Shown here piece by piece: positions 1-64,000 of a DNA stretch of 64,000 nucleotides. Location: sequence record PZ379074.1; one strand, written 5' to 3'. The DNA comes from a phage. The notes below the pieces were generated by a model. The model was not told the DNA's origin and did not search any database. It saw only the letters and a list, made by a program, of their open reading frames with translations. Position numbers and translations under genes: made by a program. Numbering within the stretch: position 1 is the first letter of the stretch; every line of letters begins with the position of its first letter.

Positions 1-1
1 T

Positions 2-553
2 AGCAGCCTTACGTTCTGCGATGGCTTTGCGACGTTCTTCAGCTTCTTTCTTACGCTGTTCTTTCTGCTGTTCTGCAGCTTCTTTCGCCGCAATCTTAGC
101 AGCTTCACGCTCTGCCTTGCGTTTCGCTTTAGCTTCTTCTTTGGCCTTCTCTTTTTCGGCCTTCGCTGCAGCACGGGCTTGATCACGCTCAGCTTTCTTG
201 GCCGCAGCCTGCTCAGCTTTCAGGCGCTTGGCTTCTTCTTTAGCCTTTGCCTTTTCGATTTCTTTTGCTGCTTTAGCGGCTTCACGCTCTGCCTTCTTAG
301 CAGCAGCCTTTTCTGCACGCTCTTTAGCTTTCTTAGCTGCTTCTTCAGCACGCTTCTGAGCCTTCTCATCAGCAGCTTGCTTGCGTTTCAGCGCAGCTTC
401 TTCACGCTTGGCTTGTTTTTCCTGCTCACGCTTCTGGCGTTTTTCTTCGGCTTCTTTCTTTTTAGCCAGGCGTTTTTCTTCAGCCACGCGACGACGTTCT
501 GCTGCAGCTGCTTGTTTTTCTTCTTTAGATAATACTTTGATTGCTTCGGCCAT
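2..553 (-). CDS. Partial CDS (N-terminal part in window, runs off the left edge): Lys/Ala/Glu-rich low-complexity coiled-coil protein
   Basis: Minus-strand ATG at 553 preceded by AAGGA; frame checked open codon by codon to position 2; translation begins MAEAIKVLSKEEKQAAAAERRRVAEEKRLAKKKEAEE; absent from ORF track because there is no stop in the window. Confidence 0.5.
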   Translation of the reverse strand, partial: MAEAIKVLSKEEKQAAAAERRRVAEEKRLAKKKEAEEKRQKREQEKQAKREEAALKRKQAADEKAQKRAEEAAKKAKERAEKAAAKKAEREAAKAAKEIEKAKAKEEAKRLKAEQAAAKKAERDQARAAAKAEKEKAKEEAKAKRKAEREAAKIAAKEAAEQQKEQRKKEAEERRKAIAERKAA

Positions 554-712
554 ATTCACAGTCCTTAAATAAATTAGTTTATTTTATATTCCCCGTTTGG
601 GATAACTTAATTATGCCTTCAGTTGCCGCCAGTAGCAACTAAAAACTATGGCGGCAATGCCACTTTAATTAAACTGATTTTCAGTTTTATTTTTCGTAAA
701 TTTACGTCAACA

Positions 713-1897
713 TTAACGCGCTTTCAAATCACGGTACACGGTCAGATTCTTCTTGGCACGGGTGATAGCGGTGTACATCATCTTGGAGTACGGAACGCCG
801 CGCAAGATTTCTTCCAGCACGCACACATTATCCCACTCGCTGCCTTGCGATTTGTGCACCGTGATTACATAGCCATAGTCCATGCCTCCAACAGCGCGTT
901 GGGCCTCTTTGCGCACTTCCTGATCAGTAGAGAAGGAAAGAGGATTAATCTTAACCTTTATATCTTTACCATCAGTCAATGAACGCAAGTTGACATACAT
1001 TATTTCATTCGACTCATCTTCATCCCTTTCAAAGTCCGGCACTGGCTCATAGCTAATAACAATCCCTTGCTCGCCATTACAGAATCCTGGCCCGTGTTGG
1101 TTGAAGGTGCAAATAACCTTCTCACCGATTCCTGGCATTGGCGTTATACGTCCGCTCACTTGCCGTAATAATGAATTCCATTTATCTTTGGTGCTATTAT
1201 AGGAGCAAATAATTTGATCATCTTCGCCCATGAATTTCTTTAACGCAGTAACGCGCGGCGATTCTGCCAATACTTTGACGTCATCGTATTCACGCGGAGG
1301 AAGTCGGTTGCCTTGGCGCACGAAGAAGGAGGCACGGATGATGTTGGACTCTTTCCCCTGCCGCATGATTTCTGTTAACAGAACGTCAACAGCTTCTTCA
1401 GTAAAGTAGGCGGCGGCTTTTACCGGAGGGACTTGTCCAATGTCGCCTAATGCCAGCACAGGGATGCGGTGATCAAGAAGACGCTCTGTGTCCCACTCGC
1501 CAACCATCGACGCTTCATCGAGTACAACAAGGTGCGGCCTTTCATCCAGCTTTGACTTTCTCGAAAAGATTGGCTTATTGTCGTCATTCACGCCGCGCAC
1601 GTTATAGATGAACTGGTGAAGGGTCTTAGCGCCACGACAGCCTTTTTGCTTTAATCGGCTTGCAGCCTTTCCGGTCGGCGCAATATAGATAGCGCCGTAC
1701 TCACCGACACATCGGCGCACAATCTCGCGAGCAATAGAGGTTTTACCAGTCCCTGCATAGCCAGCAATGAAAAACACGCGCTTCGTCGTTTTACCGTCCT
1801 GCAATCGCTTGTACCATGCAACGGCCTTCTCGATGGCATCGATTTGTTGCGCGTTAAACTGAATCACTGGCTCATCATTAAATTCTGGAATGTTCAT
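713..1897 (-). CDS. SF1 DNA helicase, Dda/RecD-like
   Basis: 394-aa ORF; Walker A GYAGTGKTS, Walker B VVLDEASMV, C-terminal SF1 helicase motifs (VHKSQGSEWD). Confidence 0.85.
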   Translation of the reverse strand: MNIPEFNDEPVIQFNAQQIDAIEKAVAWYKRLQDGKTTKRVFFIAGYAGTGKTSIAREIVRRCVGEYGAIYIAPTGKAASRLKQKGCRGAKTLHQFIYNVRGVNDDNKPIFSRKSKLDERPHLVVLDEASMVGEWDTERLLDHRIPVLALGDIGQVPPVKAAAYFTEEAVDVLLTEIMRQGKESNIIRASFFVRQGNRLPPREYDDVKVLAESPRVTALKKFMGEDDQIICSYNSTKDKWNSLLRQVSGRITPMPGIGEKVICTFNQHGPGFCNGEQGIVISYEPVPDFERDEDESNEIMYVNLRSLTDGKDIKVKINPLSFSTDQEVRKEAQRAVGGMDYGYVITVHKSQGSEWDNVCVLEEILRGVPYSKMMYTAITRAKKNLTVYRDLKAR

Positions 1898-2223
1898 TAT
1901 AACTCCACTACGCTGTCAAGGTCCAGATATACTGGAATAAAATGGCAATCTTCTTTTCGTTCAAACATCTCACCATCAACATGGCTGAAGAAAACAGTTG
2001 TGTTTGGTATCTTCCATCCTTTCTCGTCGCGCACTAAGTACGCCATGGATTCAACAGGGATGTACAGCGATACCGGATTTGCGGCAAAAATAAATTTGAT
2101 TCTGTCTGGTTGACCCAGGAATCGCATGATTGTTAGGCTTGAATTCAATCTTGTATTAAGGAAGGACTCAACGACTCCGACGTGTGTTGCACGTTCGCGT
2201 TGCTTCGTCTCTTTTTCGTTCAT
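1897..2223 (-). CDS. Hypothetical protein
   Basis: 108-aa ORF with 4-nt start/stop overlap to the downstream helicase gene. Confidence 0.45.
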   Translation of the reverse strand: MNEKETKQRERATHVGVVESFLNTRLNSSLTIMRFLGQPDRIKFIFAANPVSLYIPVESMAYLVRDEKGWKIPNTTVFFSHVDGEMFERKEDCHFIPVYLDLDSVVEL

Positions 2224-2326
2224 TTCAGGCGACCTTTGTTAGTGCGGAAATATTTTCTGATAGTATAATTGCAGATATAGTATAAAGCAAAGTAAATCGA
2301 AATTGTGAACTAAATGGTAAATATTG

Positions 2327-2355
2327 TTGACTTTGTATCACTCAATATTATACTG
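2327..2355 (+). promoter_or_regulatory. Sigma70-like promoter candidate (TTGACT, 16-nt spacer, TATACT)
   Basis: Hexamers read directly in the divergent intergenic region upstream of the 2384 gene. Confidence 0.35.
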
Positions 2356-2383
2356 CAGGTATTGATAACCGAAGGAAAGAAAG

Positions 2384-3466
2384 ATGGCTAGTTTAAGAGA
2401 AGAAGCAAAAATAATCGAAGAGTTTTTAACAGAACTCCAAAGAGGCATTCCAGAAGATGAGCGCGTCATGACGGTGTTTGCGCCTGAAGCAACGGTACAG
2501 ACTGACGAGCGCGGCAAGAAGATTAACAGCAGCTTCTGGCCTAAGCCTTGGAAGTTGGGAAAGCCGCTGATGCAACATCAGAACGGTTACGCCTGCATAA
2601 GTTCAATGCGTAAGTCTCCCAACCCAAAGACGGGTGAGATGCGATACTGGCGTACAGAGTCGGCCTTTGGTCACGGCATGGCGATGATGGTCGACGACAT
2701 CGGTCACGGTAAAGGGTCCAAAGGCGATTTAGATTTGGAATTCTTTTTTGAGCGACTGAAGCCGACTGTCATCGTCGAGACTTCACCGAACAACCACCAG
2801 CTTTGGTACTTCTTTAAAGAACCGATTGACCATCTTATTCAGTTCAAAGCGTTCCTTGGGTCTTTCGTTAACATGGTACTCAAGAAGGGCGGCGACAACA
2901 CGATTAAAGACGTAACGCGCGTGGGCCGTGTTCCTGGGTGCATCAACAACAAGCGTGTGACTCACGACGGCCCCTATAAATATGTCGATGAGAACGGCGA
3001 CCCGTTCCGCTGCCGACTTGTCCATGCGGACTACTCATTGCGCTACACCATCGAAGACATTTGTCAGGCATTTGGCTTTCACGTCGTCATGGCGCAAAAG
3101 CGTGAGATTCAAATTGACGTCGATGAATACAAGTATGATGCTGTTTGGTATAAAATAGCCCAGCAGATTCTATCGCGCAACAAAATGGGTGAAGGGTCTG
3201 ATGGCGACGTCATCGAGAACATGTCAGGCAAGTGCCGCATAATCTGTCCTTGGGGTGAAGAACACACCAACGGCGACCCGTATGGCGCTTACTTTCGCGG
3301 CCCTATTCCTGGTGCAGAACATGAGTTTGTGTTCGGTTGCGCCCACGACTGTCACCGGAAAGGGGAAGGCAAGAAAGGTTGGACTGCTTTTGTTGAAGCA
3401 ATCGTCATGCCTTATATTGAGAATCAACTTGACATGATAAATCGTCGTGCAGGTGGCATAAAATAG
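2384..3466 (+). CDS. Putative primase-polymerase-like replication protein with C-terminal Cys/His cluster
   Basis: 360-aa ORF, RBS AAGGAAAG; MMVDDIGHG (DxD-like) and TSPNNHQLWY motifs; C-terminal CPWGEEH...CAHDCH; function is inference only. Confidence 0.5.
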   Translation: MASLREEAKIIEEFLTELQRGIPEDERVMTVFAPEATVQTDERGKKINSSFWPKPWKLGKPLMQHQNGYACISSMRKSPNPKTGEMRYWRTESAFGHGMAMMVDDIGHGKGSKGDLDLEFFFERLKPTVIVETSPNNHQLWYFFKEPIDHLIQFKAFLGSFVNMVLKKGGDNTIKDVTRVGRVPGCINNKRVTHDGPYKYVDENGDPFRCRLVHADYSLRYTIEDICQAFGFHVVMAQKREIQIDVDEYKYDAVWYKIAQQILSRNKMGEGSDGDVIENMSGKCRIICPWGEEHTNGDPYGAYFRGPIPGAEHEFVFGCAHDCHRKGEGKKGWTAFVEAIVMPYIENQLDMINRRAGGIK

Positions 3467-3524
3467 TTTGCTTTTATTTTCATAGCAACTATAATCATTT
3501 TATGAACTGAAGCAGAGGTGATTC

Positions 3525-3671
3525 ATGCAAAGCGAAGAATTGAACATCGAGGTTGAATGTCTGTTAAAGTCGTTAGAACCTAAACCAGCAGAGCTTCCGA
3601 CCCTTCAAGGAGTCATGGCTCACCATCAAGCGGCTGCGGCCCAACACTACTCTGAATTTGTTAAGGAATAA
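3525..3671 (+). CDS. Small hypothetical protein (48 aa)
   Basis: ATG preceded by GAGGTG; packed between flanking genes; below ORF-track size cutoff. Confidence 0.35.
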   Translation: MQSEELNIEVECLLKSLEPKPAELPTLQGVMAHHQAAAAQHYSEFVKE

Positions 3672-3673
3672 AA

Positions 3674-3964
3674 ATGAACGAACCAAAAATGATGACCGTT
3701 GAAGAAGCACAAAATCTTCGTGTTGAAAACGAGCTTAAGCTTGTCAACCAGATTCTTCCTTTGTTTGCAGGCTACGCAGTGGAGGAAGTTGTTGGGGCAA
3801 TCCTTAACGTATCCACGCATGTCGCTATGAATCTTCAGGCCGAACGATTCAATACGCTGCTGACTATTAAAAACCTTACGGTCAGTGCAACGTTCACCGT
3901 TGAGCCAGTCAATTTTGACGAAGCTTCAGCCGCGATTCAACAGCAAAGAGATCAAGAGGTGTAG
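3674..3964 (+). CDS. Hypothetical protein
   Basis: 96-aa ORF, RBS AAGGAA. Confidence 0.5.
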   Translation: MNEPKMMTVEEAQNLRVENELKLVNQILPLFAGYAVEEVVGAILNVSTHVAMNLQAERFNTLLTIKNLTVSATFTVEPVNFDEASAAIQQQRDQEV

Positions 3965-3965
3965 C

Positions 3966-4229
3966 ATGGGTGCTTTCCGTAACGAGTTCACCTGGAACGT
4001 TACCAGCAATCTCTCGACTTGTCCTAACTGTGCAAGCGATGTTATCAAGGTGCGGCAGCATCGCAACGCGGAGGAAGGTGCCTGGGAAGATGGCGACCTT
4101 GTAGAGTGCCAGTGCTGCTCTCATGAAGGCGTTGTGGAGCTTTACGCTGGCGAAGGTTGCCCACCAGCAGAGCGCACAGCACGCGTTGAATGGGATGCAA
4201 CAGACTCCATTGGTGATCCTCAACAGTAA
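3966..4229 (+). CDS. Hypothetical Cys-rich (zinc-ribbon-like) protein
   Basis: ATG at 3966 after AGAGGTG; CPNC ... CQCCSHEG motifs. Confidence 0.5.
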   Translation: MGAFRNEFTWNVTSNLSTCPNCASDVIKVRQHRNAEEGAWEDGDLVECQCCSHEGVVELYAGEGCPPAERTARVEWDATDSIGDPQQ

Positions 4230-4247
4230 ATTTAGGTATAGATACTT

Positions 4248-4352
4248 ATGAAAGCCGTAAAGAAATACACATTAATCATTTCCCTTGTCATCATCCTGGG
4301 GCTATTATATGTATTGGATATGGCATATTATTTGGCAGGGGTGAGTGGATGA
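4248..4352 (+). CDS. Small hydrophobic peptide (34 aa)
   Basis: MKAVKKYTLIISLVIILGLLYVLD: single TM-like segment; ATGA overlap with next gene. Confidence 0.3.
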   Translation: MKAVKKYTLIISLVIILGLLYVLDMAYYLAGVSG

Positions 4353-4639
4353 ATATTGTAATTCTTTATGGTGAAAATATCAGCGATGACGACATCGAAG
4401 TTGCCGTTGATGTTTACGGTATCGATGAGGTGAAACGTGTTGAAGAAATTAGTGGCGCAAATCTCAATGAGATTGTCAAAGAAGCTGGCTGTCCTTCGGA
4501 AGAGATTCTGGTGGTTACTAACGATGACCTGTCTTCTATGGATCATTTGCGCCGCATCTTCACCGATTGCCAATACCTTCATGCTGTTCAATCAGTAAAC
4601 AAATTGAGAAAGGCATACGCCAACCAATTTCCTTGCTGA
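4349..4639 (+). CDS. Hypothetical acidic protein
   Basis: 96-aa ORF, translationally coupled. Confidence 0.5.
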   Translation: MNIVILYGENISDDDIEVAVDVYGIDEVKRVEEISGANLNEIVKEAGCPSEEILVVTNDDLSSMDHLRRIFTDCQYLHAVQSVNKLRKAYANQFPC

Positions 4640-4775
4640 TAGTTCACCAGTTATATTGCTTTAAATTGAGTTTTACTATATTAATATACAACGCCAGAAA
4701 TCTGGCGTTTATTTACCGCACCCTGAAAGGATATATCCATGCAACAATATAACAAAGCCGTATCAGGAGGATTAA

Positions 4776-6446
4776 ATGTCAATTGAACATGACAATCTTC
4801 CAGAGGATACAGGTGATGAATTTGGTGCAATCTTTGACGAAATTCAAGACGCTGGTGTTTCAGAAGAGATGCAAGCGGCAGAGCAGCAAGGCACCAGAGC
4901 TAAAATCAGCCTCCAGCATAAGGCTGTTGAGAAAGATGCAGAGCGCATGGAATGCTACGGTGAAGAAGACTTGGTTGAAAGAGCACGCTTGCTCGCCTCA
5001 CTTCAGGTAATCAAGTTCCCTCACTACAAGCCTACCAAAGATGACTTCGTTCTACAGGCAGACCGGACGAGTGACATGAACCGTTATGCGGTTTTCGACG
5101 CGTTGTTTGATAAGGGAAGTGGCATTGTTCCATTCCCTCACAAAGATACTTTTCGTGGGCGCTTAGTCGACCATCGCGGCGAAACATTCACTGACCGTAC
5201 CTTGGAAGTCACAGAGATAGTTGCCGCTGTCGACGCAGCAGGACTGTCTAACCCAAACTCACGTCAGGTCGCTCAATCCTATAAGGAATGGGCCATGCGT
5301 TATCAGCGCGACGACCTGATGGACTTCTTCTACAAGAAGCTTCCTGAATGGGACGGTACTGCGCGCATTGAAAAATACCTTATCGAGCTATTCCGACCGT
5401 TCGATACAGAGTTAAACCGACAAATCGGTGTGTATTTTTGGCTATCGCTCTACAACCGCCTGACAAACCCTGGATGTCAAGCGCCAATCTCCATCGCGCT
5501 CATCGGCGGCCAGAACGCAGGGAAGAGTTATTTTAGTAAGCTACTTTGCGAAGCTATTATGAACGACCGCCACGCAACACCGATTCCGTTGAACTTGGCC
5601 GCGCAGAACTTCAACCCGTTCTTGCGAGCTATTACGGGTCGCTCAATTATCGCGAACGTTGGCGAGATGACAGGCTTTAAAAAGGCTGACATCGAAAACA
5701 TGAAAGCATTCCTGACTAAGACGGAAGATGACCTGGACTTCAAATTTGAAGATACGCAGGTGAAACCACGCCAGTGGATTGCTATCATGGACGGCAACGA
5801 ATACGCAGGCATGCAGCGTGACGACACAGGCAACCGTCGTGTGTACCCTATCTTTGTTGGCCAACTCGCTGACAAGGACGGGCAACCGAACTGGTCCAAA
5901 GACTTCCAAGCTGACCTTTCCACTTTGAAAGAAGACGTTTGGCAGTTGATGGCTGAGTGTGCTGCGTGGATGGAGAAGCACGGTGAAGCAGGTTACAACG
6001 CGTTTGTTGGTGAAACATCTCGCATGCTTACTGAGTTCAGTAAAAACGAAATGGAACGCGCTCGCGGCGTTATCCGTGATGAGATGGTGGACAACGACCT
6101 TGTTGAAGTCGTCATCACCGCGCCTTATGACCGACATCACAGCGGACGCTGGCACATCACCAGTGGTGCTATTGCTATGGGATTCAGAGCGAAATGCGGC
6201 AAGTCGCCTTTCTCTCGTACCCTTGCGCCGCACATGTCAAAGCTTGGCTTTGAGCCTGCTACCTATCGCAACCAGCGCGGTTACTTTACGCCGCTGATTA
6301 AGAATGAAGCAGGGGAATACATTTCTGATTTGATGACTATCTTAGCGTATCTTATCCGCGACGAGTCTGACCCTGAAGATATTGAATTCTTGAAGAAGGT
6401 TATTGAACGCAAACGTTCTTTAGGAAGAGATAAGGATGAATTCTGA
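4776..6446 (+). CDS. P-loop NTPase, VirE/primase-associated helicase-like
   Basis: 556-aa ORF with strong RBS AGGAGG; Walker A GGQNAGKS; position downstream of the primase-polymerase-like gene. Confidence 0.7.
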   Translation: MSIEHDNLPEDTGDEFGAIFDEIQDAGVSEEMQAAEQQGTRAKISLQHKAVEKDAERMECYGEEDLVERARLLASLQVIKFPHYKPTKDDFVLQADRTSDMNRYAVFDALFDKGSGIVPFPHKDTFRGRLVDHRGETFTDRTLEVTEIVAAVDAAGLSNPNSRQVAQSYKEWAMRYQRDDLMDFFYKKLPEWDGTARIEKYLIELFRPFDTELNRQIGVYFWLSLYNRLTNPGCQAPISIALIGGQNAGKSYFSKLLCEAIMNDRHATPIPLNLAAQNFNPFLRAITGRSIIANVGEMTGFKKADIENMKAFLTKTEDDLDFKFEDTQVKPRQWIAIMDGNEYAGMQRDDTGNRRVYPIFVGQLADKDGQPNWSKDFQADLSTLKEDVWQLMAECAAWMEKHGEAGYNAFVGETSRMLTEFSKNEMERARGVIRDEMVDNDLVEVVITAPYDRHHSGRWHITSGAIAMGFRAKCGKSPFSRTLAPHMSKLGFEPATYRNQRGYFTPLIKNEAGEYISDLMTILAYLIRDESDPEDIEFLKKVIERKRSLGRDKDEF

Positions 6447-7093
6447 TGAATAAAGCAATCAACATCGCTAAATTCTTTCAACATCTCGGTGAACTGAACA
6501 AAGAGAGTGACGTTCACGGAGAAGAAATGAACCGGATGATTTCAACCGTGTTGCGTGGTTTTGGTTACGATAAGGACTCAATCACCTGTAAGCGCACGAA
6601 GCTTGTCGATGAGACATACCTTTACTACGTTGAATTGCGCGTAGGCAAAGATTTGATGATCATCGACCCTAAATTGGAAGGGGCGCACTGTTTTGGCGCT
6701 CACCCTCGTGCGAGTGAATTCAAGGGTCGCGGTCGCAACCGACTCCAGAAGCTTGATGATGCAGGCGACCTGAACATCTCGATGTTCCTCAAAGAGTTCC
6801 TTGCACTGCCGAAGGTTGCATCTTCAACGGGCCGTGATGACCTGTGCAAGATTGGATTCAGAACTAAAGATTTGCGCAATGCGCTACGCAAGAAGGGATT
6901 TGTGCCTTCTTATGATAACGTCGCCGCGCTGATGGCTTCCATGGAGGAAGCTGAAGCGATGGATAAAGTGCGCGGCTATTTCCTGAATACAGGCTACACA
7001 ATGTATGAGTGGCACACCAAAGGATTGACGGTCGCCGACTTCATCTATTCATTAGAGCAGAAGTATGTACGCAATATGCAGGCCACAGGATAA
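6446..7093 (+). CDS. Hypothetical protein
   Basis: 215-aa ORF, ATGA overlap with upstream gene. Confidence 0.55.
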   Translation: MNKAINIAKFFQHLGELNKESDVHGEEMNRMISTVLRGFGYDKDSITCKRTKLVDETYLYYVELRVGKDLMIIDPKLEGAHCFGAHPRASEFKGRGRNRLQKLDDAGDLNISMFLKEFLALPKVASSTGRDDLCKIGFRTKDLRNALRKKGFVPSYDNVAALMASMEEAEAMDKVRGYFLNTGYTMYEWHTKGLTVADFIYSLEQKYVRNMQATG

Positions 7094-7132
7094 TTATCAT
7101 CAAAATATTTGCTTTTCTGACGAGGTGATATT

Positions 7133-7357
7133 ATGATTAATTTAGACAGGATTGAGTTAGCACTTAGTACCTTAATCAAATATTACCAGTTTGCTTTTAA
7201 GGCTAGTTTATTTGGCTTGTTCAATCCTCATCAAGCAGCAAAGGCGCGAAGCAATGCCAACCGCCTGCGCTGCACTGGTATAGTCATCCACGACCGGATA
7301 TTGACAGAGGGTAGATTCAGCCATGAATACACAAGGGAGAATAACAAAGCAACGTAG
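7133..7357 (+). CDS. Hypothetical protein
   Basis: 74-aa ORF, RBS GAGGTGA. Confidence 0.4.
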   Translation: MINLDRIELALSTLIKYYQFAFKASLFGLFNPHQAAKARSNANRLRCTGIVIHDRILTEGRFSHEYTRENNKAT

Positions 7358-7528
7358 GGCTTTACAAGTCCTCATCCACTACCTGACACGCCTTTATCCT
7401 ACGGCGCACGAGCAGAATCCATCAACTGGTCACCTGTTTAAGCGCCGTAACCTTTCGTTGAAAACATTCGCTTTAATCCAATACGACCGATACCTGGACG
7501 GGCGCTACTGCGGCCCGAAGGACTCACT

Positions 7529-7807
7529 ATGATTTCTACATACAAAGTGTTCTTTGTCAAGTGCACGTCATCGATTGATGACCAGTTTACTGCTGGAAAG
7601 AATTATCCCGTGATTTCTGAGTCAAGACTAGATATAATCTTGAACGATCATGAAATCTATGAGCCGATGCCGGCAACTGCGTTTGATGTTATCGGTCACG
7701 TTCGGATTAAGACGAATGTTGAAACGATGCACGACCCGTTGTTCAAGAAGCAAATTAAGAATGCCATGCAAGACTTTTGCGCGGCTATGTTTAAATATTA
7801 TAAGTGA
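7529..7807 (+). CDS. Hypothetical protein
   Basis: 92-aa ORF in the early-gene array. Confidence 0.45.
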   Translation: MISTYKVFFVKCTSSIDDQFTAGKNYPVISESRLDIILNDHEIYEPMPATAFDVIGHVRIKTNVETMHDPLFKKQIKNAMQDFCAAMFKYYK

Positions 7808-7814
7808 GTTGAAG

Positions 7815-8036
7815 ATGAGCAAGAAAACTCTTAAGGCTGGGGACCGCATCCGTTGGATGTCAGGACAGAATATGCGCGCAGGCACCATCCTTGAGCTGGA
7901 TCAATACCTTACTGATTCGCGCGGTCGCAATCACTATCGCGTTCGAATCGATACGGTAAAAGAAGATGACAAGTCACTGGTTGGTGAAGTAGTCATCGTT
8001 ACTCCACGTCAAATTAAGGCGGCTTGTGAAGCATGA
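7815..8036 (+). CDS. Hypothetical protein
   Basis: 73-aa reading from internal ATG of track ORF 7650..8036 (MSKKTLKAGD...). Confidence 0.4.
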   Translation: MSKKTLKAGDRIRWMSGQNMRAGTILELDQYLTDSRGRNHYRVRIDTVKEDDKSLVGEVVIVTPRQIKAACEA

Positions 8037-8188
8037 ATAAATTTCAGTTTAACGATAACAAGATTAGTAAAGCGGACGCAATCAAGCAGCTTCGCCGCGT
8101 ACTTGAAGCCAGCGGCCATACAAAAGAGCGCGCACGCGTCTTAGCCAAAGAACATTATAAACGTTTTGTGTCACAAATCAGAGGTTAA
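8033..8188 (+). CDS. Small hypothetical protein (51 aa)
   Basis: ATGA overlap with upstream stop; fills the gap before 8191. Confidence 0.35.
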   Translation: MNKFQFNDNKISKADAIKQLRRVLEASGHTKERARVLAKEHYKRFVSQIRG

Positions 8189-8190
8189 TT

Positions 8191-8673
8191 ATGATCATCC
8201 ATCGCCCTTTAATGTTAAGTAAATCAGAAGCCGCAATTATTTTAGCGGCAGCAAGTCAATGCGACGTCCCAATGCCATTAAGGATGAAAATAAATACATT
8301 TATCGACAACGAGTTTGCAGGTGTTGAGTCATTCAATATCTTACCGCCAACAAAAAGGCATGTTGAAAGACTTGTCCATCATCAATCACGTTGCGTAAAA
8401 GTTCCTATTAAAACTTATGTTGATAAAAAGCCGCGCCTTAAACCTGTTCCGGCTGATAAAATAGAAGTCGGTGATGTTATCGTCTGCGTATATTACGGCA
8501 GTCAGATTTTCAATGCTGTTGTAGTAAGACGATACAGCATAAACGGCTGCCAATACATGGAAGTGACAAACGCAAAGAAAGAACCTGGCAGCTTGAACGT
8601 GGCTTATGCATTAAGGGAATTCAGCAGCCCTTCTTGCACTCTTTATAAGGTACTCGACCATGGCTCATGTTAA
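8191..8673 (+). CDS. Hypothetical protein
   Basis: 160-aa ORF, RBS AGAGG. Confidence 0.5.
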   Translation: MIIHRPLMLSKSEAAIILAAASQCDVPMPLRMKINTFIDNEFAGVESFNILPPTKRHVERLVHHQSRCVKVPIKTYVDKKPRLKPVPADKIEVGDVIVCVYYGSQIFNAVVVRRYSINGCQYMEVTNAKKEPGSLNVAYALREFSSPSCTLYKVLDHGSC

Positions 8674-9007
8674 AGATGAAACGCTGTATGGCGCAGAGAT
8701 CAAGAAGCGTGTGCGTGAGATGGCTGAAGGCGGAACATTGCTACCGCCGCGAGTCCGCTGCGACCACGTGATTGGCGTATCCGGCACGAAGGAGATTGGC
8801 GTGTTGGTGAAAGACATTCGCGTTGGGGATGTCATGGTCATCGACCGACAAGCGCGAGTCGTTATCCAGGTGCAACCGAACGATGATGAAGGCTGTGTCC
8901 TATTGAAGCTGAAGAAGCTTTCATCCAGCCCAGCAAAGGCCGTCATCAAGAAGGTCTGGCCCGAAGGATTACGCAAACTCATTCGTCGACCAGTGGAGAA
9001 TGTGTAA
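8660..9007 (+). CDS. Hypothetical protein
   Basis: 115-aa ORF. Confidence 0.5.
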   Translation: MAHVKDETLYGAEIKKRVREMAEGGTLLPPRVRCDHVIGVSGTKEIGVLVKDIRVGDVMVIDRQARVVIQVQPNDDEGCVLLKLKKLSSSPAKAVIKKVWPEGLRKLIRRPVENV

Positions 9008-9243
9008 TGGAAGATTATATCAACGCTATGTATATGGCATTCTATGTCGTGCAACTTCCCAATGGCGCGGTATTTTATGGCGAGTATACCTTTGACGTTC
9101 AATATGACGTTTCAGAGCGTACAGTGTTAACAAGGGAGTTGATTGCGGACCTTAAGGGCGACATCAAGCGCGTCGCGCGGCAGCAGTTCAATTTGGATGA
9201 CACCGTCATCGTTCGAATTACCGGAATAACAGAGGTGCAATAA
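9007..9243 (+). CDS. Hypothetical protein
   Basis: 78-aa ORF, start overlaps upstream stop. Confidence 0.5.
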   Translation: MEDYINAMYMAFYVVQLPNGAVFYGEYTFDVQYDVSERTVLTRELIADLKGDIKRVARQQFNLDDTVIVRITGITEVQ

Positions 9244-9572
9244 TGACCCGTGATCAGATACTCGCCGCGCATGAGCGTGGATTGATAAAGGAAGTTTGGA
9301 AGAAGGCCAATGCCTTTGCTGATTCTTATTACTTCTTAAAGAAGTGCATAAAAGAAAATGCAAGAATGGGCAACACGGTATTGACTTTCAATCTTCTATC
9401 TTATGGTGATAAGCTTAATGCAATATGCGCTTGTCGTCTCACCAGTATGAAATTTGAGAGATTGGGTGACGGAGAGTTGACCATCTATCGATTCTCCCAC
9501 AGGACGGGAGATACAAAGATAACAAGGACGCGTGACCAGATAGAGATTGACCTGCTCCACTATGTAAAATGA
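9243..9572 (+). CDS. Hypothetical protein
   Basis: 109-aa ORF, start overlaps upstream stop. Confidence 0.5.
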   Translation: MTRDQILAAHERGLIKEVWKKANAFADSYYFLKKCIKENARMGNTVLTFNLLSYGDKLNAICACRLTSMKFERLGDGELTIYRFSHRTGDTKITRTRDQIEIDLLHYVK

Positions 9573-9576
9573 ATAT

Positions 9577-9656
9577 CAAAAAGGTGAGCTGAATGCTTGC
9601 CTTTTCTTTTATCAATACTTATACTCTTTTCATCAAGACTAACAAGTGAGGTGAAT
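9577..9656 (+). repeat. Intergenic cassette copy 1: hairpin plus U-tract (terminator-like) followed by TATACT -10-like element
   Basis: AAAAAGGTGAGCTGAATGCTTGCCTTTTCTTTTATC...TTCATCAAG; near-identical to 10829-10904. Confidence 0.5.
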
Positions 9657-9657
9657 T

Positions 9658-9975
9658 ATGATTTACTTAGGAATGGACGAGGGTGCTTACAAAGACCTTT
9701 CAAGGGTGCCAAACGTTAAGTTAGACACAGCTGTACACATCAAGCCTTGGCCAATCGCCCACCCAGACGTAGTTGTACCAGTCGCTCCTGGCACGCGTTA
9801 CGTGGCCATTGATGACGACGGAGTCATTCACTGTTATTCGGAAAAACCAAAGTATATAGAGCAATATCACGGTTGGTTCTTGGACGAGCGTGCAATGGCG
9901 CGTTACTGCGGCGAAGTCGGTCTGGAAGGCTGGAGCTTCAAGGCTAGTGAATCGTGTGTCGAGGTGCAATTATGA
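9658..9975 (+). CDS. Hypothetical protein
   Basis: 105-aa ORF, RBS GAGGTG. Confidence 0.55.
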   Translation: MIYLGMDEGAYKDLSRVPNVKLDTAVHIKPWPIAHPDVVVPVAPGTRYVAIDDDGVIHCYSEKPKYIEQYHGWFLDERAMARYCGEVGLEGWSFKASESCVEVQL

Positions 9976-10190
9976 ATGCCGCGCTGGGTAAGTTGTCTTT
10001 CAATAAACGCAACGAGCTGCGCATGGTATCGCGCTTTCAACAAACGCATTTATCACTAATCAAGATTGCAAACAAGGCCTACTCTCTAAATTGTCCTGAA
10101 GAAGAATGGAAAGAATTGAATGAGCGTCGTAAACAATTACAAAAGGCTGCATTCAAGCTGCAGCAATATGCCATGGAGTATGCAAAATGA
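9972..10190 (+). CDS. Hypothetical protein
   Basis: ATG at 9972 after GAGGTG (track ORF begins at 9954). Confidence 0.45.
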   Translation: MNAALGKLSFNKRNELRMVSRFQQTHLSLIKIANKAYSLNCPEEEWKELNERRKQLQKAAFKLQQYAMEYAK

Positions 10191-10570
10191 GAATGAAGCG
10201 TTGCCCTTACTGCCACGATGTAATGCACCTTCCACACGAAGAGTTTGTGCAGCACATGACTAACTGTGATAAGAATCCTAATAGCGAAAGCCAACTTGAA
10301 GAAAGAATGTTCTTGGTGTCATTCAAAGCTTCTGCTTATGAAGTGCAACATTCTTACGGCGCACCAAGTACGATTTACTGTCCAACAACATTGAGAAGCG
10401 ACATCGACTCAATTCAGCTTGCGGCCTGGATTAACGTTAAGGAAGGAATCACGCCGCACTTTATTGCGCGCATCCAATCTCAGATTCTACAAATCAAGCG
10501 CGAATACAACCGTGACATAACTGAAGTGAAGGTGCTGTCTATCACTCCTATGAATAAGGAGTTGCCGTGA
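10187..10570 (+). CDS. Hypothetical protein with CxxC/His motif
   Basis: 127-aa ORF; CPYCHD ... HMTNC. Confidence 0.5.
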   Translation: MRMKRCPYCHDVMHLPHEEFVQHMTNCDKNPNSESQLEERMFLVSFKASAYEVQHSYGAPSTIYCPTTLRSDIDSIQLAAWINVKEGITPHFIARIQSQILQIKREYNRDITEVKVLSITPMNKELP

Positions 10571-10827
10571 ACAAGGGTCCGATGACTAAGTTGGCCGTTG
10601 CCGCGCGGAAGCTTCGACAAGCCGTTAATGGGTCGCGGCCCGTGGTGTTAACACTCGACGACGCAAAGGCACTGGTAGAGCTACTCGACGAGCACAACCG
10701 ACGCAAGAATCTGGAGAACACATTACGCTGGCGCGTTACTCCGAAAGGGCGGGAGAGCGAAAAGAAAGCTTACTTGCGGCGTAAACTAAGGTCGGTCGGC
10801 CTTCACGAAGAGGCGAAGAATATTTAA
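10567..10827 (+). CDS. Hypothetical basic protein
   Basis: 86-aa ORF, GTG start overlapping upstream stop; ATG at 10582 is an alternative. Confidence 0.45.
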   Translation: MNKGPMTKLAVAARKLRQAVNGSRPVVLTLDDAKALVELLDEHNRRKNLENTLRWRVTPKGRESEKKAYLRRKLRSVGLHEEAKNI

Positions 10828-10828
10828 T

Positions 10829-10904
10829 TCAAAAAGGTGAGCTATATGCTTGCCTTTTTATTTGCCTGTATTATACTTAGTTCATCAAGCAAAGGAGATT
10901 TGAT
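10829..10904 (+). repeat. Intergenic cassette copy 2 (terminator-like hairpin plus -10-like element)
   Basis: AAAAAGGTGAGCTATATGCTTGCCTTTTTATTTGCC...TTCATCAAG; paralog of 9577-9656. Confidence 0.5.
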
Positions 10905-10905
10905 T

Positions 10906-11202
10906 ATGAGTTACGACGAAAGGTTTGGCAGAAGTGGATTGTTCCACGACGCTGTACACAAAGACAGCAAAGATGTTGTCTGCGCATTCAAGGTTGATTC
11001 TTACGGTACGCTGAAACCTTTTAAGGTCGGCGAAACATACAAGCTGTTTCACGGCTGGTTGACGCGTCGCAACAACTTGCCTGATATGGAAGTCTGGTGG
11101 ATAGAATATAAGGGCCAGGCCCATCGCTGCAAGGTTGTAGAGGTGCGCGGCGTCAAATACTATCAATCGATTATCAGCGGTTTTGTGTTTAAGGGGATTT
11201 AA
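10906..11202 (+). CDS. Hypothetical protein
   Basis: ATG at 10906 with AAGGAG 7 nt upstream; track start 10837 would lie inside the hairpin. Confidence 0.55.
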   Translation: MSYDERFGRSGLFHDAVHKDSKDVVCAFKVDSYGTLKPFKVGETYKLFHGWLTRRNNLPDMEVWWIEYKGQAHRCKVVEVRGVKYYQSIISGFVFKGI

Positions 11203-11204
11203 TT

Positions 11205-11510
11205 ATGAGTACCGAAGCGATGAAGAAAAAGATTTTGAACGCTTTGCAAGAAGCTGTGAACTGTGGTGCCATTAAAACCTTTACTGAAAGGCAAGTCGGT
11301 GAGGTGACGGTGCACGGATTCAATAATAACAAAAACGGAATTGCTGCCATAATGCTGTTGAAGAACAGCGATGACACATTCATCCTTTACGTCGGCGGAT
11401 ATGAGCTTATCGTTGATGATTTGTTCATCACTTGCGCTGACGGCCTTAACCCAATGTTAACGTTCGAGCGGCGCGGCATCCGTGTTGCAACGTTTGGAGG
11501 GAAGCTATGA
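11205..11510 (+). CDS. Hypothetical protein (paralog family, GAIK motif)
   Basis: 101-aa ORF; N-terminal AVNCGAIKTF resembles 12017 ORF. Confidence 0.5.
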   Translation: MSTEAMKKKILNALQEAVNCGAIKTFTERQVGEVTVHGFNNNKNGIAAIMLLKNSDDTFILYVGGYELIVDDLFITCADGLNPMLTFERRGIRVATFGGKL

Positions 11511-11800
11511 GACTAAGTCTAGCGCAAATTCAAACATTGTACCGGATGGAAGACGGAACGCCATACATGCTGCGCGGCGACCGCAAGAAGGCTTATGAAA
11601 AGCGGCCATCACTGTTTCACGACATCAATGCGCCATCAATCCCTGTCTTATTCCGGTTGGGCCTTGTTGATTGGGCGGTGCCAGGGGAGAAAGACCCGAC
11701 GCGCTATTCATCCGTGGTGATGACAAAAGCAGGTCGCGCGGCATTAAAAGAGATTAAAGAAAATATGGCTGGAGGTAAATATTATGACATCCAATCTTAA
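11507..11800 (+). CDS. Hypothetical protein
   Basis: 97-aa ORF, ATGA overlap. Confidence 0.5.
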   Translation: MRLSLAQIQTLYRMEDGTPYMLRGDRKKAYEKRPSLFHDINAPSIPVLFRLGLVDWAVPGEKDPTRYSSVVMTKAGRAALKEIKENMAGGKYYDIQS

Positions 11801-12020
11801 AGCCCGTTTATTATTCATCAAGCCGCATGTGCCGTATAAGATTAGTAAGCGCACCTGGCTTAACATCTACAACCGCAGCGGCGACCGTTGTTTGTACAAG
11901 GCAAAGCGGCGCAAGAAGGTATATTTAAAGGCGGTGATGTCGCAACCCGTCGATGCATTCAACATCGGCGAAAATGAATTGTCAATCGGCTATCAAATTG
12001 AACTCGGAGCAAAGAAATGA
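11784..12020 (+). CDS. Hypothetical basic protein
   Basis: 78-aa ORF, RBS GGAGGT. Confidence 0.5.
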   Translation: MTSNLKARLLFIKPHVPYKISKRTWLNIYNRSGDRCLYKAKRRKKVYLKAVMSQPVDAFNIGENELSIGYQIELGAKK

Positions 12021-12526
12021 AAATCGAACAACTCGAAGCAGTATTGGAAATGGCTGTAAAGGCAGGCGCAATCAAAAGCTATCGTCGCGAGAAGTCAGAT
12101 AGCGATAAGGTGTTTTGTCGCAACTTCTATATCGTTGGCAACCTTAATGACCACTACACCATAGAGTGGTATATCAATATCATGACCCTTAAGTCGCGCA
12201 CCATGGAGCTTTGGTGTGATGACATTTGTCTTTCTCATAGTCATCCGTGCTATGACGTTGCGCTTGGATTCTTTTATAAAAGCAACCAACCAATCGCACA
12301 CATCGGTGAGAGGCATGAGCACTTGAAGGAGAAGCCAATGGCGAGTGACGGCTGGATTGATTGGGATGGTGGAGACTTGAATCCAGTCCCAGGTAAGAAG
12401 GTGCTTTACGTGCTGCGCGACGGCGCTACAGCAACAAAGCCGATTGCATCAGATGAATTGCGCTGGGAGAAGATTGACGATGCTTATGCAGCCGACATCA
12501 TCGCTTATCGGGTCGTGGAGGAATAA
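12017..12526 (+). CDS. Hypothetical protein (paralog family; shared C-terminal domain)
   Basis: 169-aa ORF; C-terminal NPVPGK...IIAYRVV domain shared with 13411 ORF. Confidence 0.55.
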   Translation: MKIEQLEAVLEMAVKAGAIKSYRREKSDSDKVFCRNFYIVGNLNDHYTIEWYINIMTLKSRTMELWCDDICLSHSHPCYDVALGFFYKSNQPIAHIGERHEHLKEKPMASDGWIDWDGGDLNPVPGKKVLYVLRDGATATKPIASDELRWEKIDDAYAADIIAYRVVEE

Positions 12527-12867
12527 TGGAAGAGCAAGAAGGCCGTGAGCTAACGTTCGACGAGCAAATGCAAGAGCTTCAGCGCACATCGCCGCTGCGC
12601 GGTAAGGTTGTTGACATCGAAGCGAGCGAATCCAACCTCACCCAGTGGCGGCTTAAGTGCACCAGCACAAGCAAGGATATGTTAAGCTTCAAAGTCGGTC
12701 AGACTTATTTGCTTTATGAGGCAAAAGGACTTATTATTGATGGAAAGCAAATTGTCTTTACTTTTGTCAACGGCATGAGATGGTTTGTGAAGCGTGATGT
12801 CGAGGGCCGTGACATGTTTGTCGCAGGCTTTCCAGAAACAAGATTCCAATTGGAGAAGGTTAAATGA
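12526..12867 (+). CDS. Hypothetical protein
   Basis: 113-aa ORF, RBS GGAGG. Confidence 0.55.
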   Translation: MEEQEGRELTFDEQMQELQRTSPLRGKVVDIEASESNLTQWRLKCTSTSKDMLSFKVGQTYLLYEAKGLIIDGKQIVFTFVNGMRWFVKRDVEGRDMFVAGFPETRFQLEKVK

Positions 12868-13196
12868 AATTGAAATGGTACGTGGACCCTGAGCCGACAG
12901 GCCAATACAGGTCATTCCAACGTCGCGGCTGGCCGACTTGTTACAGCGGCAATCCCGATAAAGAAGATTGCGAGCTTCTTGCCGCGATAGTAAGTCTTAA
13001 CCATGACGGCTATGAAGGCCACTACGCGAGAGCAACCAACCTTCGGCTCAAGGTGCGCATCCATTTCAAGGTCGCAGGCGAGGACCGCACCGGACTCTCC
13101 AAGGAAGAGTTCAGCAGCATCGCTGAAGCAAAGGCATGGCTAAAAGCATTCTACAAGGCAAATCCTAAATTTTATCCAACTAAGGATGCATCATGA
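12864..13196 (+). CDS. Hypothetical protein
   Basis: 110-aa ORF, ATGA overlap. Confidence 0.55.
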   Translation: MKLKWYVDPEPTGQYRSFQRRGWPTCYSGNPDKEDCELLAAIVSLNHDGYEGHYARATNLRLKVRIHFKVAGEDRTGLSKEEFSSIAEAKAWLKAFYKANPKFYPTKDAS

Positions 13197-13414
13197 CCGA
13201 TAAACAATACGCAGTCGGGCAACGTGACATCGAACAACTCGACGAGGGCGGCTATTATACGCGCCACATCTATGCCATGACTCATGAAGGACTTTACAGC
13301 AAGTCGGACATCGCCGCTGAATTGGCCCATCGTGACTTGCAGATTGACATGTTGCGTCTCGCGCTTGAGAAGCAAACGCAGATTGCCATTGAAATTTTGG
13401 AGAAGTTAGAATGA
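13193..13414 (+). CDS. Hypothetical protein
   Basis: 73-aa ORF, ATGA overlap. Confidence 0.5.
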   Translation: MTDKQYAVGQRDIEQLDEGGYYTRHIYAMTHEGLYSKSDIAAELAHRDLQIDMLRLALEKQTQIAIEILEKLE

Positions 13415-13830
13415 TACAACGTTACGATGTTGATTATTGCACGCAGCACGCTTGCACTTGCGAAGTTGTAAAGGATAATGAAGGCGGCTACGTTGAATAT
13501 GAGGACTATGCCGCGCTGGAAGCGAAATATAATGAAGCGCAACGCGAGTTGGCTGCATTACGCTCACAGGTCCGTGATGCATCGGCGCTCGTTAAGCAGT
13601 TGCACGACGTTGTTGCTACTATAGGCGTGGATGATGATGCGCCGAAGGAGGAAGCGTGGACCGTGTGGTTTGGTGGCGCGAATCCGGTGCCTGGGAAGAT
13701 GGTTGAGTTTGAATTACTCAACGGTTATAAATCAAAAGAAGCCGTGCCAGCAGACAACTTGAACTGGGGCGAGGTAACAAGTCCGACTGGGGCAAAGATT
13801 ATTGCTTATCGGGTCGTTAAGGAGGGGTGA
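13411..13830 (+). CDS. Hypothetical protein (paralog of the 12017 ORF C-terminal domain)
   Basis: 139-aa ORF; WTVWFGGANPVPGK ... IIAYRVV. Confidence 0.55.
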   Translation: MIQRYDVDYCTQHACTCEVVKDNEGGYVEYEDYAALEAKYNEAQRELAALRSQVRDASALVKQLHDVVATIGVDDDAPKEEAWTVWFGGANPVPGKMVEFELLNGYKSKEAVPADNLNWGEVTSPTGAKIIAYRVVKEG

Positions 13831-14363
13831 TGGGCGGCTTTTGGCGTAAAGCTAAATACTCTAAAGACTTGCATTACTTCTTGGATAATGAAGGCATAAG
13901 TATATGTGGCAGGTACAGAAGGGATAATGAATCAGCGTCGCAAAGTAATAAGGCTGAATGGTTACTCAAGGAAGAGTGCAAAGTTTGCCGCAAACGTTTT
14001 TGTGACAAAACCAGCATGACTGATTACATAAAGGAGCTTAGAAAAAGATGCAAAAGCCCGCAAGAGTTTGCCATAACTCTTTGGGATGATCACCCTGAGT
14101 TGAGAAGTGAATGGTTAAAGACTGATGCAATCAATTACATCTTCAAATCGAAATACAGGACGACAGCAAGATATAAAATGGATGAAGCAGTAATTCAAAA
14201 GGTATTTTCTTATTGGAGGGATACAGTCGATATTGTGAAAATAAAGAAATACCAAAACGAAGTGCTGCTGGAATTGGAGAGGATTGGCTATAAAGTCACC
14301 AATAAAATGATAAAAGAAGAAATAAAAAGGAGAACGGAAAAGGGGTTGATGCCTAAGATATAG
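13827..14363 (+). CDS. Hypothetical Cys-rich basic protein
   Basis: 178-aa ORF, RBS AAGGAGG; CGRY ... CKVCRKRFC. Confidence 0.55.
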   Translation: MMGGFWRKAKYSKDLHYFLDNEGISICGRYRRDNESASQSNKAEWLLKEECKVCRKRFCDKTSMTDYIKELRKRCKSPQEFAITLWDDHPELRSEWLKTDAINYIFKSKYRTTARYKMDEAVIQKVFSYWRDTVDIVKIKKYQNEVLLELERIGYKVTNKMIKEEIKRRTEKGLMPKI

Positions 14364-14599
14364 TGAATAAACGAACACCGTTTACGTGTTTTGAAGAATG
14401 GAATGTGTACAATGGGTCGCTTTATGCGGCCTTTTGTTGTTTGGGTCGTGTTTTGCGATGGAATAATTATGAGGTTGTGTTTTATTTATTAATTGTGCGG
14501 AAATATTTAGAAATATATTTCATAGGTCGTGTCTATTGGTCCGTGGTGTTTGTTAGGACTTATCTATGGATTGAAATTTTAGTGTCGTGAAACGTGGTG

Positions 14600-15060
14600 T
14601 TTGAACACATTTGATACGCGTAAAATACGGCTAAAAATTAAGCGTATCATGGCTGCAGGCCGCGCCGTTACTGAGTTCCTATTTTCAAAAGTGGTACACC
14701 CTTACGGATGATACGTCATGGTTTTTTATCCGTATCAGTGTACAGCCCTTGCCGCGCCTGGCCTGTACATTAATCTTACGGATGATACGGATAAAACTGG
14801 GCACCATTATATATATAATTTGAAAAATTAATTAACTCCATTTTAAAAACATTTAAATTATTTTTTTCATATCCTCATACTTATGTTAATTTATATATTT
14901 AACGTATCATCCGTAAGATATAAGTAAAAACAAAGACTTGCGGCAATACGGATGATACGTTATGATACGCTTCGACCAGCCAGCAGCGGCTAAGTCATTG
15001 ATTTGCATAACAAGCAGCGAAAGGGATGGATTTCTTTTATCCGTATCAAACAGTACACCA
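14600..15060. repeat. Iteron-like locus A: inverted and direct copies of CGGATGATACG around an AT-rich core
   Basis: CTTACGGATGATACG at 14701 and 14775; TTATCCGTATCA at 14727 and 15037; inverse copy at 14902; ACGGATGATACGTTATGATACG at 14948; AT-rich core 14808-14900; TACGCGTA at 14614. Confidence 0.6.
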
Positions 15061-15198
15061 CGCACCACGGTCCGTTATCCATTCAGCACTATGATTTGTG
15101 TACGTTTATAGCCATAATGAACATCAATCTGCACTTGAATATAATGTCCATCCATTGTATAATTCACACTATTAATTTGCACTATGGGATTTTGCACT

Positions 15199-15672
15199 AT
15201 GAGTCAAGATTATGTAGCGATGCCTGAAGACTTTGAAGACCCGCGATTTGCAGAGCACAATCAGGCTTTATTCGATGAGTTCATTGACCTTGTTATTCAG
15301 GGCCATGACATGCGCGCAGCTTTTGCACTAGTATTTGGAATGGAAGTTGCAACGGATAACTACACTGGCCAGCGAATCCTTTGCGCGCAACGCAATCCAT
15401 ACTACAAGATGCGCTTCAAAAAGCGTATGGAAGAGATGCCACTCAAGGATTTGTGGAGCGTAAAAGGTGCAATTCACAATTTGGTCAAGCTTGTGCGTGA
15501 TCCAGAAGTCGCGGCGTCAGCCAAACTTAATGCTATTCGTGAACTGAATATCATCTACGGCATCACGATGATTGATGAAAACGGCAATAGTAAAATGGGC
15601 CGTTCCATGGACGATTTCTACAAGGATTTTGGAGAGGCGGCCAAAGAAGGTGAGCAATTCTCCCGCCACTAG
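15199..15672 (+). CDS. Hypothetical protein (157 aa); ATG embedded in an 11-mer copy
   Basis: ORF MSQDYVAMPEDFEDPRF...; no obvious SD; start codon is the ATG of TTTGCACTATG. Confidence 0.45.
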   Translation: MSQDYVAMPEDFEDPRFAEHNQALFDEFIDLVIQGHDMRAAFALVFGMEVATDNYTGQRILCAQRNPYYKMRFKKRMEEMPLKDLWSVKGAIHNLVKLVRDPEVAASAKLNAIRELNIIYGITMIDENGNSKMGRSMDDFYKDFGEAAKEGEQFSRH

Positions 15673-15691
15673 CCAATTTGCACTATAAAAC

Positions 15692-15725
15692 GGCCCTAGA
15701 ACACATTTTCTCCACTTCTAGGGCC
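15692..15725. other. Perfect 10-bp inverted repeat (GGCCCTAGAA / TTCTAGGGCC) with 14-nt loop
   Basis: Read directly; immediately after the 15199..15672 stop and an 11-mer copy; no clear U-tract on plus strand. Confidence 0.4.
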
Positions 15726-16100
15726 ATCGGTAATACGACGGGGAAGGTTACAACCATAAACGCGTTATAAAGTGTATTATTATAAGTCATCTTTTAGTCA
15801 CTTTCCGTAACAATTTACGACCTTCAACCGTCCAATCGAACGACTCCACCAGCAGATTTGCACTATAACCTAAGACTACCCGACCTTTCTCGTTATCGAC
15901 CCGCCAGCAAGTCTCGAATAGCATCTTATTTGCACTATTAACTATCGCCGCAACTCGCGTAGGATAAGCGCAATTTGCACTATGGTCATAAAGGGATAAG
16001 GTGCGACCACTTCCGATGGACAACGTAGCGATGAGAATGAGCGTATTCATAAGCCACCAATTTGCACTATGAAAAGCGACCCCGAAGGGCCGCCATTCTA

Positions 16101-16727
16101 TTAGATAATCTGGAAGGTGTAGGACTTGTTGCCGAACTCAAAGTTCAAGCGCCCAGCTTCCTTAAGCTTCATGCGGAAGCGAATGTGTTTGCTATCCGGC
16201 AAGCCCAGCGCGGCGAACGCTACGCGGACCGATTTGAACTCGCCTACACCCTCGACCATGACACCGTTACGGGTGAGACGCTTTTGCGCCACTTCCTTAT
16301 TATCCCAGCTTTTTGCAATACCTTCGCTATTCGAACGGCGATGGGAAGGAGTTCCATTTTGCACTACGCAATTTGCACTATCGTTTAAACCGCTCTTAAC
16401 GAAGGCTTCATATTCTTCGTCGGTCATCGCGTCGAGTTCTTCCTGGGTCGGCTCAGCCTTTTTAACGACCGCACGCGCCTTATGCGTTTTTACATCGCTG
16501 GACACTTCCTCGCGCGGCTTCGCGTCGGGAATGGGCGATTCGTTGGACGGCTCATCGAGCGCGTTTAAGGACTCGATTAACGCGATTACGCGAGTCTCGG
16601 CGGTCCGGCGGTCCGCGAATTTCTTAATCGGCTTCGAACCGGAATTTGCATTATAAAATGCAACGAGGTCGGCGGTCTTAGTTGCGATAACGTCGCCGCT
16701 AGTAGAAAAGCGATTTAAGCTAACCAT
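16101..16727 (-). CDS. Hypothetical protein; 5-prime half CpG-rich, 3-prime half of ordinary composition
   Basis: 208-aa ORF with minus-strand RBS AGGAG in context CTAGGAGTTTATTATG; contains two 11-mer copies at the composition change. Confidence 0.55.
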   Translation of the reverse strand: MVSLNRFSTSGDVIATKTADLVAFYNANSGSKPIKKFADRRTAETRVIALIESLNALDEPSNESPIPDAKPREEVSSDVKTHKARAVVKKAEPTQEELDAMTDEEYEAFVKSGLNDSANCVVQNGTPSHRRSNSEGIAKSWDNKEVAQKRLTRNGVMVEGVGEFKSVRVAFAALGLPDSKHIRFRMKLKEAGRLNFEFGNKSYTFQII

Positions 16728-16807
16728 AATAAACTCCTATTTGTTAGGGCGCTAGGCGCGAAAGAATTTTATTAAAGCGCCGCGCACGACGCTCTAAAAA
16801 TCCTCTC

Positions 16808-17122
16808 TTACTCTTCGTCGTCTTCGATTAATTCGAGGGCGAAGGCGTAAGCTTTGCTATCGTAATTAACTAAAACGGCGAGTTCGAACTCGTTAATAAA
16901 CGCCGTTTTACCGCATAAATTTAATTCCGCATCGACTTCGAAGAATCCGTTTTCGTCGCGCTCTAAGCGAGAAGCAGCGAGTTGCTCGATTACCGTCGCG
17001 TCGTTAATTTCTTCGCCTAAGCGAACGCCGGAGAATTTAGCGAGAATTTCGCCGTAAGTAAGCGTAACGCCCTGGACTTCGGCGGTTGCGTTTTCGAGGG
17101 TAAAGCGGGTAACGATAGCCAT
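16808..17122 (-). CDS. Small acidic hypothetical protein (104 aa, C-terminus ELIEDDEE)
   Basis: RBS context CTAGGAGTTTATTATG; CpG-rich codon usage. Confidence 0.55.
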   Translation of the reverse strand: MAIVTRFTLENATAEVQGVTLTYGEILAKFSGVRLGEEINDATVIEQLAASRLERDENGFFEVDAELNLCGKTAFINEFELAVLVNYDSKAYAFALELIEDDEE

Positions 17123-17346
17123 AATAAACTCCTAGTTGGGAGAGGCGTTAACGACCTATTCGTTAACTCATCCCGTCCCGATATGAGTACATTATAATAT
17201 AGTGTAGAAAAAAGTAAAGCACTTTTTCGATAAAAATGCGATAAATTATTTTATCTTTTTTCTTTACTTCTTCGTACACTCGCGTATACTTGTTTATATC
17301 GAGACGGGCGATGTCCCTTTCTTCTACTAGCATCGGGAGCTTTATT
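17123..17346. promoter_or_regulatory. Divergent intergenic control region with repeated TTTATATCGAGA(C/G)GGG elements and TATAAT-like hexamer
   Basis: CTTTACTTCTTCGTACACT plus TTTATATCGAGA repeated at 17255-17300 and 17660-17700; inverted copies of AAAGTAAAGCACTTTTTCG at 17212 and 17648. Confidence 0.4.
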
Positions 17347-17649
17347 ATGACTACTTTAATCTCTTCCATCCTTACTTACGACGAAGACCGCTTAACCGTT
17401 CGCTCTCTTATCGCCGCCGTTAACGCGGAACTAGAATCTAGCGCCATTAAGGTCCGCGCGGTCGCCTTCATCGGCCTTTCCTTCGACGATATGAAGTATG
17501 CCGAACGTAGCGCTATCCGCTTCGCGAAGACCGACGACGAAGCCGTTACCCTTATCGAGACGGTTACGCCGCGCGACGAAGCGTTAATTATCGTCGAGTA
17601 TATCGACGTAGAAGGCGATAAGGCTTATAAATATTTTATCGCAGAATAA
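17347..17649 (+). CDS. Small acidic hypothetical protein (100 aa)
   Basis: ATG at 17347 after GGGAGCTTTATT; CpG-rich. Confidence 0.55.
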   Translation: MTTLISSILTYDEDRLTVRSLIAAVNAELESSAIKVRAVAFIGLSFDDMKYAERSAIRFAKTDDEAVTLIETVTPRDEALIIVEYIDVEGDKAYKYFIAE

Positions 17650-17756
17650 CGAAAAAGTGCTTTACTTCTTCGTACACTAAGACTATAATGTTTTATATCG
17701 AGAGGGGATGAGGTAGCGAATAGGTCGCTACCCTCCCGACCAACTAGGAGATTATT

Positions 17757-18047
17757 ATGATTACTTTAGCCGCTATCCGTAACGCTCGCGCCGAAACTTC
17801 CGAAAACTCTAACGTATTTGGCGAAAAACTTAAAAACGTTTATCTCTTTAACGTAGATGCGACTATCGAGGAGCTTCATAGTCCTATCGATTTTAGCGAA
17901 TTTACGGAACTCGAAGAGGAAGATATTTCTACTTTCCGCGTTACTATCGAAGGCAAGGTTTATTTTGCTACGGAGTTCGGCGGCGAATATCTCGCGGTAT
18001 CCGAAGGCGAAGGCCGTTACTCTTTCTTTAAAATCGTCTCCTTATAA
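17757..18047 (+). CDS. Small acidic hypothetical protein (96 aa)
   Basis: RBS context CTAGGAGATTATTATG preceded by hairpin GTAGCGAATAGGTCGCTAC. Confidence 0.55.
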   Translation: MITLAAIRNARAETSENSNVFGEKLKNVYLFNVDATIEELHSPIDFSEFTELEEEDISTFRVTIEGKVYFATEFGGEYLAVSEGEGRYSFFKIVSL

Positions 18048-18049
18048 TA

Positions 18050-18758
18050 CCCTTCCGTTACTAATAGGCCGCGCTTAGTCGCGGCTTTTCTTCGTCCCTA
18101 TCCCGATGCGCGTCTACGCGAAAACTCCTTTATCCTTCCCTTCGTCGTCGCATAATCTTCTTCGAGATGCTCCTTAGTTCGCATAACAGGTATTACGTTA
18201 AATGGAGAACATCGCGTAAGTCCTTGTTTTATATAGACACCTATATCGGACCGTTAGGGCGGGTCGCGTAAGTCGTTGTTTTATAAAGGCGCAAAACTTT
18301 CCCTTCGTTCCGAACTAAAACGAGGAATATGCCGACCCTTCGTCCGAAAATAGTATGCATGCGAAATTACATGCATCTAGAATAATCCCCACCGATATTA
18401 TCCTACACGCAATCATTCGCTTTCGAATCATTATGCTTCATATTATTATGCATCGAATCATTCTCTTTCGAATTGTAACGCTGGAAACTGTAACGGCGAT
18501 TGATTATTGCGTTCGTGTGGTTTTTAGGGCATGGGTCTTTTGGTGCGTTTTGCTACTTGATGAAATTTGCGGTACACTAATCAAAATACGACACATTTGG
18601 TCCACTAACTTTTCAAAGAAAAAGTCCTAGACAGTACCGTACTATTTTGCACCCACAGGAAATTTGCAGTACACTCCTGCGCGGCAGGCAAAATAAAGGG
18701 CCGCACTAAGCGACCCACTAAGCGACCCACGATTCACGGTTAAAGCAACATCCACCCA
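18050..18758. repeat. About 700 bp without a convincing ORF, rich in short direct repeats
   Basis: CGCGTAAGTCNTTGTTTTATA x2 (18216, 18267); CGAATCATT x3 (18420-18470); TGTAACG x2; ATTTGC(A/G)GTACACT x2 (18563, 18662); ACTAAGCGACCC x2 (18705-18730). Confidence 0.4.
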
Positions 18759-19139
18759 CTATTCACTCTTATGGGCATCACCAAAGCCATCCGCAATCTG
18801 GCTGATCAATGATTCAATGGACACAGTTTTACCAATTGATCGAGCGGTAATAGCAAGCATATTATCAATCAAACCACGATTGACTGCATATGTTCCAGGT
18901 TTTGACTCATCTTCAGAACAACCAAAAAGCTGGTCGCGCAGACTTTCAAGAGAACGCTCAATATTTTCCAACTTCTCTTCTAAATCGGATTGGCGACGTA
19001 AAACCCATGTCAAGTCACGGTTGCCAACTTCCAATCCATCAGAATAGCAAGGTGGAGCGTCAATTTTGATGCTGGAACCAAAAGCAATGCCGCTGCCTTT
19101 AGTATGTGTGTGGCTCATAGAATCATTTTTATTTGACAT
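18759..19139 (-). CDS. Hypothetical protein
   Basis: Start taken at internal ATG 19139 (MSNKND...) with AAAGGTAA upstream; track ORF extends to 19205. Confidence 0.5.
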   Translation of the reverse strand: MSNKNDSMSHTHTKGSGIAFGSSIKIDAPPCYSDGLEVGNRDLTWVLRRQSDLEEKLENIERSLESLRDQLFGCSEDESKPGTYAVNRGLIDNMLAITARSIGKTVSIESLISQIADGFGDAHKSE

Positions 19140-19236
19140 ATCATTACCTTTAATATTTGGGTGATTAATAATAACTATAATAAAGCCGCATGGCGCGCCA
19201 TTCAAATCGGTTTATTAATTGTAACGATTGGATTCA

Positions 19237-19431
19237 TCAATCGATACCAACTGAGCCGATGTGCTGAAAGAATTCTGAATAAACTTCCTTCCAGTACTTG
19301 CGCGCAGCTTTCTGGGCTTGCCCTTTGCGCTTGTAGCTTTTACCTTGGAAAATGAAACGGTCGTTTGCTGCGTTATACTCCACCACACCTTCCAGCCATT
19401 GTAAGAATGCTACTGATTCATTTTTATTCAT
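19237..19431 (-). CDS. Hypothetical basic protein
   Basis: 64-aa ORF, RBS GAGGT. Confidence 0.5.
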   Translation of the reverse strand: MNKNESVAFLQWLEGVVEYNAANDRFIFQGKSYKRKGQAQKAARKYWKEVYSEFFQHIGSVGID

Positions 19432-19438
19432 GTTAACC

Positions 19439-19834
19439 TCAATATTTTAATAAGAAAGTACCCAACCAACTTTCCTCAATCTCGCGGCCAGTAGCCACAC
19501 GGTCGGTCTTGGCTATGGGTCTGGATTCGCCGCAGGGCAATCCGTCTTGTAGTTGTGTACTATTGCCAATTCTCACCAGAACCTTTCCATCAGGGTCGAT
19601 ATAAGCGCGACAACCCATGATTTCGAGTCGTTGTAGACACTGGCGAATCGTTTTCAGCTTCTCACCGGACCGGATAGAGCGCGGTCGCGACCGCTGACCG
19701 TTTTTATTCACTGTACGCTTGAAAACCGGAATATCATTGGTGCGTTGCGGCTTGGGTCGGTAATAAGCCTCTTCGCCAGGAGTTGCACCTGGTGTCAGTT
19801 CGCGCTTAAGCGCCTTTTCAATATCAATGATCAT
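19439..19834 (-). CDS. Hypothetical basic protein
   Basis: Start uncertain (19834 or 19906); Arg/Lys-rich. Confidence 0.4.
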   Translation of the reverse strand: MIIDIEKALKRELTPGATPGEEAYYRPKPQRTNDIPVFKRTVNKNGQRSRPRSIRSGEKLKTIRQCLQRLEIMGCRAYIDPDGKVLVRIGNSTQLQDGLPCGESRPIAKTDRVATGREIEESWLGTFLLKY

Positions 19835-19927
19835 AATTATGCTGCAGCAGCGTGAATGATTGCATAAACAATTCCTAACATGGCGACAACACAAACCGTG
19901 CCCCAAAATGCAAAACGTCGTGATTCT

Positions 19928-20215
19928 TTATCCATTGGACCCTTCTCCACTGTTGATATTATCCGAAATCAAAGTCGGAATTTCATCTTGAGTCCTTACC
20001 TTGTAGTGCGAAGGCATCTTACTTTCCAACAATGCCTGTTCAGCTTCGCCTTTTGTTTCAAACAAAGGAATGCACCAATCAACTGCATTTCCTTGCTCGT
20101 CGCCATTAACAGCTTTCAAGAATACAAGACGCTTGTCTGCAGGGTCGATGCCGCAAATTAAGTATTTAGGCAGCGCCTTTGCTTTTTGGGCCTTATCAAT
20201 ATCTTCAAATTTCAT
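19928..20215 (-). CDS. Hypothetical protein
   Basis: 95-aa ORF, RBS GTGAGGTG. Confidence 0.45.
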   Translation of the reverse strand: MKFEDIDKAQKAKALPKYLICGIDPADKRLVFLKAVNGDEQGNAVDWCIPLFETKGEAEQALLESKMPSHYKVRTQDEIPTLISDNINSGEGSNG

Positions 20216-20296
20216 AAATCACCTCACTTGTTAACGTATAATGAGTATAACTTAATATCGCATAAAGTAAAGGCGCTTTTCAGCGCCTTGAGTGAA

Positions 20297-22660
20297 TTAT
20301 TTCGCTGCTTTTAGCGCGGCTATTTCTGCCTCTAGTGACTCGACCTTTTTCATCAACTCCTGCACCACGTGCATCGTATCCAAAAGCATAGGTGTGGTGT
20401 CAAGTTGCTTTTGCTCAACTTCGACACCTTCACTTGGATAGAATTTAATCGTTTTGACATACAACGGGTCAATAGTCTCTGCCTGTTGAGCAATAATCCC
20501 TCTTCTCACCCTTTCCTTTTCATCATTGTTGTAGATGAAAGTTACATACTCCAGCAATGAAAGGTTGCTCCATGCTTTTTCTACCGTTCCTGGTTGTATG
20601 TCATGCTTCAAATTCTCATCAGAGATGGCATTCTTCTGAAGAGTGAAGAAACTGTCAGAGCCTGGAACGGATACTGAAAAGAATACGTCCTCTACGTTAG
20701 GCTGGATTTGCATCTTTGTTTGATACTTTGCATCATCATCACCAGAAGCAATCCACGTAGCTTGCGCAAAACTTCCATTGTTGTTGTGAATCATGCCATG
20801 GTGAACAGTAGTTGCGTATCCTGTATTAACAGATTGACTACCACTGATAAGGCTGTTGAAGCCATAGTTCTGACCAAGACCCTGACGAACCATCGAGAAG
20901 GTGCCTGACTTTGATCCTGTTTCAGCCCACGACATTAACGTTCCGTACCGTGCCGCAAATCGGTCAGACCATAATAGACCGTCATCAGTCAAGCTGATGT
21001 CTTTTTCTTTACCTGCAGTGACGTTTTTTACTGATAACTGGGTGGAATATGACCCACCCATCGTTGCTGATGTGTAAACCGTTCCTTGCGCTTCGATGGC
21101 AGTTCCAATCTTGTATTCAACGCTTACTTTCCCTGATTCAACTCTCGTTCCGTCTATCGGTCTGGTGGCGTCACCGTTGATAACACTCCAAGACGTTTTC
21201 GCGGCAACAAATCCGCCCGATGCACGAATCACCCAAACGCCGATGAAGTTGCGCGGCAAAATGTTATCCGAAACGCCATATCTGCCATAAGTGCCATTCG
21301 AATAACTTGCCCTAAAGTTCAAGGTGTTTAAACGGCCTGGTGTTGCACCAGTACCGCCTGGTATCGTTTCACCAGCCCCTTGAGGGTATAAGTCATTGTT
21401 TGTGTAAAATGCGCCTCTTACGGCTGTACCGAAAATTTGCGCGTAAGTCCCTTGAGACACGCCTGCCGCAGAACCTGCAATGTCTGGCGCAGCCGCTTCA
21501 TAAATTGTCCCGTCATTGGAAGATGTTCCGCCATCACCTCGCCCAAAAAGCTCCTTGATTGATCCTGTCTGAACACCGTTTCTGTCCGGCACACGGAATG
21601 TAGTTGTGCCATTACCCAAAGAATATTTACCACGCTTTTGGGCGTCAGCAAGCCAGTCAGCATCCGCAATAGGTGATAACATTTGCGCGTATGCCCAAAG
21701 TTCAGGCCAGTCAGCGCGATTCAGCAATTGTCCGTCTGCAACGACTTCATACGGTTGAATATATGCACGACTGTCTCGCAAGTGGAAGTCGCCGACGCCA
21801 TAGTTCATAACACCGTTCATGCTTGGGCCAACGGTGCCTGTGTTCACTAAGTTCTCAACCCAACGCTTGGTTGCAGCATCATAATCGTTTACCGGATCAC
21901 CAGCAAGCGGAGTCGACCCTTGTGGACGAATATTCAACCAAGCTTGAGCATTGTCTGCTGATCCTGTGCCGCCCATGGAAGTTGGGACGATGCTTTGATC
22001 AGCAACAGGGCCAAATCCAAATGCATCTTTCATTCCTTGAATGGTTGTCTGCCCCGTTCCGCCATTTACAATTGGAATCGTGCTTTGCGTACTATACATC
22101 TGCACCCAATCCGACCAGGATGATGAGCCAGCATTGTATAGCCTTTGGTATATGGCGTTGATCCAATAAGGCGTATATCTTTGGACGCAACTTTCTCCTG
22201 CGACGCCAGTCTTGTAGACTTCAAGAATGCCAGCTTGTGAAACTGGATAGTTCAAAGCCGATGATGCGCCAGCATTTGCTGATTGATGATATTGGCCAAA
22301 CCATGAACCAGTCAAAGCATTGAGATTTATTCCGTTAGGAATCTCCCCAAAGTTTCGGACGGTGCCCGTCAAAGTCGCGGCAGTAGTTCGAATGGAAAGC
22401 ATATCGCCAGCCGCCCATGCACGCGCTGCAGTTCCTTCTTGTGCACGCTGCACGGTCAGAACGTTTCCAACCACGGCTGTTACTGTGACGATTTCGAATT
22501 GGAGGCCTGTTGCAGCGTCGACGATTGTCGCCACTACACGCTCGTTTGCGCCCAAGGTCGGAAAGCCCGACCCTGAGCGAATTGTGATGGTGGTGTCTGA
22601 AGTCGTGGTTGGCTGAGCCAGTGCGACCTCAAAGTTGTTTTTGAATATTAGCCTTGGCAT
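20297..22660 (-). CDS. Tail fiber/tailspike protein with C-terminal intramolecular-chaperone-like (peptidase S74-type) domain
   Basis: 787-aa ORF; Gly/Thr/Ser-rich body; C-terminus ...HDIQPG...YVTFIYNNDE...RRGIIAQQ... ending in coiled-coil VESLEAEIAALKAAK. Confidence 0.8.
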   Translation of the reverse strand: MPRLIFKNNFEVALAQPTTTSDTTITIRSGSGFPTLGANERVVATIVDAATGLQFEIVTVTAVVGNVLTVQRAQEGTAARAWAAGDMLSIRTTAATLTGTVRNFGEIPNGINLNALTGSWFGQYHQSANAGASSALNYPVSQAGILEVYKTGVAGESCVQRYTPYWINAIYQRLYNAGSSSWSDWVQMYSTQSTIPIVNGGTGQTTIQGMKDAFGFGPVADQSIVPTSMGGTGSADNAQAWLNIRPQGSTPLAGDPVNDYDAATKRWVENLVNTGTVGPSMNGVMNYGVGDFHLRDSRAYIQPYEVVADGQLLNRADWPELWAYAQMLSPIADADWLADAQKRGKYSLGNGTTTFRVPDRNGVQTGSIKELFGRGDGGTSSNDGTIYEAAAPDIAGSAAGVSQGTYAQIFGTAVRGAFYTNNDLYPQGAGETIPGGTGATPGRLNTLNFRASYSNGTYGRYGVSDNILPRNFIGVWVIRASGGFVAAKTSWSVINGDATRPIDGTRVESGKVSVEYKIGTAIEAQGTVYTSATMGGSYSTQLSVKNVTAGKEKDISLTDDGLLWSDRFAARYGTLMSWAETGSKSGTFSMVRQGLGQNYGFNSLISGSQSVNTGYATTVHHGMIHNNNGSFAQATWIASGDDDAKYQTKMQIQPNVEDVFFSVSVPGSDSFFTLQKNAISDENLKHDIQPGTVEKAWSNLSLLEYVTFIYNNDEKERVRRGIIAQQAETIDPLYVKTIKFYPSEGVEVEQKQLDTTPMLLDTMHVVQELMKKVESLEAEIAALKAAK

Positions 22661-22698
22661 TTTACGGTCCTCGTTTTGTCGACAACCGTATTATAACC

Positions 22699-23040
22699 TT
22701 AATTTCTTTTGAGAGGAATATGACGGTTGCTGTCATTATTTGGTTTAATAATGAGCATAAAAACGATTAGAAAGATGATGGCTGATATACTTAATTCAAT
22801 CAGCGCGGCTTGAGATATGGATTGATCTTCATGATACTGCTTTTGCATTTCTGCTTTCTTCTGAGCGCAAACTTCAGGTGATATATAATCGCCTTTTGAG
22901 TTTCCATAATAAATCTCGCCATTCTCAGAAATAAGTCTGCCGCAAATATCAGTATCGGCCTTTGCGCTTGACATCATAATAACGGTGCCGATGATAGCAG
23001 CGATAGTCCAGATTAACAGTTGTGATAAAGTGTTGTTCAT
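22699..23040 (-). CDS. Small secreted or membrane-anchored protein (signal peptide plus C-terminal TM)
   Basis: Start at 23040 with AAAGAGG RBS; MNNTLSQLLIWTIAAIIGTVIMMSSAKA, C-terminal AIIFLIVFMLII. Confidence 0.5.
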   Translation of the reverse strand: MNNTLSQLLIWTIAAIIGTVIMMSSAKADTDICGRLISENGEIYYGNSKGDYISPEVCAQKKAEMQKQYHEDQSISQAALIELSISAIIFLIVFMLIIKPNNDSNRHIPLKRN

Positions 23041-23236
23041 GATAACCTCTTTAAATTCCCTTCCCATTTCGGGAAGGGCGATAATTATTTTACGCGAAAG
23101 AATAGGCGCGTGCCACACAGCGAGTCCCAACGGCCTTCGCCATCCCATACCGACCCAACGCCAGCGGTGATGACACCAGCAGAATTGGCGGCATTGGCCC
23201 AGGCAAGACGTTTCAACTTCCAACTGCACCAACGAT

Positions 23237-23488
23237 TCACAGTTCGTCTCCAGATTGCAAAATCAGACCTGTATAGAGGATTGCCAGAGCTAAAGGCGCA
23301 CCGCTGCCAGCCTCTCTATTCTCTTTAATTTGAAGCGTGTCCTTAAGGAATTGCAATTGAACGTTAAATTCATTTTCAATCCCAAGCACCACGGCCAATT
23401 CTTTTACAGAATCTGCATATGCCTTATCTAGCACTTCTTTTGGTACTTTTAAAGTTAATTCACTTCCCATTTTCTTTCCACTCCACAA
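23237..23488 (-). CDS. Hypothetical protein
   Basis: 83-aa ORF; start uncertain. Confidence 0.35.
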   Translation of the reverse strand: MWSGKKMGSELTLKVPKEVLDKAYADSVKELAVVLGIENEFNVQLQFLKDTLQIKENREAGSGAPLALAILYTGLILQSGDEL

Positions 23489-23681
23489 ATGTGCTGCCGC
23501 TTGTTTCTCTGTTTAGCAGGTATCTGCCGCGCATTCCATGAAGGCTGAATTCAACCGTCGATGGATTAGATTTTGAAAGCCACATCGCTTGACCGTCGAA
23601 TGGACCGCCTACGCATGTATATTTCGCTTTTGGCTCACTCCTTTTGGGACGTTTTGCCCGCTCTTTGATTGATAGTCTCAT
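23460..23681 (-). CDS. Hypothetical basic protein
   Basis: 73-aa ORF. Confidence 0.35.
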   Translation of the reverse strand: MRLSIKERAKRPKRSEPKAKYTCVGGPFDGQAMWLSKSNPSTVEFSLHGMRGRYLLNRETSGSTFVEWKENGK

Positions 23682-23896
23682 CAGTCTTCACCTTGAGATT
23701 CCAGACAAGTAAGGACAAGCCACGTCATCGGAAGAATCAAAACCAGAGAAATGAGGGACCAGATAGACCAGCACAAGATGACAGACTTGAATGTGTGAAC
23801 GTCGCCAAACGCAGCAGTAAAACAGAATCCCATTACAAATGCAATAGCCGTGGAATGGTTGTCTATGGCTTTGATGGCGCGGTCGATGAGTTTCAT
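23681..23896 (-). CDS. Small two-TM membrane protein (holin-like topology)
   Basis: 71 aa, RBS GGAGGTAAT; TM-like segments AIAFVMGFCFTAAF and VILCWSIWSLISLVLILPMTWLVL. Confidence 0.5.
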   Translation of the reverse strand: MKLIDRAIKAIDNHSTAIAFVMGFCFTAAFGDVHTFKSVILCWSIWSLISLVLILPMTWLVLTCLESQGED

Positions 23897-23978
23897 ATTA
23901 CCTCCGGTTTTGAGTTAATATGATTATAACGCAGACTTTCAGAAAGGCAAACTTTTTGTGAATTTTAATCAAAAAAAT

Positions 23979-23997
23979 GGCCAGAAAAAATCTGGCC
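23979..23997 (-). terminator. Rho-independent terminator-like hairpin (GGCCAG / CTGGCC) with T-run on the minus strand
   Basis: Read directly; A-run 23971-23977 becomes U-tract on the minus strand. Confidence 0.35.
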
Positions 23998-24074
23998 GAA
24001 AAGATCACCCTTTATCCACTACTAAGCTGGAATCATAATTTTACTTGATATAGCTGTCGCAAGCAAACTATAAT

Positions 24075-25535
24075 ATGAATAAAATATTAACACATAATTG
24101 GAAAGTCATGTACCAGTTGAATCCTGCTTTAAGAGAAGTCTGGAAGACGAAGGCGCGATACAAAGTTATATACGGCGGTCGTGCATCTTCCAAATCGCAT
24201 GATGCCGCTGGTTTTGCTATTTATTTGGCGGCAAACTTTAAATTAAAATTCCTTTGCGTTCGACAATTCCAGAACAAGATTTCTGAATCAGTATATACGC
24301 TATTAAAAGACAAAATAGAAATTTCTGATTTCAAAGACGAGTTCAACTTATTAAAGAACTCTATTGAACACAAAAGAACAAAATCTGAATTTTTATTTTA
24401 CGGTATCGCACGCAACGTTGACGAAATCAAATCAACAGAAGGTGTTGATGTTCTTTGGCTTGAAGAAGCGCATGCACTGACTGAAGAGCAATGGGACATT
24501 ATTGAGCCGACAATTCGTAAGGAAGGGTCCGAAATATGGATCATATTTAACCCTGATGAAGAGGCTGATTTCGTCTACCAGAACTTTGTCATGCGACCGC
24601 CGAAAAATGCCATCGTTAAGAAGATTAACTGGCAGGACAATCCATTCTTGTCGCAAACAATGCTGGATGTTATCGCTGGCATGTATGAGCGCGACCCGAA
24701 AAAGGCAGAACACGTTTATGGCGGAGTGCCGAAGACAGGCGGCGATAAGTCGGTCATCAACCGTGCATTCGTCAAAGCCGCGCTAAACCTCCACAAACAC
24801 CCTACGCTGGGATGGAGCTTGTCAGGGTCTAACCGTATAGGCTTCGACGTGGCGGACGACGGCGACGACTTAAACGCCACAGCATTTGTCACAGGCAACG
24901 TATTACGTGGCATCAAGACATGGGAAGGTCTGGAAGATGAATTGCTTAAGTCCGCAAGCGGAGTTTGGAAAGACGCATTGACATTCGGCGCGTCAATTAC
25001 CTATGACGCCATCGGTGTCGGTGCATTTGCTGGTTCAAAATTTGATGAGCTCAATGAGTATGCAATACATGAAAATCCAACATTCCCAAGAATCGAATTT
25101 AATGCGTTCAACGCGCAAGGTGCTGTTGATGATCCTGATGACGTTTTCCTTGAGTTACCACACGTTGAAATACTCAATAAAGACCATTTCGCAAACATAA
25201 AAGCGCAAAAATGGACTGAGATTGCCGAACGATTCAGAAAGACATATGAGTATGCGACAGGGCAAGCCGCATATCCGACCGATGAGTTGATTTCCATCGA
25301 CACAGACGGCATTCCAGAACTTGGGATTCCTGCTTGGTCTGCGGAAGAAATTGAGACGTTTCTTTTTGAGATGTCAGCGCCGCGCAAAGACACGTCTGTT
25401 CTTGGTAAGTTCAAAGTTGAATCGAAAAAGGATATGGCAAAGCGTGGAGTTAAATCGCCTAACAAAGCGGACGCCGCAATCATGGCATTGATGAAACCAA
25501 TTGTTGCAGCATCCGGCTTCTTCTCTAACCTTTAA
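24075..25535 (+). CDS. terL: Terminase large subunit
   Basis: 486-aa ORF; Walker A-like GGRASSKS near N-terminus, acidic nuclease-type C-terminal half; first in the morphogenesis module. Confidence 0.8.
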   Translation: MNKILTHNWKVMYQLNPALREVWKTKARYKVIYGGRASSKSHDAAGFAIYLAANFKLKFLCVRQFQNKISESVYTLLKDKIEISDFKDEFNLLKNSIEHKRTKSEFLFYGIARNVDEIKSTEGVDVLWLEEAHALTEEQWDIIEPTIRKEGSEIWIIFNPDEEADFVYQNFVMRPPKNAIVKKINWQDNPFLSQTMLDVIAGMYERDPKKAEHVYGGVPKTGGDKSVINRAFVKAALNLHKHPTLGWSLSGSNRIGFDVADDGDDLNATAFVTGNVLRGIKTWEGLEDELLKSASGVWKDALTFGASITYDAIGVGAFAGSKFDELNEYAIHENPTFPRIEFNAFNAQGAVDDPDDVFLELPHVEILNKDHFANIKAQKWTEIAERFRKTYEYATGQAAYPTDELISIDTDGIPELGIPAWSAEEIETFLFEMSAPRKDTSVLGKFKVESKKDMAKRGVKSPNKADAAIMALMKPIVAASGFFSNL

Positions 25536-25538
25536 CAA

Positions 25539-25778
25539 CTAAAGCATTCCGTGCTGAAGGTCGAGTTTTCTTGCGGCAAACGACCTGGCACGGAATCGCT
25601 TACCCGCCCTTACTGCCTGTCGAATCTTCTTTTGCAAACACTTACGATCAAAATCGTTGCGGTCGACGGCTTCGAGTAAATCACGACGCAGTGCACCCAG
25701 TGTCGACTTTTCGGAGACTTCAACACCCAGCGCGGCTGCAACATCTTTCAAAACATCGAGTTCGGTTAAAGTTCTCAT
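25539..25778 (-). CDS. Hypothetical basic protein (moron-like, opposite strand between terminase and portal)
   Basis: 79-aa ORF, RBS AAGGGA; 4-nt overlap with upstream gene. Confidence 0.5.
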   Translation of the reverse strand: MRTLTELDVLKDVAAALGVEVSEKSTLGALRRDLLEAVDRNDFDRKCLQKKIRQAVRAGKRFRARSFAARKLDLQHGML

Positions 25779-26191
25779 TTGATAATCCCTTTGATGTCTG
25801 ATTCTGCCATAAATATTGGAGTGCCGCCGCCAGGAACAATCGAGCGAGTAACTTTGTCAAACATATCGTTTTCTTCAACTTGAATACGATAAAATTTATT
25901 TTTGGATGAAGATGGGCACAATCCCATAAATTTGCCGATTCCGCGAACGCATTCATCTTCAAAGTATACTGTTTCACCTTGAATGGAGTCGATATTGTCT
26001 ACTGGATAGACTTTGCGACCCAACAACCACTCATCCAAAGTCGCCTGCAAGACATTTCGCGCATCTAAAATCCACGGGTCAATAGTCGCACCTTCGTATC
26101 GCGCAGCAGTGGCCTTTGCCAGTTCTTCATATTCGCATACGTTAACGACTTCGCCGTTGTGTAGGACGACAAATACAATTGTTGTGCTCAT
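25775..26191 (-). CDS. Hypothetical protein (moron-like)
   Basis: 138-aa ORF, strong RBS AAAGGAG. Confidence 0.55.
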   Translation of the reverse strand: MSTTIVFVVLHNGEVVNVCEYEELAKATAARYEGATIDPWILDARNVLQATLDEWLLGRKVYPVDNIDSIQGETVYFEDECVRGIGKFMGLCPSSSKNKFYRIQVEENDMFDKVTRSIVPGGGTPIFMAESDIKGIIK

Positions 26192-26353
26192 TTCAATCTC
26201 CTTTCGTTTGGTTAACTAAAATATAACTCAAAATGATACAAAAGCAAAATATTTTATGAACTATTTATGATCACCATACATATCATTTGCTTACAAACAC
26301 ATGAATATTTATAATATAGATTGATTCCCTTTCACTGTCAGGTGGCGTTAACA

Positions 26354-28729
26354 ATGAAAATTCTTGGCATAAAACTCTGGGAGAAGACGCAACCAGAAGC
26401 CGAACCAGCGGAGATGCCGCCAGGCGACCCATTGGCACCGTTTGAACGCCTTGAAAGGCGCGGCAGCGGTCAACGCTGGGAAAAGACTGAAAGCAATCGA
26501 CCGACCTTTAAAACGGTTGATGACTTCCCTTTATATGAGCCTGATATTAATGGCGATGGTGTTGCAATCATAAAAGGTCGTTCAGTCGATTCCGCAACAG
26601 TATCCAAAAAGGTTATGGATAATGCCTTAAAGAACATCAGTTCAGAAGGGCAAGTCAACCCATACACAGTACCTATTCAACTTCAAAACTGGTATTTGTC
26701 ACAGTCATTCATCGGCTATCAAGCTTGTGCCATCATCGCACAGCATTGGCTGGTGAACAAGGCGTGTTCCATGGTAGGTCGCGATGCGGTCCGTAAAGGT
26801 TGGGAAGTCAAATCCAGTTCTGAGTCAGAATTGTCAGTACAGGCAAGCGAACGCCTAAAGCAAATTGATAAAGAATTTAATATCAAAGAGCACTTAGTTG
26901 AAGCCGAACGATTCAAAAATATTTTTGGTATCCGCGTCATCATATTTGATGTGCGTAGCGATGACCCAGAATATTACAGCAAGCCTTTTAACATTGATGG
27001 TGTGACAAAGGGGTCTTATAAGGGAATCATTCAGGTTGACCCTTATTGGATGATGCCGTTTCTGACGTCTGAAAACACAGCAGACCCTGCATCACAGCAC
27101 TTCTATGACCCAGAATATTGGGTAATCAGCGGACAACGTTATCATCGCAGCCACCTCATAATCTTGCGCAACGATGAGCCAGCTGATATTCTCAAGCCGA
27201 CTTATATTTACGGCGGCATTCCTCTGACTCAGCAGATTTATGAACGCATCTATGCCGCTGAACGTACCGCTAACGAAGCGCCATTGCTGGCGATGTCCAA
27301 GCGTACAACCACGCTGCGGACCGACGTTGACAAGGCGATTGCCAATGAGCGGTCTTTTGCAGAACGTCTGATGATGTGGATCAAGTACCGCGACAACTAT
27401 GCAGTTAAAGTGCTTGGCCAAAAAGAAGAGATGGACCAGTTTGACATCAACTTGTCAGACTTCGACAGCATCATCATGAACCAGTACCAGCTTGTGGCCG
27501 CAATCGCAAAAGTTCCGTCGACCAAACTGCTTGGGACTTCGCCAAAAGGCTTTAACGCCACTGGTGAATTCGAGATGGTCAGCTATCACGAAGAGTTGGA
27601 AACGTGCCAGCAGCATGACCTGACAAAAATTCTCGACCGCCATTACAAAATCCTTCTCAAATCAGAAGGGGTGGATGTCGATGTTAAGGTTGCATGGGAA
27701 CCAGTTGGCTCACTTACTGCTACTCAACTTGCAGAAATCAATGATAAGCGAGCCAACACTGGCAAAACTCTTATTGATGCTGGCGTCATTTCTCCTGATG
27801 AAGAGCGCGACCGCATCAAAGACGACAAAAACAGCGGCTACAACCGTCTGCCGGAAGACGCAGCAGAAGAAACCCCAGGGATGTCTCCAGAGAATATGGC
27901 ATTGCTTGGCAAGTCTGCTGGTGAAGTCCTGCAAGGTAAGGCCGATATTGAACAGGCGAAAGCTGATGTCGTTAAGATGGGCGGCCAGTTCTACAGTGAA
28001 ACAGGCATTATGCCAGAGGGTGCCGCGCGTGGTGAGTTGGCGGAAAACCCTGACAAAGCGCCTGTCGAAATCAACATGGACGATACCGATGATGAATCAA
28101 GCCATCAGGTTGGTGTCCTAACGCAGTTGAAAGAAGGGCTGGAGGGTATTGCGGATTACTACCTGAAAGAAGGTCAGGATGTGGATTTTGACCCTCAAAA
28201 AGATTCACGGTCGGTGCAACCGTCTACCCTTCCAAGCGTTAAAGGACACGTCGTCAACTTACGCCACAACGTGGGTAAAATGGACGCAGCATCATTACCT
28301 AAGATGAAGTTGCACGGAATGATTCTTGGCATTGAGAATCCGCGAAACAGCATTCGTAGAGGAAACAGCCTTGACGGTGAATGGGCCGTGAAGATGCCGC
28401 ACCACTACGGATTCATCAAGGGCACCAAGGGCGCAGACGGTGATGAAGTCGACTGCTTTGTGGGTCCAAATCTGAAGTCGCCGAAAGTCTTTATCGTGAA
28501 CCAAAACGATAACTACTCTGGCGAGTTTGATGAACACAAGTGTATGCTTGGATTCGATTCAGCAGAAGAAGCGAAAGAAGCTTATCAAGCATCATTTGGT
28601 AACGGTTGGAACGGATTCGACTCAATCCACGAATTAGATGTGAACTCATTCAAGGAGTGGTTGAAGGGTGATTGCTCTCAAGCATACGGAGCACTCAATA
28701 ATCCTACTAATTCACCGAAGCAAGGTTGA
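26354..28729 (+). CDS. Portal protein with C-terminal inorganic-pyrophosphatase-like domain
   Basis: ATG at 26354 after AGGTGG (track uses TTG at 26321); large ORF directly after terminase; C-terminal HHYGFI...DGDEVDCFV and SAEEAKEAYQASF resemble family I PPase. Confidence 0.75.
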   Translation: MKILGIKLWEKTQPEAEPAEMPPGDPLAPFERLERRGSGQRWEKTESNRPTFKTVDDFPLYEPDINGDGVAIIKGRSVDSATVSKKVMDNALKNISSEGQVNPYTVPIQLQNWYLSQSFIGYQACAIIAQHWLVNKACSMVGRDAVRKGWEVKSSSESELSVQASERLKQIDKEFNIKEHLVEAERFKNIFGIRVIIFDVRSDDPEYYSKPFNIDGVTKGSYKGIIQVDPYWMMPFLTSENTADPASQHFYDPEYWVISGQRYHRSHLIILRNDEPADILKPTYIYGGIPLTQQIYERIYAAERTANEAPLLAMSKRTTTLRTDVDKAIANERSFAERLMMWIKYRDNYAVKVLGQKEEMDQFDINLSDFDSIIMNQYQLVAAIAKVPSTKLLGTSPKGFNATGEFEMVSYHEELETCQQHDLTKILDRHYKILLKSEGVDVDVKVAWEPVGSLTATQLAEINDKRANTGKTLIDAGVISPDEERDRIKDDKNSGYNRLPEDAAEETPGMSPENMALLGKSAGEVLQGKADIEQAKADVVKMGGQFYSETGIMPEGAARGELAENPDKAPVEINMDDTDDESSHQVGVLTQLKEGLEGIADYYLKEGQDVDFDPQKDSRSVQPSTLPSVKGHVVNLRHNVGKMDAASLPKMKLHGMILGIENPRNSIRRGNSLDGEWAVKMPHHYGFIKGTKGADGDEVDCFVGPNLKSPKVFIVNQNDNYSGEFDEHKCMLGFDSAEEAKEAYQASFGNGWNGFDSIHELDVNSFKEWLKGDCSQAYGALNNPTNSPKQG

Positions 28730-28730
28730 T

Positions 28731-29582
28731 ATGGCTTTTAAAGCTTCGAAAAAACGTGAACGCCGCTCGCCCGATAGAGTCGGGCGCGGCAGTCCGATAA
28801 TCCCATCAAACGCTATTGCAATGGCCTACCGTCGTGAGATGAAAGGTCTTTGCTATGCGATGATTGATGACTATCAGGCAGGAATTTCAGAGTGGCTTGA
28901 AAAGAAGCAGGTGCAGAAGTTCTTTGCGCAAGACTCTGCTGATTCAACATTCCAAACTCTTATGAAACGTCTGCAGCTGAAATGGGCAAAGGCGTTTGCT
29001 CGTGTTGGGTCGAAGATTGCCGCTGATTTTATCAAGTCGGTTGAAAAGGGTGCTACTTCTGCTACATTCGCCAGCCTTAAGTCCGCAGGCATAGAAGCGC
29101 CAAAGGCCACATACAACAAATTCGTTGAGAACACTCTTAGAACAAGCGAGACGTTTAACACGACTCTAGTGACTAAGGTCGGCGAGGATATTCACAACAG
29201 AGTGTACGAAGCAGTCATGCTTTCGCTGACTTCGCCCGACCCAGCCCAGCAAGGCACGTCAGGCATTCAGGCGGCGCTGCGAAACGTAAAACACTTCTCT
29301 GCAAAGAGAGTCGACTTAATCGCTAAAGACCAGACAAGCAAATTGTATTGCGTTCTAAGCGATGAAAGGATGCGCCAGAATGGAGTTGAAGAATTTGAAT
29401 GGGCGCACTCAGGAGCAGGAAAGGAGCCGCGAATCTCTCATGAACATGTCGACGGAATGAGATTCAAACTTGATGACAAGCGTCTATGGGAAGTGGGCGG
29501 AGAGTTGAAGTTCAAAAAGGGTGACATCGGTCCTCCTGGATGGGCGATACACTGCAAGTGCAGAAAAATACCAATCATTTGA
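28731..29582 (+). CDS. Head morphogenesis protein, MuF-like
   Basis: ATG at 28731; C-terminal GPPGWAIHCKCR resembles MuF/SPP1 gp7 C-terminus; position after portal. Confidence 0.65.
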   Translation: MAFKASKKRERRSPDRVGRGSPIIPSNAIAMAYRREMKGLCYAMIDDYQAGISEWLEKKQVQKFFAQDSADSTFQTLMKRLQLKWAKAFARVGSKIAADFIKSVEKGATSATFASLKSAGIEAPKATYNKFVENTLRTSETFNTTLVTKVGEDIHNRVYEAVMLSLTSPDPAQQGTSGIQAALRNVKHFSAKRVDLIAKDQTSKLYCVLSDERMRQNGVEEFEWAHSGAGKEPRISHEHVDGMRFKLDDKRLWEVGGELKFKKGDIGPPGWAIHCKCRKIPII

Positions 29583-29589
29583 GGTCATT

Positions 29590-30510
29590 ATGACGATACC
29601 AATCAGCACGTTTCCTCTATCTGGACAAACGCCAGTATTGCCTGCTGTATATGCTAACGGTTTGGCGATTGTTTCGGAATTCACATCCGATAAAAACCTG
29701 ATTGTTCCATTGAGTCCGCCATTGGCGTCTGGATACAATTCAGTTGGCCAGTTCTTTATGATCGGTAATGATGGCGATTCTACCAGCAAGCCGAATCTGA
29801 CACTTTCAGTTCCCAAAATGAACATAACAGACGTGCAGACTGGTTTAACTGCATCTACGATCACCATCGCTTTTGGAGAAGCAGTGATTATAGGCATGGA
29901 GTCTGGAGGGTCCAAGAATGCTGTCGCCGTTAAGGTAGTCAAATCCAGCAGCAACCAATACACACTACCAGCGGCAACGGCTTCTGTTCTTGGCGGCGTC
30001 AAAATAGGAAGTGGCATAAGCGTTGCAGGTGACGGTACAATTAGTGTGACTCAATACTCATTACCGATTGCATCAGCATCAACCTTGGGTGGCATAAAGG
30101 TAGGAACGACACTATCAATTGATGGTTCTGGCGTCCTTAATGCTGCTGCAAGCACTGTGCAGAACGCAAGCAACAGCGTAAGCAATCCTCCGACAACTCT
30201 GGTGAATCTGGCAGCCTTAAACCTGCCTGCAGGGAAATGGCTTGTGACAGCAAGTCAGTTGACTGTCGCGACAGCAGGAGTTCAAGCGAATACCGGAATT
30301 ACAGTCAAACTGTCAACAAGTAATTCAGATATTACGGATGATGCATTTACAATGTCAGCTGGCATTCGGGCTGCAGGTCGTTTCGGCGGCAATATCCCAA
30401 CAAAGATAATTACTCTTGCCGCGCCTGGCAACGTGTATCTAAACTATCAATGCACAGACGCATTGACATCTACCGTTTACGGACAGATCACCGCAATTAA
30501 GTTGAACTAA
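29590..30510 (+). CDS. Structural protein with fiber-like Gly-rich repeats
   Basis: ATG at 29590 after GAGGT; repeats VLGGVKIGSGISVAGDGTISV and TLGGIKVGTTLSIDGSGVL. Confidence 0.6.
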   Translation: MTIPISTFPLSGQTPVLPAVYANGLAIVSEFTSDKNLIVPLSPPLASGYNSVGQFFMIGNDGDSTSKPNLTLSVPKMNITDVQTGLTASTITIAFGEAVIIGMESGGSKNAVAVKVVKSSSNQYTLPAATASVLGGVKIGSGISVAGDGTISVTQYSLPIASASTLGGIKVGTTLSIDGSGVLNAAASTVQNASNSVSNPPTTLVNLAALNLPAGKWLVTASQLTVATAGVQANTGITVKLSTSNSDITDDAFTMSAGIRAAGRFGGNIPTKIITLAAPGNVYLNYQCTDALTSTVYGQITAIKLN

Positions 30511-30520
30511 AGAGGAAGTT

Positions 30521-30658
30521 ATGCAAAAGATTATTCAGTCACGTTACGTTAAAGTGCGAAATATTAATTGCAACTCTTTGCTTTCTTGGAAATGGGCTGT
30601 TTACGACTCGATGCTGATTGGCGTTTTAGTTGCTGGAGTGCTTTTTAATATTCACTGA
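30521..30658 (+). CDS. Small hydrophobic peptide (45 aa)
   Basis: RBS AGAGGAAG; C-terminal MLIGVLVAGVLF; below ORF-track cutoff. Confidence 0.35.
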   Translation: MQKIIQSRYVKVRNINCNSLLSWKWAVYDSMLIGVLVAGVLFNIH

Positions 30659-30689
30659 ATCGCCTGGCAATGGATTGCCGCAGGATTTT

Positions 30690-30975
30690 ACGCGTATAAT
30701 GACGTATCATCCGTATCAAGTAAGTAGTTGTTTTCAAAAGAATCTTACGGATGATACGGATGATACGCGTTGCCGCGATACTTTATAAGAGTTTATAAAA
30801 AAATAAAATTATATATCTAATTTAATTTTATTTTTTTATAAACTCTTATATATGAAAAGTATCCGTATCATCCGTATCATCCGTAGCACACCAGTGATAG
30901 CGCGGCTTATACACCGATACGGATAAAAATACACCTCATTTTATCCGTATCATCCGTATCACACTAATTAAGGCG
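30690..30975. repeat. Iteron-like locus B: tandem and inverted CGGATGATACG copies flanking a 60-bp AT-rich palindrome
   Basis: CTTACGGATGATACGGATGATACG at 30744; ATCCGTATCATCCGTATCATCCG at 30861; TTATCCGTATCATCCGTATCA at 30951; AT palindrome 30783-30850; TACGCGTA at 30689. Confidence 0.6.
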
Positions 30976-31070
30976 CGGCTATATCGGTTGTTATACATAT
31001 TCAAACCATAATTATTGTTTGCCTAAGTTTTTTTCATTAGATATAATACACAATACTTATTTGAGGGTGG

Positions 31071-32489
31071 ATGCGAATGCAAACGGCACGCGAAATTGAC
31101 AAAAATGGATTCTTGACGATTGTGGGTTGTCCCATTTCGTCATTTGGCATTTTTGATTATTCTGCAGGTCAGGTTGGACTTGATGGTGATCCGAATCGCA
31201 TCGTAAAAGTTTATCGCCCAGAGTCAGCGGTGAAAGACCCCGAAGCGATAGATTCATTCAAAAATATCCCTTTCATCGACAATCACGAAATGCTTTCTGG
31301 ATTCGAAGGTGATGAGGATAACACAGCACCCGAAGAGTATGGCGTTGATGGCGTTCTAACTGGCAATGTTTATTATGACAAGCCATGGATGCGCGGCGAC
31401 CTTAAAGTTTTTAGCCGTCGTCTGAAGAAAGCCATCGATTCTGGAAAGGTTGACTTGTCTTTGGGCTATGACTGTGAATTCATCATACAGTCTGGAGAGT
31501 TTGACGGGCAGCCGTATGAAGTGGTACAGACAACTCTTCGCGGCAACCACATTGCTCTCGTGGACGTTGGTCGAGTACCAGGTGCACGGGTGCTGGATGG
31601 TCGTTGCTTTGACCATCTTTGTTTGACGACTGTAACACCATCCAACGAGGATTTAGACATGCCAAAACCGTTAAAAGGTAAAGCGCGTGATAATGCTGTT
31701 GAACAGCTGAAATCACTGATCCCTGCGCTCGAACAATTTCTGAATGAAGAGAGCACCGAAGCTGCTCATCAGGACGAAGTTGAAGTGAAAGCAGAAGAGA
31801 AGGATTCAACCGAAGAACGTGAAGAAGTGATGGTTGATCCAGAAGTTAAAGCAGAAGCTGAAGAGACTCCAGAAGGTGAAGAGAAGTTTGAAGTTGAAAC
31901 TGAATCTCACGCTGGCGGCGAGCTTCCGCAACTGATCAGCCAAATCGAAGCACTTATTGCAAAACTGAAAGGTGGCGCGGTAGGTGATGAAGAAGAAGTT
32001 GAAGCCGAAGTCAAAGACGAAGAAGTTGAAGTCAAGGCTGAAGATGTATCACCTTGCGACAAAGCTGAAGATGTGGTTAGCGGCCTGCAAAACAGCAACG
32101 TAAAGGGGGCTTCGGTCGAAAAAGATGACAAACCGACAAAAGCGGCGAAAGCGTCGCCAGGTCCAGCAAAAGGGGAACACTCAATGGCATCTGATTCAGC
32201 AGTTGCTGCTTTCTACGCTGATTCTGCTCGTAAGAATAGCCTCTACCAGCGCCTGTCTAAAGTTGTTGGTGCCTTTGATCATGCAACTATGGACTCCAAG
32301 TCCGTAGCGAAATATGGCGCTAAAAAGTTAGGCTTGAAGTGCGTTGATGGTGCTGAGTTTGACGTGGTGGATAATTATCTGCGCGGCGTTGAACACGGTC
32401 AAAAACAGCGTGTAGTCGCAAAACAAAAGGCCGCTGCGGATTCTGCAGCAACTGACGAAGCATTTGAAGCTTGGTTGAAAGGGGAATAA
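31071..32489 (+). CDS. Putative prohead protease/scaffolding protein with acidic EVxVKAE repeats
   Basis: 472-aa ORF upstream of the capsid gene; central Glu-rich repeats (EVEVKAEEK, EVKAEAEE, EVEAEVKDEEVEVKAED). Confidence 0.65.
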   Translation: MRMQTAREIDKNGFLTIVGCPISSFGIFDYSAGQVGLDGDPNRIVKVYRPESAVKDPEAIDSFKNIPFIDNHEMLSGFEGDEDNTAPEEYGVDGVLTGNVYYDKPWMRGDLKVFSRRLKKAIDSGKVDLSLGYDCEFIIQSGEFDGQPYEVVQTTLRGNHIALVDVGRVPGARVLDGRCFDHLCLTTVTPSNEDLDMPKPLKGKARDNAVEQLKSLIPALEQFLNEESTEAAHQDEVEVKAEEKDSTEEREEVMVDPEVKAEAEETPEGEEKFEVETESHAGGELPQLISQIEALIAKLKGGAVGDEEEVEAEVKDEEVEVKAEDVSPCDKAEDVVSGLQNSNVKGASVEKDDKPTKAAKASPGPAKGEHSMASDSAVAAFYADSARKNSLYQRLSKVVGAFDHATMDSKSVAKYGAKKLGLKCVDGAEFDVVDNYLRGVEHGQKQRVVAKQKAAADSAATDEAFEAWLKGE

Positions 32490-32491
32490 AT

Positions 32492-33109
32492 ATGACTTTC
32501 CAAACTAGTGTAGGCCGTCAATATACAACTGGCTTTCCTGGCGACATCGTTCGCGACGGCCCACAGCGTGGGAAGCCAGGCCGAATTGCCAACGCCAACG
32601 AAGGCGCAAACGTAAACGCCATCAGCCGTGTGTTTGGTTTTAAAGCTGACGTATCTTTAATGGGTACTGGCCAAACCAAAACCTTGGGAGCGCAGGACTT
32701 TGAAGTTGAACTGGGCGGCACCAATTACTACGGCATCCTTGGCAACAGCAAGCGTTACGCGCTGTATGGCAACTCTACTGGTCCTTTGGGTGCCAGCATG
32801 GTTCTGCCTCAATATAGCGAAGGCGAGTTTTACGATATGTGCACAGGCCTCGTAGTTGAAGTATTCAACCCTGGCACCAGTCCGCAGACGCTGAACTACG
32901 GCGACCTGCTTGCTTATGTACCTAAAGGCATTTCCGGCGCGAACAACCCGAATAACTTGCCTATCGGTGCAATTATCGCCTATACTGGCTCACTGCCAAC
33001 TGGCATGGTTGCCATCCCAGGCGGTATTGTGATTGACCCGACTGCTATTGCCCTTTCCGGCCCAAGCGTCCAGTCTTCCACTTATACCATTGTACAATTG
33101 ACTCGTTAA
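32492..33109 (+). CDS. Hypothetical head protein
   Basis: ATG at 32492 after AAAGGGGA; between scaffold and capsid genes. Confidence 0.55.
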   Translation: MTFQTSVGRQYTTGFPGDIVRDGPQRGKPGRIANANEGANVNAISRVFGFKADVSLMGTGQTKTLGAQDFEVELGGTNYYGILGNSKRYALYGNSTGPLGASMVLPQYSEGEFYDMCTGLVVEVFNPGTSPQTLNYGDLLAYVPKGISGANNPNNLPIGAIIAYTGSLPTGMVAIPGGIVIDPTAIALSGPSVQSSTYTIVQLTR

Positions 33110-33123
33110 TAGGCAGGTGAATA

Positions 33124-34263
33124 ATGACTCGCATTAGCCAAACACACTCTCGCCTCCCAGCGAGCAAGGTGCGCCCTTTTGATATGCAATCCGTGACCGA
33201 CGCGGCTGTTTCCCAGCTTGCTCGTATCGGTATTGTGTTTGATTCCGCGATTGTGCGTGATCAGATTGAGCACTTAAACCGTGCAGGCGCTTTCCGCGTA
33301 GGTGACGCCGCGTTTACTGCACCGCAGACCACGCCATCAATCCCGACTCCGCTGCAGTTCCTGCAACAGTGGTTGCCTGGCTTCGTCAAAATCATGACCG
33401 CTGCTCGTAAAATTGACGAGCTGGTTGGTATTGACACCGTTGGTCAGTGGGAAGATGCAGAAATCGTTCAGGGCATCGTTGAACCAGCTGGCACCGCAGT
33501 TGAATATGGTGATTTCACCGCTATTCCTCTGGCAAGCTGGAACGTAAACTTTGAGCGACGCTCCATCGTTCGCGGTGAAATGGGCATGGCAGTCGGCATG
33601 CTGGAAGAAGGTCGCGCGTCTGCGATGCGTCTGAACTCCGCAGAGACCAAGCGCCAGCAGGCTGCTGTATCTCTGGAAATCATGCGTAACGCAATCGGCT
33701 TCTATGGCTGGTACAACGGGAACAACCGCACGTTCGGCTTCCTGAATGATCCAAACCTGCCAGCGGCGATGACTTCAAACACCACTTCCGGCTGGGCTAC
33801 TGCGACCTTCCAACAGGTGACTGCAGACATCCGTTTGATGGTTCGTCAAATCCGTGTCAACTCTCAGGACCAGATTGATCCAGAGAAGGTTGATATGACT
33901 CTGGCGCTGCCGACCAACTCTATTGATTGGCTGTCAAACACCACCGACTTCGGTATTTCTGTACGTGACTGGATCACCCAAACTTATCCGAAGATGAAGA
34001 TCAAATCTGCACCGGAACTCAACGGCGCACTTGGCAGTGACCCGACTTTCCTGAACGTGGCATATCTGTACGCTGATCACATCGATTCTTCAATTGATGG
34101 CTCAAGCGACGATGGTTCCGTATTCAGCCAGCTGGTTCAGACTAAGTTCATGACTCTGGGCGTTGAGAAACGCGCTAAGAGCTACGTTGAAGACTACGCA
34201 AACGCAACAGCAGGCGTTCTGCTCAAGCGTCCTTTCGCAGTCGTCCGTATGACTGGAATCTAA
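33124..34263 (+). CDS. Major capsid protein (candidate)
   Basis: 379-aa ORF, RBS CAGGTGA; followed by stable hairpin; position in head module. Confidence 0.7.
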
Positions 34264-34288
34264 TTGCTGTGATTACACAGTAAAACAC

Positions 34289-34318
34289 ATGGGGCGTGGT
34301 CGAAAGGCTTCGCCCCAT
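34289..34318 (+). terminator. Hairpin after capsid gene (ATGGGGCG / CGCCCCAT), weak U-tract
   Basis: 8-bp stem read directly; no strong T-run. Confidence 0.3.
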
Positions 34319-34378
34319 ATCAATAGACCTCAAGGGCTGTAGGGGCTTATCTGAGGCTTATATAAATAGGACTACAAA

Positions 34379-34843
34379 ATGCCAAAATACATCGTTTCAA
34401 CTATGTCTATGTCAGTCAACTACACTTTCTATACGGAAGTGAAAGAAAACCCGAATGCAAAAGCTGGTTCAGGCGCTCTTCCAAATATTCGCAAACAGAT
34501 TCTGATCAAGGGCGGTGCTGGTCTTACTTCGGCAACTTCCGGCTTTGGTGAAATGGCAAAAGGCGCTGATGGTGCACCTTTGTGGACTCCTGAAGGAATC
34601 GTCACCGTTGTAAGCGATGCTGATTTTGAACATTTAAAAGATCATCACGTATTCAAGCAGCACCTTGAAAAAGGTCTGGTTAAAGTGGTTAACCACGACA
34701 TCGTTGGCAATCATAAAGCTGTCGCTAAAGAAGTGCGCGGCATGTCAGATGACCCGTTCGCACCTATGACGCGTGAGACGGCTGACAAGCGCATCAAGGT
34801 TAAATTGAGCGGCGAACAAGAAGATGATTTGTTCCGCGTTTAA
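34379..34843 (+). CDS. Hypothetical structural protein
   Basis: 154-aa ORF. Confidence 0.55.
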   Translation: MPKYIVSTMSMSVNYTFYTEVKENPNAKAGSGALPNIRKQILIKGGAGLTSATSGFGEMAKGADGAPLWTPEGIVTVVSDADFEHLKDHHVFKQHLEKGLVKVVNHDIVGNHKAVAKEVRGMSDDPFAPMTRETADKRIKVKLSGEQEDDLFRV

Positions 34844-34857
34844 ATAAGGTGAATGCC

Positions 34858-35313
34858 ATGCCATTAGATTACGAAAAGTTCAGAATAAAATTTCCACAGT
34901 TTGCTGATCAGGTAAAATTCCCTGACACAACGCTTCAAGTATTCTATGACATGGCATGTGAATTTATTGAATCACAAGACAGTCCTTGTCGTGTTTTAAA
35001 TGGCAGTAAATTGGAGCTGGCATTGGAATATATGACGGCTCATCTTTTATGCATAGCCACAGACCAACAGGTGTCTGTGTCTTCTGGAGACGGAGTTGAA
35101 CAAGGCGGCTTCGTGACTGGCGCAACAATCGGTGACATCACCGTGAATAAGGTAGCGCCGCCTGCGAGTGATGGTTGGGAATACTGGCTTTCAAGCACTC
35201 CTTATGGCATGGCGCTTTGGGCGCTTCTGCAAGCACTAGCTGTCGGCGGCTTGTCGTTTGGCGGTCTTCCAGAGCGCGAAGGATTCCGTAAAATTGGTGG
35301 GGTATTCTGGTGA
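34858..35313 (+). CDS. Hypothetical head-tail joining protein
   Basis: ATG at 34858 after AAGGTG. Confidence 0.5.
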   Translation: MPLDYEKFRIKFPQFADQVKFPDTTLQVFYDMACEFIESQDSPCRVLNGSKLELALEYMTAHLLCIATDQQVSVSSGDGVEQGGFVTGATIGDITVNKVAPPASDGWEYWLSSTPYGMALWALLQALAVGGLSFGGLPEREGFRKIGGVFW

Positions 35314-35696
35314 GGATTCCTGGCGTAAACTTATATCGAGTTGCGACAAAGGTCATCGGTCGACAACCGATTCAATATTACATGTACAAGGGGCGCGCTC
35401 TTGATAAAATGCGCAACTACGTTACCACTTATGAAGAACCAATCACCCTGCTTGCTTCGGTGCAGGCGGTACTTCGAAATCAATACGTTGAGCTTGGATT
35501 AGAGCTTCAAAAGAACTATGTCAAAATCTGGGTAGACAAAGACATTGTTGACCTCGACCGCGACGCTTCCGGCGACTATTTTGTGTTTGGTGGGAAAACG
35601 TATAAGATGGAAGATGAAACGACATGGTTTGACCAAGATGGTTGGACGTCTTGCCTTGCCGTGGAAGTAAAACAAAGCTTTCCAGTGTCTACTTGA
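35310..35696 (+). CDS. Hypothetical head-tail joining protein
   Basis: GTG start overlapping upstream stop. Confidence 0.45.
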   Translation: MRIPGVNLYRVATKVIGRQPIQYYMYKGRALDKMRNYVTTYEEPITLLASVQAVLRNQYVELGLELQKNYVKIWVDKDIVDLDRDASGDYFVFGGKTYKMEDETTWFDQDGWTSCLAVEVKQSFPVST

Positions 35697-35703
35697 GGTG
35701 TAT

Positions 35704-36279
35704 ATGACAGATGTCGACCTGATTGACATGCTGGCAACGCGAATTGAAGAAGGTCTGGCGGCGTATAGTCGTGCAGACCTTTCTGCTGTTCCGGTCCAGA
35801 AAAAGTATCAACCGACTCAACAGGGTATTCCGACTGGTGACCAAATTTGGTTTAACCTTTTATTCTCAGTTCCGTTTGGATGGTCCATGAGGAAAAGTGA
35901 ATTTGTCAATGATGAGTCTCAATTTGTAAACGGAAAATTTAAAGATATTGAAGATCAGATATACGCAACACGTTTTCAAATCAGCGGCTTATTCCCAGAA
36001 GTTCCTGGCAATCCAGAAAAGCCTACTGCTAATGACGTGTTGACTTATTTGGCAAGATTCATAACTCATAAAGCTAATCTGAGAGATTGGTTTAAAAAGC
36101 ACCAAGCTTCAGTATATCGAATCGACATGAATAATAATGAAAAGTTTTATGATGACATGTCTCAATTCGAATCATTCCCTTCTTTTGATTTGGTAATACT
36201 TCACAGAAACGCAATTTCAATTGATACTCCTGCAGTGGCAAGAGCTGTTAATAATGATTTGGGTGACGTTCCGGTGTAA
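35704..36279 (+). CDS. Hypothetical structural protein
   Basis: ATG at 35704 after GAGGTG. Confidence 0.5.
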   Translation: MTDVDLIDMLATRIEEGLAAYSRADLSAVPVQKKYQPTQQGIPTGDQIWFNLLFSVPFGWSMRKSEFVNDESQFVNGKFKDIEDQIYATRFQISGLFPEVPGNPEKPTANDVLTYLARFITHKANLRDWFKKHQASVYRIDMNNNEKFYDDMSQFESFPSFDLVILHRNAISIDTPAVARAVNNDLGDVPV

Positions 36280-36280
36280 T

Positions 36281-36766
36281 ATGACAAAATCAAAAATGAT
36301 AGAAAAACAAATTAAGGCGCTTCAATCTATGAAGGGTCTTACTGTTGAAGCAGGATGGTTTGATTCCACCAGATACCCTTCAGAAACTGGTGGAGAAGGC
36401 ATACTGGTGTCAGAAGTCGCGCGACTTAACGAATTTGGTCACATAGCCGTTTTGAACTTTGGACAAGGCCCAGTCAGGGTGGAAGTGCCACCCAGACCAT
36501 TCATGAGATATGCCTATGAATTATTCGTTAGTGAGCGCAGTGAAATAGAGAATAAAATTGCTAAAAAGATTTTTTCCGGTAAAATAGACGCTAGACAGGC
36601 ATTGGGTCAAATTGGGCTTGCGATGGAAGCAAAGATTGTCGAATCAATTAAAAACGGACCGTGGCAACCAAACGCCAGATATACTGTACGTGTGAAGGGA
36701 TTCGACAAGCCTTTGATTCACACCAGCCTCATGTGGCAATCTGTCAGCAGCCAAGTCATTAAATAA
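36281..36766 (+). CDS. Hypothetical structural protein
   Basis: ATG at 36281; start uncertain. Confidence 0.45.
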   Translation: MTKSKMIEKQIKALQSMKGLTVEAGWFDSTRYPSETGGEGILVSEVARLNEFGHIAVLNFGQGPVRVEVPPRPFMRYAYELFVSERSEIENKIAKKIFSGKIDARQALGQIGLAMEAKIVESIKNGPWQPNARYTVRVKGFDKPLIHTSLMWQSVSSQVIK

Positions 36767-36778
36767 GAGGACACCGAC

Positions 36779-38317
36779 GTGATCAGTCAATCTCGTTATA
36801 TTAAAATTGTATCAGGGGTCGGAGCAGGCGCGGCTGTTGCAGTTCGCAAACTGTCTCTTCGCGTCATGACTTCTAATACAGTTCTGCCGCCTGGCATTGT
36901 AGCAGAATTTTCAACGGCTGATGCTGTTGGATCATATTTCGGTTATTCTTCCGAAGAATATAAGCGCGCAGCATTATATTTTGGATTCATCAGCAAGCAA
37001 ATTAACTCACCTGATTCAATCAGCTTCTCGCGTATTGTTTCAACTGCGATTCCAGCAATGGTCATCGGTGATACTGAGCCTAAAGTGCTTGCCACGTTTC
37101 AAGCATTCACTGGCGCTATCTTAAGCATCACTTATGATGGCACAGACTACCTGACTGACGCAATTAACCTTTCAGCGGCAACAAGCCTGGCAAATGTGGC
37201 TGAACTTCTGGAAACGGCAATCAATACTAAATTCGCAGCAGAAGGTGGCACGTCGGTGCCTGCACTTGCTGATGCAGAAGTGTATTGGAACGCTAATACT
37301 CAGCAGTTCACGCTGGAAGCAGCGCCGTCGACCGCTGGTGCAGGCAATCTGTCTATCAACGTCACAGGCCAGCCGACCGACCCGTCTCAGGCATTGGGTT
37401 GGACCACCACTGGCACCGTAACCGTTGCAGGCCAGGGCGTTTCAAGTCCGGTAGAAGCCATCGCGGCATCTGTGGAAATCTCCAACAACTTTGGCTCATT
37501 CCTTTTTGCTGGGGCTGACCGAACTCTGGAAGAAATTACCGCTGTGGCAGCGTGGACTCATTCGCAGAATAACATGTACATGTATTTATTCTCGACTTCG
37601 TTCGCTAATATCGGGTCATACTACACCGCTCTGAAAGGGTACTCAGGCGTTGGCATGATGATTCGCGCAACTAACCTTGCCAACGATTACATCGACCAAG
37701 CACCTGCTGAAATCCTCGCGGCAACAAACTATAATACTGTGAATGCGACTCAAAACTACATGTATTATCAGTTTGATACTCGCAACGTGACTGTTTCAAC
37801 TGACTCTCGCGCAGATACTGCTGATCAAAACCGTGCGAACTACATCGGTGCTACTCAGCAGGCCGGACAAACCTTGGCATTCTTCCAGCGCGGCGTATTG
37901 ATGGGCGGGTCAACAGCAGCAGTTGATATGAACACTTATGCCAACGAAATGTGGCTCAAGTCTGCTATCACATCCCAGCTTTTCAGTATGTTCTTGAATC
38001 TGGGCCGTGTCCCTGCTAACGAAGAAGGGAAGGCGACTGTACAAGCCATGATTCAGGTTGCTGTGGATAACGCGAAGGTTAACGGCACCATCTCTGTTGG
38101 CAAGGCGCTGACTGAGATTCAGAAACAATACATCACGCAAACTTCCGGTGACAACACTGCTTGGCGGCAGGTTGAAACTATCGGTTACTGGCTGACTGTA
38201 GATTTTGATACTGAAACCACTTCCGATGGGCGCACCGAATACTATGCAACATACACGCTAATCTACTCTAAAGATGATGCTGTGCGTCGCGTTGAAGGTC
38301 GTGACGTTCTTATCTAA
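36779..38317 (+). CDS. Tail sheath protein
   Basis: 512-aa ORF, GTG start after AAGAGGA; size and position before tube gene. Confidence 0.75.
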   Translation: MISQSRYIKIVSGVGAGAAVAVRKLSLRVMTSNTVLPPGIVAEFSTADAVGSYFGYSSEEYKRAALYFGFISKQINSPDSISFSRIVSTAIPAMVIGDTEPKVLATFQAFTGAILSITYDGTDYLTDAINLSAATSLANVAELLETAINTKFAAEGGTSVPALADAEVYWNANTQQFTLEAAPSTAGAGNLSINVTGQPTDPSQALGWTTTGTVTVAGQGVSSPVEAIAASVEISNNFGSFLFAGADRTLEEITAVAAWTHSQNNMYMYLFSTSFANIGSYYTALKGYSGVGMMIRATNLANDYIDQAPAEILAATNYNTVNATQNYMYYQFDTRNVTVSTDSRADTADQNRANYIGATQQAGQTLAFFQRGVLMGGSTAAVDMNTYANEMWLKSAITSQLFSMFLNLGRVPANEEGKATVQAMIQVAVDNAKVNGTISVGKALTEIQKQYITQTSGDNTAWRQVETIGYWLTVDFDTETTSDGRTEYYATYTLIYSKDDAVRRVEGRDVLI

Positions 38318-38364
38318 ATAATTGCCGCCGTAACTGGCGGCCATCTCTCTGAGAGGAATCTGTA

Positions 38365-38832
38365 ATGATTAACGTTTCCGGTTTTGGCGCTTCGATTCGT
38401 TTAGTGGCATCAAACACTTTTCCAAATGGTGTAACTCTTTCTGATTTCGCAGATGATGCTGATCCGATTGACGCGCCTGATCTTCAAATCTCTGAAGCCG
38501 CAATGGGGCTTAACGGTGACCTGGTAGTCTGGAACCGTGCCAACCCTCTTGAAGTAGGCGTCAACATCATCCCTACTTCTGAAAGCGATGTAAACTTAGA
38601 TGTTCTGGCAGCGGCTAACCGTGTAGGCAAGCGCAAGAACTCTGCGAAAGACGTGATCACCCTTATTCTGACCTACCCTTCTGGCATGGTCATCACACTG
38701 AACAAGGGAACTTTGACGACTGGTTCAGTGATTCCTGGCATCCAGTCTCAGGGTCGTGTAAAAACACGTCAATATCGCTTTAAGTTTGAGAACGTAGTCA
38801 AAACTGGCGTGAGCAACCAAGAGATTTTATAA
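38365..38832 (+). CDS. Tail tube protein
   Basis: 155-aa ORF after sheath; paralogous to 39783 ORF. Confidence 0.65.
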   Translation: MINVSGFGASIRLVASNTFPNGVTLSDFADDADPIDAPDLQISEAAMGLNGDLVVWNRANPLEVGVNIIPTSESDVNLDVLAAANRVGKRKNSAKDVITLILTYPSGMVITLNKGTLTTGSVIPGIQSQGRVKTRQYRFKFENVVKTGVSNQEIL

Positions 38833-39161
38833 TGTATCAAATACCACTTGACAGCGTACCTAACCAGAATATCAGCTTTAACGTTGACGGTGCTTATTGG
38901 CAGCTGCACATATTCGCCGCAATTGAGCACATGTGCGCAGATGTTTACCGCAATGGCGAATTGTTGATTCAGGGGGTACGTTGTTTTGGTGGTATACCAA
39001 TGGTGCCTTATAAATATCTCATGATTGGGTACGGCAATTTTATTTTTGACAGCACACCCGATTATGAGAATTTTAACTCTGGCAGCTGTAATTTATATTA
39101 CATGTCAGAATCTGAGTTGGCTGAATTCCAGAAAACTGCTGAAGCGGAGTTTGCAATTTGA
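38832..39161 (+). CDS. Hypothetical tail protein
   Basis: 109-aa ORF. Confidence 0.5.
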   Translation: MYQIPLDSVPNQNISFNVDGAYWQLHIFAAIEHMCADVYRNGELLIQGVRCFGGIPMVPYKYLMIGYGNFIFDSTPDYENFNSGSCNLYYMSESELAEFQKTAEAEFAI

Positions 39162-39514
39162 CAACTCTAACGATTGAAGTTAATGATAACAACGACCTGT
39201 TTCTGCCTGATGGAAGAAATTTGAATATTCTGTCAGGAGAAAAGGCCATCGTACAAGTTATCAAGGCAGCGCATCAAATGCGACTTGGTGAAGACTTGTA
39301 CGATGTTGAAAACGGAGTCGATTATTTAGGCACTGTTTTCAAATCGCCCGTTGATGAAGACGGTGCGAGAAAGTCGATTGCAGATGCTATTCTGAAGAAA
39401 GCAGACGTTGCCGGAATCGACTCATTGACTGTCACCATCCAAAACGGTATTCTTGGATTCACCGCTGAAGTGGTGACTATTTATGGCGAACGTATAAAGG
39501 TGAGTAATCAATAA
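39158..39514 (+). CDS. Hypothetical tail protein
   Basis: TTG start overlapping upstream stop. Confidence 0.4.
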   Translation: MTTLTIEVNDNNDLFLPDGRNLNILSGEKAIVQVIKAAHQMRLGEDLYDVENGVDYLGTVFKSPVDEDGARKSIADAILKKADVAGIDSLTVTIQNGILGFTAEVVTIYGERIKVSNQ

Positions 39515-39780
39515 TGGCACAAGTAATTCATTTTGCTAATGGCGTCATGAAATTTGGCGAAAAATTTGAAGACGCATCGGAATTATTCAAAAAGACTTCA
39601 AACCATGTTGCGGAGAAGAAAGCACAGGTTGAAGAGAAGGCAGTGGAATCGAAAGTTGATTTTGATTCAATGAGCGTCTCTGAATTGAAGGCTTATGCAA
39701 AGGAACATGAGATTGACATCAAAGGTCTTTCTTATAAGGATGAAATTCTTGCAGCAGTTAAATCTGCATCTGCGGAGTAA
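39514..39780 (+). CDS. Hypothetical protein
   Basis: 88-aa ORF. Confidence 0.5.
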   Translation: MAQVIHFANGVMKFGEKFEDASELFKKTSNHVAEKKAQVEEKAVESKVDFDSMSVSELKAYAKEHEIDIKGLSYKDEILAAVKSASAE

Positions 39781-39782
39781 AC

Positions 39783-40280
39783 ATGGTCAATATTAGTGGA
39801 TTTGGCACAAGCATTAGAATTGTCGCTCTCCAATCTTTTCCTGTTGGGCTGAATATCAGTTCTTTGTCTGATGACCAGGATTCGCTAATTATTGAGGAAG
39901 TTGAATCAGTAGGCTATCAACTTACTTATGACGGCGGCATTTGTATTTATGACAAGGCCGCCGTCGTTCGCGTATCCATTGCAGTGATCCCAAACACTGA
40001 AGACGACATAAATCTAAAGCTTTTGCTTTCCGCTCGTAAAGGCGGATTCAAGTGGCTTCCTATCCAGGATGTCACATCAATGCTTATTACATATCCTGAT
40101 GGCGGCAGAGTAGCATTTTCGAACGGGACCATCATCAGCGGTCCGCTTGGCGACTCCATTGAGCAATCAGGTCGTCGCAAGACAAACAGATACACATTCG
40201 TGTTTGCCAGCTACGGCGGCGCACAGAGCACATCGCAAATTGCAAAAGGCGTGGTGCAGAGCATATTGGGGTCAATTTAA
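39783..40280 (+). CDS. Tail tube-like protein (paralog of 38365..38832)
   Basis: N-terminus MVNISGFGTSIRIVALQSFPVGLNISSLSDDQD aligns with MINVSGFGASIRLVASNTFPNGVTLSDFADDAD. Confidence 0.6.
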   Translation: MVNISGFGTSIRIVALQSFPVGLNISSLSDDQDSLIIEEVESVGYQLTYDGGICIYDKAAVVRVSIAVIPNTEDDINLKLLLSARKGGFKWLPIQDVTSMLITYPDGGRVAFSNGTIISGPLGDSIEQSGRRKTNRYTFVFASYGGAQSTSQIAKGVVQSILGSI

Positions 40281-40813
40281 TGGCTATCGATTTATTGTCA
40301 TATAGTCTTTCAAACAGAAGCTTCAAAATAAGAAGCTTCAACCTTGGGGAAGTGTCAACGCTTGGTTGGGCTATTGTTAACGTAAAAATAAGACTCCAAG
40401 CAAAGATATTCAAAAACCAAAGGGAAGACGGAAGCTATATCGTCGATGGCAGAGTCAAAATGCCTAGAATATTGACTGTGACTGTAATAGCACAGACAAA
40501 AAGCGCGTCCGACGCAATCACAAAGATGTTGCAGAATAGGTCCACGATATACACAATAAATTCTCGTGGGCTAATCTTTGAACGTATGGTGCTGCAAAAT
40601 AACAATTTCAGCCAAGATGCTGACAATATAACCTCACAACCCATACAACTGGTCTTCCATGAGATATTAACACAGCAGGATGTGTCTATTCAAACAGCGC
40701 AAGCAGCCGACTCCACTGTCATTGAGCGCGGCATCGCTTATATAAAAGAGACTACTGCCAGCGTCACTGGCGTTGCAACAAAGGTGATGAATGGCATCAA
40801 GGGGATGTTCTGA
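40280..40813 (+). CDS. Hypothetical tail protein
   Basis: 177-aa ORF. Confidence 0.5.
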   Translation: MAIDLLSYSLSNRSFKIRSFNLGEVSTLGWAIVNVKIRLQAKIFKNQREDGSYIVDGRVKMPRILTVTVIAQTKSASDAITKMLQNRSTIYTINSRGLIFERMVLQNNNFSQDADNITSQPIQLVFHEILTQQDVSIQTAQAADSTVIERGIAYIKETTASVTGVATKVMNGIKGMF

Positions 40814-41373
40814 TGGACTTTGTTTCGATTCTGCTCTCTGGTCAATCTCTGACCATAACGAATGAGTCAACAGGGATTCCTGTATGGACAAAGCTTTCTC
40901 CAGTGTCTGCAGAAATAACATCACCAGCAGAAACTACTCAATTTCCACTTGCTGGAACGGCGATGCAGGTGGTGGAAGTATCAAGCACATCCTCAGTAAG
41001 CAATTTACAGGCGGCAAAAGTAATAATGCCAGCGCACATGGCGCTAAACGTAATTTGCAATGACCAATCGACTATTGAAAACATAATTAATACATTCGAC
41101 AATGATGAAGTTACATTTTCAATAACTTCTCGAAGCATAATTGCAAGCAAAATGTCGATGTCTGATGTCGAAATAACTCAGTCAGAAGAAAACCTGAATG
41201 GAGTCTCAATTGTAATAACATTTGAACAGACGTCATTTAGTATTCAGGGAAGCTTTGACCCTAAACAGTCCGCAGATGAATCGTCAAATGGCGTGGCTAT
41301 TAAAGAGCCAGTCAGTTTGACTACAACTGTGAGTTCGTTATATAATAAAATAAAATCAACAGTAGGAATATAA
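40813..41373 (+). CDS. Hypothetical tail protein
   Basis: 186-aa ORF. Confidence 0.5.
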   Translation: MDFVSILLSGQSLTITNESTGIPVWTKLSPVSAEITSPAETTQFPLAGTAMQVVEVSSTSSVSNLQAAKVIMPAHMALNVICNDQSTIENIINTFDNDEVTFSITSRSIIASKMSMSDVEITQSEENLNGVSIVITFEQTSFSIQGSFDPKQSADESSNGVAIKEPVSLTTTVSSLYNKIKSTVGI

Positions 41374-41374
41374 A

Positions 41375-41791
41375 ATGAAGATCACCAATAAACAAACTGG
41401 TCGCAAAGTAGAAATTAAAATCAGCAAAATGACTGCGATGGAAGGTTGGAACATACAGCGCCGATTCATCGAATTTGCAATGTCAAAAGACCCCGCCTTT
41501 CGTTCAGAATACACAATGGAAGTATTAAGCTTTGCGAAGGTTGAACTTGATGTCGGGCAAGAAATTCCTCTGAGCACTGGCGCACTTATTGACAACCATC
41601 TTGGCGACTGGGAAAACTTAAAATTGGTTTTCGAAGCGGTGTTGATGGAAAACGGAATCAACCCAGAGACTCACGCTGAACGTGAAGGATACTGGGAACA
41701 AGCTGGCGGCGAAATGGCTGCAGCATTTATTGGCGAATCGATGCGATTAATCGCGCCATTCCTCAGCGGCGAGACTCCAAACAAGGGGTAA
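41375..41791 (+). CDS. Putative tail assembly chaperone
   Basis: 138-aa ORF immediately upstream of tape measure gene. Confidence 0.45.
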   Translation: MKITNKQTGRKVEIKISKMTAMEGWNIQRRFIEFAMSKDPAFRSEYTMEVLSFAKVELDVGQEIPLSTGALIDNHLGDWENLKLVFEAVLMENGINPETHAEREGYWEQAGGEMAAAFIGESMRLIAPFLSGETPNKG

Positions 41792-41794
41792 ACT

Positions 41795-43975
41795 GTGTCT
41801 GACTCATTAGAAAAATTTGTTCTTCAATATACGGTGGACTTGAAAGAGTCCATCAATCGTCTTGAGCAATTGCAAGATAAGGTTGATCAGACAAACAAAA
41901 AGGCAAAGTCCGCTGGTAAAGACTTCACCGGAGCATTCAAAGATGTGTTTGGTGAGCTGAAGCCTCTCACAGCTGAACTGGGGTCTATTGACGGAATCCT
42001 TGCGCGGCTTACTTATCGTTTTGCCGCGCTTGTTCCTGTTGTCGCAGGATTGGCTGTCGTCGTCAAATCCATTGTTGATGTTCGAAAAGAATATGAAGCG
42101 CAAAGGAAGCTGGGATTTGAAGCAGGTCTTTCACCAATCGGAGTGGAACAGCTACAGCGACAATTGAATGAAAGTTCAGGTGGCATTCTTGGTGCGCAGG
42201 GGTCAAGGGATTTGATCAGCAAGGCTTCTAATCTCGCATTCAACGCGTACACCAACCCCGATGTGATGAACAAGGACAACTTGCTGCTGAACAAGATGGG
42301 GACCAGTCCTTTCAACAGTAACGGCGGCATCAAAGACACAAACCAGCTGCTTGATGAAATTGGCACAAAGCTGAGAAGTGTGAATGAGCAGACCGCTCGT
42401 GCTATTGGTGCTCTGGCAGGTTTTACCGCCGATGAAGTCCGTGCGCTTCGTGAGCGAAATCAATCAGTCAAAGAAAGCACCCGTATAAGCGACGAAGAAA
42501 CGGCGAAGCTGCAAAGACAGCAGGCTGCGCTTGAAACGATACGAAACAGCATGGGCCAAATTCAAGAAGACTGGCGACGCATTGAACTGGTAATCGGCGA
42601 GAACGTGATGCCAGCATTCTCGACGCTTGTCAGCAAGACTGCCGATACAGTCGAAGGATTCCAGATGATGTTCCAAAGAATGTCTGATGGATGGTCTGAA
42701 TTTGTCGACAATTTCATCGCTGACTTGAAGCACCCGTTTGATAAACAGGCGGCTGTCAACGAGCGCCACGAGCGTGCCGTTGATAGATGGATCACTCAGA
42801 TGGCCGACGGCGATGTGAAACGCCAGAGGAACCAGGAGCAAAACGCGGCTGAACAACGTTCTGCGCAAGCACTTTTCACTCGCGACATCAACCTGTTTTC
42901 AAGCGCCGTTTCAACCTTTGCTGGTGTTATTGATGAGCGACAAGCGTGGGCTGCATGGGCTGGTGAGATAGGACGAAGCGCAGGCCAATCCGCAATGCCT
43001 GGCACACCAGCACTAAGCACTGGTGCGACCGTAGGCAACAACTTGGGGTCAGGAAATCCGACTGCATATGACTCAATCTATGAGGAAGCTTCCAAGCGTT
43101 ATGGAATCCCTGTTGCGATGATGAAGGCTGTCACAGAAGTCGAATCTGGATTCAACCCTAATGCCGTAAGCGGAGCAGGCGCGACCGGATTGATGCAAAT
43201 AATGCCTTCCAACTTCAAGGGACTTGGCATCACAGACGGTAACGACCCAAGACAAAACATTATGGGCGGCGCTCAACTTCTCAAGGAATATTTAACCGCT
43301 GCCAATGGCGATTGGAATCTTGCTCTGACGATGTATCACGGCGGATACGACCGCAGCGGATGGGGAAAGAACACCCGTGCGTATCCTGGAAAGGTGATGG
43401 CTGCTCTCGACCGACAGGCGAATGGAGAATACGCCACAGGAGCGCCGCAAGGTGCACCAGTGACTCCAGTCCTTAGCGGTAGCGGAGCAGAAGCACCAAA
43501 AGGCAGCTACGCCCCAGTACAGGGCCAATCCCGCCAAACGGTGCAATACAGACAATTGCAAGAAGCCATTGCAGGATACCTAAACGTGCCAGTTGAGCAG
43601 TTGATGCAAGGGCAAGTTAACAAAGGTGATATTGACTTTGCTCAAACTTACCTTAAACTTGGAACGCAAAGGGATTATATTAAAAACATGCAGCTGGCTT
43701 CAACTCCAGGTGTAAGACCGAACATTCAGGCCGAAGCGATGAAGAATGCGCGTCTTGCGGCATTTCAGCTTGAGGCATTCCAGAAATACGGTGGCGACCT
43801 TTCCGCGAATAGTCGACCTGGTGGGCGTGATATTACTATGGGTCAGAAAAACGTTGTCATCAACGTTAACGGCGCTCAAGACCCACGAAGCACGGCATTT
43901 GAAACAAAACGAGTGCTTGAACAAGATGATATCAACGACATAAACAACCTTACTGCTACACCTTTGAAGTGGTGA
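41795..43975 (+). CDS. Tail tape measure protein with lytic transglycosylase (SLT) domain
   Basis: 726-aa ORF, GTG start; coiled-coil N-terminal half; ES...GATGLMQIMPSNF...TMYHGG motifs. Confidence 0.8.
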   Translation: MSDSLEKFVLQYTVDLKESINRLEQLQDKVDQTNKKAKSAGKDFTGAFKDVFGELKPLTAELGSIDGILARLTYRFAALVPVVAGLAVVVKSIVDVRKEYEAQRKLGFEAGLSPIGVEQLQRQLNESSGGILGAQGSRDLISKASNLAFNAYTNPDVMNKDNLLLNKMGTSPFNSNGGIKDTNQLLDEIGTKLRSVNEQTARAIGALAGFTADEVRALRERNQSVKESTRISDEETAKLQRQQAALETIRNSMGQIQEDWRRIELVIGENVMPAFSTLVSKTADTVEGFQMMFQRMSDGWSEFVDNFIADLKHPFDKQAAVNERHERAVDRWITQMADGDVKRQRNQEQNAAEQRSAQALFTRDINLFSSAVSTFAGVIDERQAWAAWAGEIGRSAGQSAMPGTPALSTGATVGNNLGSGNPTAYDSIYEEASKRYGIPVAMMKAVTEVESGFNPNAVSGAGATGLMQIMPSNFKGLGITDGNDPRQNIMGGAQLLKEYLTAANGDWNLALTMYHGGYDRSGWGKNTRAYPGKVMAALDRQANGEYATGAPQGAPVTPVLSGSGAEAPKGSYAPVQGQSRQTVQYRQLQEAIAGYLNVPVEQLMQGQVNKGDIDFAQTYLKLGTQRDYIKNMQLASTPGVRPNIQAEAMKNARLAAFQLEAFQKYGGDLSANSRPGGRDITMGQKNVVINVNGAQDPRSTAFETKRVLEQDDINDINNLTATPLKW

Positions 43976-43979
43976 TAAT

Positions 43980-44852
43980 TTGAAAAAGAGAATCCTTAAA
44001 GTCACCTTATCTATGCCGGATGGCACAAGCCAAGTTCTTGATGAAGGATTGATGCTTAGATGTCGAATCAAAAAGGCAGCACTTTCCGTTCAGAATAAGG
44101 CTACGATTGAAGTCGCAGGATTGACAGGGTACTTGAGAGAGTACCTGCTTTCCAACTTCACGGCATTCAACAAACGCCTGCGTGATCAAGGTCAGTTGGC
44201 GGCGAACTACGTTAACGTGACTATTGAAGCTGGATACAGAGAAGGGAGCGTAATCAGCAGCAACTTGGTATACAAGGGACAGGTGACGACAGTTGAGATC
44301 ACAGCACCGCCGCCGAATATTGTAATCAGAATCACTTGCTACACCAACCAAATAAACAGAACGAAGTTCATAACTCAAGCCGCGCCATCCAACCCGACTT
44401 TCAAAGAGTTTGTGGAATGGTCTGCAAAACAAATGGACATCGATACTGTTATTTGTGATACGTCGATTAACAATCAGCGCCTTGTGAACCCAGGAAGAAC
44501 GACATATGTTGCTGCTGCGCTGCTGCTTGAGATCCAGAACTATCAACGCAACTCAATCGCAGCATACATTGATGACGATACGTTAATTGTTAAGGATAAA
44601 GACAAAATTCTAAATCCAGACCAGATTACAGTCATTGAGGAATTTGTCGGAATACCGATGTGGAACGAGTGGGGTGCAGACTTCACTTGTATGTATAACG
44701 CAGATTTGAAGCTTGCACAAGGTGTTAAATTCAAATCAGTCTTAAACCCAAGCTTGAACGACACCACATTCGTCATCATGCAACTTGAATATGATTTAGC
44801 AAGTCGTGATGACATATTTACGGTGACGGGCGGCGTTGCACCATCGGCCTAA
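43980..44852 (+). CDS. Tail/baseplate protein
   Basis: 290-aa ORF, TTG start. Confidence 0.5.
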   Translation: MKKRILKVTLSMPDGTSQVLDEGLMLRCRIKKAALSVQNKATIEVAGLTGYLREYLLSNFTAFNKRLRDQGQLAANYVNVTIEAGYREGSVISSNLVYKGQVTTVEITAPPPNIVIRITCYTNQINRTKFITQAAPSNPTFKEFVEWSAKQMDIDTVICDTSINNQRLVNPGRTTYVAAALLLEIQNYQRNSIAAYIDDDTLIVKDKDKILNPDQITVIEEFVGIPMWNEWGADFTCMYNADLKLAQGVKFKSVLNPSLNDTTFVIMQLEYDLASRDDIFTVTGGVAPSA

Positions 44853-44854
44853 AT

Positions 44855-45376
44855 ATGAGAAAGAATAAAGTAATTGAGTTGTTTGGAGTTACTTATGAAA
44901 TACATCAATTCAGCGCAATAGATGCGTTTGAAATGGTTGATGCGATAAGCATATTAACTCCACTTGAATTATTAAGTGAATGTCATGTTATTAAATATGA
45001 CGGAACTAAAGTCAGGTTGAATTCTGAGAAGGCCATCAGTGAAGAAGTGAAAAGTGTGCCAAATCACTTGCCGCCCAACCTTGTATTGAAAGTTCTAATG
45101 GAAGCGGTAAAGAAGCACAATTTTGGATTCCTCAGTGATTGGAAAGGCACTAAGATTCCAAATAGATTCTTGGCTGATGTTCCGACCGTAGAGCCTAATT
45201 ATCTTGAGCCGATGGTTGCAAGCCTAATAAACAATGGTCTTGCTTCGTTAAAAGAATTGGAAGAATATTATTCATTGCGTGATGCATTCGCTATGTTTGA
45301 TGGACTAATAGCAAAATCACTTAATGAAGCCTACTCAAACGAAGCTGCCATTAAAGAATCAAAGTCAAATCGCTAA
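44855..45376 (+). CDS. Hypothetical baseplate-region protein
   Basis: 173-aa ORF. Confidence 0.5.
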   Translation: MRKNKVIELFGVTYEIHQFSAIDAFEMVDAISILTPLELLSECHVIKYDGTKVRLNSEKAISEEVKSVPNHLPPNLVLKVLMEAVKKHNFGFLSDWKGTKIPNRFLADVPTVEPNYLEPMVASLINNGLASLKELEEYYSLRDAFAMFDGLIAKSLNEAYSNEAAIKESKSNR

Positions 45377-45433
45377 AATATTGCTTATAGACTCCTTATA
45401 GATTATAATTTGTTGATCAGATATAAGGAGTCT

Positions 45434-46162
45434 ATGATGGCAGAAAAGTTAACCCAACTTACAAGCCCCAACCAAACTGACAAATCAAGTATGTTTGCCG
45501 CGCTGCAGGGAATGCTGGACCGTGGCAAGTATACCACTGACGGCATGATTCCTGCACAAGTAATATCTTATGACCGCAAACAGAATTTAGCAGTCATAAA
45601 GCCTGTTATTCATTTCGTAAGTCTTGATGATAAACCAGTGGAGCGTCAACCACTGGTGTCAATTCCTGTATTGGCAATCGGCGGCGGCGGCTTCGTAATC
45701 AACTTTCCTCTGAAAGAGGGTGATTTGGGCTGGATATTCGCTGGCGACCGCGAGTTGTCGACATTCCTTGAAGAATTGAAGCCGACCGCGCCTACCAATG
45801 GCCGCGTGAAAACTTTCGCTGATGGACTGTTCATACCGGATGTATTTCGAAAATACACTATAAGCGGAGAGGATGCAGGCTCAATGGTAATCCAGTCACT
45901 CAGCGGCGCTGTCCGCATTGCATTAAGTGATGACTCGATAAACATAACTGCATCGGCTGGAGTAAATGTGAAAACACCAATAACCACTATCGACCAACAA
46001 TTGATAGTTAATGGAAAGGCAACGTTCAATGGTGGTATAGAAGGGAAAGAAGGAACGACGGCAACGCTTCCGACTGGCACAACAATCGGCGGCACAAATG
46101 TATCCACTCACGGTCACATAGGTAACGGACCTGGAAACAGAACTGGGGATATGATAGAATGA
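45434..46162 (+). CDS. Baseplate spike/hub protein (gpV-like)
   Basis: ATG at 45434 after AAGGAG; Gly-rich central segment. Confidence 0.55.
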   Translation: MMAEKLTQLTSPNQTDKSSMFAALQGMLDRGKYTTDGMIPAQVISYDRKQNLAVIKPVIHFVSLDDKPVERQPLVSIPVLAIGGGGFVINFPLKEGDLGWIFAGDRELSTFLEELKPTAPTNGRVKTFADGLFIPDVFRKYTISGEDAGSMVIQSLSGAVRIALSDDSINITASAGVNVKTPITTIDQQLIVNGKATFNGGIEGKEGTTATLPTGTTIGGTNVSTHGHIGNGPGNRTGDMIE

Positions 46163-47430
46163 GTGCACAATATTCTTACATAGTAAGCACTGGTGTAATA
46201 ACCATCGACACAGCCGATTTGCTGGCTGACGTTCAAAGTGAATGGATTGAGTCATTAGGGGTCGGGCTTGACGTTGATGCCTCGACACCGCAAGGCACCC
46301 TAATCGCAACGGAGACTTTGGCAAGAACTTCAGTGATGAAGAACAACGCCGAGCTGGGAAGTCTCATCAACCCAAATTATTCGTATGGCGTATACCTTGA
46401 TGCCATCGCGGCATTGCTTGGGATTGAGCGAACTAAAAACATCAGCACGATGCTAAAAGGAATTACCGCAGAAGGAACGCCGCTGTTGGAAATTCCTGCT
46501 GGAAGTTTGCTGACGGATTCAAATGGTACATACTGGTATGTTCTGGAAGACGTTCAAATCGCTTCGACTGGCAAGACAAGCAACATGACTCTTGCATCAA
46601 AAGAGTATGGCTCATTTACTGTTGCGCCTGATGAAGAGTTTACCGTGGTGCAAGGCTATGACGTCATCGGATGGTCAAGAACGTATTCAACATCAGCAAC
46701 GACAACCGTGCCAGGTACGCAATACATGGGCGACGGAGCGTTAAAGGCCGCTCGCGTTAAGCGCCTTTACCAGCAGGGAATTGCATCGCTTGGTGCCATT
46801 CGCGCTCGTGCCATGTCGGTCGACGGCGTGGAATCGGTGATGGTCGTGGAGAATGACACGGGATTGCCTGGAACGGTGCGCGGCATCACCTTTTCAACGC
46901 CTAACGGTGTCTGGGTGTGCGCAAGCGGAACGTTCGATAAGCAAGTTTTTGCTGAGACTATTTTCAAGGCAAAGATGGGTGGCCAGCCGTGGGACTTTGG
47001 TGCTACCAACCAGGGTGATCCAGTCAACTCGCCTGATGGAATAGAAGTTGTCGACGAAGAATCGCAACTGTCTTATTTCGTAAAGTTCAACACTGCTGTC
47101 ATATATGACTTGTATGTCGACATTACTGTTGTAAGAGGCACCGCAACCGCCGATGCCGAATCTATTATTGCCGCTGTGTTGAATTACGGTAATGGAAATT
47201 TTAACGGCGAGCAAGGATATGCAGTGGGTCAATCTCAATCTTCTTTTGAGATTGCTTCAGCAGTGTCTTGCGAGTATCCAGGTCTGTACATTAAAGATTG
47301 CAAAATTGCAGCAGTTCAAAGCGGACAGGCAGCGCCAAATTATCCATCCGATTACGGCAGCGAGTGGATTGCCAATCCTTGGGATAAGGCTAATACTATG
47401 CGCGGCTTCATCAACGTTAAATTTGTGTGA
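46159..47430 (+). CDS. Baseplate J-like protein
   Basis: 423-aa ORF; size and position between spike and fiber genes. Confidence 0.65.
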   Translation: MSAQYSYIVSTGVITIDTADLLADVQSEWIESLGVGLDVDASTPQGTLIATETLARTSVMKNNAELGSLINPNYSYGVYLDAIAALLGIERTKNISTMLKGITAEGTPLLEIPAGSLLTDSNGTYWYVLEDVQIASTGKTSNMTLASKEYGSFTVAPDEEFTVVQGYDVIGWSRTYSTSATTTVPGTQYMGDGALKAARVKRLYQQGIASLGAIRARAMSVDGVESVMVVENDTGLPGTVRGITFSTPNGVWVCASGTFDKQVFAETIFKAKMGGQPWDFGATNQGDPVNSPDGIEVVDEESQLSYFVKFNTAVIYDLYVDITVVRGTATADAESIIAAVLNYGNGNFNGEQGYAVGQSQSSFEIASAVSCEYPGLYIKDCKIAAVQSGQAAPNYPSDYGSEWIANPWDKANTMRGFINVKFV

Positions 47431-47436
47431 GGAACT

Positions 47437-50175
47437 ATGCAAAAGTTTGACACAAACCTGTTGCAAAACCTTAAGTGGATGCAGAACAATGCGCCAAACA
47501 TCACATCTTTGGTGCAAAAGAAAAGTGACTGGTATGAAAGATACCAAGATCAGTTTTGGACTGACTGGTACAATAACATTTTTAACATTGACACTTGTGA
47601 TGCAATGGGCATCTATATTTGGTGTGACATCCTATGCATACCAAGGGATTTTGTTGACTTAAGCAACTATGAGCACAACTGGGCGTTTGGACCCACACGC
47701 GACAACTTCGAAGGGCCGGAAAATATCGGCGGCAACTTCTTTGGTGCTGGCGGAAAGGTTGTGAAAAACATCGAAGAAGCCCGCATCCTTCTGAAGCTTC
47801 GTTATCTGACGCTTACAAGTGATGGTCGCATAGAAAGCATCAACCGTATGCTTAAGTGGATTTTCAACCGTGGAGAAGATTGGGATTACTCTTCATCGCG
47901 CTACGCATATGTTACAGATAATACTCAAGGCGCGGTGTCTTCTTCTGAAGCAACAAACGGCTCATTCCTTCTGTACGACTGGCAGGGGTCAACTGAGATT
48001 CAGCACGATTATAAGCAGATACTTTTAAGCCATGGCAACAATGCCGGACTGACCATCAGCGGAGTATCAGGCACCGTGTCACGGATGGCGCATCCAGATT
48101 GGTACTCATGGGGGAATGGTTCCGGCACAGGCCTTGTCGGTGGCGACACCAGACAGTACGGCGGCCCTGATTACTATGGACAGTTGTGTGGCGATTACCC
48201 AGGTGAGGCAATAGAGAATTTTGCCAACGCAGTAAGGGTCGTCAAGACGGCTTCAAGCGGTGAGCCTGTGTATTCTTTGGCTAATAATCCAAGCGCACAG
48301 TCAATTGCCCTTCCTTCGCAGGCTGGCGTTAACGTTTGCTATAGCTTCTACATAAAGGTGCTTTCTGAAAACGTCGCTTCTGTTTCTGTTACAGAGAATA
48401 GTGATGCATCGAGCAATGGAAAGCTGTTTGACCCCGTCACTGGCCAGTTCAACTTGGACCCGTCATTGAGCTATTTCATCAAAGGCAAATTCGATGGAGT
48501 AAGAAGGGAATCAAACCGTGGTGGCATAAAAGCAATTGGCGGCGATTGGTATCGAATCTGGATTGTAGAACAAACTGCGAACGCGACAGCTGGGGTAAAC
48601 ACAAGCTTTTCAATAGAGTTGAAGGCGACTGCCGCTGGATCAACTCAGACTCGTGAATTGCCTGAAGGGTCTGATGCACTTCTTTTTGGATACTCGATTT
48701 GCGTCTGCGACCCTGTTCAGAATCCAAATGGACCTGAGCCTTATTTCTATGGGACTCAAAATCCTCCTGCAGATGGAACGGCAATCCTGTCTGTTACGGC
48801 AGGAACGCTCAACAACATATCTTGCGCAAACGGTCCGTTGACCACAAGGGATGGCGTGGTAGGTGAATCATTCATGCAGCCTGGTTCATCGCTTGCATAC
48901 TCTGGTTCAATCGGCGGCTACCCGTACCCAGGAAACGCAACATTGATTGCAGAGACAGATGGAATCAGACGCTCATGGAACGTTAGCAGGCTTGATGGAG
49001 TACCGCCGCCGCCGACCGCTGACTATTACATGGAATATGTCATCGGGCCTTATTTCGCCAACAACTTATCCGACAACTTTAAGACGCTAGTTGGCGACAG
49101 GAATGAAGGATTCTTGCCAGCAAATGCCGGAATACGTTGGCAGCTTTACCAAGAAGTCGCAGACTTATCTGATATTGATTTGACCGTCAGCAACATAACA
49201 GACACGCGAGTAGGATTCGAAACGGAAGGTGTCGCATGGATTAACACTGACGGCATCATCAGAGTTGGCGGCATAAACGAGTGGCCGTTGAACAACTTCA
49301 AAGGTGTTATACGACAGCTTGAATCTTTGAAAGGTGTGAACCAAGTTATCGACGGCGCACTTGTCAACGACTATTCAATCTCAAAAGCATCAAGAGATGA
49401 TTTTGGTCGTGAAATCCCACGTGCCGCGATCACAAACTACTGGCGATACACACAGCCCAATGACGGCACATCTTTTGGAAATATCGTCAAGGACGGAGAT
49501 AACACGGTAACGGCGACGCCAATCAGCGGTGTGCCCAACCAGTTCCCATCATTCAAGCTTTCCGCTACAATAGGGACTGTGCCAGCGTCCGGCTATGCAC
49601 GTGCTGTACTTGCTACTAAATACACTGGCAACCTGACTGGTCCTTTGTCATTTATCGCAATAGTTAAAAACAACACGGTAAACGGTCAAAAACTTTTCGT
49701 AACCGTACCGGATGGTATGGGCGGCTATATCCCTAAATTCTACAGCATAGGCGCAGGTGATTTGCAACGTATCGAAATTGACCTTGCCGCTGAGATTGTT
49801 GCAGGAACGACTTGGGATGGTTCGACAGGTGGAATCAGCATTGGTTTGATATCAGGGAAGGATTTGCCGACCGAAGTTGGTACGACTCTTGAACTTGATA
49901 TTTTAAGCTTGATGCTTGTTTCTGGTAATACGATGAATGCGCTTGCGATTTCAACAAGCGAAGACTTTGCAAAGAAAACTGCAACTTCTATATACATCAA
50001 AAACCCAGGGTCACTGGCGACTGGAGTTCAATTGATAGCTTCGAATGGGGATGTTGTAGCGACAGTAAACTTTCCAAGAAGTGCTGCTGGCGGTTATGTT
50101 TCAAGCATGAATATAACTGACTTAACTGGTGATTGGGCATCAACCCTTTTATCAAAAATTAAATACATCGTGTAG
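47437..50175 (+). CDS. Large baseplate wedge / tail fiber structural protein
   Basis: 912-aa ORF, RBS TGAGGA. Confidence 0.65.
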   Translation: MQKFDTNLLQNLKWMQNNAPNITSLVQKKSDWYERYQDQFWTDWYNNIFNIDTCDAMGIYIWCDILCIPRDFVDLSNYEHNWAFGPTRDNFEGPENIGGNFFGAGGKVVKNIEEARILLKLRYLTLTSDGRIESINRMLKWIFNRGEDWDYSSSRYAYVTDNTQGAVSSSEATNGSFLLYDWQGSTEIQHDYKQILLSHGNNAGLTISGVSGTVSRMAHPDWYSWGNGSGTGLVGGDTRQYGGPDYYGQLCGDYPGEAIENFANAVRVVKTASSGEPVYSLANNPSAQSIALPSQAGVNVCYSFYIKVLSENVASVSVTENSDASSNGKLFDPVTGQFNLDPSLSYFIKGKFDGVRRESNRGGIKAIGGDWYRIWIVEQTANATAGVNTSFSIELKATAAGSTQTRELPEGSDALLFGYSICVCDPVQNPNGPEPYFYGTQNPPADGTAILSVTAGTLNNISCANGPLTTRDGVVGESFMQPGSSLAYSGSIGGYPYPGNATLIAETDGIRRSWNVSRLDGVPPPPTADYYMEYVIGPYFANNLSDNFKTLVGDRNEGFLPANAGIRWQLYQEVADLSDIDLTVSNITDTRVGFETEGVAWINTDGIIRVGGINEWPLNNFKGVIRQLESLKGVNQVIDGALVNDYSISKASRDDFGREIPRAAITNYWRYTQPNDGTSFGNIVKDGDNTVTATPISGVPNQFPSFKLSATIGTVPASGYARAVLATKYTGNLTGPLSFIAIVKNNTVNGQKLFVTVPDGMGGYIPKFYSIGAGDLQRIEIDLAAEIVAGTTWDGSTGGISIGLISGKDLPTEVGTTLELDILSLMLVSGNTMNALAISTSEDFAKKTATSIYIKNPGSLATGVQLIASNGDVVATVNFPRSAAGGYVSSMNITDLTGDWASTLLSKIKYIV

Positions 50176-50185
50176 AGGAACGGCA

Positions 50186-51973
50186 ATGCCAACACTTATT
50201 AACAGACCTTTCGCGCAAAGCGGTGATGTATCCGTGGTGCCGGATGCAAGCCCAAGCGGTTATGTAAACTTCCAGCGCGGCTACACCCCTGACTATGCGC
50301 TTGCTCTGGAGGCTGGAAACGTCGCCGCGAAAGCTGTTGAGCGCGAATCGATGAACTGGTTGCTGAATTTGATCACAGACAACCTTATGTTTATTCAAGA
50401 TCATGGCGCTCAACAATATTTCTCTTCTGACTTGAAGCCTGATGGATACCCGAAAAATGCCATCGTTGTCAGCAACTCTGGAACGCCTTCAGCACCTGAG
50501 TGGCGCATCTTTCAGAGCGTGGTCGACGGCAACACAAGCGCCGTACCAGCTAACGGAGAAACGGAATCTTGGCAGGAATTAACACTGCCCAGCGAAGCGC
50601 GAAAATACATTCCGATGCCTGCTGGCGGCGATGCGCAAAACCCGTACTTTGTTCGCGGATTGATTTCAAGTTTTGTGGACTTCGATAACATCACGACATC
50701 CACAACTATCGTCATTCAATCCGATGCCGTCGCCGCTCTGTGCTCTAACATCCCGAATGCGGTTGGCGCAACGAAGGTTGCAGGTCGACTGCAGGCCTGC
50801 GCTTGGCAGGTCGATGCGCAAACCTTTGCCTTGCAGCAATATACATCAATGAATGGCTATTTGTTTACTCGCTCTTATACTTCTGGTGCTTGGAGTGCTT
50901 GGATTCAAAATGCCACTGTTCAAGATGTGCAAATTGGAACGCCGAATCTTGCATCAGGTAAAGGTGCGCAAGATATAATTCTCACCGTTCCAGCAGGGTA
51001 TTCATGGCCTCCGTCAGCAGGTAGTCGCCTGACAATCGTCAATGATGTAACGACTACCGGACCTGTCACCGTGACCATTGGTGTAAACAAAGTTGCCGTT
51101 CTTGGATTCGACGGCGGCGAGTTGCCAGCTGGCGCTATCGTAGGATTGCTGCCATTCACCATCATTTATGACGGAACTGTTTGGCGTCTCCTTCAGGCGT
51201 TTGGCGCGGCGCAAATCGGCGTTGATGCTACTGAGCCGCAACAGTTTGTTACAAAGCGCCAACTCGATGCTTTGGCTGCGAAGTTGATCACTATGGGTGA
51301 TGTGTTCGAAGTCGGTGAGACTCGATTCCTCACCAACGGGACCAACCCGAATACTAAACTGGGCGCTTACGGCCAGGTATGGACACGACTGCCTGATAAC
51401 ATGGTGATTCGCACGTCCGGCGCTGCACGAAACGGTCTTGATACAGGCGGAGCAGACTCTGTTACCCTTACCGCCGCCATGCTTCCTCTCCACAATCACA
51501 GCGTGAACATTACCACGCGACAAAGTGGTCCATGGTCCAATACCACTGGAGACGCAGGCAACCACAACCACACAGGCGATACCAGTCAAAACGGCGCTCA
51601 CGTGCACGGAATGGACACGGCAGGCAACCACCACCATGACAGTAGCTGGGGTGAAGCCAATACTAGCGATGCGCGGTACGGCGTTTATGATGGGACACAC
51701 AACAACTTCGGAAGTCGCAAAGGCGGCGACTGGGATAACTACAAATACAATACGTCAACTAATGGCAACCACGTTCATAATATTCAATCTTCTGGATCAC
51801 ACACCCATGGGTTGAATATAAATTACGCTGGCAATCACAGCCACAGCTATACCCTTCCCGCTCACACTCACGATGTGGTCGGTAACACTGGCAATGCAGG
51901 GCAGTCGGTGCCAACGGCTGTTGCGACTTTGCCGCGATACGTTGTTTTGAATGGCTGGTACAGAAGCGCATAA
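50186..51973 (+). CDS. Tail fiber protein with C-terminal HxH repeat (metal-binding-like) tip
   Basis: ATG at 50186 after AGAGGA; C-terminal NHNHTGD, AHVHGMD, NHHHDSS, HVHNIQSSGSHTHGLN, NHSHSYTLPAHTHDV. Confidence 0.7.
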   Translation: MPTLINRPFAQSGDVSVVPDASPSGYVNFQRGYTPDYALALEAGNVAAKAVERESMNWLLNLITDNLMFIQDHGAQQYFSSDLKPDGYPKNAIVVSNSGTPSAPEWRIFQSVVDGNTSAVPANGETESWQELTLPSEARKYIPMPAGGDAQNPYFVRGLISSFVDFDNITTSTTIVIQSDAVAALCSNIPNAVGATKVAGRLQACAWQVDAQTFALQQYTSMNGYLFTRSYTSGAWSAWIQNATVQDVQIGTPNLASGKGAQDIILTVPAGYSWPPSAGSRLTIVNDVTTTGPVTVTIGVNKVAVLGFDGGELPAGAIVGLLPFTIIYDGTVWRLLQAFGAAQIGVDATEPQQFVTKRQLDALAAKLITMGDVFEVGETRFLTNGTNPNTKLGAYGQVWTRLPDNMVIRTSGAARNGLDTGGADSVTLTAAMLPLHNHSVNITTRQSGPWSNTTGDAGNHNHTGDTSQNGAHVHGMDTAGNHHHDSSWGEANTSDARYGVYDGTHNNFGSRKGGDWDNYKYNTSTNGNHVHNIQSSGSHTHGLNINYAGNHSHSYTLPAHTHDVVGNTGNAGQSVPTAVATLPRYVVLNGWYRSA

Positions 51974-51981
51974 GGTGATTT

Positions 51982-52626
51982 ATGATTAATGCAAACGTAA
52001 TATCTAAAGGGACAGGATGCAGCACGGATATTGCAGAAAATTGGGTGGACCCTTTCAAGCAGGCTTGTGAGCACTACGGAATAAAAAGCAAGAATGCCAT
52101 TGCAGCATTCCTTGCAAACGTAGGAGTAGAGACGGGCGGCTTGAAGACCTTTGTGGAAAATCTCAACTACTCTGCACAGGGACTTGCCAATACATGGCCT
52201 AGTCGTTACAGCGTCAACGGTCGTGCTGGAAGCGCCCCGAACTCATTGGCCCTGTCGATTGCCCGTAAACCTGTGGAAATCGCCAATAATACATATGCAA
52301 ACCGCATGGGCAACGGTTCAGTAGCATCTGGCGACGGTTGGAAGTACCGTGGCCGTGGTGCCATTCAGCTGACTGGAAAGGCCAACTATGCGGAATATAC
52401 GCGTCAATCAGGCTATGATGCATTGAACAATCCTGATATTCTGACTGAACCAAAATACATTGCTGACAGCGCGGCATGGTTCTTTAAGAATAGCGGCTGT
52501 ATTCCTCTTGCGGATGCAGGAAATTTTGATTCAACCGTTAAGCGGATTAACGGGGCCGCGCCGAACGCGGCAAACCACGGTGAGTTGCGAAGAAAGCGTT
52601 ACAAAGATGCACTAGCAGTTATGTAA
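51982..52626 (+). CDS. Endolysin, glycoside hydrolase family 19 (chitinase-like lysozyme)
   Basis: YRGRGAIQLTGKANY matches GH19 signature; ETGGL motif. Confidence 0.85.
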   Translation: MINANVISKGTGCSTDIAENWVDPFKQACEHYGIKSKNAIAAFLANVGVETGGLKTFVENLNYSAQGLANTWPSRYSVNGRAGSAPNSLALSIARKPVEIANNTYANRMGNGSVASGDGWKYRGRGAIQLTGKANYAEYTRQSGYDALNNPDILTEPKYIADSAAWFFKNSGCIPLADAGNFDSTVKRINGAAPNAANHGELRRKRYKDALAVM

Positions 52627-52659
52627 GAAAAAGGCCCATATGGGCCTTTGTTTATTTTA
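52627..52659. terminator. Bidirectional rho-independent terminator (GGCCCATATGGGCC flanked by A-run and T-run)
   Basis: Perfect palindromic stem followed by TTTGTTTATTTT; between convergent genes. Confidence 0.7.
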
Positions 52660-52882
52660 CGGCTTCAACCTGGACGGGCGGAGCGGAACTTGTATCAATG
52701 TCTGGTAAGTCGAAATAATACCCCGCCATACCAATTGCACCCACAATCGCGGCCCGTGCCACCTTGTTGCTAATTGACTCCCCAATAAGCTTTACCAACA
52801 GGGACAAGATTTGAGACGTCAAAGCCTTTTTCAGCCTTTTGTTTTCTTCCAAATCTTTCTGCATAACTACCACCCATGTCAA
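52652..52882 (-). CDS. Hypothetical small protein
   Basis: 76-aa ORF, ATGA-coupled to upstream gene. Confidence 0.45.
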   Translation of the reverse strand: MTWVVVMQKDLEENKRLKKALTSQILSLLVKLIGESISNKVARAAIVGAIGMAGYYFDLPDIDTSSAPPVQVEAVK

Positions 52883-53421
52883 CGCACTTCCTGTGTCTTA
52901 ACATTACCTGAAGCATCTCTCAAGGGCAGTGGATAGTAGGCCATTTGGTAGTCTGATACGCCTTCAATGTGATAAAACACGATTACGTCTTTGCTGTTGA
53001 TGAGCATGTTAACGACATCTGATTTATCTTCTGGAGTGAGTATTAGTGCGCCGCCTGTCCTGCTGTCTACTGCAACAGGGTATGTCTTGTCGACAAGGCC
53101 GCTGTCCAATGTATTATACCTGACAACGATTTCAGGGGCATCAACTTTTACCATTGACATTCCGAACACAAACGACACGACTTGGCGACCGCGATCATTC
53201 ATTACGCACATCTTTTCCTTGTCAAACCTTTCCTTTATCACATCATATTTATTCCAGCAAAATTCGAACGATTGTCCGTTGTTAAAATATCTCGTTAACA
53301 CTTTGGCATTACTATTTGGCGGCGTAAACATACTTTCAGCCGCTGCACTTTTGGTGAAGAACAAGACTGTCAGCATAGCCATGATGGTGATCAAAACAAT
53401 CTTTAAAGTCTTCGATTTCAT
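52879..53421 (-). CDS. Secreted protein with N-terminal signal peptide
   Basis: RBS AAAGGTGA; MKSKTLKIVLITIMAMLTVLFFTKSAAAES. Confidence 0.5.
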   Translation of the reverse strand: MKSKTLKIVLITIMAMLTVLFFTKSAAAESMFTPPNSNAKVLTRYFNNGQSFEFCWNKYDVIKERFDKEKMCVMNDRGRQVVSFVFGMSMVKVDAPEIVVRYNTLDSGLVDKTYPVAVDSRTGGALILTPEDKSDVVNMLINSKDVIVFYHIEGVSDYQMAYYPLPLRDASGNVKTQEVR

Positions 53422-53496
53422 TATAATTCACCTTTTGATTACGAATATTAATAGTATAGGCCGAAGGTTTTGAAAGTAAATAAGGCGAAAGGTAAA

Positions 53497-53524
53497 TAAA
53501 AGAAAAGCCGGAGATTTCCGGCTT
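53497..53524 (-). terminator. Rho-independent terminator for the minus-strand ligase operon
   Basis: Hairpin AGCCGGA / TCCGGCT followed on the minus strand by TTTCTTTTATTT. Confidence 0.5.
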
Positions 53525-53597
53525 TATGTATACACTGTATATTAAATTCTATAAAACGACGCGATAGATTATCCGCACCAATTATTTATCTAGTGTC

Positions 53598-54560
53598 TTA
53601 AAAATACTCCATATCGGTAATATCACGGAAGCATTTATACAAAGCAGAGCGCGGCACATCAACAATGCCAAAGTTAAAGAATTTATACGTTAGATATTTA
53701 TCGCGATAGTTCTCGCGATTCTCCCAAAGCATTTTTCTCTCTGCCATAGGCATTGAACCAGCGGATACGCGGAAAGGAATCATTTCACCTTGCTCATCCA
53801 CATATTTTGGATTGACGACTACGAATGAGCCAAGGTATCCTTTCGCAACTAAACCTTCAGCCTCTTTTGAACGCTTGGTGCGACCCAATTCGTCAATGAA
53901 TGCTTCGTTGTTGTTCTCCATCATCTCAACGAAGTCTATGATCAGTCCTTCTTCATCGGTCCACGGCTTGTCCTTCCACACATCACGTGACTTTGGCGTC
54001 GCGCGGCCATGCTTGTATTTGCCCGTCCAAGACTTGCCATACAAGCCTTCATAGCCAAGCTGGTCTGCTTCGATTTGCATCGCCGCGTACTGTTCCATAT
54101 TTTCGATGTTTCGATATTCGAGAGCGCGAAGGAATGGGCGTCGACCATGGTTGATGAGGTGCTGATTGACTTCAGCAACTCTAGCGCGATATTTTGCATA
54201 ACGCTTTTCAAAAGGCAAATCAGGGTTGCTGAAGTCATCAAACACCCACCATGTAAAGTTAGTGATTGCATCAGTGTTCATGCATGCAGTATAGGCCTGT
54301 TGCATGACGTTCTTGTCGTTCGGATTACCGTCAATTAGCTCTCCATCAAGTCCGTGAATTAGTTCACCCAAAAAGAGGAACTCTTTTTTGATTTGAACGT
54401 TGCGCAACGGCATGCCGGAAGTGCCCATTGGCAAGTTGTCATACGCCATTGCGCGTATGCCATCGACCTTGAATGACAGTCCGCAAGGCAGCGGAACGTC
54501 CTCGCCGCGCTCGATAATCTGCTTACGTTGGCAACCCTTCATTGGTTTTAATGCTGTCAT
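53598..54560 (-). CDS. ATP-dependent DNA ligase
   Basis: 320-aa ORF; adenylation motif KVDGIR (KxDG), LDGELI and EGLVAK nucleotidyltransferase motifs. Confidence 0.8.
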   Translation of the reverse strand: MTALKPMKGCQRKQIIERGEDVPLPCGLSFKVDGIRAMAYDNLPMGTSGMPLRNVQIKKEFLFLGELIHGLDGELIDGNPNDKNVMQQAYTACMNTDAITNFTWWVFDDFSNPDLPFEKRYAKYRARVAEVNQHLINHGRRPFLRALEYRNIENMEQYAAMQIEADQLGYEGLYGKSWTGKYKHGRATPKSRDVWKDKPWTDEEGLIIDFVEMMENNNEAFIDELGRTKRSKEAEGLVAKGYLGSFVVVNPKYVDEQGEMIPFRVSAGSMPMAERKMLWENRENYRDKYLTYKFFNFGIVDVPRSALYKCFRDITDMEYF

Positions 54561-54562
54561 AA

Positions 54563-55186
54563 TTATTGTCCTGTAACTTCTCTGATCACACGGTCTTCAA
54601 GTTCCAGCTTCTTTACCATTTTGCAGGAGTGCTCATAAGCTGGATCAGTAGATTTGATGAACGTTCCGTTGTACATGACACCTTTGCGGTCCTTGATGTC
54701 TTCGTAGGCCGCTTGCGCACAGTCGGATAAGCGAAGGCCATAATCATGAGCTACGCCGGAAAGGTAATCGACTGCGGCCATGATGGTGACGTCAATATCC
54801 ATGGTCTGATTCTTAGCAATAGCATCACCAAGCCGTCCAAGGGTCTTTGCCAGGCGAAGGATGAATGAATGAGGGTGAGCGCCTTTATCAGCACAACCGC
54901 CGCCATTAATGTTTTCGATTTCAGTACCGTTTTGCGCCGCCAGGATGGTCAACACAACAAGACAATCGCCAATGTCGTCCTTGATTGCAGCTTGCAAGTC
55001 ACAGATGGCCTGCTCTGTATATCCAATTTCAGGGTCGAAGAACACAAGGTCATGGAGTTGATCAACGTGGTCGGTTAACTCCCCAAACTCGCTGATAAGT
55101 TTCGGGTATTGGTCCTTAAGGTCGCAACCTTGGATGATGTTACGGTCAGAAGCCCACTGGCGAATGTTTGCATAAATCTGTTTCAT
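54563..55186 (-). CDS. MazG-like nucleoside triphosphate pyrophosphohydrolase (candidate)
   Basis: 207-aa ORF; LISEFGELTDHV resembles MazG EExxE-type motif; weak. Confidence 0.45.
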   Translation of the reverse strand: MKQIYANIRQWASDRNIIQGCDLKDQYPKLISEFGELTDHVDQLHDLVFFDPEIGYTEQAICDLQAAIKDDIGDCLVVLTILAAQNGTEIENINGGGCADKGAHPHSFILRLAKTLGRLGDAIAKNQTMDIDVTIMAAVDYLSGVAHDYGLRLSDCAQAAYEDIKDRKGVMYNGTFIKSTDPAYEHSCKMVKKLELEDRVIREVTGQ

Positions 55187-55702
55187 TTATTTTTCCTTTG
55201 ATGCATTGAATTGATCGATTTTTATTTTAGCCTGATTATAAGTATCAATCAAGCTATTAACTTTCTCTTTTAATCGATTTGTTTCTGCGGCGAACTGAAC
55301 AAGAAATCTGACATCCTCTTCTGATAGTCCACAGTTTCCTTCTGGGATAGAGAGGCGTCCAGTGGTCGCAGAGTCGGGCACACTCCTGAGTAACTCACGG
55401 GAGCAGCTGAGTTGCTCGCGCAACTTGACATTCCCAGACTTGTAACGAGCAATAGTGTCATCAGCAACCAGTTGCGCTTCCTGGCGACCCTTCTCATATG
55501 CCGATGCCGATTCAACCTGTAAAGTTGCAATTTGCTCTTCGAGTGCATTTATCTTGTCCTTACGCTCATTAAGCGATGTCAGATATTGATTATCCTTGGC
55601 CAGTGATGCGTTGGTTTGCTGCAGGTCTTCAACGTATGATCCAGCGGCAAACGCGCCAACAAGGGCCAGAATCTTCAGGAGCGGTACAATTCTTTCTATC
55701 AT
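55187..55702 (-). CDS. Membrane-anchored coiled-coil protein (i-spanin-like candidate)
   Basis: N-terminal TM IVPLLKILALVGAFAAGSYV followed by coiled-coil; contains an embedded alternate-frame ORF. Confidence 0.45.
   Translation of the reverse strand: MIERIVPLLKILALVGAFAAGSYVEDLQQTNASLAKDNQYLTSLNERKDKINALEEQIATLQVESASAYEKGRQEAQLVADDTIARYKSGNVKLREQLSCSRELLRSVPDSATTGRLSIPEGNCGLSEEDVRFLVQFAAETNRLKEKVNSLIDTYNQAKIKIDQFNASKEK
55270..55497 (-). CDS. Embedded ORF inside the i-spanin-like gene: lipoprotein-like (o-spanin candidate)
   Basis: MRRVARKRNWLLMTLLLVTSLGMSSCAS: basic n-region, hydrophobic core, Cys; Pro-containing short mature part; speculative. Confidence 0.25.
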   Translation of the reverse strand: MRRVARKRNWLLMTLLLVTSLGMSSCASNSAAPVSYSGVCPTLRPLDASLSQKETVDYQKRMSDFLFSSPQKQID

Positions 55703-55759
55703 GATGCACCAGATAAATAAAAGGCCGCCAATCGGCAGCCTTGTTGATTTGATTGTCGA

Positions 55760-56620
55760 TTAAAACTCTTCTGCGTCGGTCGGAGTTTCGTTTACAGGAC
55801 CAGCGGCACCGCTTGCTTCTTCCTGCTTGCTGCGGTCGATGTTGACGTTGCCGCCAACTACGTCGTTGTGGAATGCTTTGGCGACTTCGTACAGACCTTT
55901 GCCCTGCACCAGACCTTCCAGCTCAAACTTCAGAACGGACCAGGTGTTGCCGTCTTTGGACTGGGATGCAGTACCCATGCGAACGATGTTCATAAAGGTC
56001 GGCGGCGTTTTCAGACCTTGCGGAGTCTGAACTTTCTTCTGCTGCAGAGCGGTCATCAGCATGCGAGACGGCTTGATCATGGAAGAAGTCAAAGACAGCA
56101 TTGCGCTACCAAATTCACCCGTTTCTTCGTTCAACAGAATTACGAAGTGGTTACGTGTATCTGCGTAGTAAGGAGACTTCTTCTCGTGCACCTTTCCGTT
56201 TTCGTCCGGCACGAATACCTTACCGTTGATCTCAACAGCGCGGCCTGCCGCGACTTCTGCATCAACGTGCTCTTTGGTGAATTCACCTTTAAAGCCTTTA
56301 TCGTCGGACTCGCGACCGCCCCAAAGGATGAAGGTGCGTTTGAATGCGCAAGGGATGATCTGCACGCCTTTCTTGCCGTCATACAACTCACCAGTGACAG
56401 TGTTGTACAGCATGCCAGCTTTTGCGCCAGGAACGTGTTTCGGATCATCTTCGTCGACCATAGGTGACATCTTCTGCAGGACGACGATAAAAGGAATGGC
56501 ATACGCATCGGCATCGGCACCTTCAAAACCAGCGCCAAAATCGGTCATGTCGACAAAATCAGCCATAGCGGACATCTGGGTGTTTTTCACTGCAACTTCG
56601 GTGGTTTCTTTCTTAGACAT
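55760..56620 (-). CDS. Single-stranded DNA-binding protein-like (acidic C-terminal tail ending in Phe)
   Basis: 286-aa ORF ending ...ETPTDAEEF, as in T7 gp2.5 and bacterial SSB tails. Confidence 0.5.
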   Translation of the reverse strand: MSKKETTEVAVKNTQMSAMADFVDMTDFGAGFEGADADAYAIPFIVVLQKMSPMVDEDDPKHVPGAKAGMLYNTVTGELYDGKKGVQIIPCAFKRTFILWGGRESDDKGFKGEFTKEHVDAEVAAGRAVEINGKVFVPDENGKVHEKKSPYYADTRNHFVILLNEETGEFGSAMLSLTSSMIKPSRMLMTALQQKKVQTPQGLKTPPTFMNIVRMGTASQSKDGNTWSVLKFELEGLVQGKGLYEVAKAFHNDVVGGNVNIDRSKQEEASGAAGPVNETPTDAEEF

Positions 56621-56679
56621 TTGATATTTTCCTATAGTATCAAGTTTCGTGGCAACCTGATTTCAAGATAAAGGTTAAA

Positions 56680-57237
56680 TTACTTTTTGCTTTTAGGCAA
56701 GGTTATTTTAGCTTCTTTGTATTCAAAAACGCTAATATCTTCACTAACTGGATTGCCCGCTTCCAGCTGTTCTTTTACAAACGACTTCAGTGTAGCAGAA
56801 TGAACGCCTTGTTTCAACGTGGCTTCAACACCATCTTCACGCAGCGCGGAAACAATCTCTTGCGCCTGTTCGATTTCTTCGCGACCGAACTCAGCCGTGA
56901 CGCTGGACTTGATCAAGCCGCCGTAACCGTTGTTGACAAGCCAATCGAAAACTTTTAATTCGTTTTCTTTCTTGATTGAAGCGTTCACCTTGGACTCGAC
57001 CTTGATTTTGGTCTTGTCCTCAAGCTTGATTTCGGACACGCCAAGCTCATCCATAACGCCAGGAAGCAGAACAGTTTTGATTTCACTGATTCGCTGCTTT
57101 TGCATATCAGCTTCATCTTCAAGCTCTGTCAAAGCTTCTTGGCGTTCTGCCAGTTCAGATACTAAGCGCGCAAGGCGCTCTTGAATGCTCTCAGGAGCGA
57201 CCTGCGGCAAATCATCTTCCCAATTAATATTGCTCAT
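56680..57237 (-). CDS. Hypothetical acidic coiled-coil protein
   Basis: 185-aa ORF. Confidence 0.5.
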   Translation of the reverse strand: MSNINWEDDLPQVAPESIQERLARLVSELAERQEALTELEDEADMQKQRISEIKTVLLPGVMDELGVSEIKLEDKTKIKVESKVNASIKKENELKVFDWLVNNGYGGLIKSSVTAEFGREEIEQAQEIVSALREDGVEATLKQGVHSATLKSFVKEQLEAGNPVSEDISVFEYKEAKITLPKSKK

Positions 57238-57497
57238 ATTTTACCTTCTTGCATTAGCCCTTCAACACGGGTCATTTGATAACGTTCAGGCTTCCAAGCC
57301 GCCAAAGCCTTCTCAGCGCCTTTCAAGGTTTTATATGCCTTGATGCCAGGCATAATAACGGTATTCACCCCAGCACCGTTGCCATAATCAAACTCTTTAA
57401 CAACGCGGAACATCCCGTCAATTTCTTTGACCAAAAGACGTTTGAAAGCGATTGCACCAGTAGCTTCATTTTTGTAACGTTCAAGGATGCGTACCAT
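57234..57497 (-). CDS. Hypothetical protein
   Basis: 87-aa ORF, ATGA-coupled. Confidence 0.45.
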   Translation of the reverse strand: MVRILERYKNEATGAIAFKRLLVKEIDGMFRVVKEFDYGNGAGVNTVIMPGIKAYKTLKGAEKALAAWKPERYQMTRVEGLMQEGKI

Positions 57498-57571
57498 TTT
57501 GTATTCCTCTGTTTCGTTTCGATGAAGTAATTATGACTCATCTTCCGTGACAAGTCAAATTATTTTTGATA

Positions 57572-59095
57572 TTAATTCATCTTTTTGCCGTCGAGGATGT
57601 GATCAGCAAGCATAGACTTCATACTTAATGAACGCTGAATTTCTTCATCGATGGTATCAACACCAATAAAATCAACATACAGCACACTTGATTTGGTGCC
57701 GATGCGGTGATTTCGGTCTTCGGATTGTTTGCGCAACTCGTTGTCATAGTTGCAAGAATAATAGATTGCCAAGTCGGCGGCGGTAAGCGTGATACCGATT
57801 CCTGCCGCTGCAGCGTGACAAACAAGCACTTGCGTCCCACCGTTCTCGACTGTGTTCTTCTGGAAGTCATCAATCAAGAACTCACGCTGCTCTTTTGACG
57901 TCTCACCGTTATATACACCAGTGACCACGCCTTCAGACTCAAGCCAATCCTTAATCTGGTTCATCTCTTCCTTAAAGATGGCCCAAACAATGAATTTGCG
58001 CTCTGGGTCGTCTTCCAGCACCCCTTCCACATAGTCCTTAAAGGCCGTGAATCGTGGGTTGTCTTCCATGTAGACCATCTCATCATACACCTTAACAAAG
58101 CCTGATGTCACCTGCTTCATCTTAGTGCGAGATGCGATCATCTCAAACTTAACGTTTTCTTCTTCGCCTTTGTACTCCATAAGATAGTTGTACTCATTCT
58201 TGAGTTCATCGTAGACATCGCGCTGCTTAGGCGACAACTCGAAGTCGATAAACTTGTACACCTTCTCTGGAAGGTCCGGCAAGTATTCCGCTTTTGTGGC
58301 GCGGAAATAGTGCGGTTCCATCAACCGGATAAGCTTGTCAAGGTTTTTGTACATCGGTCGGCCAAACTGGTCCTTGCGCGGCACTTGCGGAATACCATAA
58401 CCATTGCCGCCAATTTTCTTGAGAATGGCCTGCATCTCTGGGTCGTGCGCTTCAAGAAGCACTGTAAATTCAGAGTTGAATGCACGGAATGATTTGGTGC
58501 CGAGCAAGCCAGCTTCAAGGAAGTGATACTGCATGTAAATATCAGCAGGCGAGCGCGGCAGCGGAGTGCCAGAAAGGATTCGACGGGCCTTTGCCAGCCG
58601 ACCCAATTCCACGACCTTGATGGAGCGTTTTGCTGTGTTATTTTTGATGCGAGTCGATTCATCAATGATCATCAGGCAGCGGTATTTCTTCAAGACCGAC
58701 TCGATGTGTTGATAACCTACTGGTGTGTTGACGGTATCGATGTTGAATGAGAAGATGCGCGCAGGCACTTCGCCTTCAGGGTAGTGATCAGCAAACATCT
58801 TCTCCCAAAGCGCTTTGCCCTTTTTAGTCTTCATCTTGTCATTGCCGCGCCAGTAATGCCCAATCCATTTAATGGAAAGGTGTTCTGGTGCTTCACGACG
58901 AATCCAGTTCGAGTGGACACCGTTAGGAGCGATGACAACCATGGCATCAAATGCGCCAGCGGCGAAGTGTTTTTCAAACTCTGCCAAAGCAGTCCAGGTT
59001 TTACCAAGACCCTGTTCCATAAAATAAGCAAAGTATTTTCTGCGGCCTGCTTTATCAAGCGCCAATAATTGGTGGCGCATTCCTTGTGTTTTCAT
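57572..59095 (-). CDS. SNF2-family (SF2) DNA helicase
   Basis: 507-aa ORF; motif I GLGKT, motif II IIDEST, C-terminal helicase domain. Confidence 0.85.
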   Translation of the reverse strand: MKTQGMRHQLLALDKAGRRKYFAYFMEQGLGKTWTALAEFEKHFAAGAFDAMVVIAPNGVHSNWIRREAPEHLSIKWIGHYWRGNDKMKTKKGKALWEKMFADHYPEGEVPARIFSFNIDTVNTPVGYQHIESVLKKYRCLMIIDESTRIKNNTAKRSIKVVELGRLAKARRILSGTPLPRSPADIYMQYHFLEAGLLGTKSFRAFNSEFTVLLEAHDPEMQAILKKIGGNGYGIPQVPRKDQFGRPMYKNLDKLIRLMEPHYFRATKAEYLPDLPEKVYKFIDFELSPKQRDVYDELKNEYNYLMEYKGEEENVKFEMIASRTKMKQVTSGFVKVYDEMVYMEDNPRFTAFKDYVEGVLEDDPERKFIVWAIFKEEMNQIKDWLESEGVVTGVYNGETSKEQREFLIDDFQKNTVENGGTQVLVCHAAAAGIGITLTAADLAIYYSCNYDNELRKQSEDRNHRIGTKSSVLYVDFIGVDTIDEEIQRSLSMKSMLADHILDGKKMN

Positions 59096-59514
59096 GACAA
59101 TTCCTCTAAATACTTGATGATGTGATGAATAGTTCCCTTCACGATTATCTCACGTTGAACGTCTGCAGTATTATAACGCTTTAATTCAATAGAAGGGTGG
59201 ACTAAATAAAACATCTTCTCAGAATCAACTTTAAGTAAAACGAATGATGGGTATCGCCAATCATTCCAAGACGAAAGAAAGCTGCATTGGCCTTTCTCAA
59301 ATGCATTTCTGAAAGGTGCAGTGGTGGCCCTTGCAGGCCACGATTCAAAGAACTTCATTTCAAGCCAAAAGCCGCGCCCTTTCCGGTTGGTGCCGATTAC
59401 GTCCGGCACACCATCACCCGTCATTGATTCGATTCTTTGAAGCTTCAAGATTGATTCTGAATGCTTCTTCAAAGGCACGAATATGTATTTCTGTTCACGG
59501 TTATTTGTTGCCAT
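59092..59514 (-). CDS. VRR-NUC (PD-(D/E)xK) nuclease
   Basis: Start at 59514 after AGGTG; GVPDVIG ... WLEMKF; coupled to SNF2 helicase. Confidence 0.6.
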   Translation of the reverse strand: MATNNREQKYIFVPLKKHSESILKLQRIESMTGDGVPDVIGTNRKGRGFWLEMKFFESWPARATTAPFRNAFEKGQCSFLSSWNDWRYPSFVLLKVDSEKMFYLVHPSIELKRYNTADVQREIIVKGTIHHIIKYLEELS

Positions 59515-62398
59515 TTGGATACACCTGTTTGATAACGTCGACGATGAACATGTCAATGCCTTCAAGTTTGCGGCCTTTCATCAGAAAGAATGCGCCGTTC
59601 CCGACGTTCTCTGCAATGTATTTCCCGTATTTCTGGAACTTCTCTGGACGAATCCTGAAGCGCATTGGCGAGTCGGTCGAATCGTCCTTGCACATAAGGT
59701 CAATGAACTGAGTCTCAAGCTTGTTTCCATACTGGTCAAACTCTGCGTAGCGGCCATCAGCTTGAAGACCCTTTTTAAGTTTGCCGTGCTTTGTATAAAT
59801 GCCGCGCTCAAGACGTTTACGGATGCGTGTCGCTTCGTTCTCGTCAGCCAGCACTTTCTTGGTCAACTTGCCGATCACTATTGCACGCTCGTCATCTCCG
59901 ACTTCCTTCATCTGGCGTATTGAAGCACCGGAAGTAACGCCAATCAGATAGGGGTCATTATATGCCCAGCCGAACTTTGTGTGCATTTCGGTAAGGTCGC
60001 CGTATTTAACTTCAGCATTGGCCAATGCGTCCTTCTGTTTTTGCGTTAAGGTTCCGGCTTCACGCGCTTCGATGTACTTCATCGCCTTCACCATGCCATA
60101 TCCTTTTGCGTTCATGATGCCGCCGATTAGCTTTCCGTTAGCGATGGTCCAGTTCATTGAAGAGTGATCAGGGTCGATTGGCACATAATCCACGCCTTCC
60201 TTCGCAAGTTCACGTAATATAGCAATCGTCTGGTCTTCGTCCTTAGCAGCGCGTAAGCAAGCAGCGGCAAATTCCAACGGGTAGTGTCGCTTAAGCCACA
60301 AGGTCCAGTAGGTCACGACCGCGTATGATACGGAGTGTGACTTGTTAAAGCCCCATGACCCGAACGTCGCCATCGCTTGCCAAAGCTTTCTTGCATCCGC
60401 TTCCGGTACGCCGTTATTTATTGCGCCTGCAACGAAGTCTTCGCCAAGCTTGTTAAAGTATTCCTCACCCTTACGACCTGACATCGCCTTACGTACAGCG
60501 GATGTTTTCGCCCAGTCAAATGAACCAATCTCTTTAACCACGGCCATGATTTGCTCTTGGTAAAGAAACACGCCGTAAGTCTCTTTTAAGTACGGCTCAA
60601 GCTGCGGCACGTCGTACTCAATCGGCGCACGTCCTGCCGCGCGTTCAATGTATTTCTGGGCCATACCGGACGACAACGGGCCAGGTCGGCCAAGTGCTGT
60701 CAGGTTATCGATTTTGTTAAAGTTATCAACGTGCACAAAGTTGGTCACTGAGCGTACAGCGTCGCCTTCAAACTGGAAGATGCCTGACATCTTGTTTTCG
60801 TTAAGGATGTCAAGGACGCTTTGGTCATCAAGCTTGATTCCGTACAGCGTTTCAGCATCTATCACGCCAGTATCAGAAATGATTCCGAGGGTACGAAGAC
60901 CCAATGCATCAAGCTTCAAAAGGTTAAGGTATTCGCTGTCAGGCTTATCAATTTGCGCAATCCCTTCCGCCGTCACCGTACAGTAATCAGAGATTGGGTC
61001 ATTACACACAATGATTCCCGCTGCGTGAACGCCAGTGTGGGAAGGGTGAATCTCAAGGTCACCCATGCAACGCGCGGCGTCAGGATATTTCGCCACGAAC
61101 TCTTGACCCGTAGTCGTTGTTGCAAAGGTATCCTCCAGGCCGTGACCATAACGGGCGTCACCGGATGAGTATTCAAGCAGTGCGTTTTTAATGTTGGCCG
61201 TTTCGTGATATCCAATGTTGAACTTCTTACCAACCTGCGCCATTACTGAGTTGGCCTTAAGCGTGTTTATGTTGCCAAGCTTTGCAACGTTCATTTCGCC
61301 GTATTTCTCTTTAAGATAATCAAACACCATATAGCGTTTGGTATCTTCAAAGTCGATGTCGATGTCAGGAAGGTCGGCGCGGCTTACGTCGATGAATCGG
61401 GCAAACAGCAGCTTATACGGGATTGGGTCCACTTCCGTGATGCCGAGACAATAGCAAACAAGTGAACCAGCCGATGAGCCGCGAGCAGGCCCGACTAGCA
61501 TTTTTGTTTTTGCGAATCGTACAAGGTCCGCTACCACCAGAAAGTATGAGTCGAAATCTTTCAGCTGAATCTGGTGAATTTCTTCGTTGAAGCGGTCCTC
61601 ATATTCCTGAGTCCATTCTTTGATGTGACCTGCTTTTAGACGGTACTCCATCCCCTCGCGAGCAAGCTTTACCATGTCACCAGCAAGGTGGATAATCGGT
61701 GCCTTTCGCAGCTTCAGGTCAAGCCCAACGATTCCGTTTGCAATATCAATCGCATTGACCGTTGCCTGATCAAGCTCATCTTCAGTCAAGATTCCTTTAA
61801 GCTGTTTGCGCAAGTCTTCAACGTCAACGATGCAATGCGGCTTAACCGTGTCGCGCACTTCCCACGCATAAGCGAAGTCAACGTGCTCAGGAGAAGGCAT
61901 GTGATTGTATCCGGTTAAAACCAGCGGCCTTCCACTGCTACGATGAGCCAACGCCTGGCGCTTTGCCAAAAGGAACGACGATGGGTTGACGTCTATATAG
62001 TCGTAGTCCTCTGGCCGCAGCAGTTCCACGGCACCGCCACAGAATTTAACGACGCCATCGAGCGCCCCGAACTCTGCACGGGTAAGACCACCACGCTGCG
62101 TTGCAAGTGTTGTAGCGTTGTAAAAAGATTTTAAGTCAAGGGCCAATATCCAAGCCTTCGGTTTGAATCCCTTTTTCGGGTCCGCATCAGGGTCGATGAT
62201 TGGAATCTCCATTCCAAACATAGGCTTAATATCATTTTTCTGGCATTCCTTTTCCCAGCGAACGTGACCCCATGTGTTGTTATCAACTAATGCCGCGACT
62301 TCGCAGCCCAACTCTTTGAGCCGTGCTATAATTTCAGGATGCCGTCCATAAACTTCTTTGAACGTGTAACCGCTGCGAACTCTCAATTGTGGAAACAT
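59501..62398 (-). CDS. DNA polymerase III alpha-like (DnaE-type, family C) replicative polymerase
   Basis: 965-aa ORF; N-terminal PHP-like segment and central GPARGSSAGSLVCYCLGITEVDP motif. Confidence 0.85.
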   Translation of the reverse strand: MFPQLRVRSGYTFKEVYGRHPEIIARLKELGCEVAALVDNNTWGHVRWEKECQKNDIKPMFGMEIPIIDPDADPKKGFKPKAWILALDLKSFYNATTLATQRGGLTRAEFGALDGVVKFCGGAVELLRPEDYDYIDVNPSSFLLAKRQALAHRSSGRPLVLTGYNHMPSPEHVDFAYAWEVRDTVKPHCIVDVEDLRKQLKGILTEDELDQATVNAIDIANGIVGLDLKLRKAPIIHLAGDMVKLAREGMEYRLKAGHIKEWTQEYEDRFNEEIHQIQLKDFDSYFLVVADLVRFAKTKMLVGPARGSSAGSLVCYCLGITEVDPIPYKLLFARFIDVSRADLPDIDIDFEDTKRYMVFDYLKEKYGEMNVAKLGNINTLKANSVMAQVGKKFNIGYHETANIKNALLEYSSGDARYGHGLEDTFATTTTGQEFVAKYPDAARCMGDLEIHPSHTGVHAAGIIVCNDPISDYCTVTAEGIAQIDKPDSEYLNLLKLDALGLRTLGIISDTGVIDAETLYGIKLDDQSVLDILNENKMSGIFQFEGDAVRSVTNFVHVDNFNKIDNLTALGRPGPLSSGMAQKYIERAAGRAPIEYDVPQLEPYLKETYGVFLYQEQIMAVVKEIGSFDWAKTSAVRKAMSGRKGEEYFNKLGEDFVAGAINNGVPEADARKLWQAMATFGSWGFNKSHSVSYAVVTYWTLWLKRHYPLEFAAACLRAAKDEDQTIAILRELAKEGVDYVPIDPDHSSMNWTIANGKLIGGIMNAKGYGMVKAMKYIEAREAGTLTQKQKDALANAEVKYGDLTEMHTKFGWAYNDPYLIGVTSGASIRQMKEVGDDERAIVIGKLTKKVLADENEATRIRKRLERGIYTKHGKLKKGLQADGRYAEFDQYGNKLETQFIDLMCKDDSTDSPMRFRIRPEKFQKYGKYIAENVGNGAFFLMKGRKLEGIDMFIVDVIKQVYPNGNK

Positions 62399-62940
62399 TA
62401 TTTACTCCAGATGTCATATACGCCAATTTGTTGGCAGACTTTGTGCAGTAATATTACGTCGTCTAATGCACGGTGTTTCTGTTCATATTTTCCGAAATAT
62501 AATTCATACAGCTCTTGAAGCTTAACTCTTCGGCCAAAAATAGGCAAGGTTTGCTCAACTGTACAAATGTTTATTTCTGGAAAATTAACATCATCAAGCG
62601 TAAGTCCTTCGCGCTGTAGTGCATAATCAAGAATGTTTTTATCGAACGCATGGTTGTGCGCGATAGTGGCATCCGTCTTCTTGAAGATTTCTTTTAGCTG
62701 CGGGACAAAATTGATGAATGGTGGATTGCACTCAAGGTCTTCATTTGTTAATCCGGTAATCTTTGTGATAATTTCTTCAATCACGATTTCAGGATTAATT
62801 ATGAATTCAAACGTTTCAAGAATCTCTTTGCCGTCTGTCAACAGGCCTGCAAATTCAATAGGGCGCGGCTGCATCCCAAGCGGCGCTTTCGGGTGCACGG
62901 TCAATCCGGTTGTTTCGAAGTCATAAGGGAGAAATAACAC
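62398..62940 (-). CDS. DnaQ-like 3-prime to 5-prime exonuclease (DEDDh)
   Basis: Exo I FDFETTGL, Exo II HNHAFD, Exo III HRALDDV; coupled to polymerase gene. Confidence 0.85.
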   Translation of the reverse strand: MLFLPYDFETTGLTVHPKAPLGMQPRPIEFAGLLTDGKEILETFEFIINPEIVIEEIITKITGLTNEDLECNPPFINFVPQLKEIFKKTDATIAHNHAFDKNILDYALQREGLTLDDVNFPEINICTVEQTLPIFGRRVKLQELYELYFGKYEQKHRALDDVILLHKVCQQIGVYDIWSK

Positions 62941-62994
62941 ATTAGCCTCCTACAAAAAGGCCGCCCATTAGGACGGCCACAGATTCACGATTCA

Positions 62995-63546
62995 TTATAC
63001 AGTGTACGGAGTACCGTCTTGATTCAACCGCACGATGAACTTAAGGTCGACACCAATGATTTCACGCGTATCAAAGATAACATAGTTGTAACGACGCTGA
63101 CCAGCAATGTTTGGGTTGGTGTGAGAGTCGGTCACAACTTCCTGCGCAACCTGAATGCCTTCTTCTTTAAAGAACTTGCGCCATTCAGCAAGTTCAGCGG
63201 CAGTCACGTGCATACCAAGATGGCTAACCTGATTGTCGTGCGCATCGATGTATTCGATGTTTTCGTGAATCCAGTTGCAACCTTTTGTATAGTCAAGAAT
63301 TTCAAGCTCAAGAGGCTTACCAGCGTCGCCATCGGTGCCGTTGCCAGCCTGATAGTTGAAGCGCAAGTCAGCTTCGTTGGTGCAATCGCCGCGCTGACCC
63401 TTAAAGACATCAGCTTCAAATACGCGACCAGTAGCAACAACGTGATCATGGAACCATTCTGTCAGGCCGATTTTAGCCAGGAAATTCTGTGCGCGCTGAG
63501 CACCTGGAATTGACAGGGCGATTTGTTCAATTTTAAAATGTGGCAT
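62995..63546 (-). CDS. Hypothetical protein
   Basis: 183-aa ORF. Confidence 0.5.
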   Translation of the reverse strand: MPHFKIEQIALSIPGAQRAQNFLAKIGLTEWFHDHVVATGRVFEADVFKGQRGDCTNEADLRFNYQAGNGTDGDAGKPLELEILDYTKGCNWIHENIEYIDAHDNQVSHLGMHVTAAELAEWRKFFKEEGIQVAQEVVTDSHTNPNIAGQRRYNYVIFDTREIIGVDLKFIVRLNQDGTPYTV

Positions 63547-63562
63547 TTTGTTTCCTTAATTA

Positions 63563-63739
63563 AATATTATTGATTAATTACTGTGTTGCCTTCGATGGAA
63601 TAAGTCTCAATGGAACCGACGCGCTCGTGGTTAATCTTTGCGTTTTCGATTCTTATTACTTCAAATCCAACACCTTCTTGATCAATCTTCACTTCTGCTA
63701 CGTCGCCAATCACTTCTACAACAACTTTGATAGTCATGA
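63563..63739 (-). CDS. Small hypothetical protein (58 aa)
   Basis: Manual translation MTIKVVVEVIGDVAEVKIDQEGVGFE...; below ORF-track cutoff. Confidence 0.3.
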
Positions 63740-63740
63740 T

Positions 63741-63935
63741 TTATTTCCCAAATGGAATATCAGTACCAGACATAAAGCGCCATGCGCCCGTAATTAAGAT
63801 ATGGCGAATGAAGTCAGCAATTACTTGCGGCTCAGTCTCCAATCCATTCATCAGCGCCTTTTTCTGGTATTCAGCAGCATACTCAGGAGTCCAGCCGCGA
63901 GTCGCACAAACAGCATCTTCAATCTGTTTGGACAT
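63741..63935 (-). CDS. Hypothetical protein
   Basis: 64-aa ORF. Confidence 0.4.
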   Translation of the reverse strand: MSKQIEDAVCATRGWTPEYAAEYQKKALMNGLETEPQVIADFIRHILITGAWRFMSGTDIPFGK

Positions 63936-64000
63936 GCCAGTACCACGTAACTTATTAGGACTAATAGAAAATACCGTGATCCCGTATTTAGGCGTAAGCT

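Follow-up and report, generated by a model that had tools for sequence, protein, structure and literature searches.

Why a phage genome should carry two dispersed copies of a complex repeat locus, one of them directly in front of its head genes, is the question raised by the DNA analysed here. The window, i.e. the whole stretch that was analysed, comprises 64,000 nt of an Escherichia coli phage of the genus Wifcevirus (myovirus; record PZ379074.1). Wifcevirus phages are myoviruses of 66-72 kb and distant kin of the Pseudomonas phages of the genus Pbunavirus (PB1-like). The copy in front of the head genes, locus B, occupies a 412-bp non-coding gap (30659-31070), as delimited by the list of open reading frames and by the annotation of Mansfield and WFH, and the region around it shows 98.5-99% identity to Escherichia/Shigella Wifcevirus phages, e.g. 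WFH, FEC19, ECML-117 and Mansfield. Its left neighbour is a 45-aa ORF (30521-30658) that ends the portal/minor-head-protein block, while on the right the head maturation protease gene (31071-32489, plus strand) opens the head/structural block and is followed by the genes for a scaffold-like protein (32471-33109) and for the major capsid protein (33124-34263). The position directly upstream of the protease/scaffold and capsid genes, as given in the original prediction, is thus borne out by the ORF list and the annotation. The other copy, locus A, is the intergenic region at 14591-15183, about 16 kb away. Locus B is separated from the small terminase (TerS) gene by 15.5 kb and from TerL by about 5.5 kb. 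Across six Wifcevirus genomes its sequence is nearly invariant, save for the left half of its centre in this phage. The original prediction regarded the repeats as iteron-like and left three options for the pair: twin origins, operators for one regulator, or recombination hot spots.

In regard to the repeats themselves, CGGATGATACG is present in 10 exact copies in the 64 kb, four in locus A and six in locus B, and nowhere else; the one other match in the window carries a mismatch. By chance 0.79 matches would be expected, and a count of 11 was reached in none of 100 shuffles. The shorter core TGATACG occurs 22 times in the window, with 17 of these occurrences inside the two loci. The underlying unit is 9 bp long, GATACGGAT (GATGATACG in the other register), and tandem copies keep the 9-bp register.

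In locus B, the six exact copies of CGGATGATACG lie at 30703-30713 (minus), 30748-30758 (plus), 30757-30767 (plus), 30864-30874 (minus), 30873-30883 (minus) and 30946-30956 (minus). They belong to a larger layout, which begins with an outer left site of two 9-bp units, CGTATCATCCGTATCA (30703-30718, minus). The left arm of the core dyad, CTTACGGATGATACGGATGATACG (30744-30767, plus), holds 2.5 units and is separated from the right arm, ATCCGTATCATCCGTATCATCCGTA (30861-30885, minus; about 3 units), by an A/T-rich centre with A7 and T7 tracts (30784-30850). Further to the right follow a lone variant unit, GATACGGATAAAA (30916-30928, plus), and a distal right array, TTATCCGTATCATCCGTATCA (30939-30961, minus), which together with 30870-30907 forms a 38-nt direct repeat ending in GCGCGGCT. 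The arms are 100% complementary over 22 nt (30746-30767 and 30864-30885). Locus A is built in the same way, with a left arm, CTTACGGATGATACGGATAAAA (14775-14796, plus), inverted with respect to the right arm, CGTATCATCCGTAAG (14903-14917, minus), and further units at 14703-14715 (plus), 14724-14737 (minus), 14947-14959 (plus), 14963-14969 (plus) and 15035-15048 (minus). In both loci, inverted 9-bp arrays therefore stand on both sides of an A/T-rich centre. The earlier description of locus B was sound in its outline: the ranges 30744-30769 and 30861-30883 were right, while 30951-30970 was about 10 nt off the real array at 30939-30961, and the sites at 30703-30718 (minus) and 30916-30928 (plus) had been missed. 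As a separate observation, GCGGC(A/T) boxes are in dyad orientation around the centres in seven cases out of seven and recur in all genera. As such boxes are frequent throughout the genome, with 162 copies, 18 of them GCGCGGCT, no interpretation was based on them.

The centre of locus B has a particular form in this phage, where it is a near-perfect palindrome with 31-nt arms that are 97% complementary. Overall, the near-perfect palindrome of locus B extends over 140 nt, and the single-stranded DNA fold of 30740-30890 reaches -51 kcal/mol (z=-16). Its left half was found in this phage only among the six Wifcevirus genomes, rewritten as the complement of the right half, and the other five genomes have GGAATTCAAATAAATTAATTTAAAATTATATATCTAATTTAATTTTATTTTTTTATAAACTC as the centre. 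A scan of locus B against Rfam gave no family at the gathering score, with sub-threshold matches to microRNA hairpins that stem from the palindrome, and the scan of locus A gave no match.

The relationship between the two loci was claimed in the original prediction, which proposed a pairwise alignment as a check. The local alignment of A and B in the window extends over 152 columns, of which 68% are identical, with a score of 50, compared with 23.5 +/- 2.7 for dinucleotide shuffles (z about 10) and with no more than 24 when 41 other window tiles were used. The similarity over about 150 bp is thus above chance level, and the alignment spans the left arm, the A/T centre and the right arm. For WFH, a relative, aligning A with B gave a score of 106 across 155 columns. 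The flanking words that had been named as shared were also found in both loci: TACGCGTA occurs in the window at 14615-14622 and 30689-30696 only, and TTTTCAAAAG precedes the left arm in both loci (14682-14691 and 30731-30740), its only other copy, at 54205, being unrelated. No third copy of the locus was detected in the window or in the approximately 4-7 kb of genome missing from it, which were checked in WFH. On the strength of the alignment, locus B is an internal paralogue of locus A, arrays and centre included.

What locus A is, on which the reading of locus B turns, does not show in the sequence by itself but in the close relatives of this phage. Their virion DNA starts with ATTTT..., corresponding to window position 14840, and by homology to them the left physical genome end, i.e. 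the start of the direct terminal repeat (DTR), is placed between 14839 and 14840. The first base of the WFH record corresponds to the same position and its last 26 bases map to 18515-18540; together with the set of genes repeated in WFH, this mapping gives a DTR of 3701 bp (14840-18540), present as a single copy in the window. A terminal repeat of about 3.7 kb is included in the record of WFH (Korf 2019, PMC6563267). The terminus of Mansfield was determined by PhageTerm (PMC6753283), position 1 of its record being the same base as the WFH start, and Ro157lw has a 3,533-bp DTR by PhageTerm (PMC6454146), the start of which maps to window position ~14840. The terminus between 14839 and 14840 is accordingly given by three independent determinations in phages 94-99% identical, that is, by the relatives' data and not by reads of this phage. 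In locus A, this genome end falls in the A/T-rich spacer that separates the inverted arms CTTACGGATGATACG (14775-14789) and CGTATCATCCGTAAG. The first gene inside the terminal repeat is that of TerS (15184-15672, plus), whose product in the window shows 96% identity to WFH gp001. The latter matches the structure of E217 TerS (PDB 7UXE, E=1.6e-32), and the gene is annotated as terminase small subunit in Mansfield. With the left end of the DTR in its centre and TerS as the next gene, locus A is, as judged from these homologies, the packaging/terminus site.

Known packaging sites of phages offer a close parallel to this arrangement. The pac sites of P1 and SPP1 (pacL-pacC-pacR in the latter) consist of short repeated boxes recognized by the terminase, which flank the cut and lie in or next to the TerS gene. 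Locus A resembles them in that repeated units flank the cleavage point, in its A/T-rich, bendable centre and in its position directly upstream of TerS, while locus B shares the arrays and the centre only. Both loci have inverted arrays on either side of the centre, yet only locus A adjoins the TerS gene. As locus B is far from both TerS and TerL, it is classed as a paralogue of a pac-type site and not as the site itself. Unlike the P1 and SPP1 sites, the locus A site is associated with a fixed 3.7-kb DTR and not with a headful series, although the Pbunavirus relatives appear to be headful. Further differences are the organization of 9-bp units in inverted arrays, the second internal copy 16 kb away and the binding of TerS, which is putative here.

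The two loci have not evolved in isolation from each other. Two alleles of the left half of locus A are found in Wifcevirus, with their breakpoint at the motif. One of them, the WFH type, has a left arm in which 46 nt match the left arm of locus B almost exactly, which indicates that loci A and B exchange sequence. The idea of a recombination hot spot, one of the options in the original prediction, holds to this extent, as A/B exchange is visible in the left arms of WFH.

The pairing of A and B is also widespread beyond this phage. When the TerS-upstream region was compared with the protease-upstream region of the same genome, the similarity was significant in 11 of 13 related genomes (z of 10-57). 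Within Wifcevirus, z was 9.8 for the window and 14 for WFC. Values of 36 were obtained for Pantoea phage Kyle, 18-19 for two Pbunavirus genomes, 12.6 and 12.3 for the Serratia phages MyoSmar and MTx, 34 for Salmonella phage PCSE1 and 48-57 for three uncultivated contigs. The genera with the pairing therefore include Wifcevirus, Kylevirus, Myosmarvirus, Pbunavirus and others. No pairing was found in Xanthomonas phage XcP1 (z=0.3) or in the uncultivated contig UViG_3300044693_000229 (z=-1.5), and the pairing is thus dispensable in some lineages. A protease-upstream gap of 370-520 bp is kept in every relative.

When distant lineages are compared, on the other hand, scores stay at background (19-32), whether for A-A, B-B or A-B. 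Two comparisons depart from this, namely MyoSmar with MTx, a close pair in which orthologues (274 and 248) score higher than paralogues (50-69), and Pbunavirus with UViG_3300014205_17, with a modest A-A score of 49. As paralogues are alike within genomes while the orthologues of distant lineages cannot be aligned, the A/B pairs carry the signature of slow concerted evolution, for which two causes, acting singly or together, could be responsible: gene conversion and co-selection for one binding protein.

The repeated units show the same turnover. The layout of inverted arrays, with motifs differing from GATACGGAT of Wifcevirus, is also found in Kyle (GGTTATT and ATATCCGAA), in the Serratia phage Spe5P4 (AAAAGTAA and TTACTTTTG), in Pbunavirus (GGTAATT(T/A)GG) and in PCSE1 (AATATCGG and CCGTTATAT). 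In searches of whole genomes, the lineage motif is confined to the phage's own loci A and B, with 9 out of 9 copies of GGTTATTT in Kyle and 8 out of 10 copies of AAAAGTAA in Spe5P4. For the latter phage, a search with the exact motif had indicated that there was no second locus. This was a false negative, as the alignment of the TerS-upstream region with the gap before the protease gene revealed the paralogy. Conservation within TerS is poor in its N-terminal, DNA-binding part, which fits such a turnover of motifs between lineages.

Genome ends in these relatives are placed in similar positions. In Kyle, the exact DTR of 3,603 bp has its start at 69566, within the A/T centre of locus A, and locus B keeps the context of the cut site almost whole (AAAAAAATGATAAATTC before and ACTTAAAAAAAATACAG after the cut in the former, compared with AAAAAAATAATAAATTGACTACAAAAAAATAGAG in the latter). 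In MyoSmar the repeat measures 3,559 bp by PhageTerm (PMC6753285), and both its boundary and the start of the MTx record lie in the centre of the Serratia locus A. Among Pbunavirus phages, the records of Ab27 and Pa193 begin just before an A/T stretch, about 600 bp upstream of TerS. At this same distance upstream of TerS, fixed read ends have been reported for Ab27 and a putative pac site (at 59,376) for JG024, and in SCUT-S1 pac was predicted in an AT-rich region. The published accounts of Pbunavirus termini conflict with each other.

If locus A is the packaging/terminus site, the role of its internal paralogue has to be explained. The explanation we prefer, at somewhat less than an even chance, is that locus B binds the terminus-recognition protein, probably the terminase, and acts as an auxiliary or regulatory site and not as a major virion end. 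The arrays would position this protein on either side of the cut, as in the pac sites of P1 or SPP1, and the protein would most probably be TerS, alone or with a partner. As the same lineage-specific units are present in A and B, it would be expected to assemble on locus B too, and the most likely role of locus B would then be that of a second docking site. Such a role is favoured by the fact that no study of these phages reports a virion end at B: PhageTerm and coverage analyses of WFC/WFH, Mansfield, Ro157lw and MyoSmar gave two DTR boundaries only, with none at locus B. For the same reason, a packaging role for locus B is purely inferred. As a docking site, locus B could pair with locus A, similar to the synapsis by TerS twin rings that has been put forward for T4. 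Another possibility is that it makes expression of the head genes follow the level of terminase, through control of the head operon that depends on the occupancy of the site. Several observations count against this explanation. With the TerS of E217, no appreciable binding to DNA was seen in vitro (review PMC9611059); the identity of this protein in tblastn matches to Pbunavirus records is 41%. Locus B is distant from both terminase genes, and the pairing is missing from two relatives, XcP1 and one uncultivated contig. Finally, a strong sigma-70-like promoter is predicted after both loci, and a transcriptional role would explain this position equally well.

Such a transcriptional role is the strongest of the competing explanations, although we consider it unlikely. 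It holds that the loci are shared operator or enhancer arrays through which a phage transcription factor co-regulates the predicted TerS and protease-scaffold-capsid promoters, the genome end being coincidental. Each locus separates two operons that run in the same direction and is closely followed by a near-consensus promoter, and the genes downstream, TerS and the protease, are both morphogenesis genes. In the window, the consensus scan predicted a sigma-70-like promoter for the protease gene at 31019-31047 (plus; TTGCCT-17-TATAAT, 10 of 12 matches, 23 bp upstream of the ATG) and another on the TerS side of locus A at 15135-15163 (TTGAAT-17-TATAAT). Relatives from Serratia, Pantoea and Pseudomonas carry a similar pattern, TTGnnn-17-TATAAT(ACAC), ahead of the protease gene, and comparable promoters are predicted before both genes in Kyle, Spe5P4 and Pbunavirus. 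In addition, some promoters of the Pbunavirus phage 14-1 need phage factors (PMC10914365). With the motif confined to two loci, a shared DNA-binding factor is a fair reading, and the earlier option of operators for one regulator remains a live rival. However, co-regulation does not predict a cut at the symmetry centre of the arrays, which is seen in at least three lineages, and the homology between A and B goes beyond the motifs and takes in the A/T centre and the context of the cut site. The units are clear of the predicted promoter hexamers, and the gap between the -35 box and the last unit before it is unequal, 58 bp at locus B and 70-87 bp at locus A. Moreover, the motif is present in only two of many late-gene regions, and no recognizable regulator gene adjoins either locus. 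A search of 10 neighbouring proteins against PHROG and Pfam gave no DNA-binding or replication family, which is a weak test as most of them are ORFans, and a PDB sequence search with the 208-aa neighbour protein (16101-16727, minus) gave nothing significant.

Another explanation, which we regard as improbable, is that locus B is itself cut, as a minor site of packaging initiation or nicking whose ends are rare or processed away and so escape standard terminus calling. Its retained cut-site context, seen in Kyle, would agree with this, as would the contradictory reports on Pbunavirus termini, and gene conversion between A and B would be accounted for by double-strand breaks recurring at the two loci. 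The record of the Pbunavirus phage E215 starts in the equivalent of locus B, 14 nt from the paralogue of the Ab27 read end, but this start has no documented basis in its paper and is one record among about 300. Likewise, a 68,520-bp Wifcevirus contig of IMG/VR is broken exactly at locus B, yet assemblers break at a 140-nt palindrome anyway. We did not retain the end of this contig as a physical end, since its two ends have about 87 nt in common across the palindrome and an assembler break is the simplest interpretation. Furthermore, the published terminus analyses give no more than the two DTR boundaries, and the CTCC located directly before the cut in the Wifcevirus locus A is absent from locus B.

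The iteron-like or twin-origin option proved to be the weakest of the three originally offered, and we judge it quite improbable. According to it, the units would be iterons bound by a phage initiator and the A/T centre an unwinding element, and a start at A would also duplicate the terminal repeat. Two-locus iteron systems of replication are known, namely ori and crr of P4 and oriL and oriR of SPP1, and they share with loci A and B the presence of two dispersed loci, a short repeated motif common to both and an A/T-rich segment. An A/T-rich centre flanked by repeated sites does look origin-like, and the authors of the SCUT-S1 study speculated that the A/T-rich pac region might be an origin. 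Unlike in the P4 and SPP1 systems, there is neither an initiator gene nor a skew signal here, and one locus is a mapped DNA end by a terminase gene. The neighbours of A and B are TerS, the protease and small ORFs without replication annotation, and neither locus overlaps or borders on an initiator gene. Left and right of locus B the GC skew stays positive, with no switch, and the skew minima of Pbunavirus lie in the replication-gene block, far from both loci. In addition, the 9-bp units are tandem and inverted around the cleavage point, with a maximum of three in a row, and are not phased direct iterons. A local maximum of cumulative skew at about 15 kb, near locus A, coincides with a change in gene orientation.

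That locus B is functionless, its likeness to A being kept only by gene conversion between recombination-prone, palindrome-rich spacers, would agree with the clear exchange between the loci (the WFH left arms and the two alleles of locus A with their breakpoint at the motif) and with the rewritten left half of the centre of B in this phage, but it is very improbable, given that the pairing is kept by lineages with only 30-55% identity between their proteins and with orthologous spacers that have diverged beyond recognition, that locus B is almost invariant within Wifcevirus, and that the 370-520 bp non-coding gap is retained in compact genomes.

The preferred explanation, docking of the terminus-recognition protein on an internal paralogue of the terminus, can be compared with several other systems besides P1 and SPP1. 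Phages with long DTRs of the T5 type (a PhageTerm class) likewise have a non-permuted genome and a repeat of several kb (3.5-3.7 kb in the present group) with early-looking small genes inside, and we know of no internal paralogue of the repeat boundary in them. In herpes simplex virus, the 'a' sequence is a cleavage/packaging signal found at the termini, with one further copy inside the genome. The similarity lies in an internal copy of a terminal packaging signal, maintained by recombination with the terminal copies. On the other hand, herpes simplex virus is a eukaryotic virus with an unrelated sequence, in which the internal copy is inverted and drives isomerization of the genome, whereas the copies described here are direct and no isomers are known. 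In the twin-ring model of pac synapsis in T4, gp16 joins two homologous pac-like sequences (review PMC10893049). Two dispersed homologous sequences, one of them at the TerS gene, and signs of recombination are common to T4 and to the present case. However, the T4 sites are short, lie a few kb apart and were found through gene amplification in a phage without defined ends, while those described here are modules of 150-260 bp located 16 kb apart, one of which is the genome end, and are known from sequence alone.

For Wifcevirus, the terminal repeat and the annotation of TerS were already known. We found no description of the arrays, of the dyad around the cut or of the conserved internal paralogue in the searchable papers on Wifcevirus, Pbunavirus and terminases, the coverage of that literature being incomplete. 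The recognition module of a phage with long DTRs can here be read from the sequence, and it comes with a conserved second copy. As a pair, A and B are also a clear example from nature of two cis-acting sites that evolve in concert while their motif turns over. Some phages of the group are easily grown, among them the BASEL isolates Bas98-101 of Wifcevirus. Other members are the Pbunavirus phages in most frequent use for Pseudomonas therapy, whose packaging mode is disputed and bears on the risk of transduction and on the rules for rebooting engineered genomes. A broader proposal, which we put forward as rather unlikely, is that two-site control of packaging operates throughout the family, that is, in Wifcevirus, Kylevirus, Myosmarvirus, Pbunavirus and their uncultivated relatives. 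The internal copy would then work together with the true terminus, either synapsed with it by TerS rings or cut or nicked as a second entry. If this were true, the production of capsids would be coupled to packaging, and the contradictory genome ends reported for Pbunavirus could be explained.

Locus A is the packaging/terminus site upstream of the small terminase (TerS) gene. Its unique left half occurs among Wifcevirus genomes as two unrelated alleles (14590-14773; 17136-17583 in the relative's record L003), with a CTTACGG motif as the breakpoint between them. The left arm of the WFH-type allele is almost the same as its counterpart in locus B, the internal paralogue preceding the head maturation protease gene, and this near-identity points to gene conversion between the two loci. 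Both centres are accompanied by GCGGC(A/T) boxes, located at 30676, 30771, 30902 and 30975 in locus B and at 14750, 14940 and 14986 in locus A. The boxes read TGCCGC to the left and GCGGC(A/T) to the right of both centres in seven cases out of seven, a pattern of doubtful significance given that the genome as a whole holds 162 copies of the hexamer. Similar boxes were found again at the equivalent loci in all genera examined.

The centre of locus B has a peculiarity present only in the phage of the window, where its left half (30784-30814) has been turned into a reverse-complement copy of the right half; the same stretch reads GGAATTCAAATAAATTAATTTAAAATT in five other Wifcevirus genomes. The result is a near-perfect palindrome with 31-nt arms, and the underlying event looks like a template switch or an intra-locus conversion. 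In the metagenome-assembled Wifcevirus IMGVR_UViG_3300045988_152943 (68,520 bp; L056/L022), the assembly breaks off precisely at the palindrome of locus B, with the two contig ends sharing an overlap of about 87 nt across the centre, which is probably an assembler effect. The record of the Pseudomonas phage E215 (Pbunavirus, NC_042080; L010 1-329) begins within the gap equivalent to locus B, 329 bp ahead of the protease gene. An offset of 14 nt separates this start from the position paralogous to the Ab27/Pa193 start in the A equivalent. The starts of Ab27 and Pa193 are defined by a fixed read end; the E215 paper gives its record start without a reason.

Xanthomonas phage XcP1 and contig UViG_3300044693_000229 (relatives' records L005 2130-2500, L024; L052/L075) retain the pre-protease gap, and its comparison with the TerS-upstream region revealed no similarity in either of them; in these relatives the two-copy arrangement was either lost or never acquired.

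Locus A holds outer inverted elements that are absent from locus B, namely two copies of GTGGTGTTTG on the left (14543-14603) and CACCACGCACCAC on the right (15056-15068). The interval from the terminus to TerS also contains a C/A-rich CACCAC tract in Kyle, Spe5P4 and Pbunavirus, and this tract may represent the A-specific determinant of cutting. The RefSeq annotation of WFH TerS (L002 202-834) gives 210 aa, with an N-terminal extension reaching into locus A. Since the alignment with E217 TerS, whose structure is solved, begins at residue 55, and a stop codon in the window (region 15040-15183) restricts the TerS ORF to 162 aa from the ATG at 15184, the annotated WFH start is probably over-extended.

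The terminal repeat encodes a conserved 208-aa protein (phrog_4730; 16101-16727, minus strand), whose gene follows TerS at a distance of about 430 bp in convergent orientation. The protein is a candidate either for a partner in terminus recognition or for a role in early host takeover. Kyle, Pbunavirus and XcP1 have minus-strand ORFs of comparable size downstream of their TerS genes. A separate set of repeats, distinct in type, surrounds the right boundary of the terminal repeat (18540|18541): CGAATCATT twice (18424, 18454) and TGTAACG twice (18474, 18489) within the terminal repeat, and AAATTTGC(G/A)GTACACT twice just beyond it (about 18565 and 18660). As none of the repeats in this region (18380-18680) resembles the GATACGGAT unit of loci A and B, the left and right ends of the terminal repeat are probably recognised differently.

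Follow-up and report, generated by a model that had tools for sequence, protein, structure and literature searches.

A perfect AT-rich palindrome private to one Wifcevirus genome sits in a conserved, duplicated iteron-flanked element

What does a long palindrome built almost wholly of A and T signify between the head genes of a phage? The question is raised by positions 30784–30850 of the 64,000-nt stretch of DNA analyzed here (the window), which comes from a Wifcevirus, a PB1-like myophage of Escherichia coli, and which is 99% identical to OZ035737 and 94–99% identical to most of the 29 other Wifcevirus records. The palindrome lies inside a 412-bp non-coding gap bounded on the left by a 45-aa open reading frame (30521–30658) and the head-fibre gene, and on the right by the prohead protease gene. 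We refer to the element that occupies this gap as locus B; the promoter of the protease, scaffold and capsid genes lies downstream of it. The palindrome and its right-hand neighbors are as follows:

30784–30814: left arm of the palindrome, 31 nt, within which 30788–30803 is the derived (converted) tract, as delimited by the repeat search and alignments
30815–30819: centre or loop of the palindrome, ATCTA, 5 nt
30820–30850: right arm of the palindrome, 31 nt, ancestral sequence that is near-invariant in the genus and the apparent template of the conversion
31019–31047, + strand: near-consensus sigma-70-type promoter (TTGCCT-17-TATAAT) of the protease–scaffold–capsid genes, with 29 of 29 columns invariant
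31071–32489, + strand: prohead (head-maturation) protease gene, the right neighbor of locus B

An inverted repeat had been claimed at 30783–30850 in a first-pass annotation of this DNA, and it was recovered at almost the same place, far beyond chance expectation, with a total length of 67 bp rather than the 60 bp originally given. The two arms are 97% complementary, with a sole mismatch at 30812, and 62 of the 67 bases are A or T (G or C occurs at 30789, 30791, 30817, 30843 and 30845). Within the window, the 28-nt arm sequence is found at the two palindrome sites only (zero expected), and the palindrome is the longest inverted repeat of the hairpin type; the second-longest local inverted repeat, at 54158–54246, has 25-nt arms that are 80% complementary and 39 nt apart. 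Secondary-structure prediction on both strands, which had been proposed as a check, yielded a strong DNA hairpin on each, at −22.5 kcal/mol for the + strand and −22.6 kcal/mol for the − strand (z = −11.4 and −9.0). Dinucleotide shuffles gave −4.9 ± 1.6 kcal/mol, and none of 200 folded as well. Folded as RNA, the same sequence gives a predicted hairpin of −27.6 kcal/mol. The potential for cruciform or hairpin formation suggested at first pass thus holds for the sequence of this genome, as judged from folding of both strands, and does not extend to its relatives, which have no hairpin.

Among the genomes compared, the perfect palindrome proved unique to this one. In an alignment of nine Wifcevirus genomes, 31 of 33 columns of the right arm were invariant, and the left half was identical in the eight relatives at all 35 columns, with the window alone differing. 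Relative to the closest genome, the window carries seven substitutions and a 4-nt deletion, every one of which falls within 30788–30803, as opposed to a single difference in the remaining ~390 nt of the 411 nt compared. Each of these changes matches the complement of the right arm, and the converted tract, 16 nt in place of 20, is its exact reverse complement. In the ancestral arms, 24 of 31 positions are already complementary, among them an inner stem of ~8–10 bp and the outer TATA. The stem is missing in all eight aligned relatives, and the homologous sequence from WFH folds no better than its shuffles (−4.0 kcal/mol, z = +0.4). None of the 29 Wifcevirus records in GenBank has the perfect hairpin or exceeds 97.8% identity over the gap, the window-specific arm was not found in IMG/VR or JGI metagenomes, and the perfect form was not found in GenBank phages. 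The AT-rich element itself, however, is shared by all 29 of these Wifcevirus records.

Textbook template-switch errors leave a cluster of changes by which one arm of a quasipalindrome is rewritten entirely from the other, and both components of this signature are seen here: complementary changes clustered in a single arm, and a partial inverted repeat that existed beforehand. From these comparisons, we infer that the perfect symmetry arose recently through a single template-switch (quasipalindrome-correcting) replication error, in which ~20 nt of the left half, elsewhere invariant, would have been replaced by a copy complementary to the right half. If so, the perfect symmetry is a mutational by-product and not a functional feature; nor can it be what was selected, because the left half found in every relative gives no hairpin better than shuffles. 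Fold-back chimeric reads, template switching in vitro during amplification or another fault in sequencing or assembly could also leave a perfect palindrome in one genome only, and palindromes are prone to such switching in vitro. We nevertheless consider an artefact very unlikely, given that the replacement is clean and in register with its flanks intact, that an artefact would need to dominate the consensus, and that the pattern is that of the classic quasipalindrome mutation in vivo.

It is barely credible that the palindrome itself is functional, whether as a cruciform signal or as a bidirectional intrinsic terminator between the portal/head-fibre and protease genes. Its intergenic position and the strong hairpins predicted for both DNA and RNA are what such a role would call for, yet none of the 29 relatives has the hairpin. 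A scan of 30300–31200 against Rfam returned nothing at threshold, with the only matches being to hairpin-like families such as plant miRNA precursors (37 bits versus a gathering score of 80). The rho-independent bidirectional terminator put forward at first pass was likewise rejected: the palindrome was not called by a terminator scan, its stem has at most two G–C pairs instead of being G+C-rich, its tails (UAUGAAAAG and AAAGUAUCG) contain no U/T run, and the hairpin is not conserved in the aligned relatives.

Judged by these alignments, the conserved object at this position is an iteron-flanked, AT-rich element and not the palindrome. Locus B spans ~30700–30961 (~260 bp) of non-coding, dyad-symmetric sequence in which an AT-rich core is held between inverted arrays of the 9-bp iteron GATACGGAT:

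30700–30718, − strand: outer left iteron pair
30744–30767, + strand: inner left iteron array, TTACGGAT GATACGGAT GATACG, directed towards the core
30772–30777: GCCGCG box, with inverted CGCGGC boxes at 30901–30906 and 30974–30979 (read from the sequence)
30861–30888, − strand: inner right iteron array, three ATCCGTATC-type units directed towards the core, with 28 of 28 columns invariant in nine genomes
30916–30924 (+ strand) and 30943–30961 (− strand): outer right iterons

The inner arrays contain a perfect 22-nt inverted pair, TACGGATGATACGGATGATACG at 30746–30767 and its complement at 30864–30885, and searches of IMG/VR found this 22-mer restricted to Wifcevirus genomes. Small variants exist within the genus: Bas101 has one 9-nt unit fewer in the inner left array, and Mansfield carries a G>T change in one iteron unit (alignment of 30741–30767). 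A longer form of the repeat, the 13-mer TACGGATGATACG, occurs ten times in the window, for which simple arithmetic predicts ~0.002 occurrences, and all copies lie either at locus B or at one other place, locus A; the iteron motif is likewise confined to loci A and B in the complete WFH genome. Locus A and its surroundings comprise the following features:

14701–15048: locus A, paralogue of locus B with the same iterons, just upstream of terS
14703 (+), 14777 (+), 14903 (−) and 14947 (+): copies of TACGGATGATACG in locus A
14728 (−), 14784 (+) and 15039 (−): 9-mers in locus A
14797–14899: AT-rich core of locus A, ~100 nt
14839/14840: left physical end of virion DNA and start of the direct terminal repeat, ...AATTAACTCC/ATTTT... 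(slash, position of the end)
14840–18540, + strand: inferred direct terminal repeat, 3,701 bp, from homology with WFH
15199–15672, + strand: gene for the small terminase subunit TerS (phmmer versus PDB 7UXE, the E217 small terminase, E = 7e-34), ~360 bp to the right of the terminus

The end of the virion DNA falls inside the locus A core, ~6 nt from the symmetry center of the inverted iterons (arms 14766–14789 and 14903–14926), and the same first base is given in five Wifcevirus records from four laboratories (WFH, WFC, Ro157lw, SP13 and Mansfield). Published terminal repeats measure about 3.7 kb in WFH and WFC (PMC6563267), 3,533 bp in Ro157lw by PhageTerm (PMC6454146) and 3,673 bp in Mansfield, the genome of which was "opened at the boundary" (PMC6753283). 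TerS is encoded by the first gene to the right of the virion end, and its orthologue is annotated as such in the Mansfield record; it is named only there, being a "hypothetical protein" in most Wifcevirus records, and the WFH homologue is annotated with a longer start, at 202. When the genes near locus A and within the terminal repeat were scanned against Pfam and PHROGs, TerS was the sole DNA-binding candidate. The stretch 18410–18496, inside the inferred right end of the repeat, lacks the iterons of loci A and B and instead contains three copies of (C/G)AATCATT (18411–18417, 18426–18432 and 18456–18462) and two of TGTAACG (18474–18480 and 18489–18495), which may serve as recognition repeats in cutting the right end.

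A collinear alignment of loci A and B extends over ~170 nt, through the left iterons, a GCCGC spacer, the AT core and the right iterons, and by this alignment locus B proves to be a collinear paralogue of locus A. The first ~45 nt of the terminal repeat have their homologue in the right arm of the palindrome. In locus B, the terminus corresponds to 30809/30810, which is 7 nt to the left of the central C30817, and the palindrome center (30815–30819) is 6–10 nt to its right. The cut context AACTCC/ATTTT is not present at this homologous place, where the sequence reads AAAAT/TATATATC in the window and TTTAAAAT/TATATATC in relatives. Locus A adjoins terS, and locus B is 15 kb away from it. The first-pass suggestion of an unwinding element or nick site was therefore right in direction, in that the palindrome overlies the AT core of an iteron-flanked element whose paralogue carries the virion end, and misplaced in its object, since these properties belong to the conserved core with its iterons and not to the palindrome.

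Two versions of the left flank of locus A were seen. One resembles locus B and has the tandem 22-mer (WFH, at 31490–31585 of the compared stretch, ECML-117 and FEC19); the other is divergent and occurs in the window (14690–14800) and, judging from a scan for the 22-mer, in WFC. In WFH and ECML-117, but not in the window, 46 nt of this flank are almost the same as in locus B, which suggests gene conversion between the two loci. Separately, an exact 15-nt match, CTTGCCGCGCCTGGC, occurs in the left flank of locus A (14748–14762) and inside the head-fibre gene (30415–30429), where the copy is ~330 nt to the left of the locus B iterons.

Comparison across genera shows the A/B pair to be an ancient arrangement, kept in Wifcevirus, Myosmarvirus and Pbunavirus with a repeat sequence of its own in each. 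The Serratia myosmarviruses Spe5P4 and MTx have the same architecture in the syntenic gap upstream of the protease gene, with an AT-rich quasipalindromic core and an iteron (ACGAAAAGTAA / TTACTTTTCGT) that differs from that of Wifcevirus. In MTx, the direct terminal repeat annotated with PhageTerm (1..3566) begins inside the paralogue of the protease-upstream element. An exact search of the whole Spe5P4 genome for the Myosmarvirus iteron ACGAAAAGTA found locus B only; the locus A copies are more degenerate, and it is in MTx that paralogy is demonstrated. The Spe5P4 record also repeats ~110 nt at both of its ends, which is an overlap from circular assembly and not a biological terminal repeat. 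Pbunavirus SN has, in the gap that precedes its protease gene, 22-nt dyad arms placed 192 nt apart with an AT-rich core between them, and a paralogue with a ~45-nt block in common lies upstream of terS. For Pbunavirus JG024, 36 of 161 long reads start at 59,376 ± 5, the restriction fragment attributed to pac fits this position, and only one peak of read starts was reported (PMC10913387). Position 59,376 falls between the dyad arms of JG024 locus A, placing virion ends in the locus A core in three genera.

Unlike the main iterons, which differ between genera, boxes of the form GCCGC(G) on the left and (C)GCGGC(A) on the right recur beside loci A and B in each of the three; in locus A of the window they lie, by eye and approximately, at 14751–14757, 14940–14944 and 14986–14990. 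A conserved protein, for instance TerS, may bind these GCGGC-type boxes. Two other classifications of the repeats were rejected. A miniature transposable element (MITE) would not be expected to have only two copies, syntenic in three genera and present in all 29 records, with no duplication flanking the arrays. The iteron also has some likeness to a DnaA box (TTATCCGTA versus TTATCCACA, 7 of 9 positions), which we judge coincidental, since neither the Myosmarvirus nor the Pbunavirus repeats are related to it.

What, then, could such a pair do? One answer is transcriptional control, whereby a phage regulator bound to the iterons would govern sigma-70-type promoters, that of terS at locus A and that of the protease, scaffold and capsid genes at locus B. 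Near-consensus promoters do lie to the right of both loci (15118–15163 and 31019–31047), and similar ones can be read from the sequence at the same places in MTx and Spe5P4. We find this account unlikely, however, since the inner iterons are 130–270 bp upstream of the −35 hexamer and surround the AT core rather than the promoter, the motif is absent from other late operons, and the DNA end in the core of locus A would be left unexplained.

Replication offers a second answer, and the proteins that bear on it are encoded in the left part of the window:

2384–3466, + strand: RepB'-type primase (Pfam PF16793, E = 4e-36)
4776–6446, + strand: VapE-like SF3 helicase resembling SaPI1 Rep (Pfam PF05272, E = 1.6e-28; PDB 7PDS, SaPI1 Rep, E = 4e-11)

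In SaPI origins, 6–12 opposed iterons flank a central AT-rich region, immediately downstream of rep, the product of which is a self-loading SF3 helicase-initiator (PMC9371898). Locus B has at least two opposed iterons on each side of its AT-rich core together with outer copies, and a Rep-like helicase is encoded in the genome; situated between head genes, it is not immediately downstream of rep. That feature is seen only at locus A of SN, JG024 and MTx. In Pbunavirus SN, an orthologue of the helicase (42% identity, E = 1e-74) is encoded directly upstream of locus A, and in JG024 and MTx a gene annotated as "DNA primase" adjoins locus A at the equivalent position, which we take to be the same orthologue. 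The distance from the end of the helicase gene to locus A is 200–400 bp in these three phages and ~8 kb in Wifcevirus (6446–14700), where mostly small open reading frames of unknown function intervene.

Two copies per genome are common for origins (P4 ori/crr, SPP1 oriL/oriR, HSV oriL/oriS) and hazardous for a site of exact cutting. From the architecture that loci A and B have in common, which does not include the cut, from the SaPI-Rep-like helicase and from the presence of two copies, we therefore favor a reading in which locus B is a candidate origin-type, initiator-bound unwinding element, a function to which we give about an even chance. A phage initiator would bind the iterons on both flanks and open the AT core, as in SaPI origins, and the best candidate for this role is the SaPI-Rep-like SF3 helicase acting with the RepB'-type primase. 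Locus A, where the same architecture is joined by the cut context at which terminase would make the genome end, would additionally serve as terminase entry and cut site, and locus B, without that context, would not. Several findings weigh against an origin: locus B adjoins no replication gene, GC skew does not switch there, the sole experimental property known for this family of elements is the packaging end at locus A, beside terS, which favors a terminase site, and the core is invariant in sequence among relatives, not just AT-rich. Core invariance hints at sequence-specific recognition, though divergence within the genus is too low to make this certain.

Packaging furnishes the main rival, which we regard as doubtful but a real possibility. 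Under this hypothesis, locus B is a paralogue of the terminase recognition site, a "pseudo-pac" at which TerS or an accessory packaging protein would bind the iterons or GCGGC boxes, as it would at locus A, with only locus A being cut; the uncut copy would serve the synapsis or sensing of concatemers, as proposed for gp16 of T4 and the homologous sites it has in genes 16 and 19, or would titrate terminase. Such a role would fit the virion ends found in the locus A core of three genera, the location of locus A ~360 bp upstream of terS, the collinearity of the two loci, flanking boxes included, and the repeats around a central cleavage zone that are typical of the pac sites of P1 and SPP1. On the other hand, a second recognition site would be a hazard in a genome with exact ends, and locus B lacks the cut context. 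The single peak of read starts in JG024 (PMC10913387) and the lack of appreciable DNA binding by E217 TerS in vitro (PMC9611059) also argue against it, as does a layout that is that of Rep-type origins, with the gene for a Rep-like helicase abutting locus A in two genera.

Returning to the origin-type reading, we can extend it into a model, in our view rather improbable, in which origin and packaging start form one module in PB1-like phages. The helicase and primase would open and prime the locus A core, terminase would cut the opened core, and in the genera with terminal repeats rightward synthesis would duplicate the 3.7-kb repeat. Locus B would then be a second origin without the cut motif, and the private palindrome would show that the core tolerates wholesale rewriting provided that it stays AT-rich and dyad-symmetric.

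The origins of PB1-like phages, which are widely used in therapy, are uncharacterized, and for no phage is the mechanism that generates long direct terminal repeats known (PMC6454146). An iteron-flanked core that holds the genome end, with a conserved twin upstream of the head genes, provides a handle on both questions, and the present isolate is a natural core mutant in which the left half has been rewritten into a perfect palindrome. It also cautions against taking a striking palindrome for a selected structure, since a recent templated mutation can produce one. No description of the A/B duplication or of the iteron anatomy was found in the literature searched, and the closest parallels come from other systems.

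The origins of SaPIs and other PICIs (PMC9371898) are alike in having short, opposed iterons on both sides of an AT-rich region and in being accompanied by a homologous helicase of the VapE/Rep type, and locus A of Pbunavirus and Myosmarvirus resembles them further in lying just downstream of the helicase gene. They differ in iteron length (5–6 bp in SaPIs versus 9 bp here), and the present element has two copies per genome, of which locus B sits among head genes and locus A has a core that is also the end of virion DNA. A small genome with two distant loci that contain the same initiator-binding repeats is likewise found in P4 (ori/crr) and SPP1 (oriL/oriR), although repeat sequences and layout are different. 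The alpha protein of P4 combines a primase, an SF3 helicase and a site-specific binding domain, and oriR of SPP1 is located in the late-gene region. Among packaging signals, the pac sites of P1 and SPP1 also have short repeated motifs around a central cleavage zone beside terS, and the gene 16/gene 19 pair of T4 comprises two homologous TerS-binding sequences per genome; compared with these, locus B has no known cleavage, and the phage genome shows exact ends and a 3.7-kb terminal repeat instead of headful permutation.

The palindrome has parallels of its own. Quasipalindrome-correcting mutations described under the Ripley model in E. coli and T4 similarly make an imperfect inverted repeat perfect, through substitutions and an indel in one arm that are predicted by the other. 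Those cases were selected with reporters, whereas the present one is deduced from the comparison of natural isolates and involves a long tract, with 16 nt replacing 20. The HSV origins oriL and oriS show the same combination of an AT-rich palindromic center, inverted boxes for an initiator (UL9) and more than one copy per genome, and the palindrome of oriL is both long and perfect. Their proteins are unrelated to those of the phage, however, and the palindrome that is conserved in HSV is here a private mutation.

Follow-up and report, generated by a model that had tools for sequence, protein, structure and literature searches.

A tail fibre gene in the phage record PZ379074.1 ends in a cluster of His-x-His (HxH) motifs, and the question is what this end of the fibre is and whether it determines the host range. 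The window, which is the whole 64,000-nucleotide stretch analysed here, comes from a Wifcevirus-like E. coli myovirus; the phage is about 68 kb in size and is not T-even. The fibre protein (Table 1) matched PHROG 5717 'tail protein' with an E value of 5.6e-175. The ATG at 50186 is most likely its start codon, because GAGGA is found 8 nt upstream, the upstream gene stops at 50175 and the annotated orthologues start at the same place; a GTG at 50129 was dropped in its favour. Two other open frames overlap the HxH region, one of 228 aa on the minus strand (51014-51700) and one of 96 aa on the plus strand (51525-51815). The fibre frame has homologues and evolves under strong purifying selection (dN/dS of 0.02-0.08 outside the head segment), and both overlapping frames were therefore discarded as mechanical ORFs.

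Fifteen syntenic orthologues had 95.6-99.8% aa identity to the fibre, sharing high identity, length and locus, and the conservation of the fibre across the genus was about that of the baseplate genes. The nearest record, TH35, was 99.8% identical in the fibre at the aa level and 94.6% at the nt level over a 7-kb region. Judged by sequence, the fibre is orthologous to the tail fibre conserved in Wifcevirus (Bas99_0031 / Bas100_0031, 'Gp32 of ManiWeber' in Humolli et al. 2025, PMC11990801); the 'Gp32' assignment was made by description and uniqueness, as that paper numbers the genes differently from the GenBank locus tags. The Bas99 fibre has 95.8% aa identity (594/595 aa) and lies between wedge genes and the endolysin gene, as in the window. 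The feature itself is already known from this near-identical orthologue: its tip has been described as elongated and gp37-like, the HxH motifs in it as conserved, and the protein as highly conserved in the genus (PMC11990801). An AlphaFold 3 trimer of the orthologue gave a gp37-like tip with the HxH motifs at an interface pTM of 0.64 (PMC11990801).

The earlier note had assigned the motifs to a distal tail fibre. This was not borne out, as the fibre is a single chain that matches, over its N-terminal ~370 residues, the baseplate-attached fibre gp47 of Pseudomonas phage Pa193 (phmmer versus PDB 9b45_2 'gp47 Tail fiber', E = 4.2e-32, query 2-372 versus chain 4-368). The fibre gene is located directly downstream of the wedge genes, and the next gene downstream encodes a GH19 endolysin. 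In the window, neither a T4 gp34-37-like half-fibre gene set nor a gp38-like chaperone gene adjoins the fibre gene. The long fibre of T4 is made of four proteins with gp37 at the distal position, whereas the fibre in the window is one baseplate-attached chain of 595 aa. The 912-aa wedge protein encoded just upstream matched 9b45_v 'gp46 Baseplate wedge 2' (E = 1.5e-41) and the E217 triplex protein gp45 (E = 5.5e-41). In Pa193, residues 1-340 of the fibre form three beads that bind a loop of the wedge protein gp46 (PMC11456595). By analogy, the 912-aa wedge protein is likely the docking partner of the fibre. The order of wedge 1, wedge 2 and fibre is the same in Pbunavirus (Pa193 gp47, PDB 9B45; E217), and this shared order together with the homology of the N-terminal ~370 residues argues for the same baseplate attachment. 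At 962 aa, the Pbunavirus fibre is longer, and its C terminus does not align with the tip in the window, the matches ending at residue ~270-370.

Table 1. Features of the fibre locus and of the second fibre in the window; motif residues follow the 595-aa numbering that starts at ATG 50186.
Feature	Position	Strand	Detail
Second, variable 'T-shaped' fibre, 787 aa	20297..22660	-	gp12-like and T5-like receptor-binding domains (PMC11990801)
Baseplate_J wedge protein	46159-47430	+	Pfam PF04865
912-aa wedge protein, DUF2612 / Pa193 gp46-like N terminus	47437-50175	+	PF11041
Tail fibre gene	50186..51973	+	595 aa plus stop; from ORF list
N-terminal baseplate-attachment and shaft region, Pbunavirus gp47-like	50186..51301	+	aa 1-372
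Probable collar-type domain, N-terminal part	51302..51490	+	aa 373-435, ends ...GGADSVTLTAAMLPL just before the first HxH
Ascending needle arm, HxH 1-4	51491..51637	+	spacing 24, 12, 10
HxH 1, LHNHS	51491-51499	+	H436/H438, from residue 436
HxH 2, GNHNHT	51563-51571	+	H460/H462, from residue 460
HxH 3, GAHVHG	51599-51607	+	H472/H474, from residue 472
HxH 4, GNHHHD	51629-51637	+	H482/H484, from residue 482
Head insert, presumed distal tip and ligand contact	51638..51769	+	aa 485-528, DSSWGEANTSDARYGVYDGTHNNFGSRKGGDWDNYKYNTSTNGN; gp12-like at borderline E values; most variable segment
Descending needle arm, HxH 5-8	51770..51871	+	spacing 10, 12, 9; mirrors the ascending arm
HxH 5, GNHVHN	51770-51778	+	H529/H531, from residue 529
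HxH 6, GSHTHG	51800-51808	+	H539/H541, from residue 539
HxH 7, GNHSHS	51836-51844	+	H551/H553, from residue 551
HxH 8, PAHTHD	51863-51871	+	H560/H562, from residue 560
C-terminal return to the collar plus stop codon	51872..51973	+	aa 563-595, ...LPRYVVLNGWYRSA

The motifs themselves were confirmed. At least seven HxH motifs within about 140 residues had been claimed for positions 51480-51900, and eight were found within 127 residues, all inside this interval (nt 51491-51871 of the fibre ORF). When the His-rich 141-residue segment was shuffled, 2.1 HxH motifs arose on average and eight were reached in 18 of 100,000 shuffles. Shuffling of the whole protein gave a mean of 0.6, and eight were reached in 0 of 20,000 shuffles. 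Among the other open frames in the window with 150 aa or more, none had more than two HxH motifs. Tandem or direct repeats in the DNA were looked for as the origin of the motifs, and nothing was found beyond matches of 12-17 nt that encode AGNHxH. The HxH repeats exist at the protein level only.

We then compared the motifs with those of related fibres. All 16 histidines were invariant in 16 orthologues, with the middle residues varying. Six of the eight motifs were found in at least 79 of the 108 members of the wider family: motifs 1 and 3 were invariant and motif 2 was kept in 102 members. Motif 4 was kept in only 3, and therefore not every motif need hold metal. The spacing was mirror-symmetric around the 44-residue insert (24, 12 and 10 residues on one side, 47 across it, and 10, 12 and 9 on the other), as expected for a needle that runs up and back. 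Such symmetry was present in 147 of 156 family members. The needles in the family lengthen by paired 12-residue units, as in P0123 (24, 12, 12, 12 and 10, then 49, then 10, 12, 12, 12 and 9), and the number of HxH units ranges from 2 + 2 up to 7 + 6.

A single C-terminal sequence used as the query retrieved five homologues only and missed the orthologues, and a profile search was used instead. The C-terminal family profile (108 sequences) matched the tip of T4 gp37 (PDB 2xgf_A) with an E value of 1.9e-12, profile positions 124-271 aligning with chain positions 96-237, and the match covered the entire needle, the head and the return arm. Its score was 50.5 bits, versus at most 9.7 bits in 4,000 shuffles, some of which left the HxH units intact. 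According to hhalign, the probability of the match to gp37 was 97.4, and the best-aligned stretch was the descending arm against gp37 residues 957-986. The gp37 tip and the fibre in the window have in common a collar (a probable one in the fibre), outgoing and returning HxH arms and a small head; in both, the collar motif is immediately followed by the first HxH, and the C-terminal ends of gp37 and of T4 gp10 resemble that of the fibre. They differ in that the gp37 tip (residues ~811-1026, PDB 2XGF) has seven HxH motifs, 3 + 4 around a 37-residue gap, whereas the fibre in the window has eight, 4 + 4, and a head of a different, apparently gp12-like type. The placing of the HxH motifs in a fibre tip related to the metal-binding needle of T4 gp37 was thus supported by this homology, by the invariance of the histidines and by the published trimer model of the orthologue. 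A simple sequence signature, a collar motif followed by HxH motifs at mirror-symmetric spacing, reliably flags gp37-type fibre tips, and the family to which this fibre belongs is both very large and already described.

The collar part matched the PHROG 'tail collar' families 19618 (E = 2.4e-15) and 4618, and the family profile matched the C-terminal domain of T4 gp10 (2FKK) over the same part with an E value of 0.012. Homologues of the fibre carry Pfam PF21939 Gp10_C, and the protein in the window matched no Pfam family at E values up to 0.1. In the C-terminal return, W, R and the terminal A were invariant or nearly so in the family. An AF2 monomer model of the C-terminal 225 aa (108-sequence alignment) had a pLDDT of 58.7 and an unstructured needle; strands and a helix at a pLDDT of 70-80 were present only in the collar part and at the C terminus, where a strand at residues 215-224 of the construct was packed with the N-terminal collar strands. 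A Foldseek search of this monomer against the PDB gave nothing significant, the top two matches being gp10 entries with E values of 4.7-5.8.

The HxH cluster very probably forms the core of a receptor-binding tip of the gp37 type on a conserved baseplate-attached Wifcevirus fibre, likely with a conserved secondary receptor or trigger role. Three chains would form the collar from aa ~373-435 plus ~563-595. Each chain would run out along a thin needle (HxH 1-4), make a small head (aa 485-528) and come back (HxH 5-8). The trimer would present six imidazoles at every HxH level, and together these would hold one metal ion on the threefold axis. The metal at HxH motifs is Fe2+ in T4 gp37 and Zn2+ in T4 gp12. 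Up to eight such ions would act as staples that make the needle rigid, and the head at the far end would touch the cell surface.

The head was the part of the fibre that varied most. Variable columns made up 14 of 44 positions in the head versus 39 of 551 elsewhere (Fisher p = 5.6e-6), and the mean dN was 0.098 in the head versus 0.008-0.025 elsewhere in the fibre. Three discrete head alleles, A, A' and B, were found; A and B were 75% identical at the aa level and ~71% at the nt level, in a background of 90-97% nt identity. The fibre in the window has allele A, whereas Bas99 has allele B, with a 75% identical head and a 1-aa deletion. In between-allele pairs, the dS of the head saturates and cannot be estimated, and we therefore claim allele replacement only and no positive selection. 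These alleles, as seen in the sequences, are a new refinement on the described fibre.

The top three PDB matches of the head profile were T4 gp12 entries (1PDI, 1OCY and 5IV5), at borderline E values of 0.012-0.04. The score against gp12 was 19.8 bits versus at most 9.9 bits in 6,000 shuffles (reached in 0 of 6,000), and without the HxH flanks it was 12.8 versus 9.8 bits. Residues 443-485 of T4 gp12 (PDB 1OCY, 1H6W, 1PDI) aligned with the segment that begins at HxH 4 and runs across the head, again at a borderline E value of 0.012; in gp12, the aligned residues contain the Zn-binding pair H445/H447 and the motifs G-[FW]-GE ... DWDN, and the metal site is described in PMC3004832. The two proteins probably share the collar type. 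However, gp12 has a single HxH (residue 445) in a knitted globular domain and no long needle, whereas the fibre in the window has eight on a needle, and the residues after the head differ. It is possible, although we consider it somewhat unlikely, that the 44-residue gp12-like head is an exchangeable cassette whose alleles are recombined in and might choose alternative secondary receptors, such as LPS core variants. If so, the head alleles would add a second, unrecognised host-range layer on top of an O-antigen-specific fibre. In this reading, the same heads are borne across the wider family on needles of different length, and that length, counted in paired 12-residue HxH units, might correspond to how deep the surface glycan is. 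Of the HxH fibre, only the head cassette merits a test for specificity.

The earlier note went further and took the HxH tip for the likely receptor-binding tip and host-range determinant. The variability of the head, with its recombined alleles, is a point in favour of a part in host range, as are the different heads that distant relatives such as P0122 bear on the same needle and the gp37 type of the tip, the head of which contacts the receptor in T4 (PMC12609058). However, the genus-wide identity of the fibre is about as high as that of the baseplate genes, and near-identical tips are found in phages with different O-antigen requirements. vB_Eco4M-7 requires the O157 antigen (PMC11074155) and Bas98-101 depend on O16 (PMC11990801), yet the heads of vB_Eco4M-7 and Bas98/Bas100 are one residue apart. 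Moreover, both head alleles were present in phages isolated on O157:H7 and in phages isolated on K-12 with O16. The second fibre, which matched PHROG 6921 (E = 4e-214) and the L-shaped tail fibre 8hqz_d in the PDB (E = 2e-133), is far more variable, with only 55-83% identity among the same Wifcevirus phages. This 787-aa fibre appears from its sequence variation to be the better host-range candidate, and the authors of PMC11990801 likewise do not see the HxH fibre as the main determinant. That role is unlikely for the HxH fibre, and a tip that is at once the primary receptor-binding site and the main determinant is, in our judgment, quite improbable.

Instead, the HxH fibre would recognise a secondary receptor of a conserved kind, the LPS core being one possibility, and would then signal to the baseplate, with O-antigen specificity coming from the variable 787-aa fibre. 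A secondary-receptor role is the most likely one because the fibre is near-invariant across O-antigen dependences, is found at the single-trigger-fibre position of Pbunavirus/R-pyocin-type baseplates and has a head like that of the LPS-core-binding gp12. For host-range engineering in Wifcevirus, the variable 787-aa fibre should be swapped first, the HxH fibre being more likely a conserved docking or trigger element.

Two further explanations concern the metal. In the 'Ferrojan horse' idea, iron bound to the tip mimics siderophore cargo or exploits iron-uptake receptors. HxH iron sites in phage fibres are discussed in this way, for example in an Alteromonas phage paper (PMC11705849), and a fibre with as many as eight ions would carry a good deal of metal. 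However, Wifcevirus infection depends on the O-antigen and not on an iron transporter, and the window holds nothing that bears on an iron function, which leaves this idea very improbable. That the His cluster is a compositional quirk or a low-complexity linker without a metal role, as the disordered needle of the monomer model and the silence of Pfam could suggest, is hardly credible, because the residues in the middle of the motifs and next to them change but the histidines do not, the spacing is strict and mirror-symmetric, dN/dS in the needle arms is 0.03-0.08, and the homology to the solved iron-binding needle depends on residue order, beyond composition.

Apart from its Wifcevirus orthologues, the fibre in the window resembles the long and short tail fibres of Felixounavirus. 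In Bas63, cryo-EM of these fibres (gp27/gp26) showed a gp37-like collar, an HxH needle with six or seven HxH motifs, and a head (PMC12609058). Like the fibre in the window, the Bas63 fibres are single-protein fibres on a myovirus with a simple baseplate. The C-terminal 240-275 residues of the fibre in the window aligned with the longer Felixounavirus fibre at 28-31% identity, whereas the N-terminal parts are unrelated and the number of motifs and the head are different.

The segment at 51480-51900 lies within the last third of a plus-strand ORF in the ORF list. GTG 50129, the start of the mechanical ORF, was set aside; ATG 50186 is the likely start because GAGGA is found 8 nt upstream, the upstream gene stops at 50175 and the same codon is annotated in orthologues. 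The 7-kb stretch around this gene shared 92-95% DNA identity with 29 phage records, which were without exception Wifcevirus-type myoviruses of E. coli or Shigella with genomes of 67-72 kb (among them TH35, vB_Eco4M-7, WFH, WFC, ECML-117 and Bas98-100). The earlier note had noticed at least seven HxH motifs within about 140 residues; we confirmed this and counted eight, with first residues at 436, 460, 472, 482, 529, 539, 551 and 560. When the His-rich 141-residue segment was shuffled, the mean was 2.1 HxH motifs and eight were reached in 18 of 100,000 shuffles; shuffling the whole fibre gave a mean of 0.6 and never eight (0/20,000). Chance does not explain the eight motifs. Among the other open frames in the window that span 150 aa or more, none exceeded two HxH. 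No tandem DNA repeat was found behind the motifs in the coding DNA; therefore, their periodicity is old and persists at the protein level only. Two mechanical ORFs in other frames share sequence with the His-rich coding region, and no sign of gene status was seen for either.

Coordinates of the fibre genes, their neighbours and associated features in the window
Feature	Position (nt)	Strand	Size
Second tail fibre	20297-22660	-	787 aa
Baseplate_J protein	46159-47430		
Wedge protein	47437-50175	+	912 aa
HxH fibre	50186-51973	+	595 aa
Overlapping mechanical ORF	51014-51700	-	228 aa
HxH motifs 1-8	51491-51871	+	
Overlapping mechanical ORF	51525-51815	+	96 aa
GH19 endolysin	51982-52626	+	
Terminator-like hairpin	52630-52649		
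Outer nested ORF	55187-55702	-	171 aa
Inner nested ORF	55270-55548	-	92 aa

Pfam gave no match for the HxH fibre, and in PHROGs its C terminus fell among the "tail collar" and "tail fiber" families. Five distant relatives, all bearing Pfam Gp10_C, were found with the C-terminal 225 aa as the query. A profile made from these five matched 1,748 or more proteins (E value of 1e-5 or lower), and an exhaustive single-sequence search gave 310 representatives. A profile of 108 family proteins matched the T4 gp37 tip (PDB entry 2XGF) from the needle through the head to the return arm, with an E value of 1.9e-12 (hhalign probability, 97.4); the E value against the gp10 C-terminal domain was 0.012. The gp37 match was not a composition effect because the real tip scored 50.5 bits, versus at most 9.7 in shuffles (2,000 of residues and 2,000 keeping each HxH unit whole). 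T4 gp37 also has the same layout, with HxH motifs at 883, 915 and 929 and then at 966, 980, 989 and 998. An AF2 monomer of the C terminus had a pLDDT of 58.7 with an unstructured needle, so a Foldseek search with this model was uninformative. The T4-type, metal-coordinating needle at the receptor-binding tip that the earlier note had proposed is thus well supported as a prediction from homology; the putative trimeric histidine geometry and metal occupancy rest on the likeness to 2XGF and on a published AlphaFold 3 trimer of an HxH fibre orthologue, with an interface pTM of 0.64 (PMC11990801).

The motifs of the window fibre are spaced by 24, 12 and 10 residues in the ascending arm, 47 across the central insert, and 10, 12 and 9 in the descending arm. 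The two arms mirror each other about this insert, which is the pattern predicted for a chain that extends to the head and then doubles back along itself. Among other members of the C-terminal-domain family, the spacing was 24, 12, 10 / 36 / 10, 12, 9 in P0122, 24, 12, 12, 12, 10 / 49 / 10, 12, 12, 12, 9 in P0123, and 24 / 46 / 9 in short fibres such as P0125. Mirror symmetry within two residues was found in 147 of the 156 members in which it was testable, a test that is trivial for members with a uniform 12-residue period and weighs most for proteins like the window fibre. The number of HxH motifs in the family ranged from 4 to 13, and the dominant spacing was 12 residues. All 16 histidines were invariant across 16 Wifcevirus orthologues, with variation at the middle position in motifs 2, 3 and 4. 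Of the eight motifs, numbers 1, 3 and 8 were invariant in the alignment of 108 members and numbers 2 and 5 nearly so, while motif 7 was present in 79/108, motif 6 in 22/108 and motif 4 in 3/108. Therefore, the fourth and sixth layers are additions specific to longer needles. The collar-HxH needle-head module is very common, as the size of the family indicates; most carriers are 250-310-aa fibres encoded on contigs no longer than about 40 kb, and HxH motifs in the family are most often divided between the two arms as 4+3, 3+2 or 5+4. One member (within P0001-P0268, the family handles) carries the source label "microcystin-dependent protein."

Between motifs 4 and 5, a stretch of 44 residues (GNHHHDSSWGE...GSRKGGDWDNYKYNTS) resembles T4 gp12 near its described zinc site (PMC3004832), H445/H447 (SYHKHAGGFGE...GTRKGLDWDNRSYFTN). 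The single-sequence match was weak (E value of 1.4), and a profile of 14 heads had gp12 entries as its best three PDB matches (E values of 0.012-0.04). This profile scored 19.8 bits against gp12, with 9.9 as the highest of 6,000 shuffles; without the flanking HxH, the values were 12.8 and 9.8 bits. Homology of the head to gp12 is probable but not proven. Because short fibres with only 2 + 2 motifs, from Xenorhabdus among other hosts, had the same head type and P0122 has the same needle with a different head, the head appears to behave as an exchangeable module. Variable columns made up 14 of 44 in the head (aa 485-528) versus 39 of 551 in the rest of the protein (Fisher P = 5.6e-6), and the mean pairwise dN was 0.098 versus 0.008-0.025. 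Allele A was carried by the window, TH35, kaset, Ro157lw, Bas98, Bas100, vB_Eco4M-7 and one IMG/VR contig, allele A' by RCIP0363 and EC150, and allele B by Bas99, CWP003, RCIP0319 and three IMG/VR contigs. Alleles A and B shared 75% protein and about 71% DNA identity. Since this divergent patch is flanked in several phages by 95-97% identical sequence, the pattern indicates replacement of head alleles by recombination.

Residues 2-372 of the window fibre matched residues 4-368 of the Pa193 "tail fiber" gp47 (PDB entry 9B45) with an E value of 4.2e-32. In Pa193, the matching part is built as three beads, and it binds to a loop in the wedge protein gp46 (PMC11456595). The adjoining wedge gene is gp46 like: residues 4-186 of its product matched Pa193 gp46 "baseplate wedge 2" (E value of 1.5e-41), and its similarity to Pa193 gp46 and E217 gp45 (about 500 aa each) was confined to these residues. 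With this N terminus and this neighbor, the protein is most likely a single-chain fibre docking directly on the baseplate wedge; we therefore rejected its description in the earlier note as a distal tail fiber, the distal half of a jointed T-even fibre. The other ~725 residues of the wedge protein had no Pfam match and could either dock the second fibre or act as an additional module for surface binding. The annotation of RCIP0319 splits the wedge gene into two CDS, in a region with about 124 extra nt. No chaperone or assembly gene lies directly after the HxH fibre gene, where the endolysin is found instead; T4 gp37 requires gp38 and gp57A. 3' of the endolysin lies a strong hairpin resembling a terminator (AAAGGCCCATATGGGCCTTT, with the T-rich tail GTTTATTTTA), and converging minus-strand genes begin there. 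Further on, the inner nested ORF lies within the outer one in another frame; Bas100 has an annotated Rz-like i-spanin and o-spanin pair at the corresponding positions.

The earlier note had also regarded the tip as the likely host-range determinant. Across the genus, the HxH fibre was 95.6-99.8% identical, in line with values of 96-99.5% for the two wedge proteins and 92-99% for the endolysin. O157 antigen is required by vB_Eco4M-7 (PMC11074155) and O16 by Bas98-101 (PMC11990801), yet the heads of vB_Eco4M-7 and Bas100 differed by one residue, and both head alleles occurred among phages isolated on O157:H7 and on K-12 with O16. The second fibre resembled the T5/DT57C-type L-shaped fibre in its middle and C terminus (8hqz_d; E value of 2e-133) and was R-pyocin fibre-like at residues 101-189; its identity among the Wifcevirus phages compared was only 55-83%, with 83% even in TH35, the closest relative. 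A role of the HxH fibre as the primary host-range determinant is thus not supported. Wifcevirus phages have been described with two fibres, the highly conserved HxH fibre probably having a more mechanical role and the variable receptor-binding domains sitting on the T-shaped fibre "Gp114" (Humolli et al. 2025, PMC11990801).

That published HxH fibre is the orthologue of the window fibre, because the description fits only this gene, the sole HxH-rich ORF in the window. The HxH tip is therefore not novel, having been described before in a 95.8% identical orthologue. Both fibres of the Felixounavirus Bas63 have the same collar-needle-head build in cryo-EM, with six or seven HxH motifs (PMC12609058); the window tip was 28-31% identical to the longer Felixounavirus fibre. 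The additions made here are modest: a rule of mirror spacing in which 12-residue units are paired, the likeness of the head to gp12, and discrete head alleles in an otherwise invariant fibre. The gene numbers of the paper (Gp32 and Gp114) disagree with the GenBank locus tags, in which Bas99_0031 denotes the HxH fibre, Bas99_0032 the endolysin and Bas99_0109 the T-shaped fibre, so that mapping the BASEL paper onto PQ850618.1 (ManiWeber Bas99) by number picks the wrong gene.
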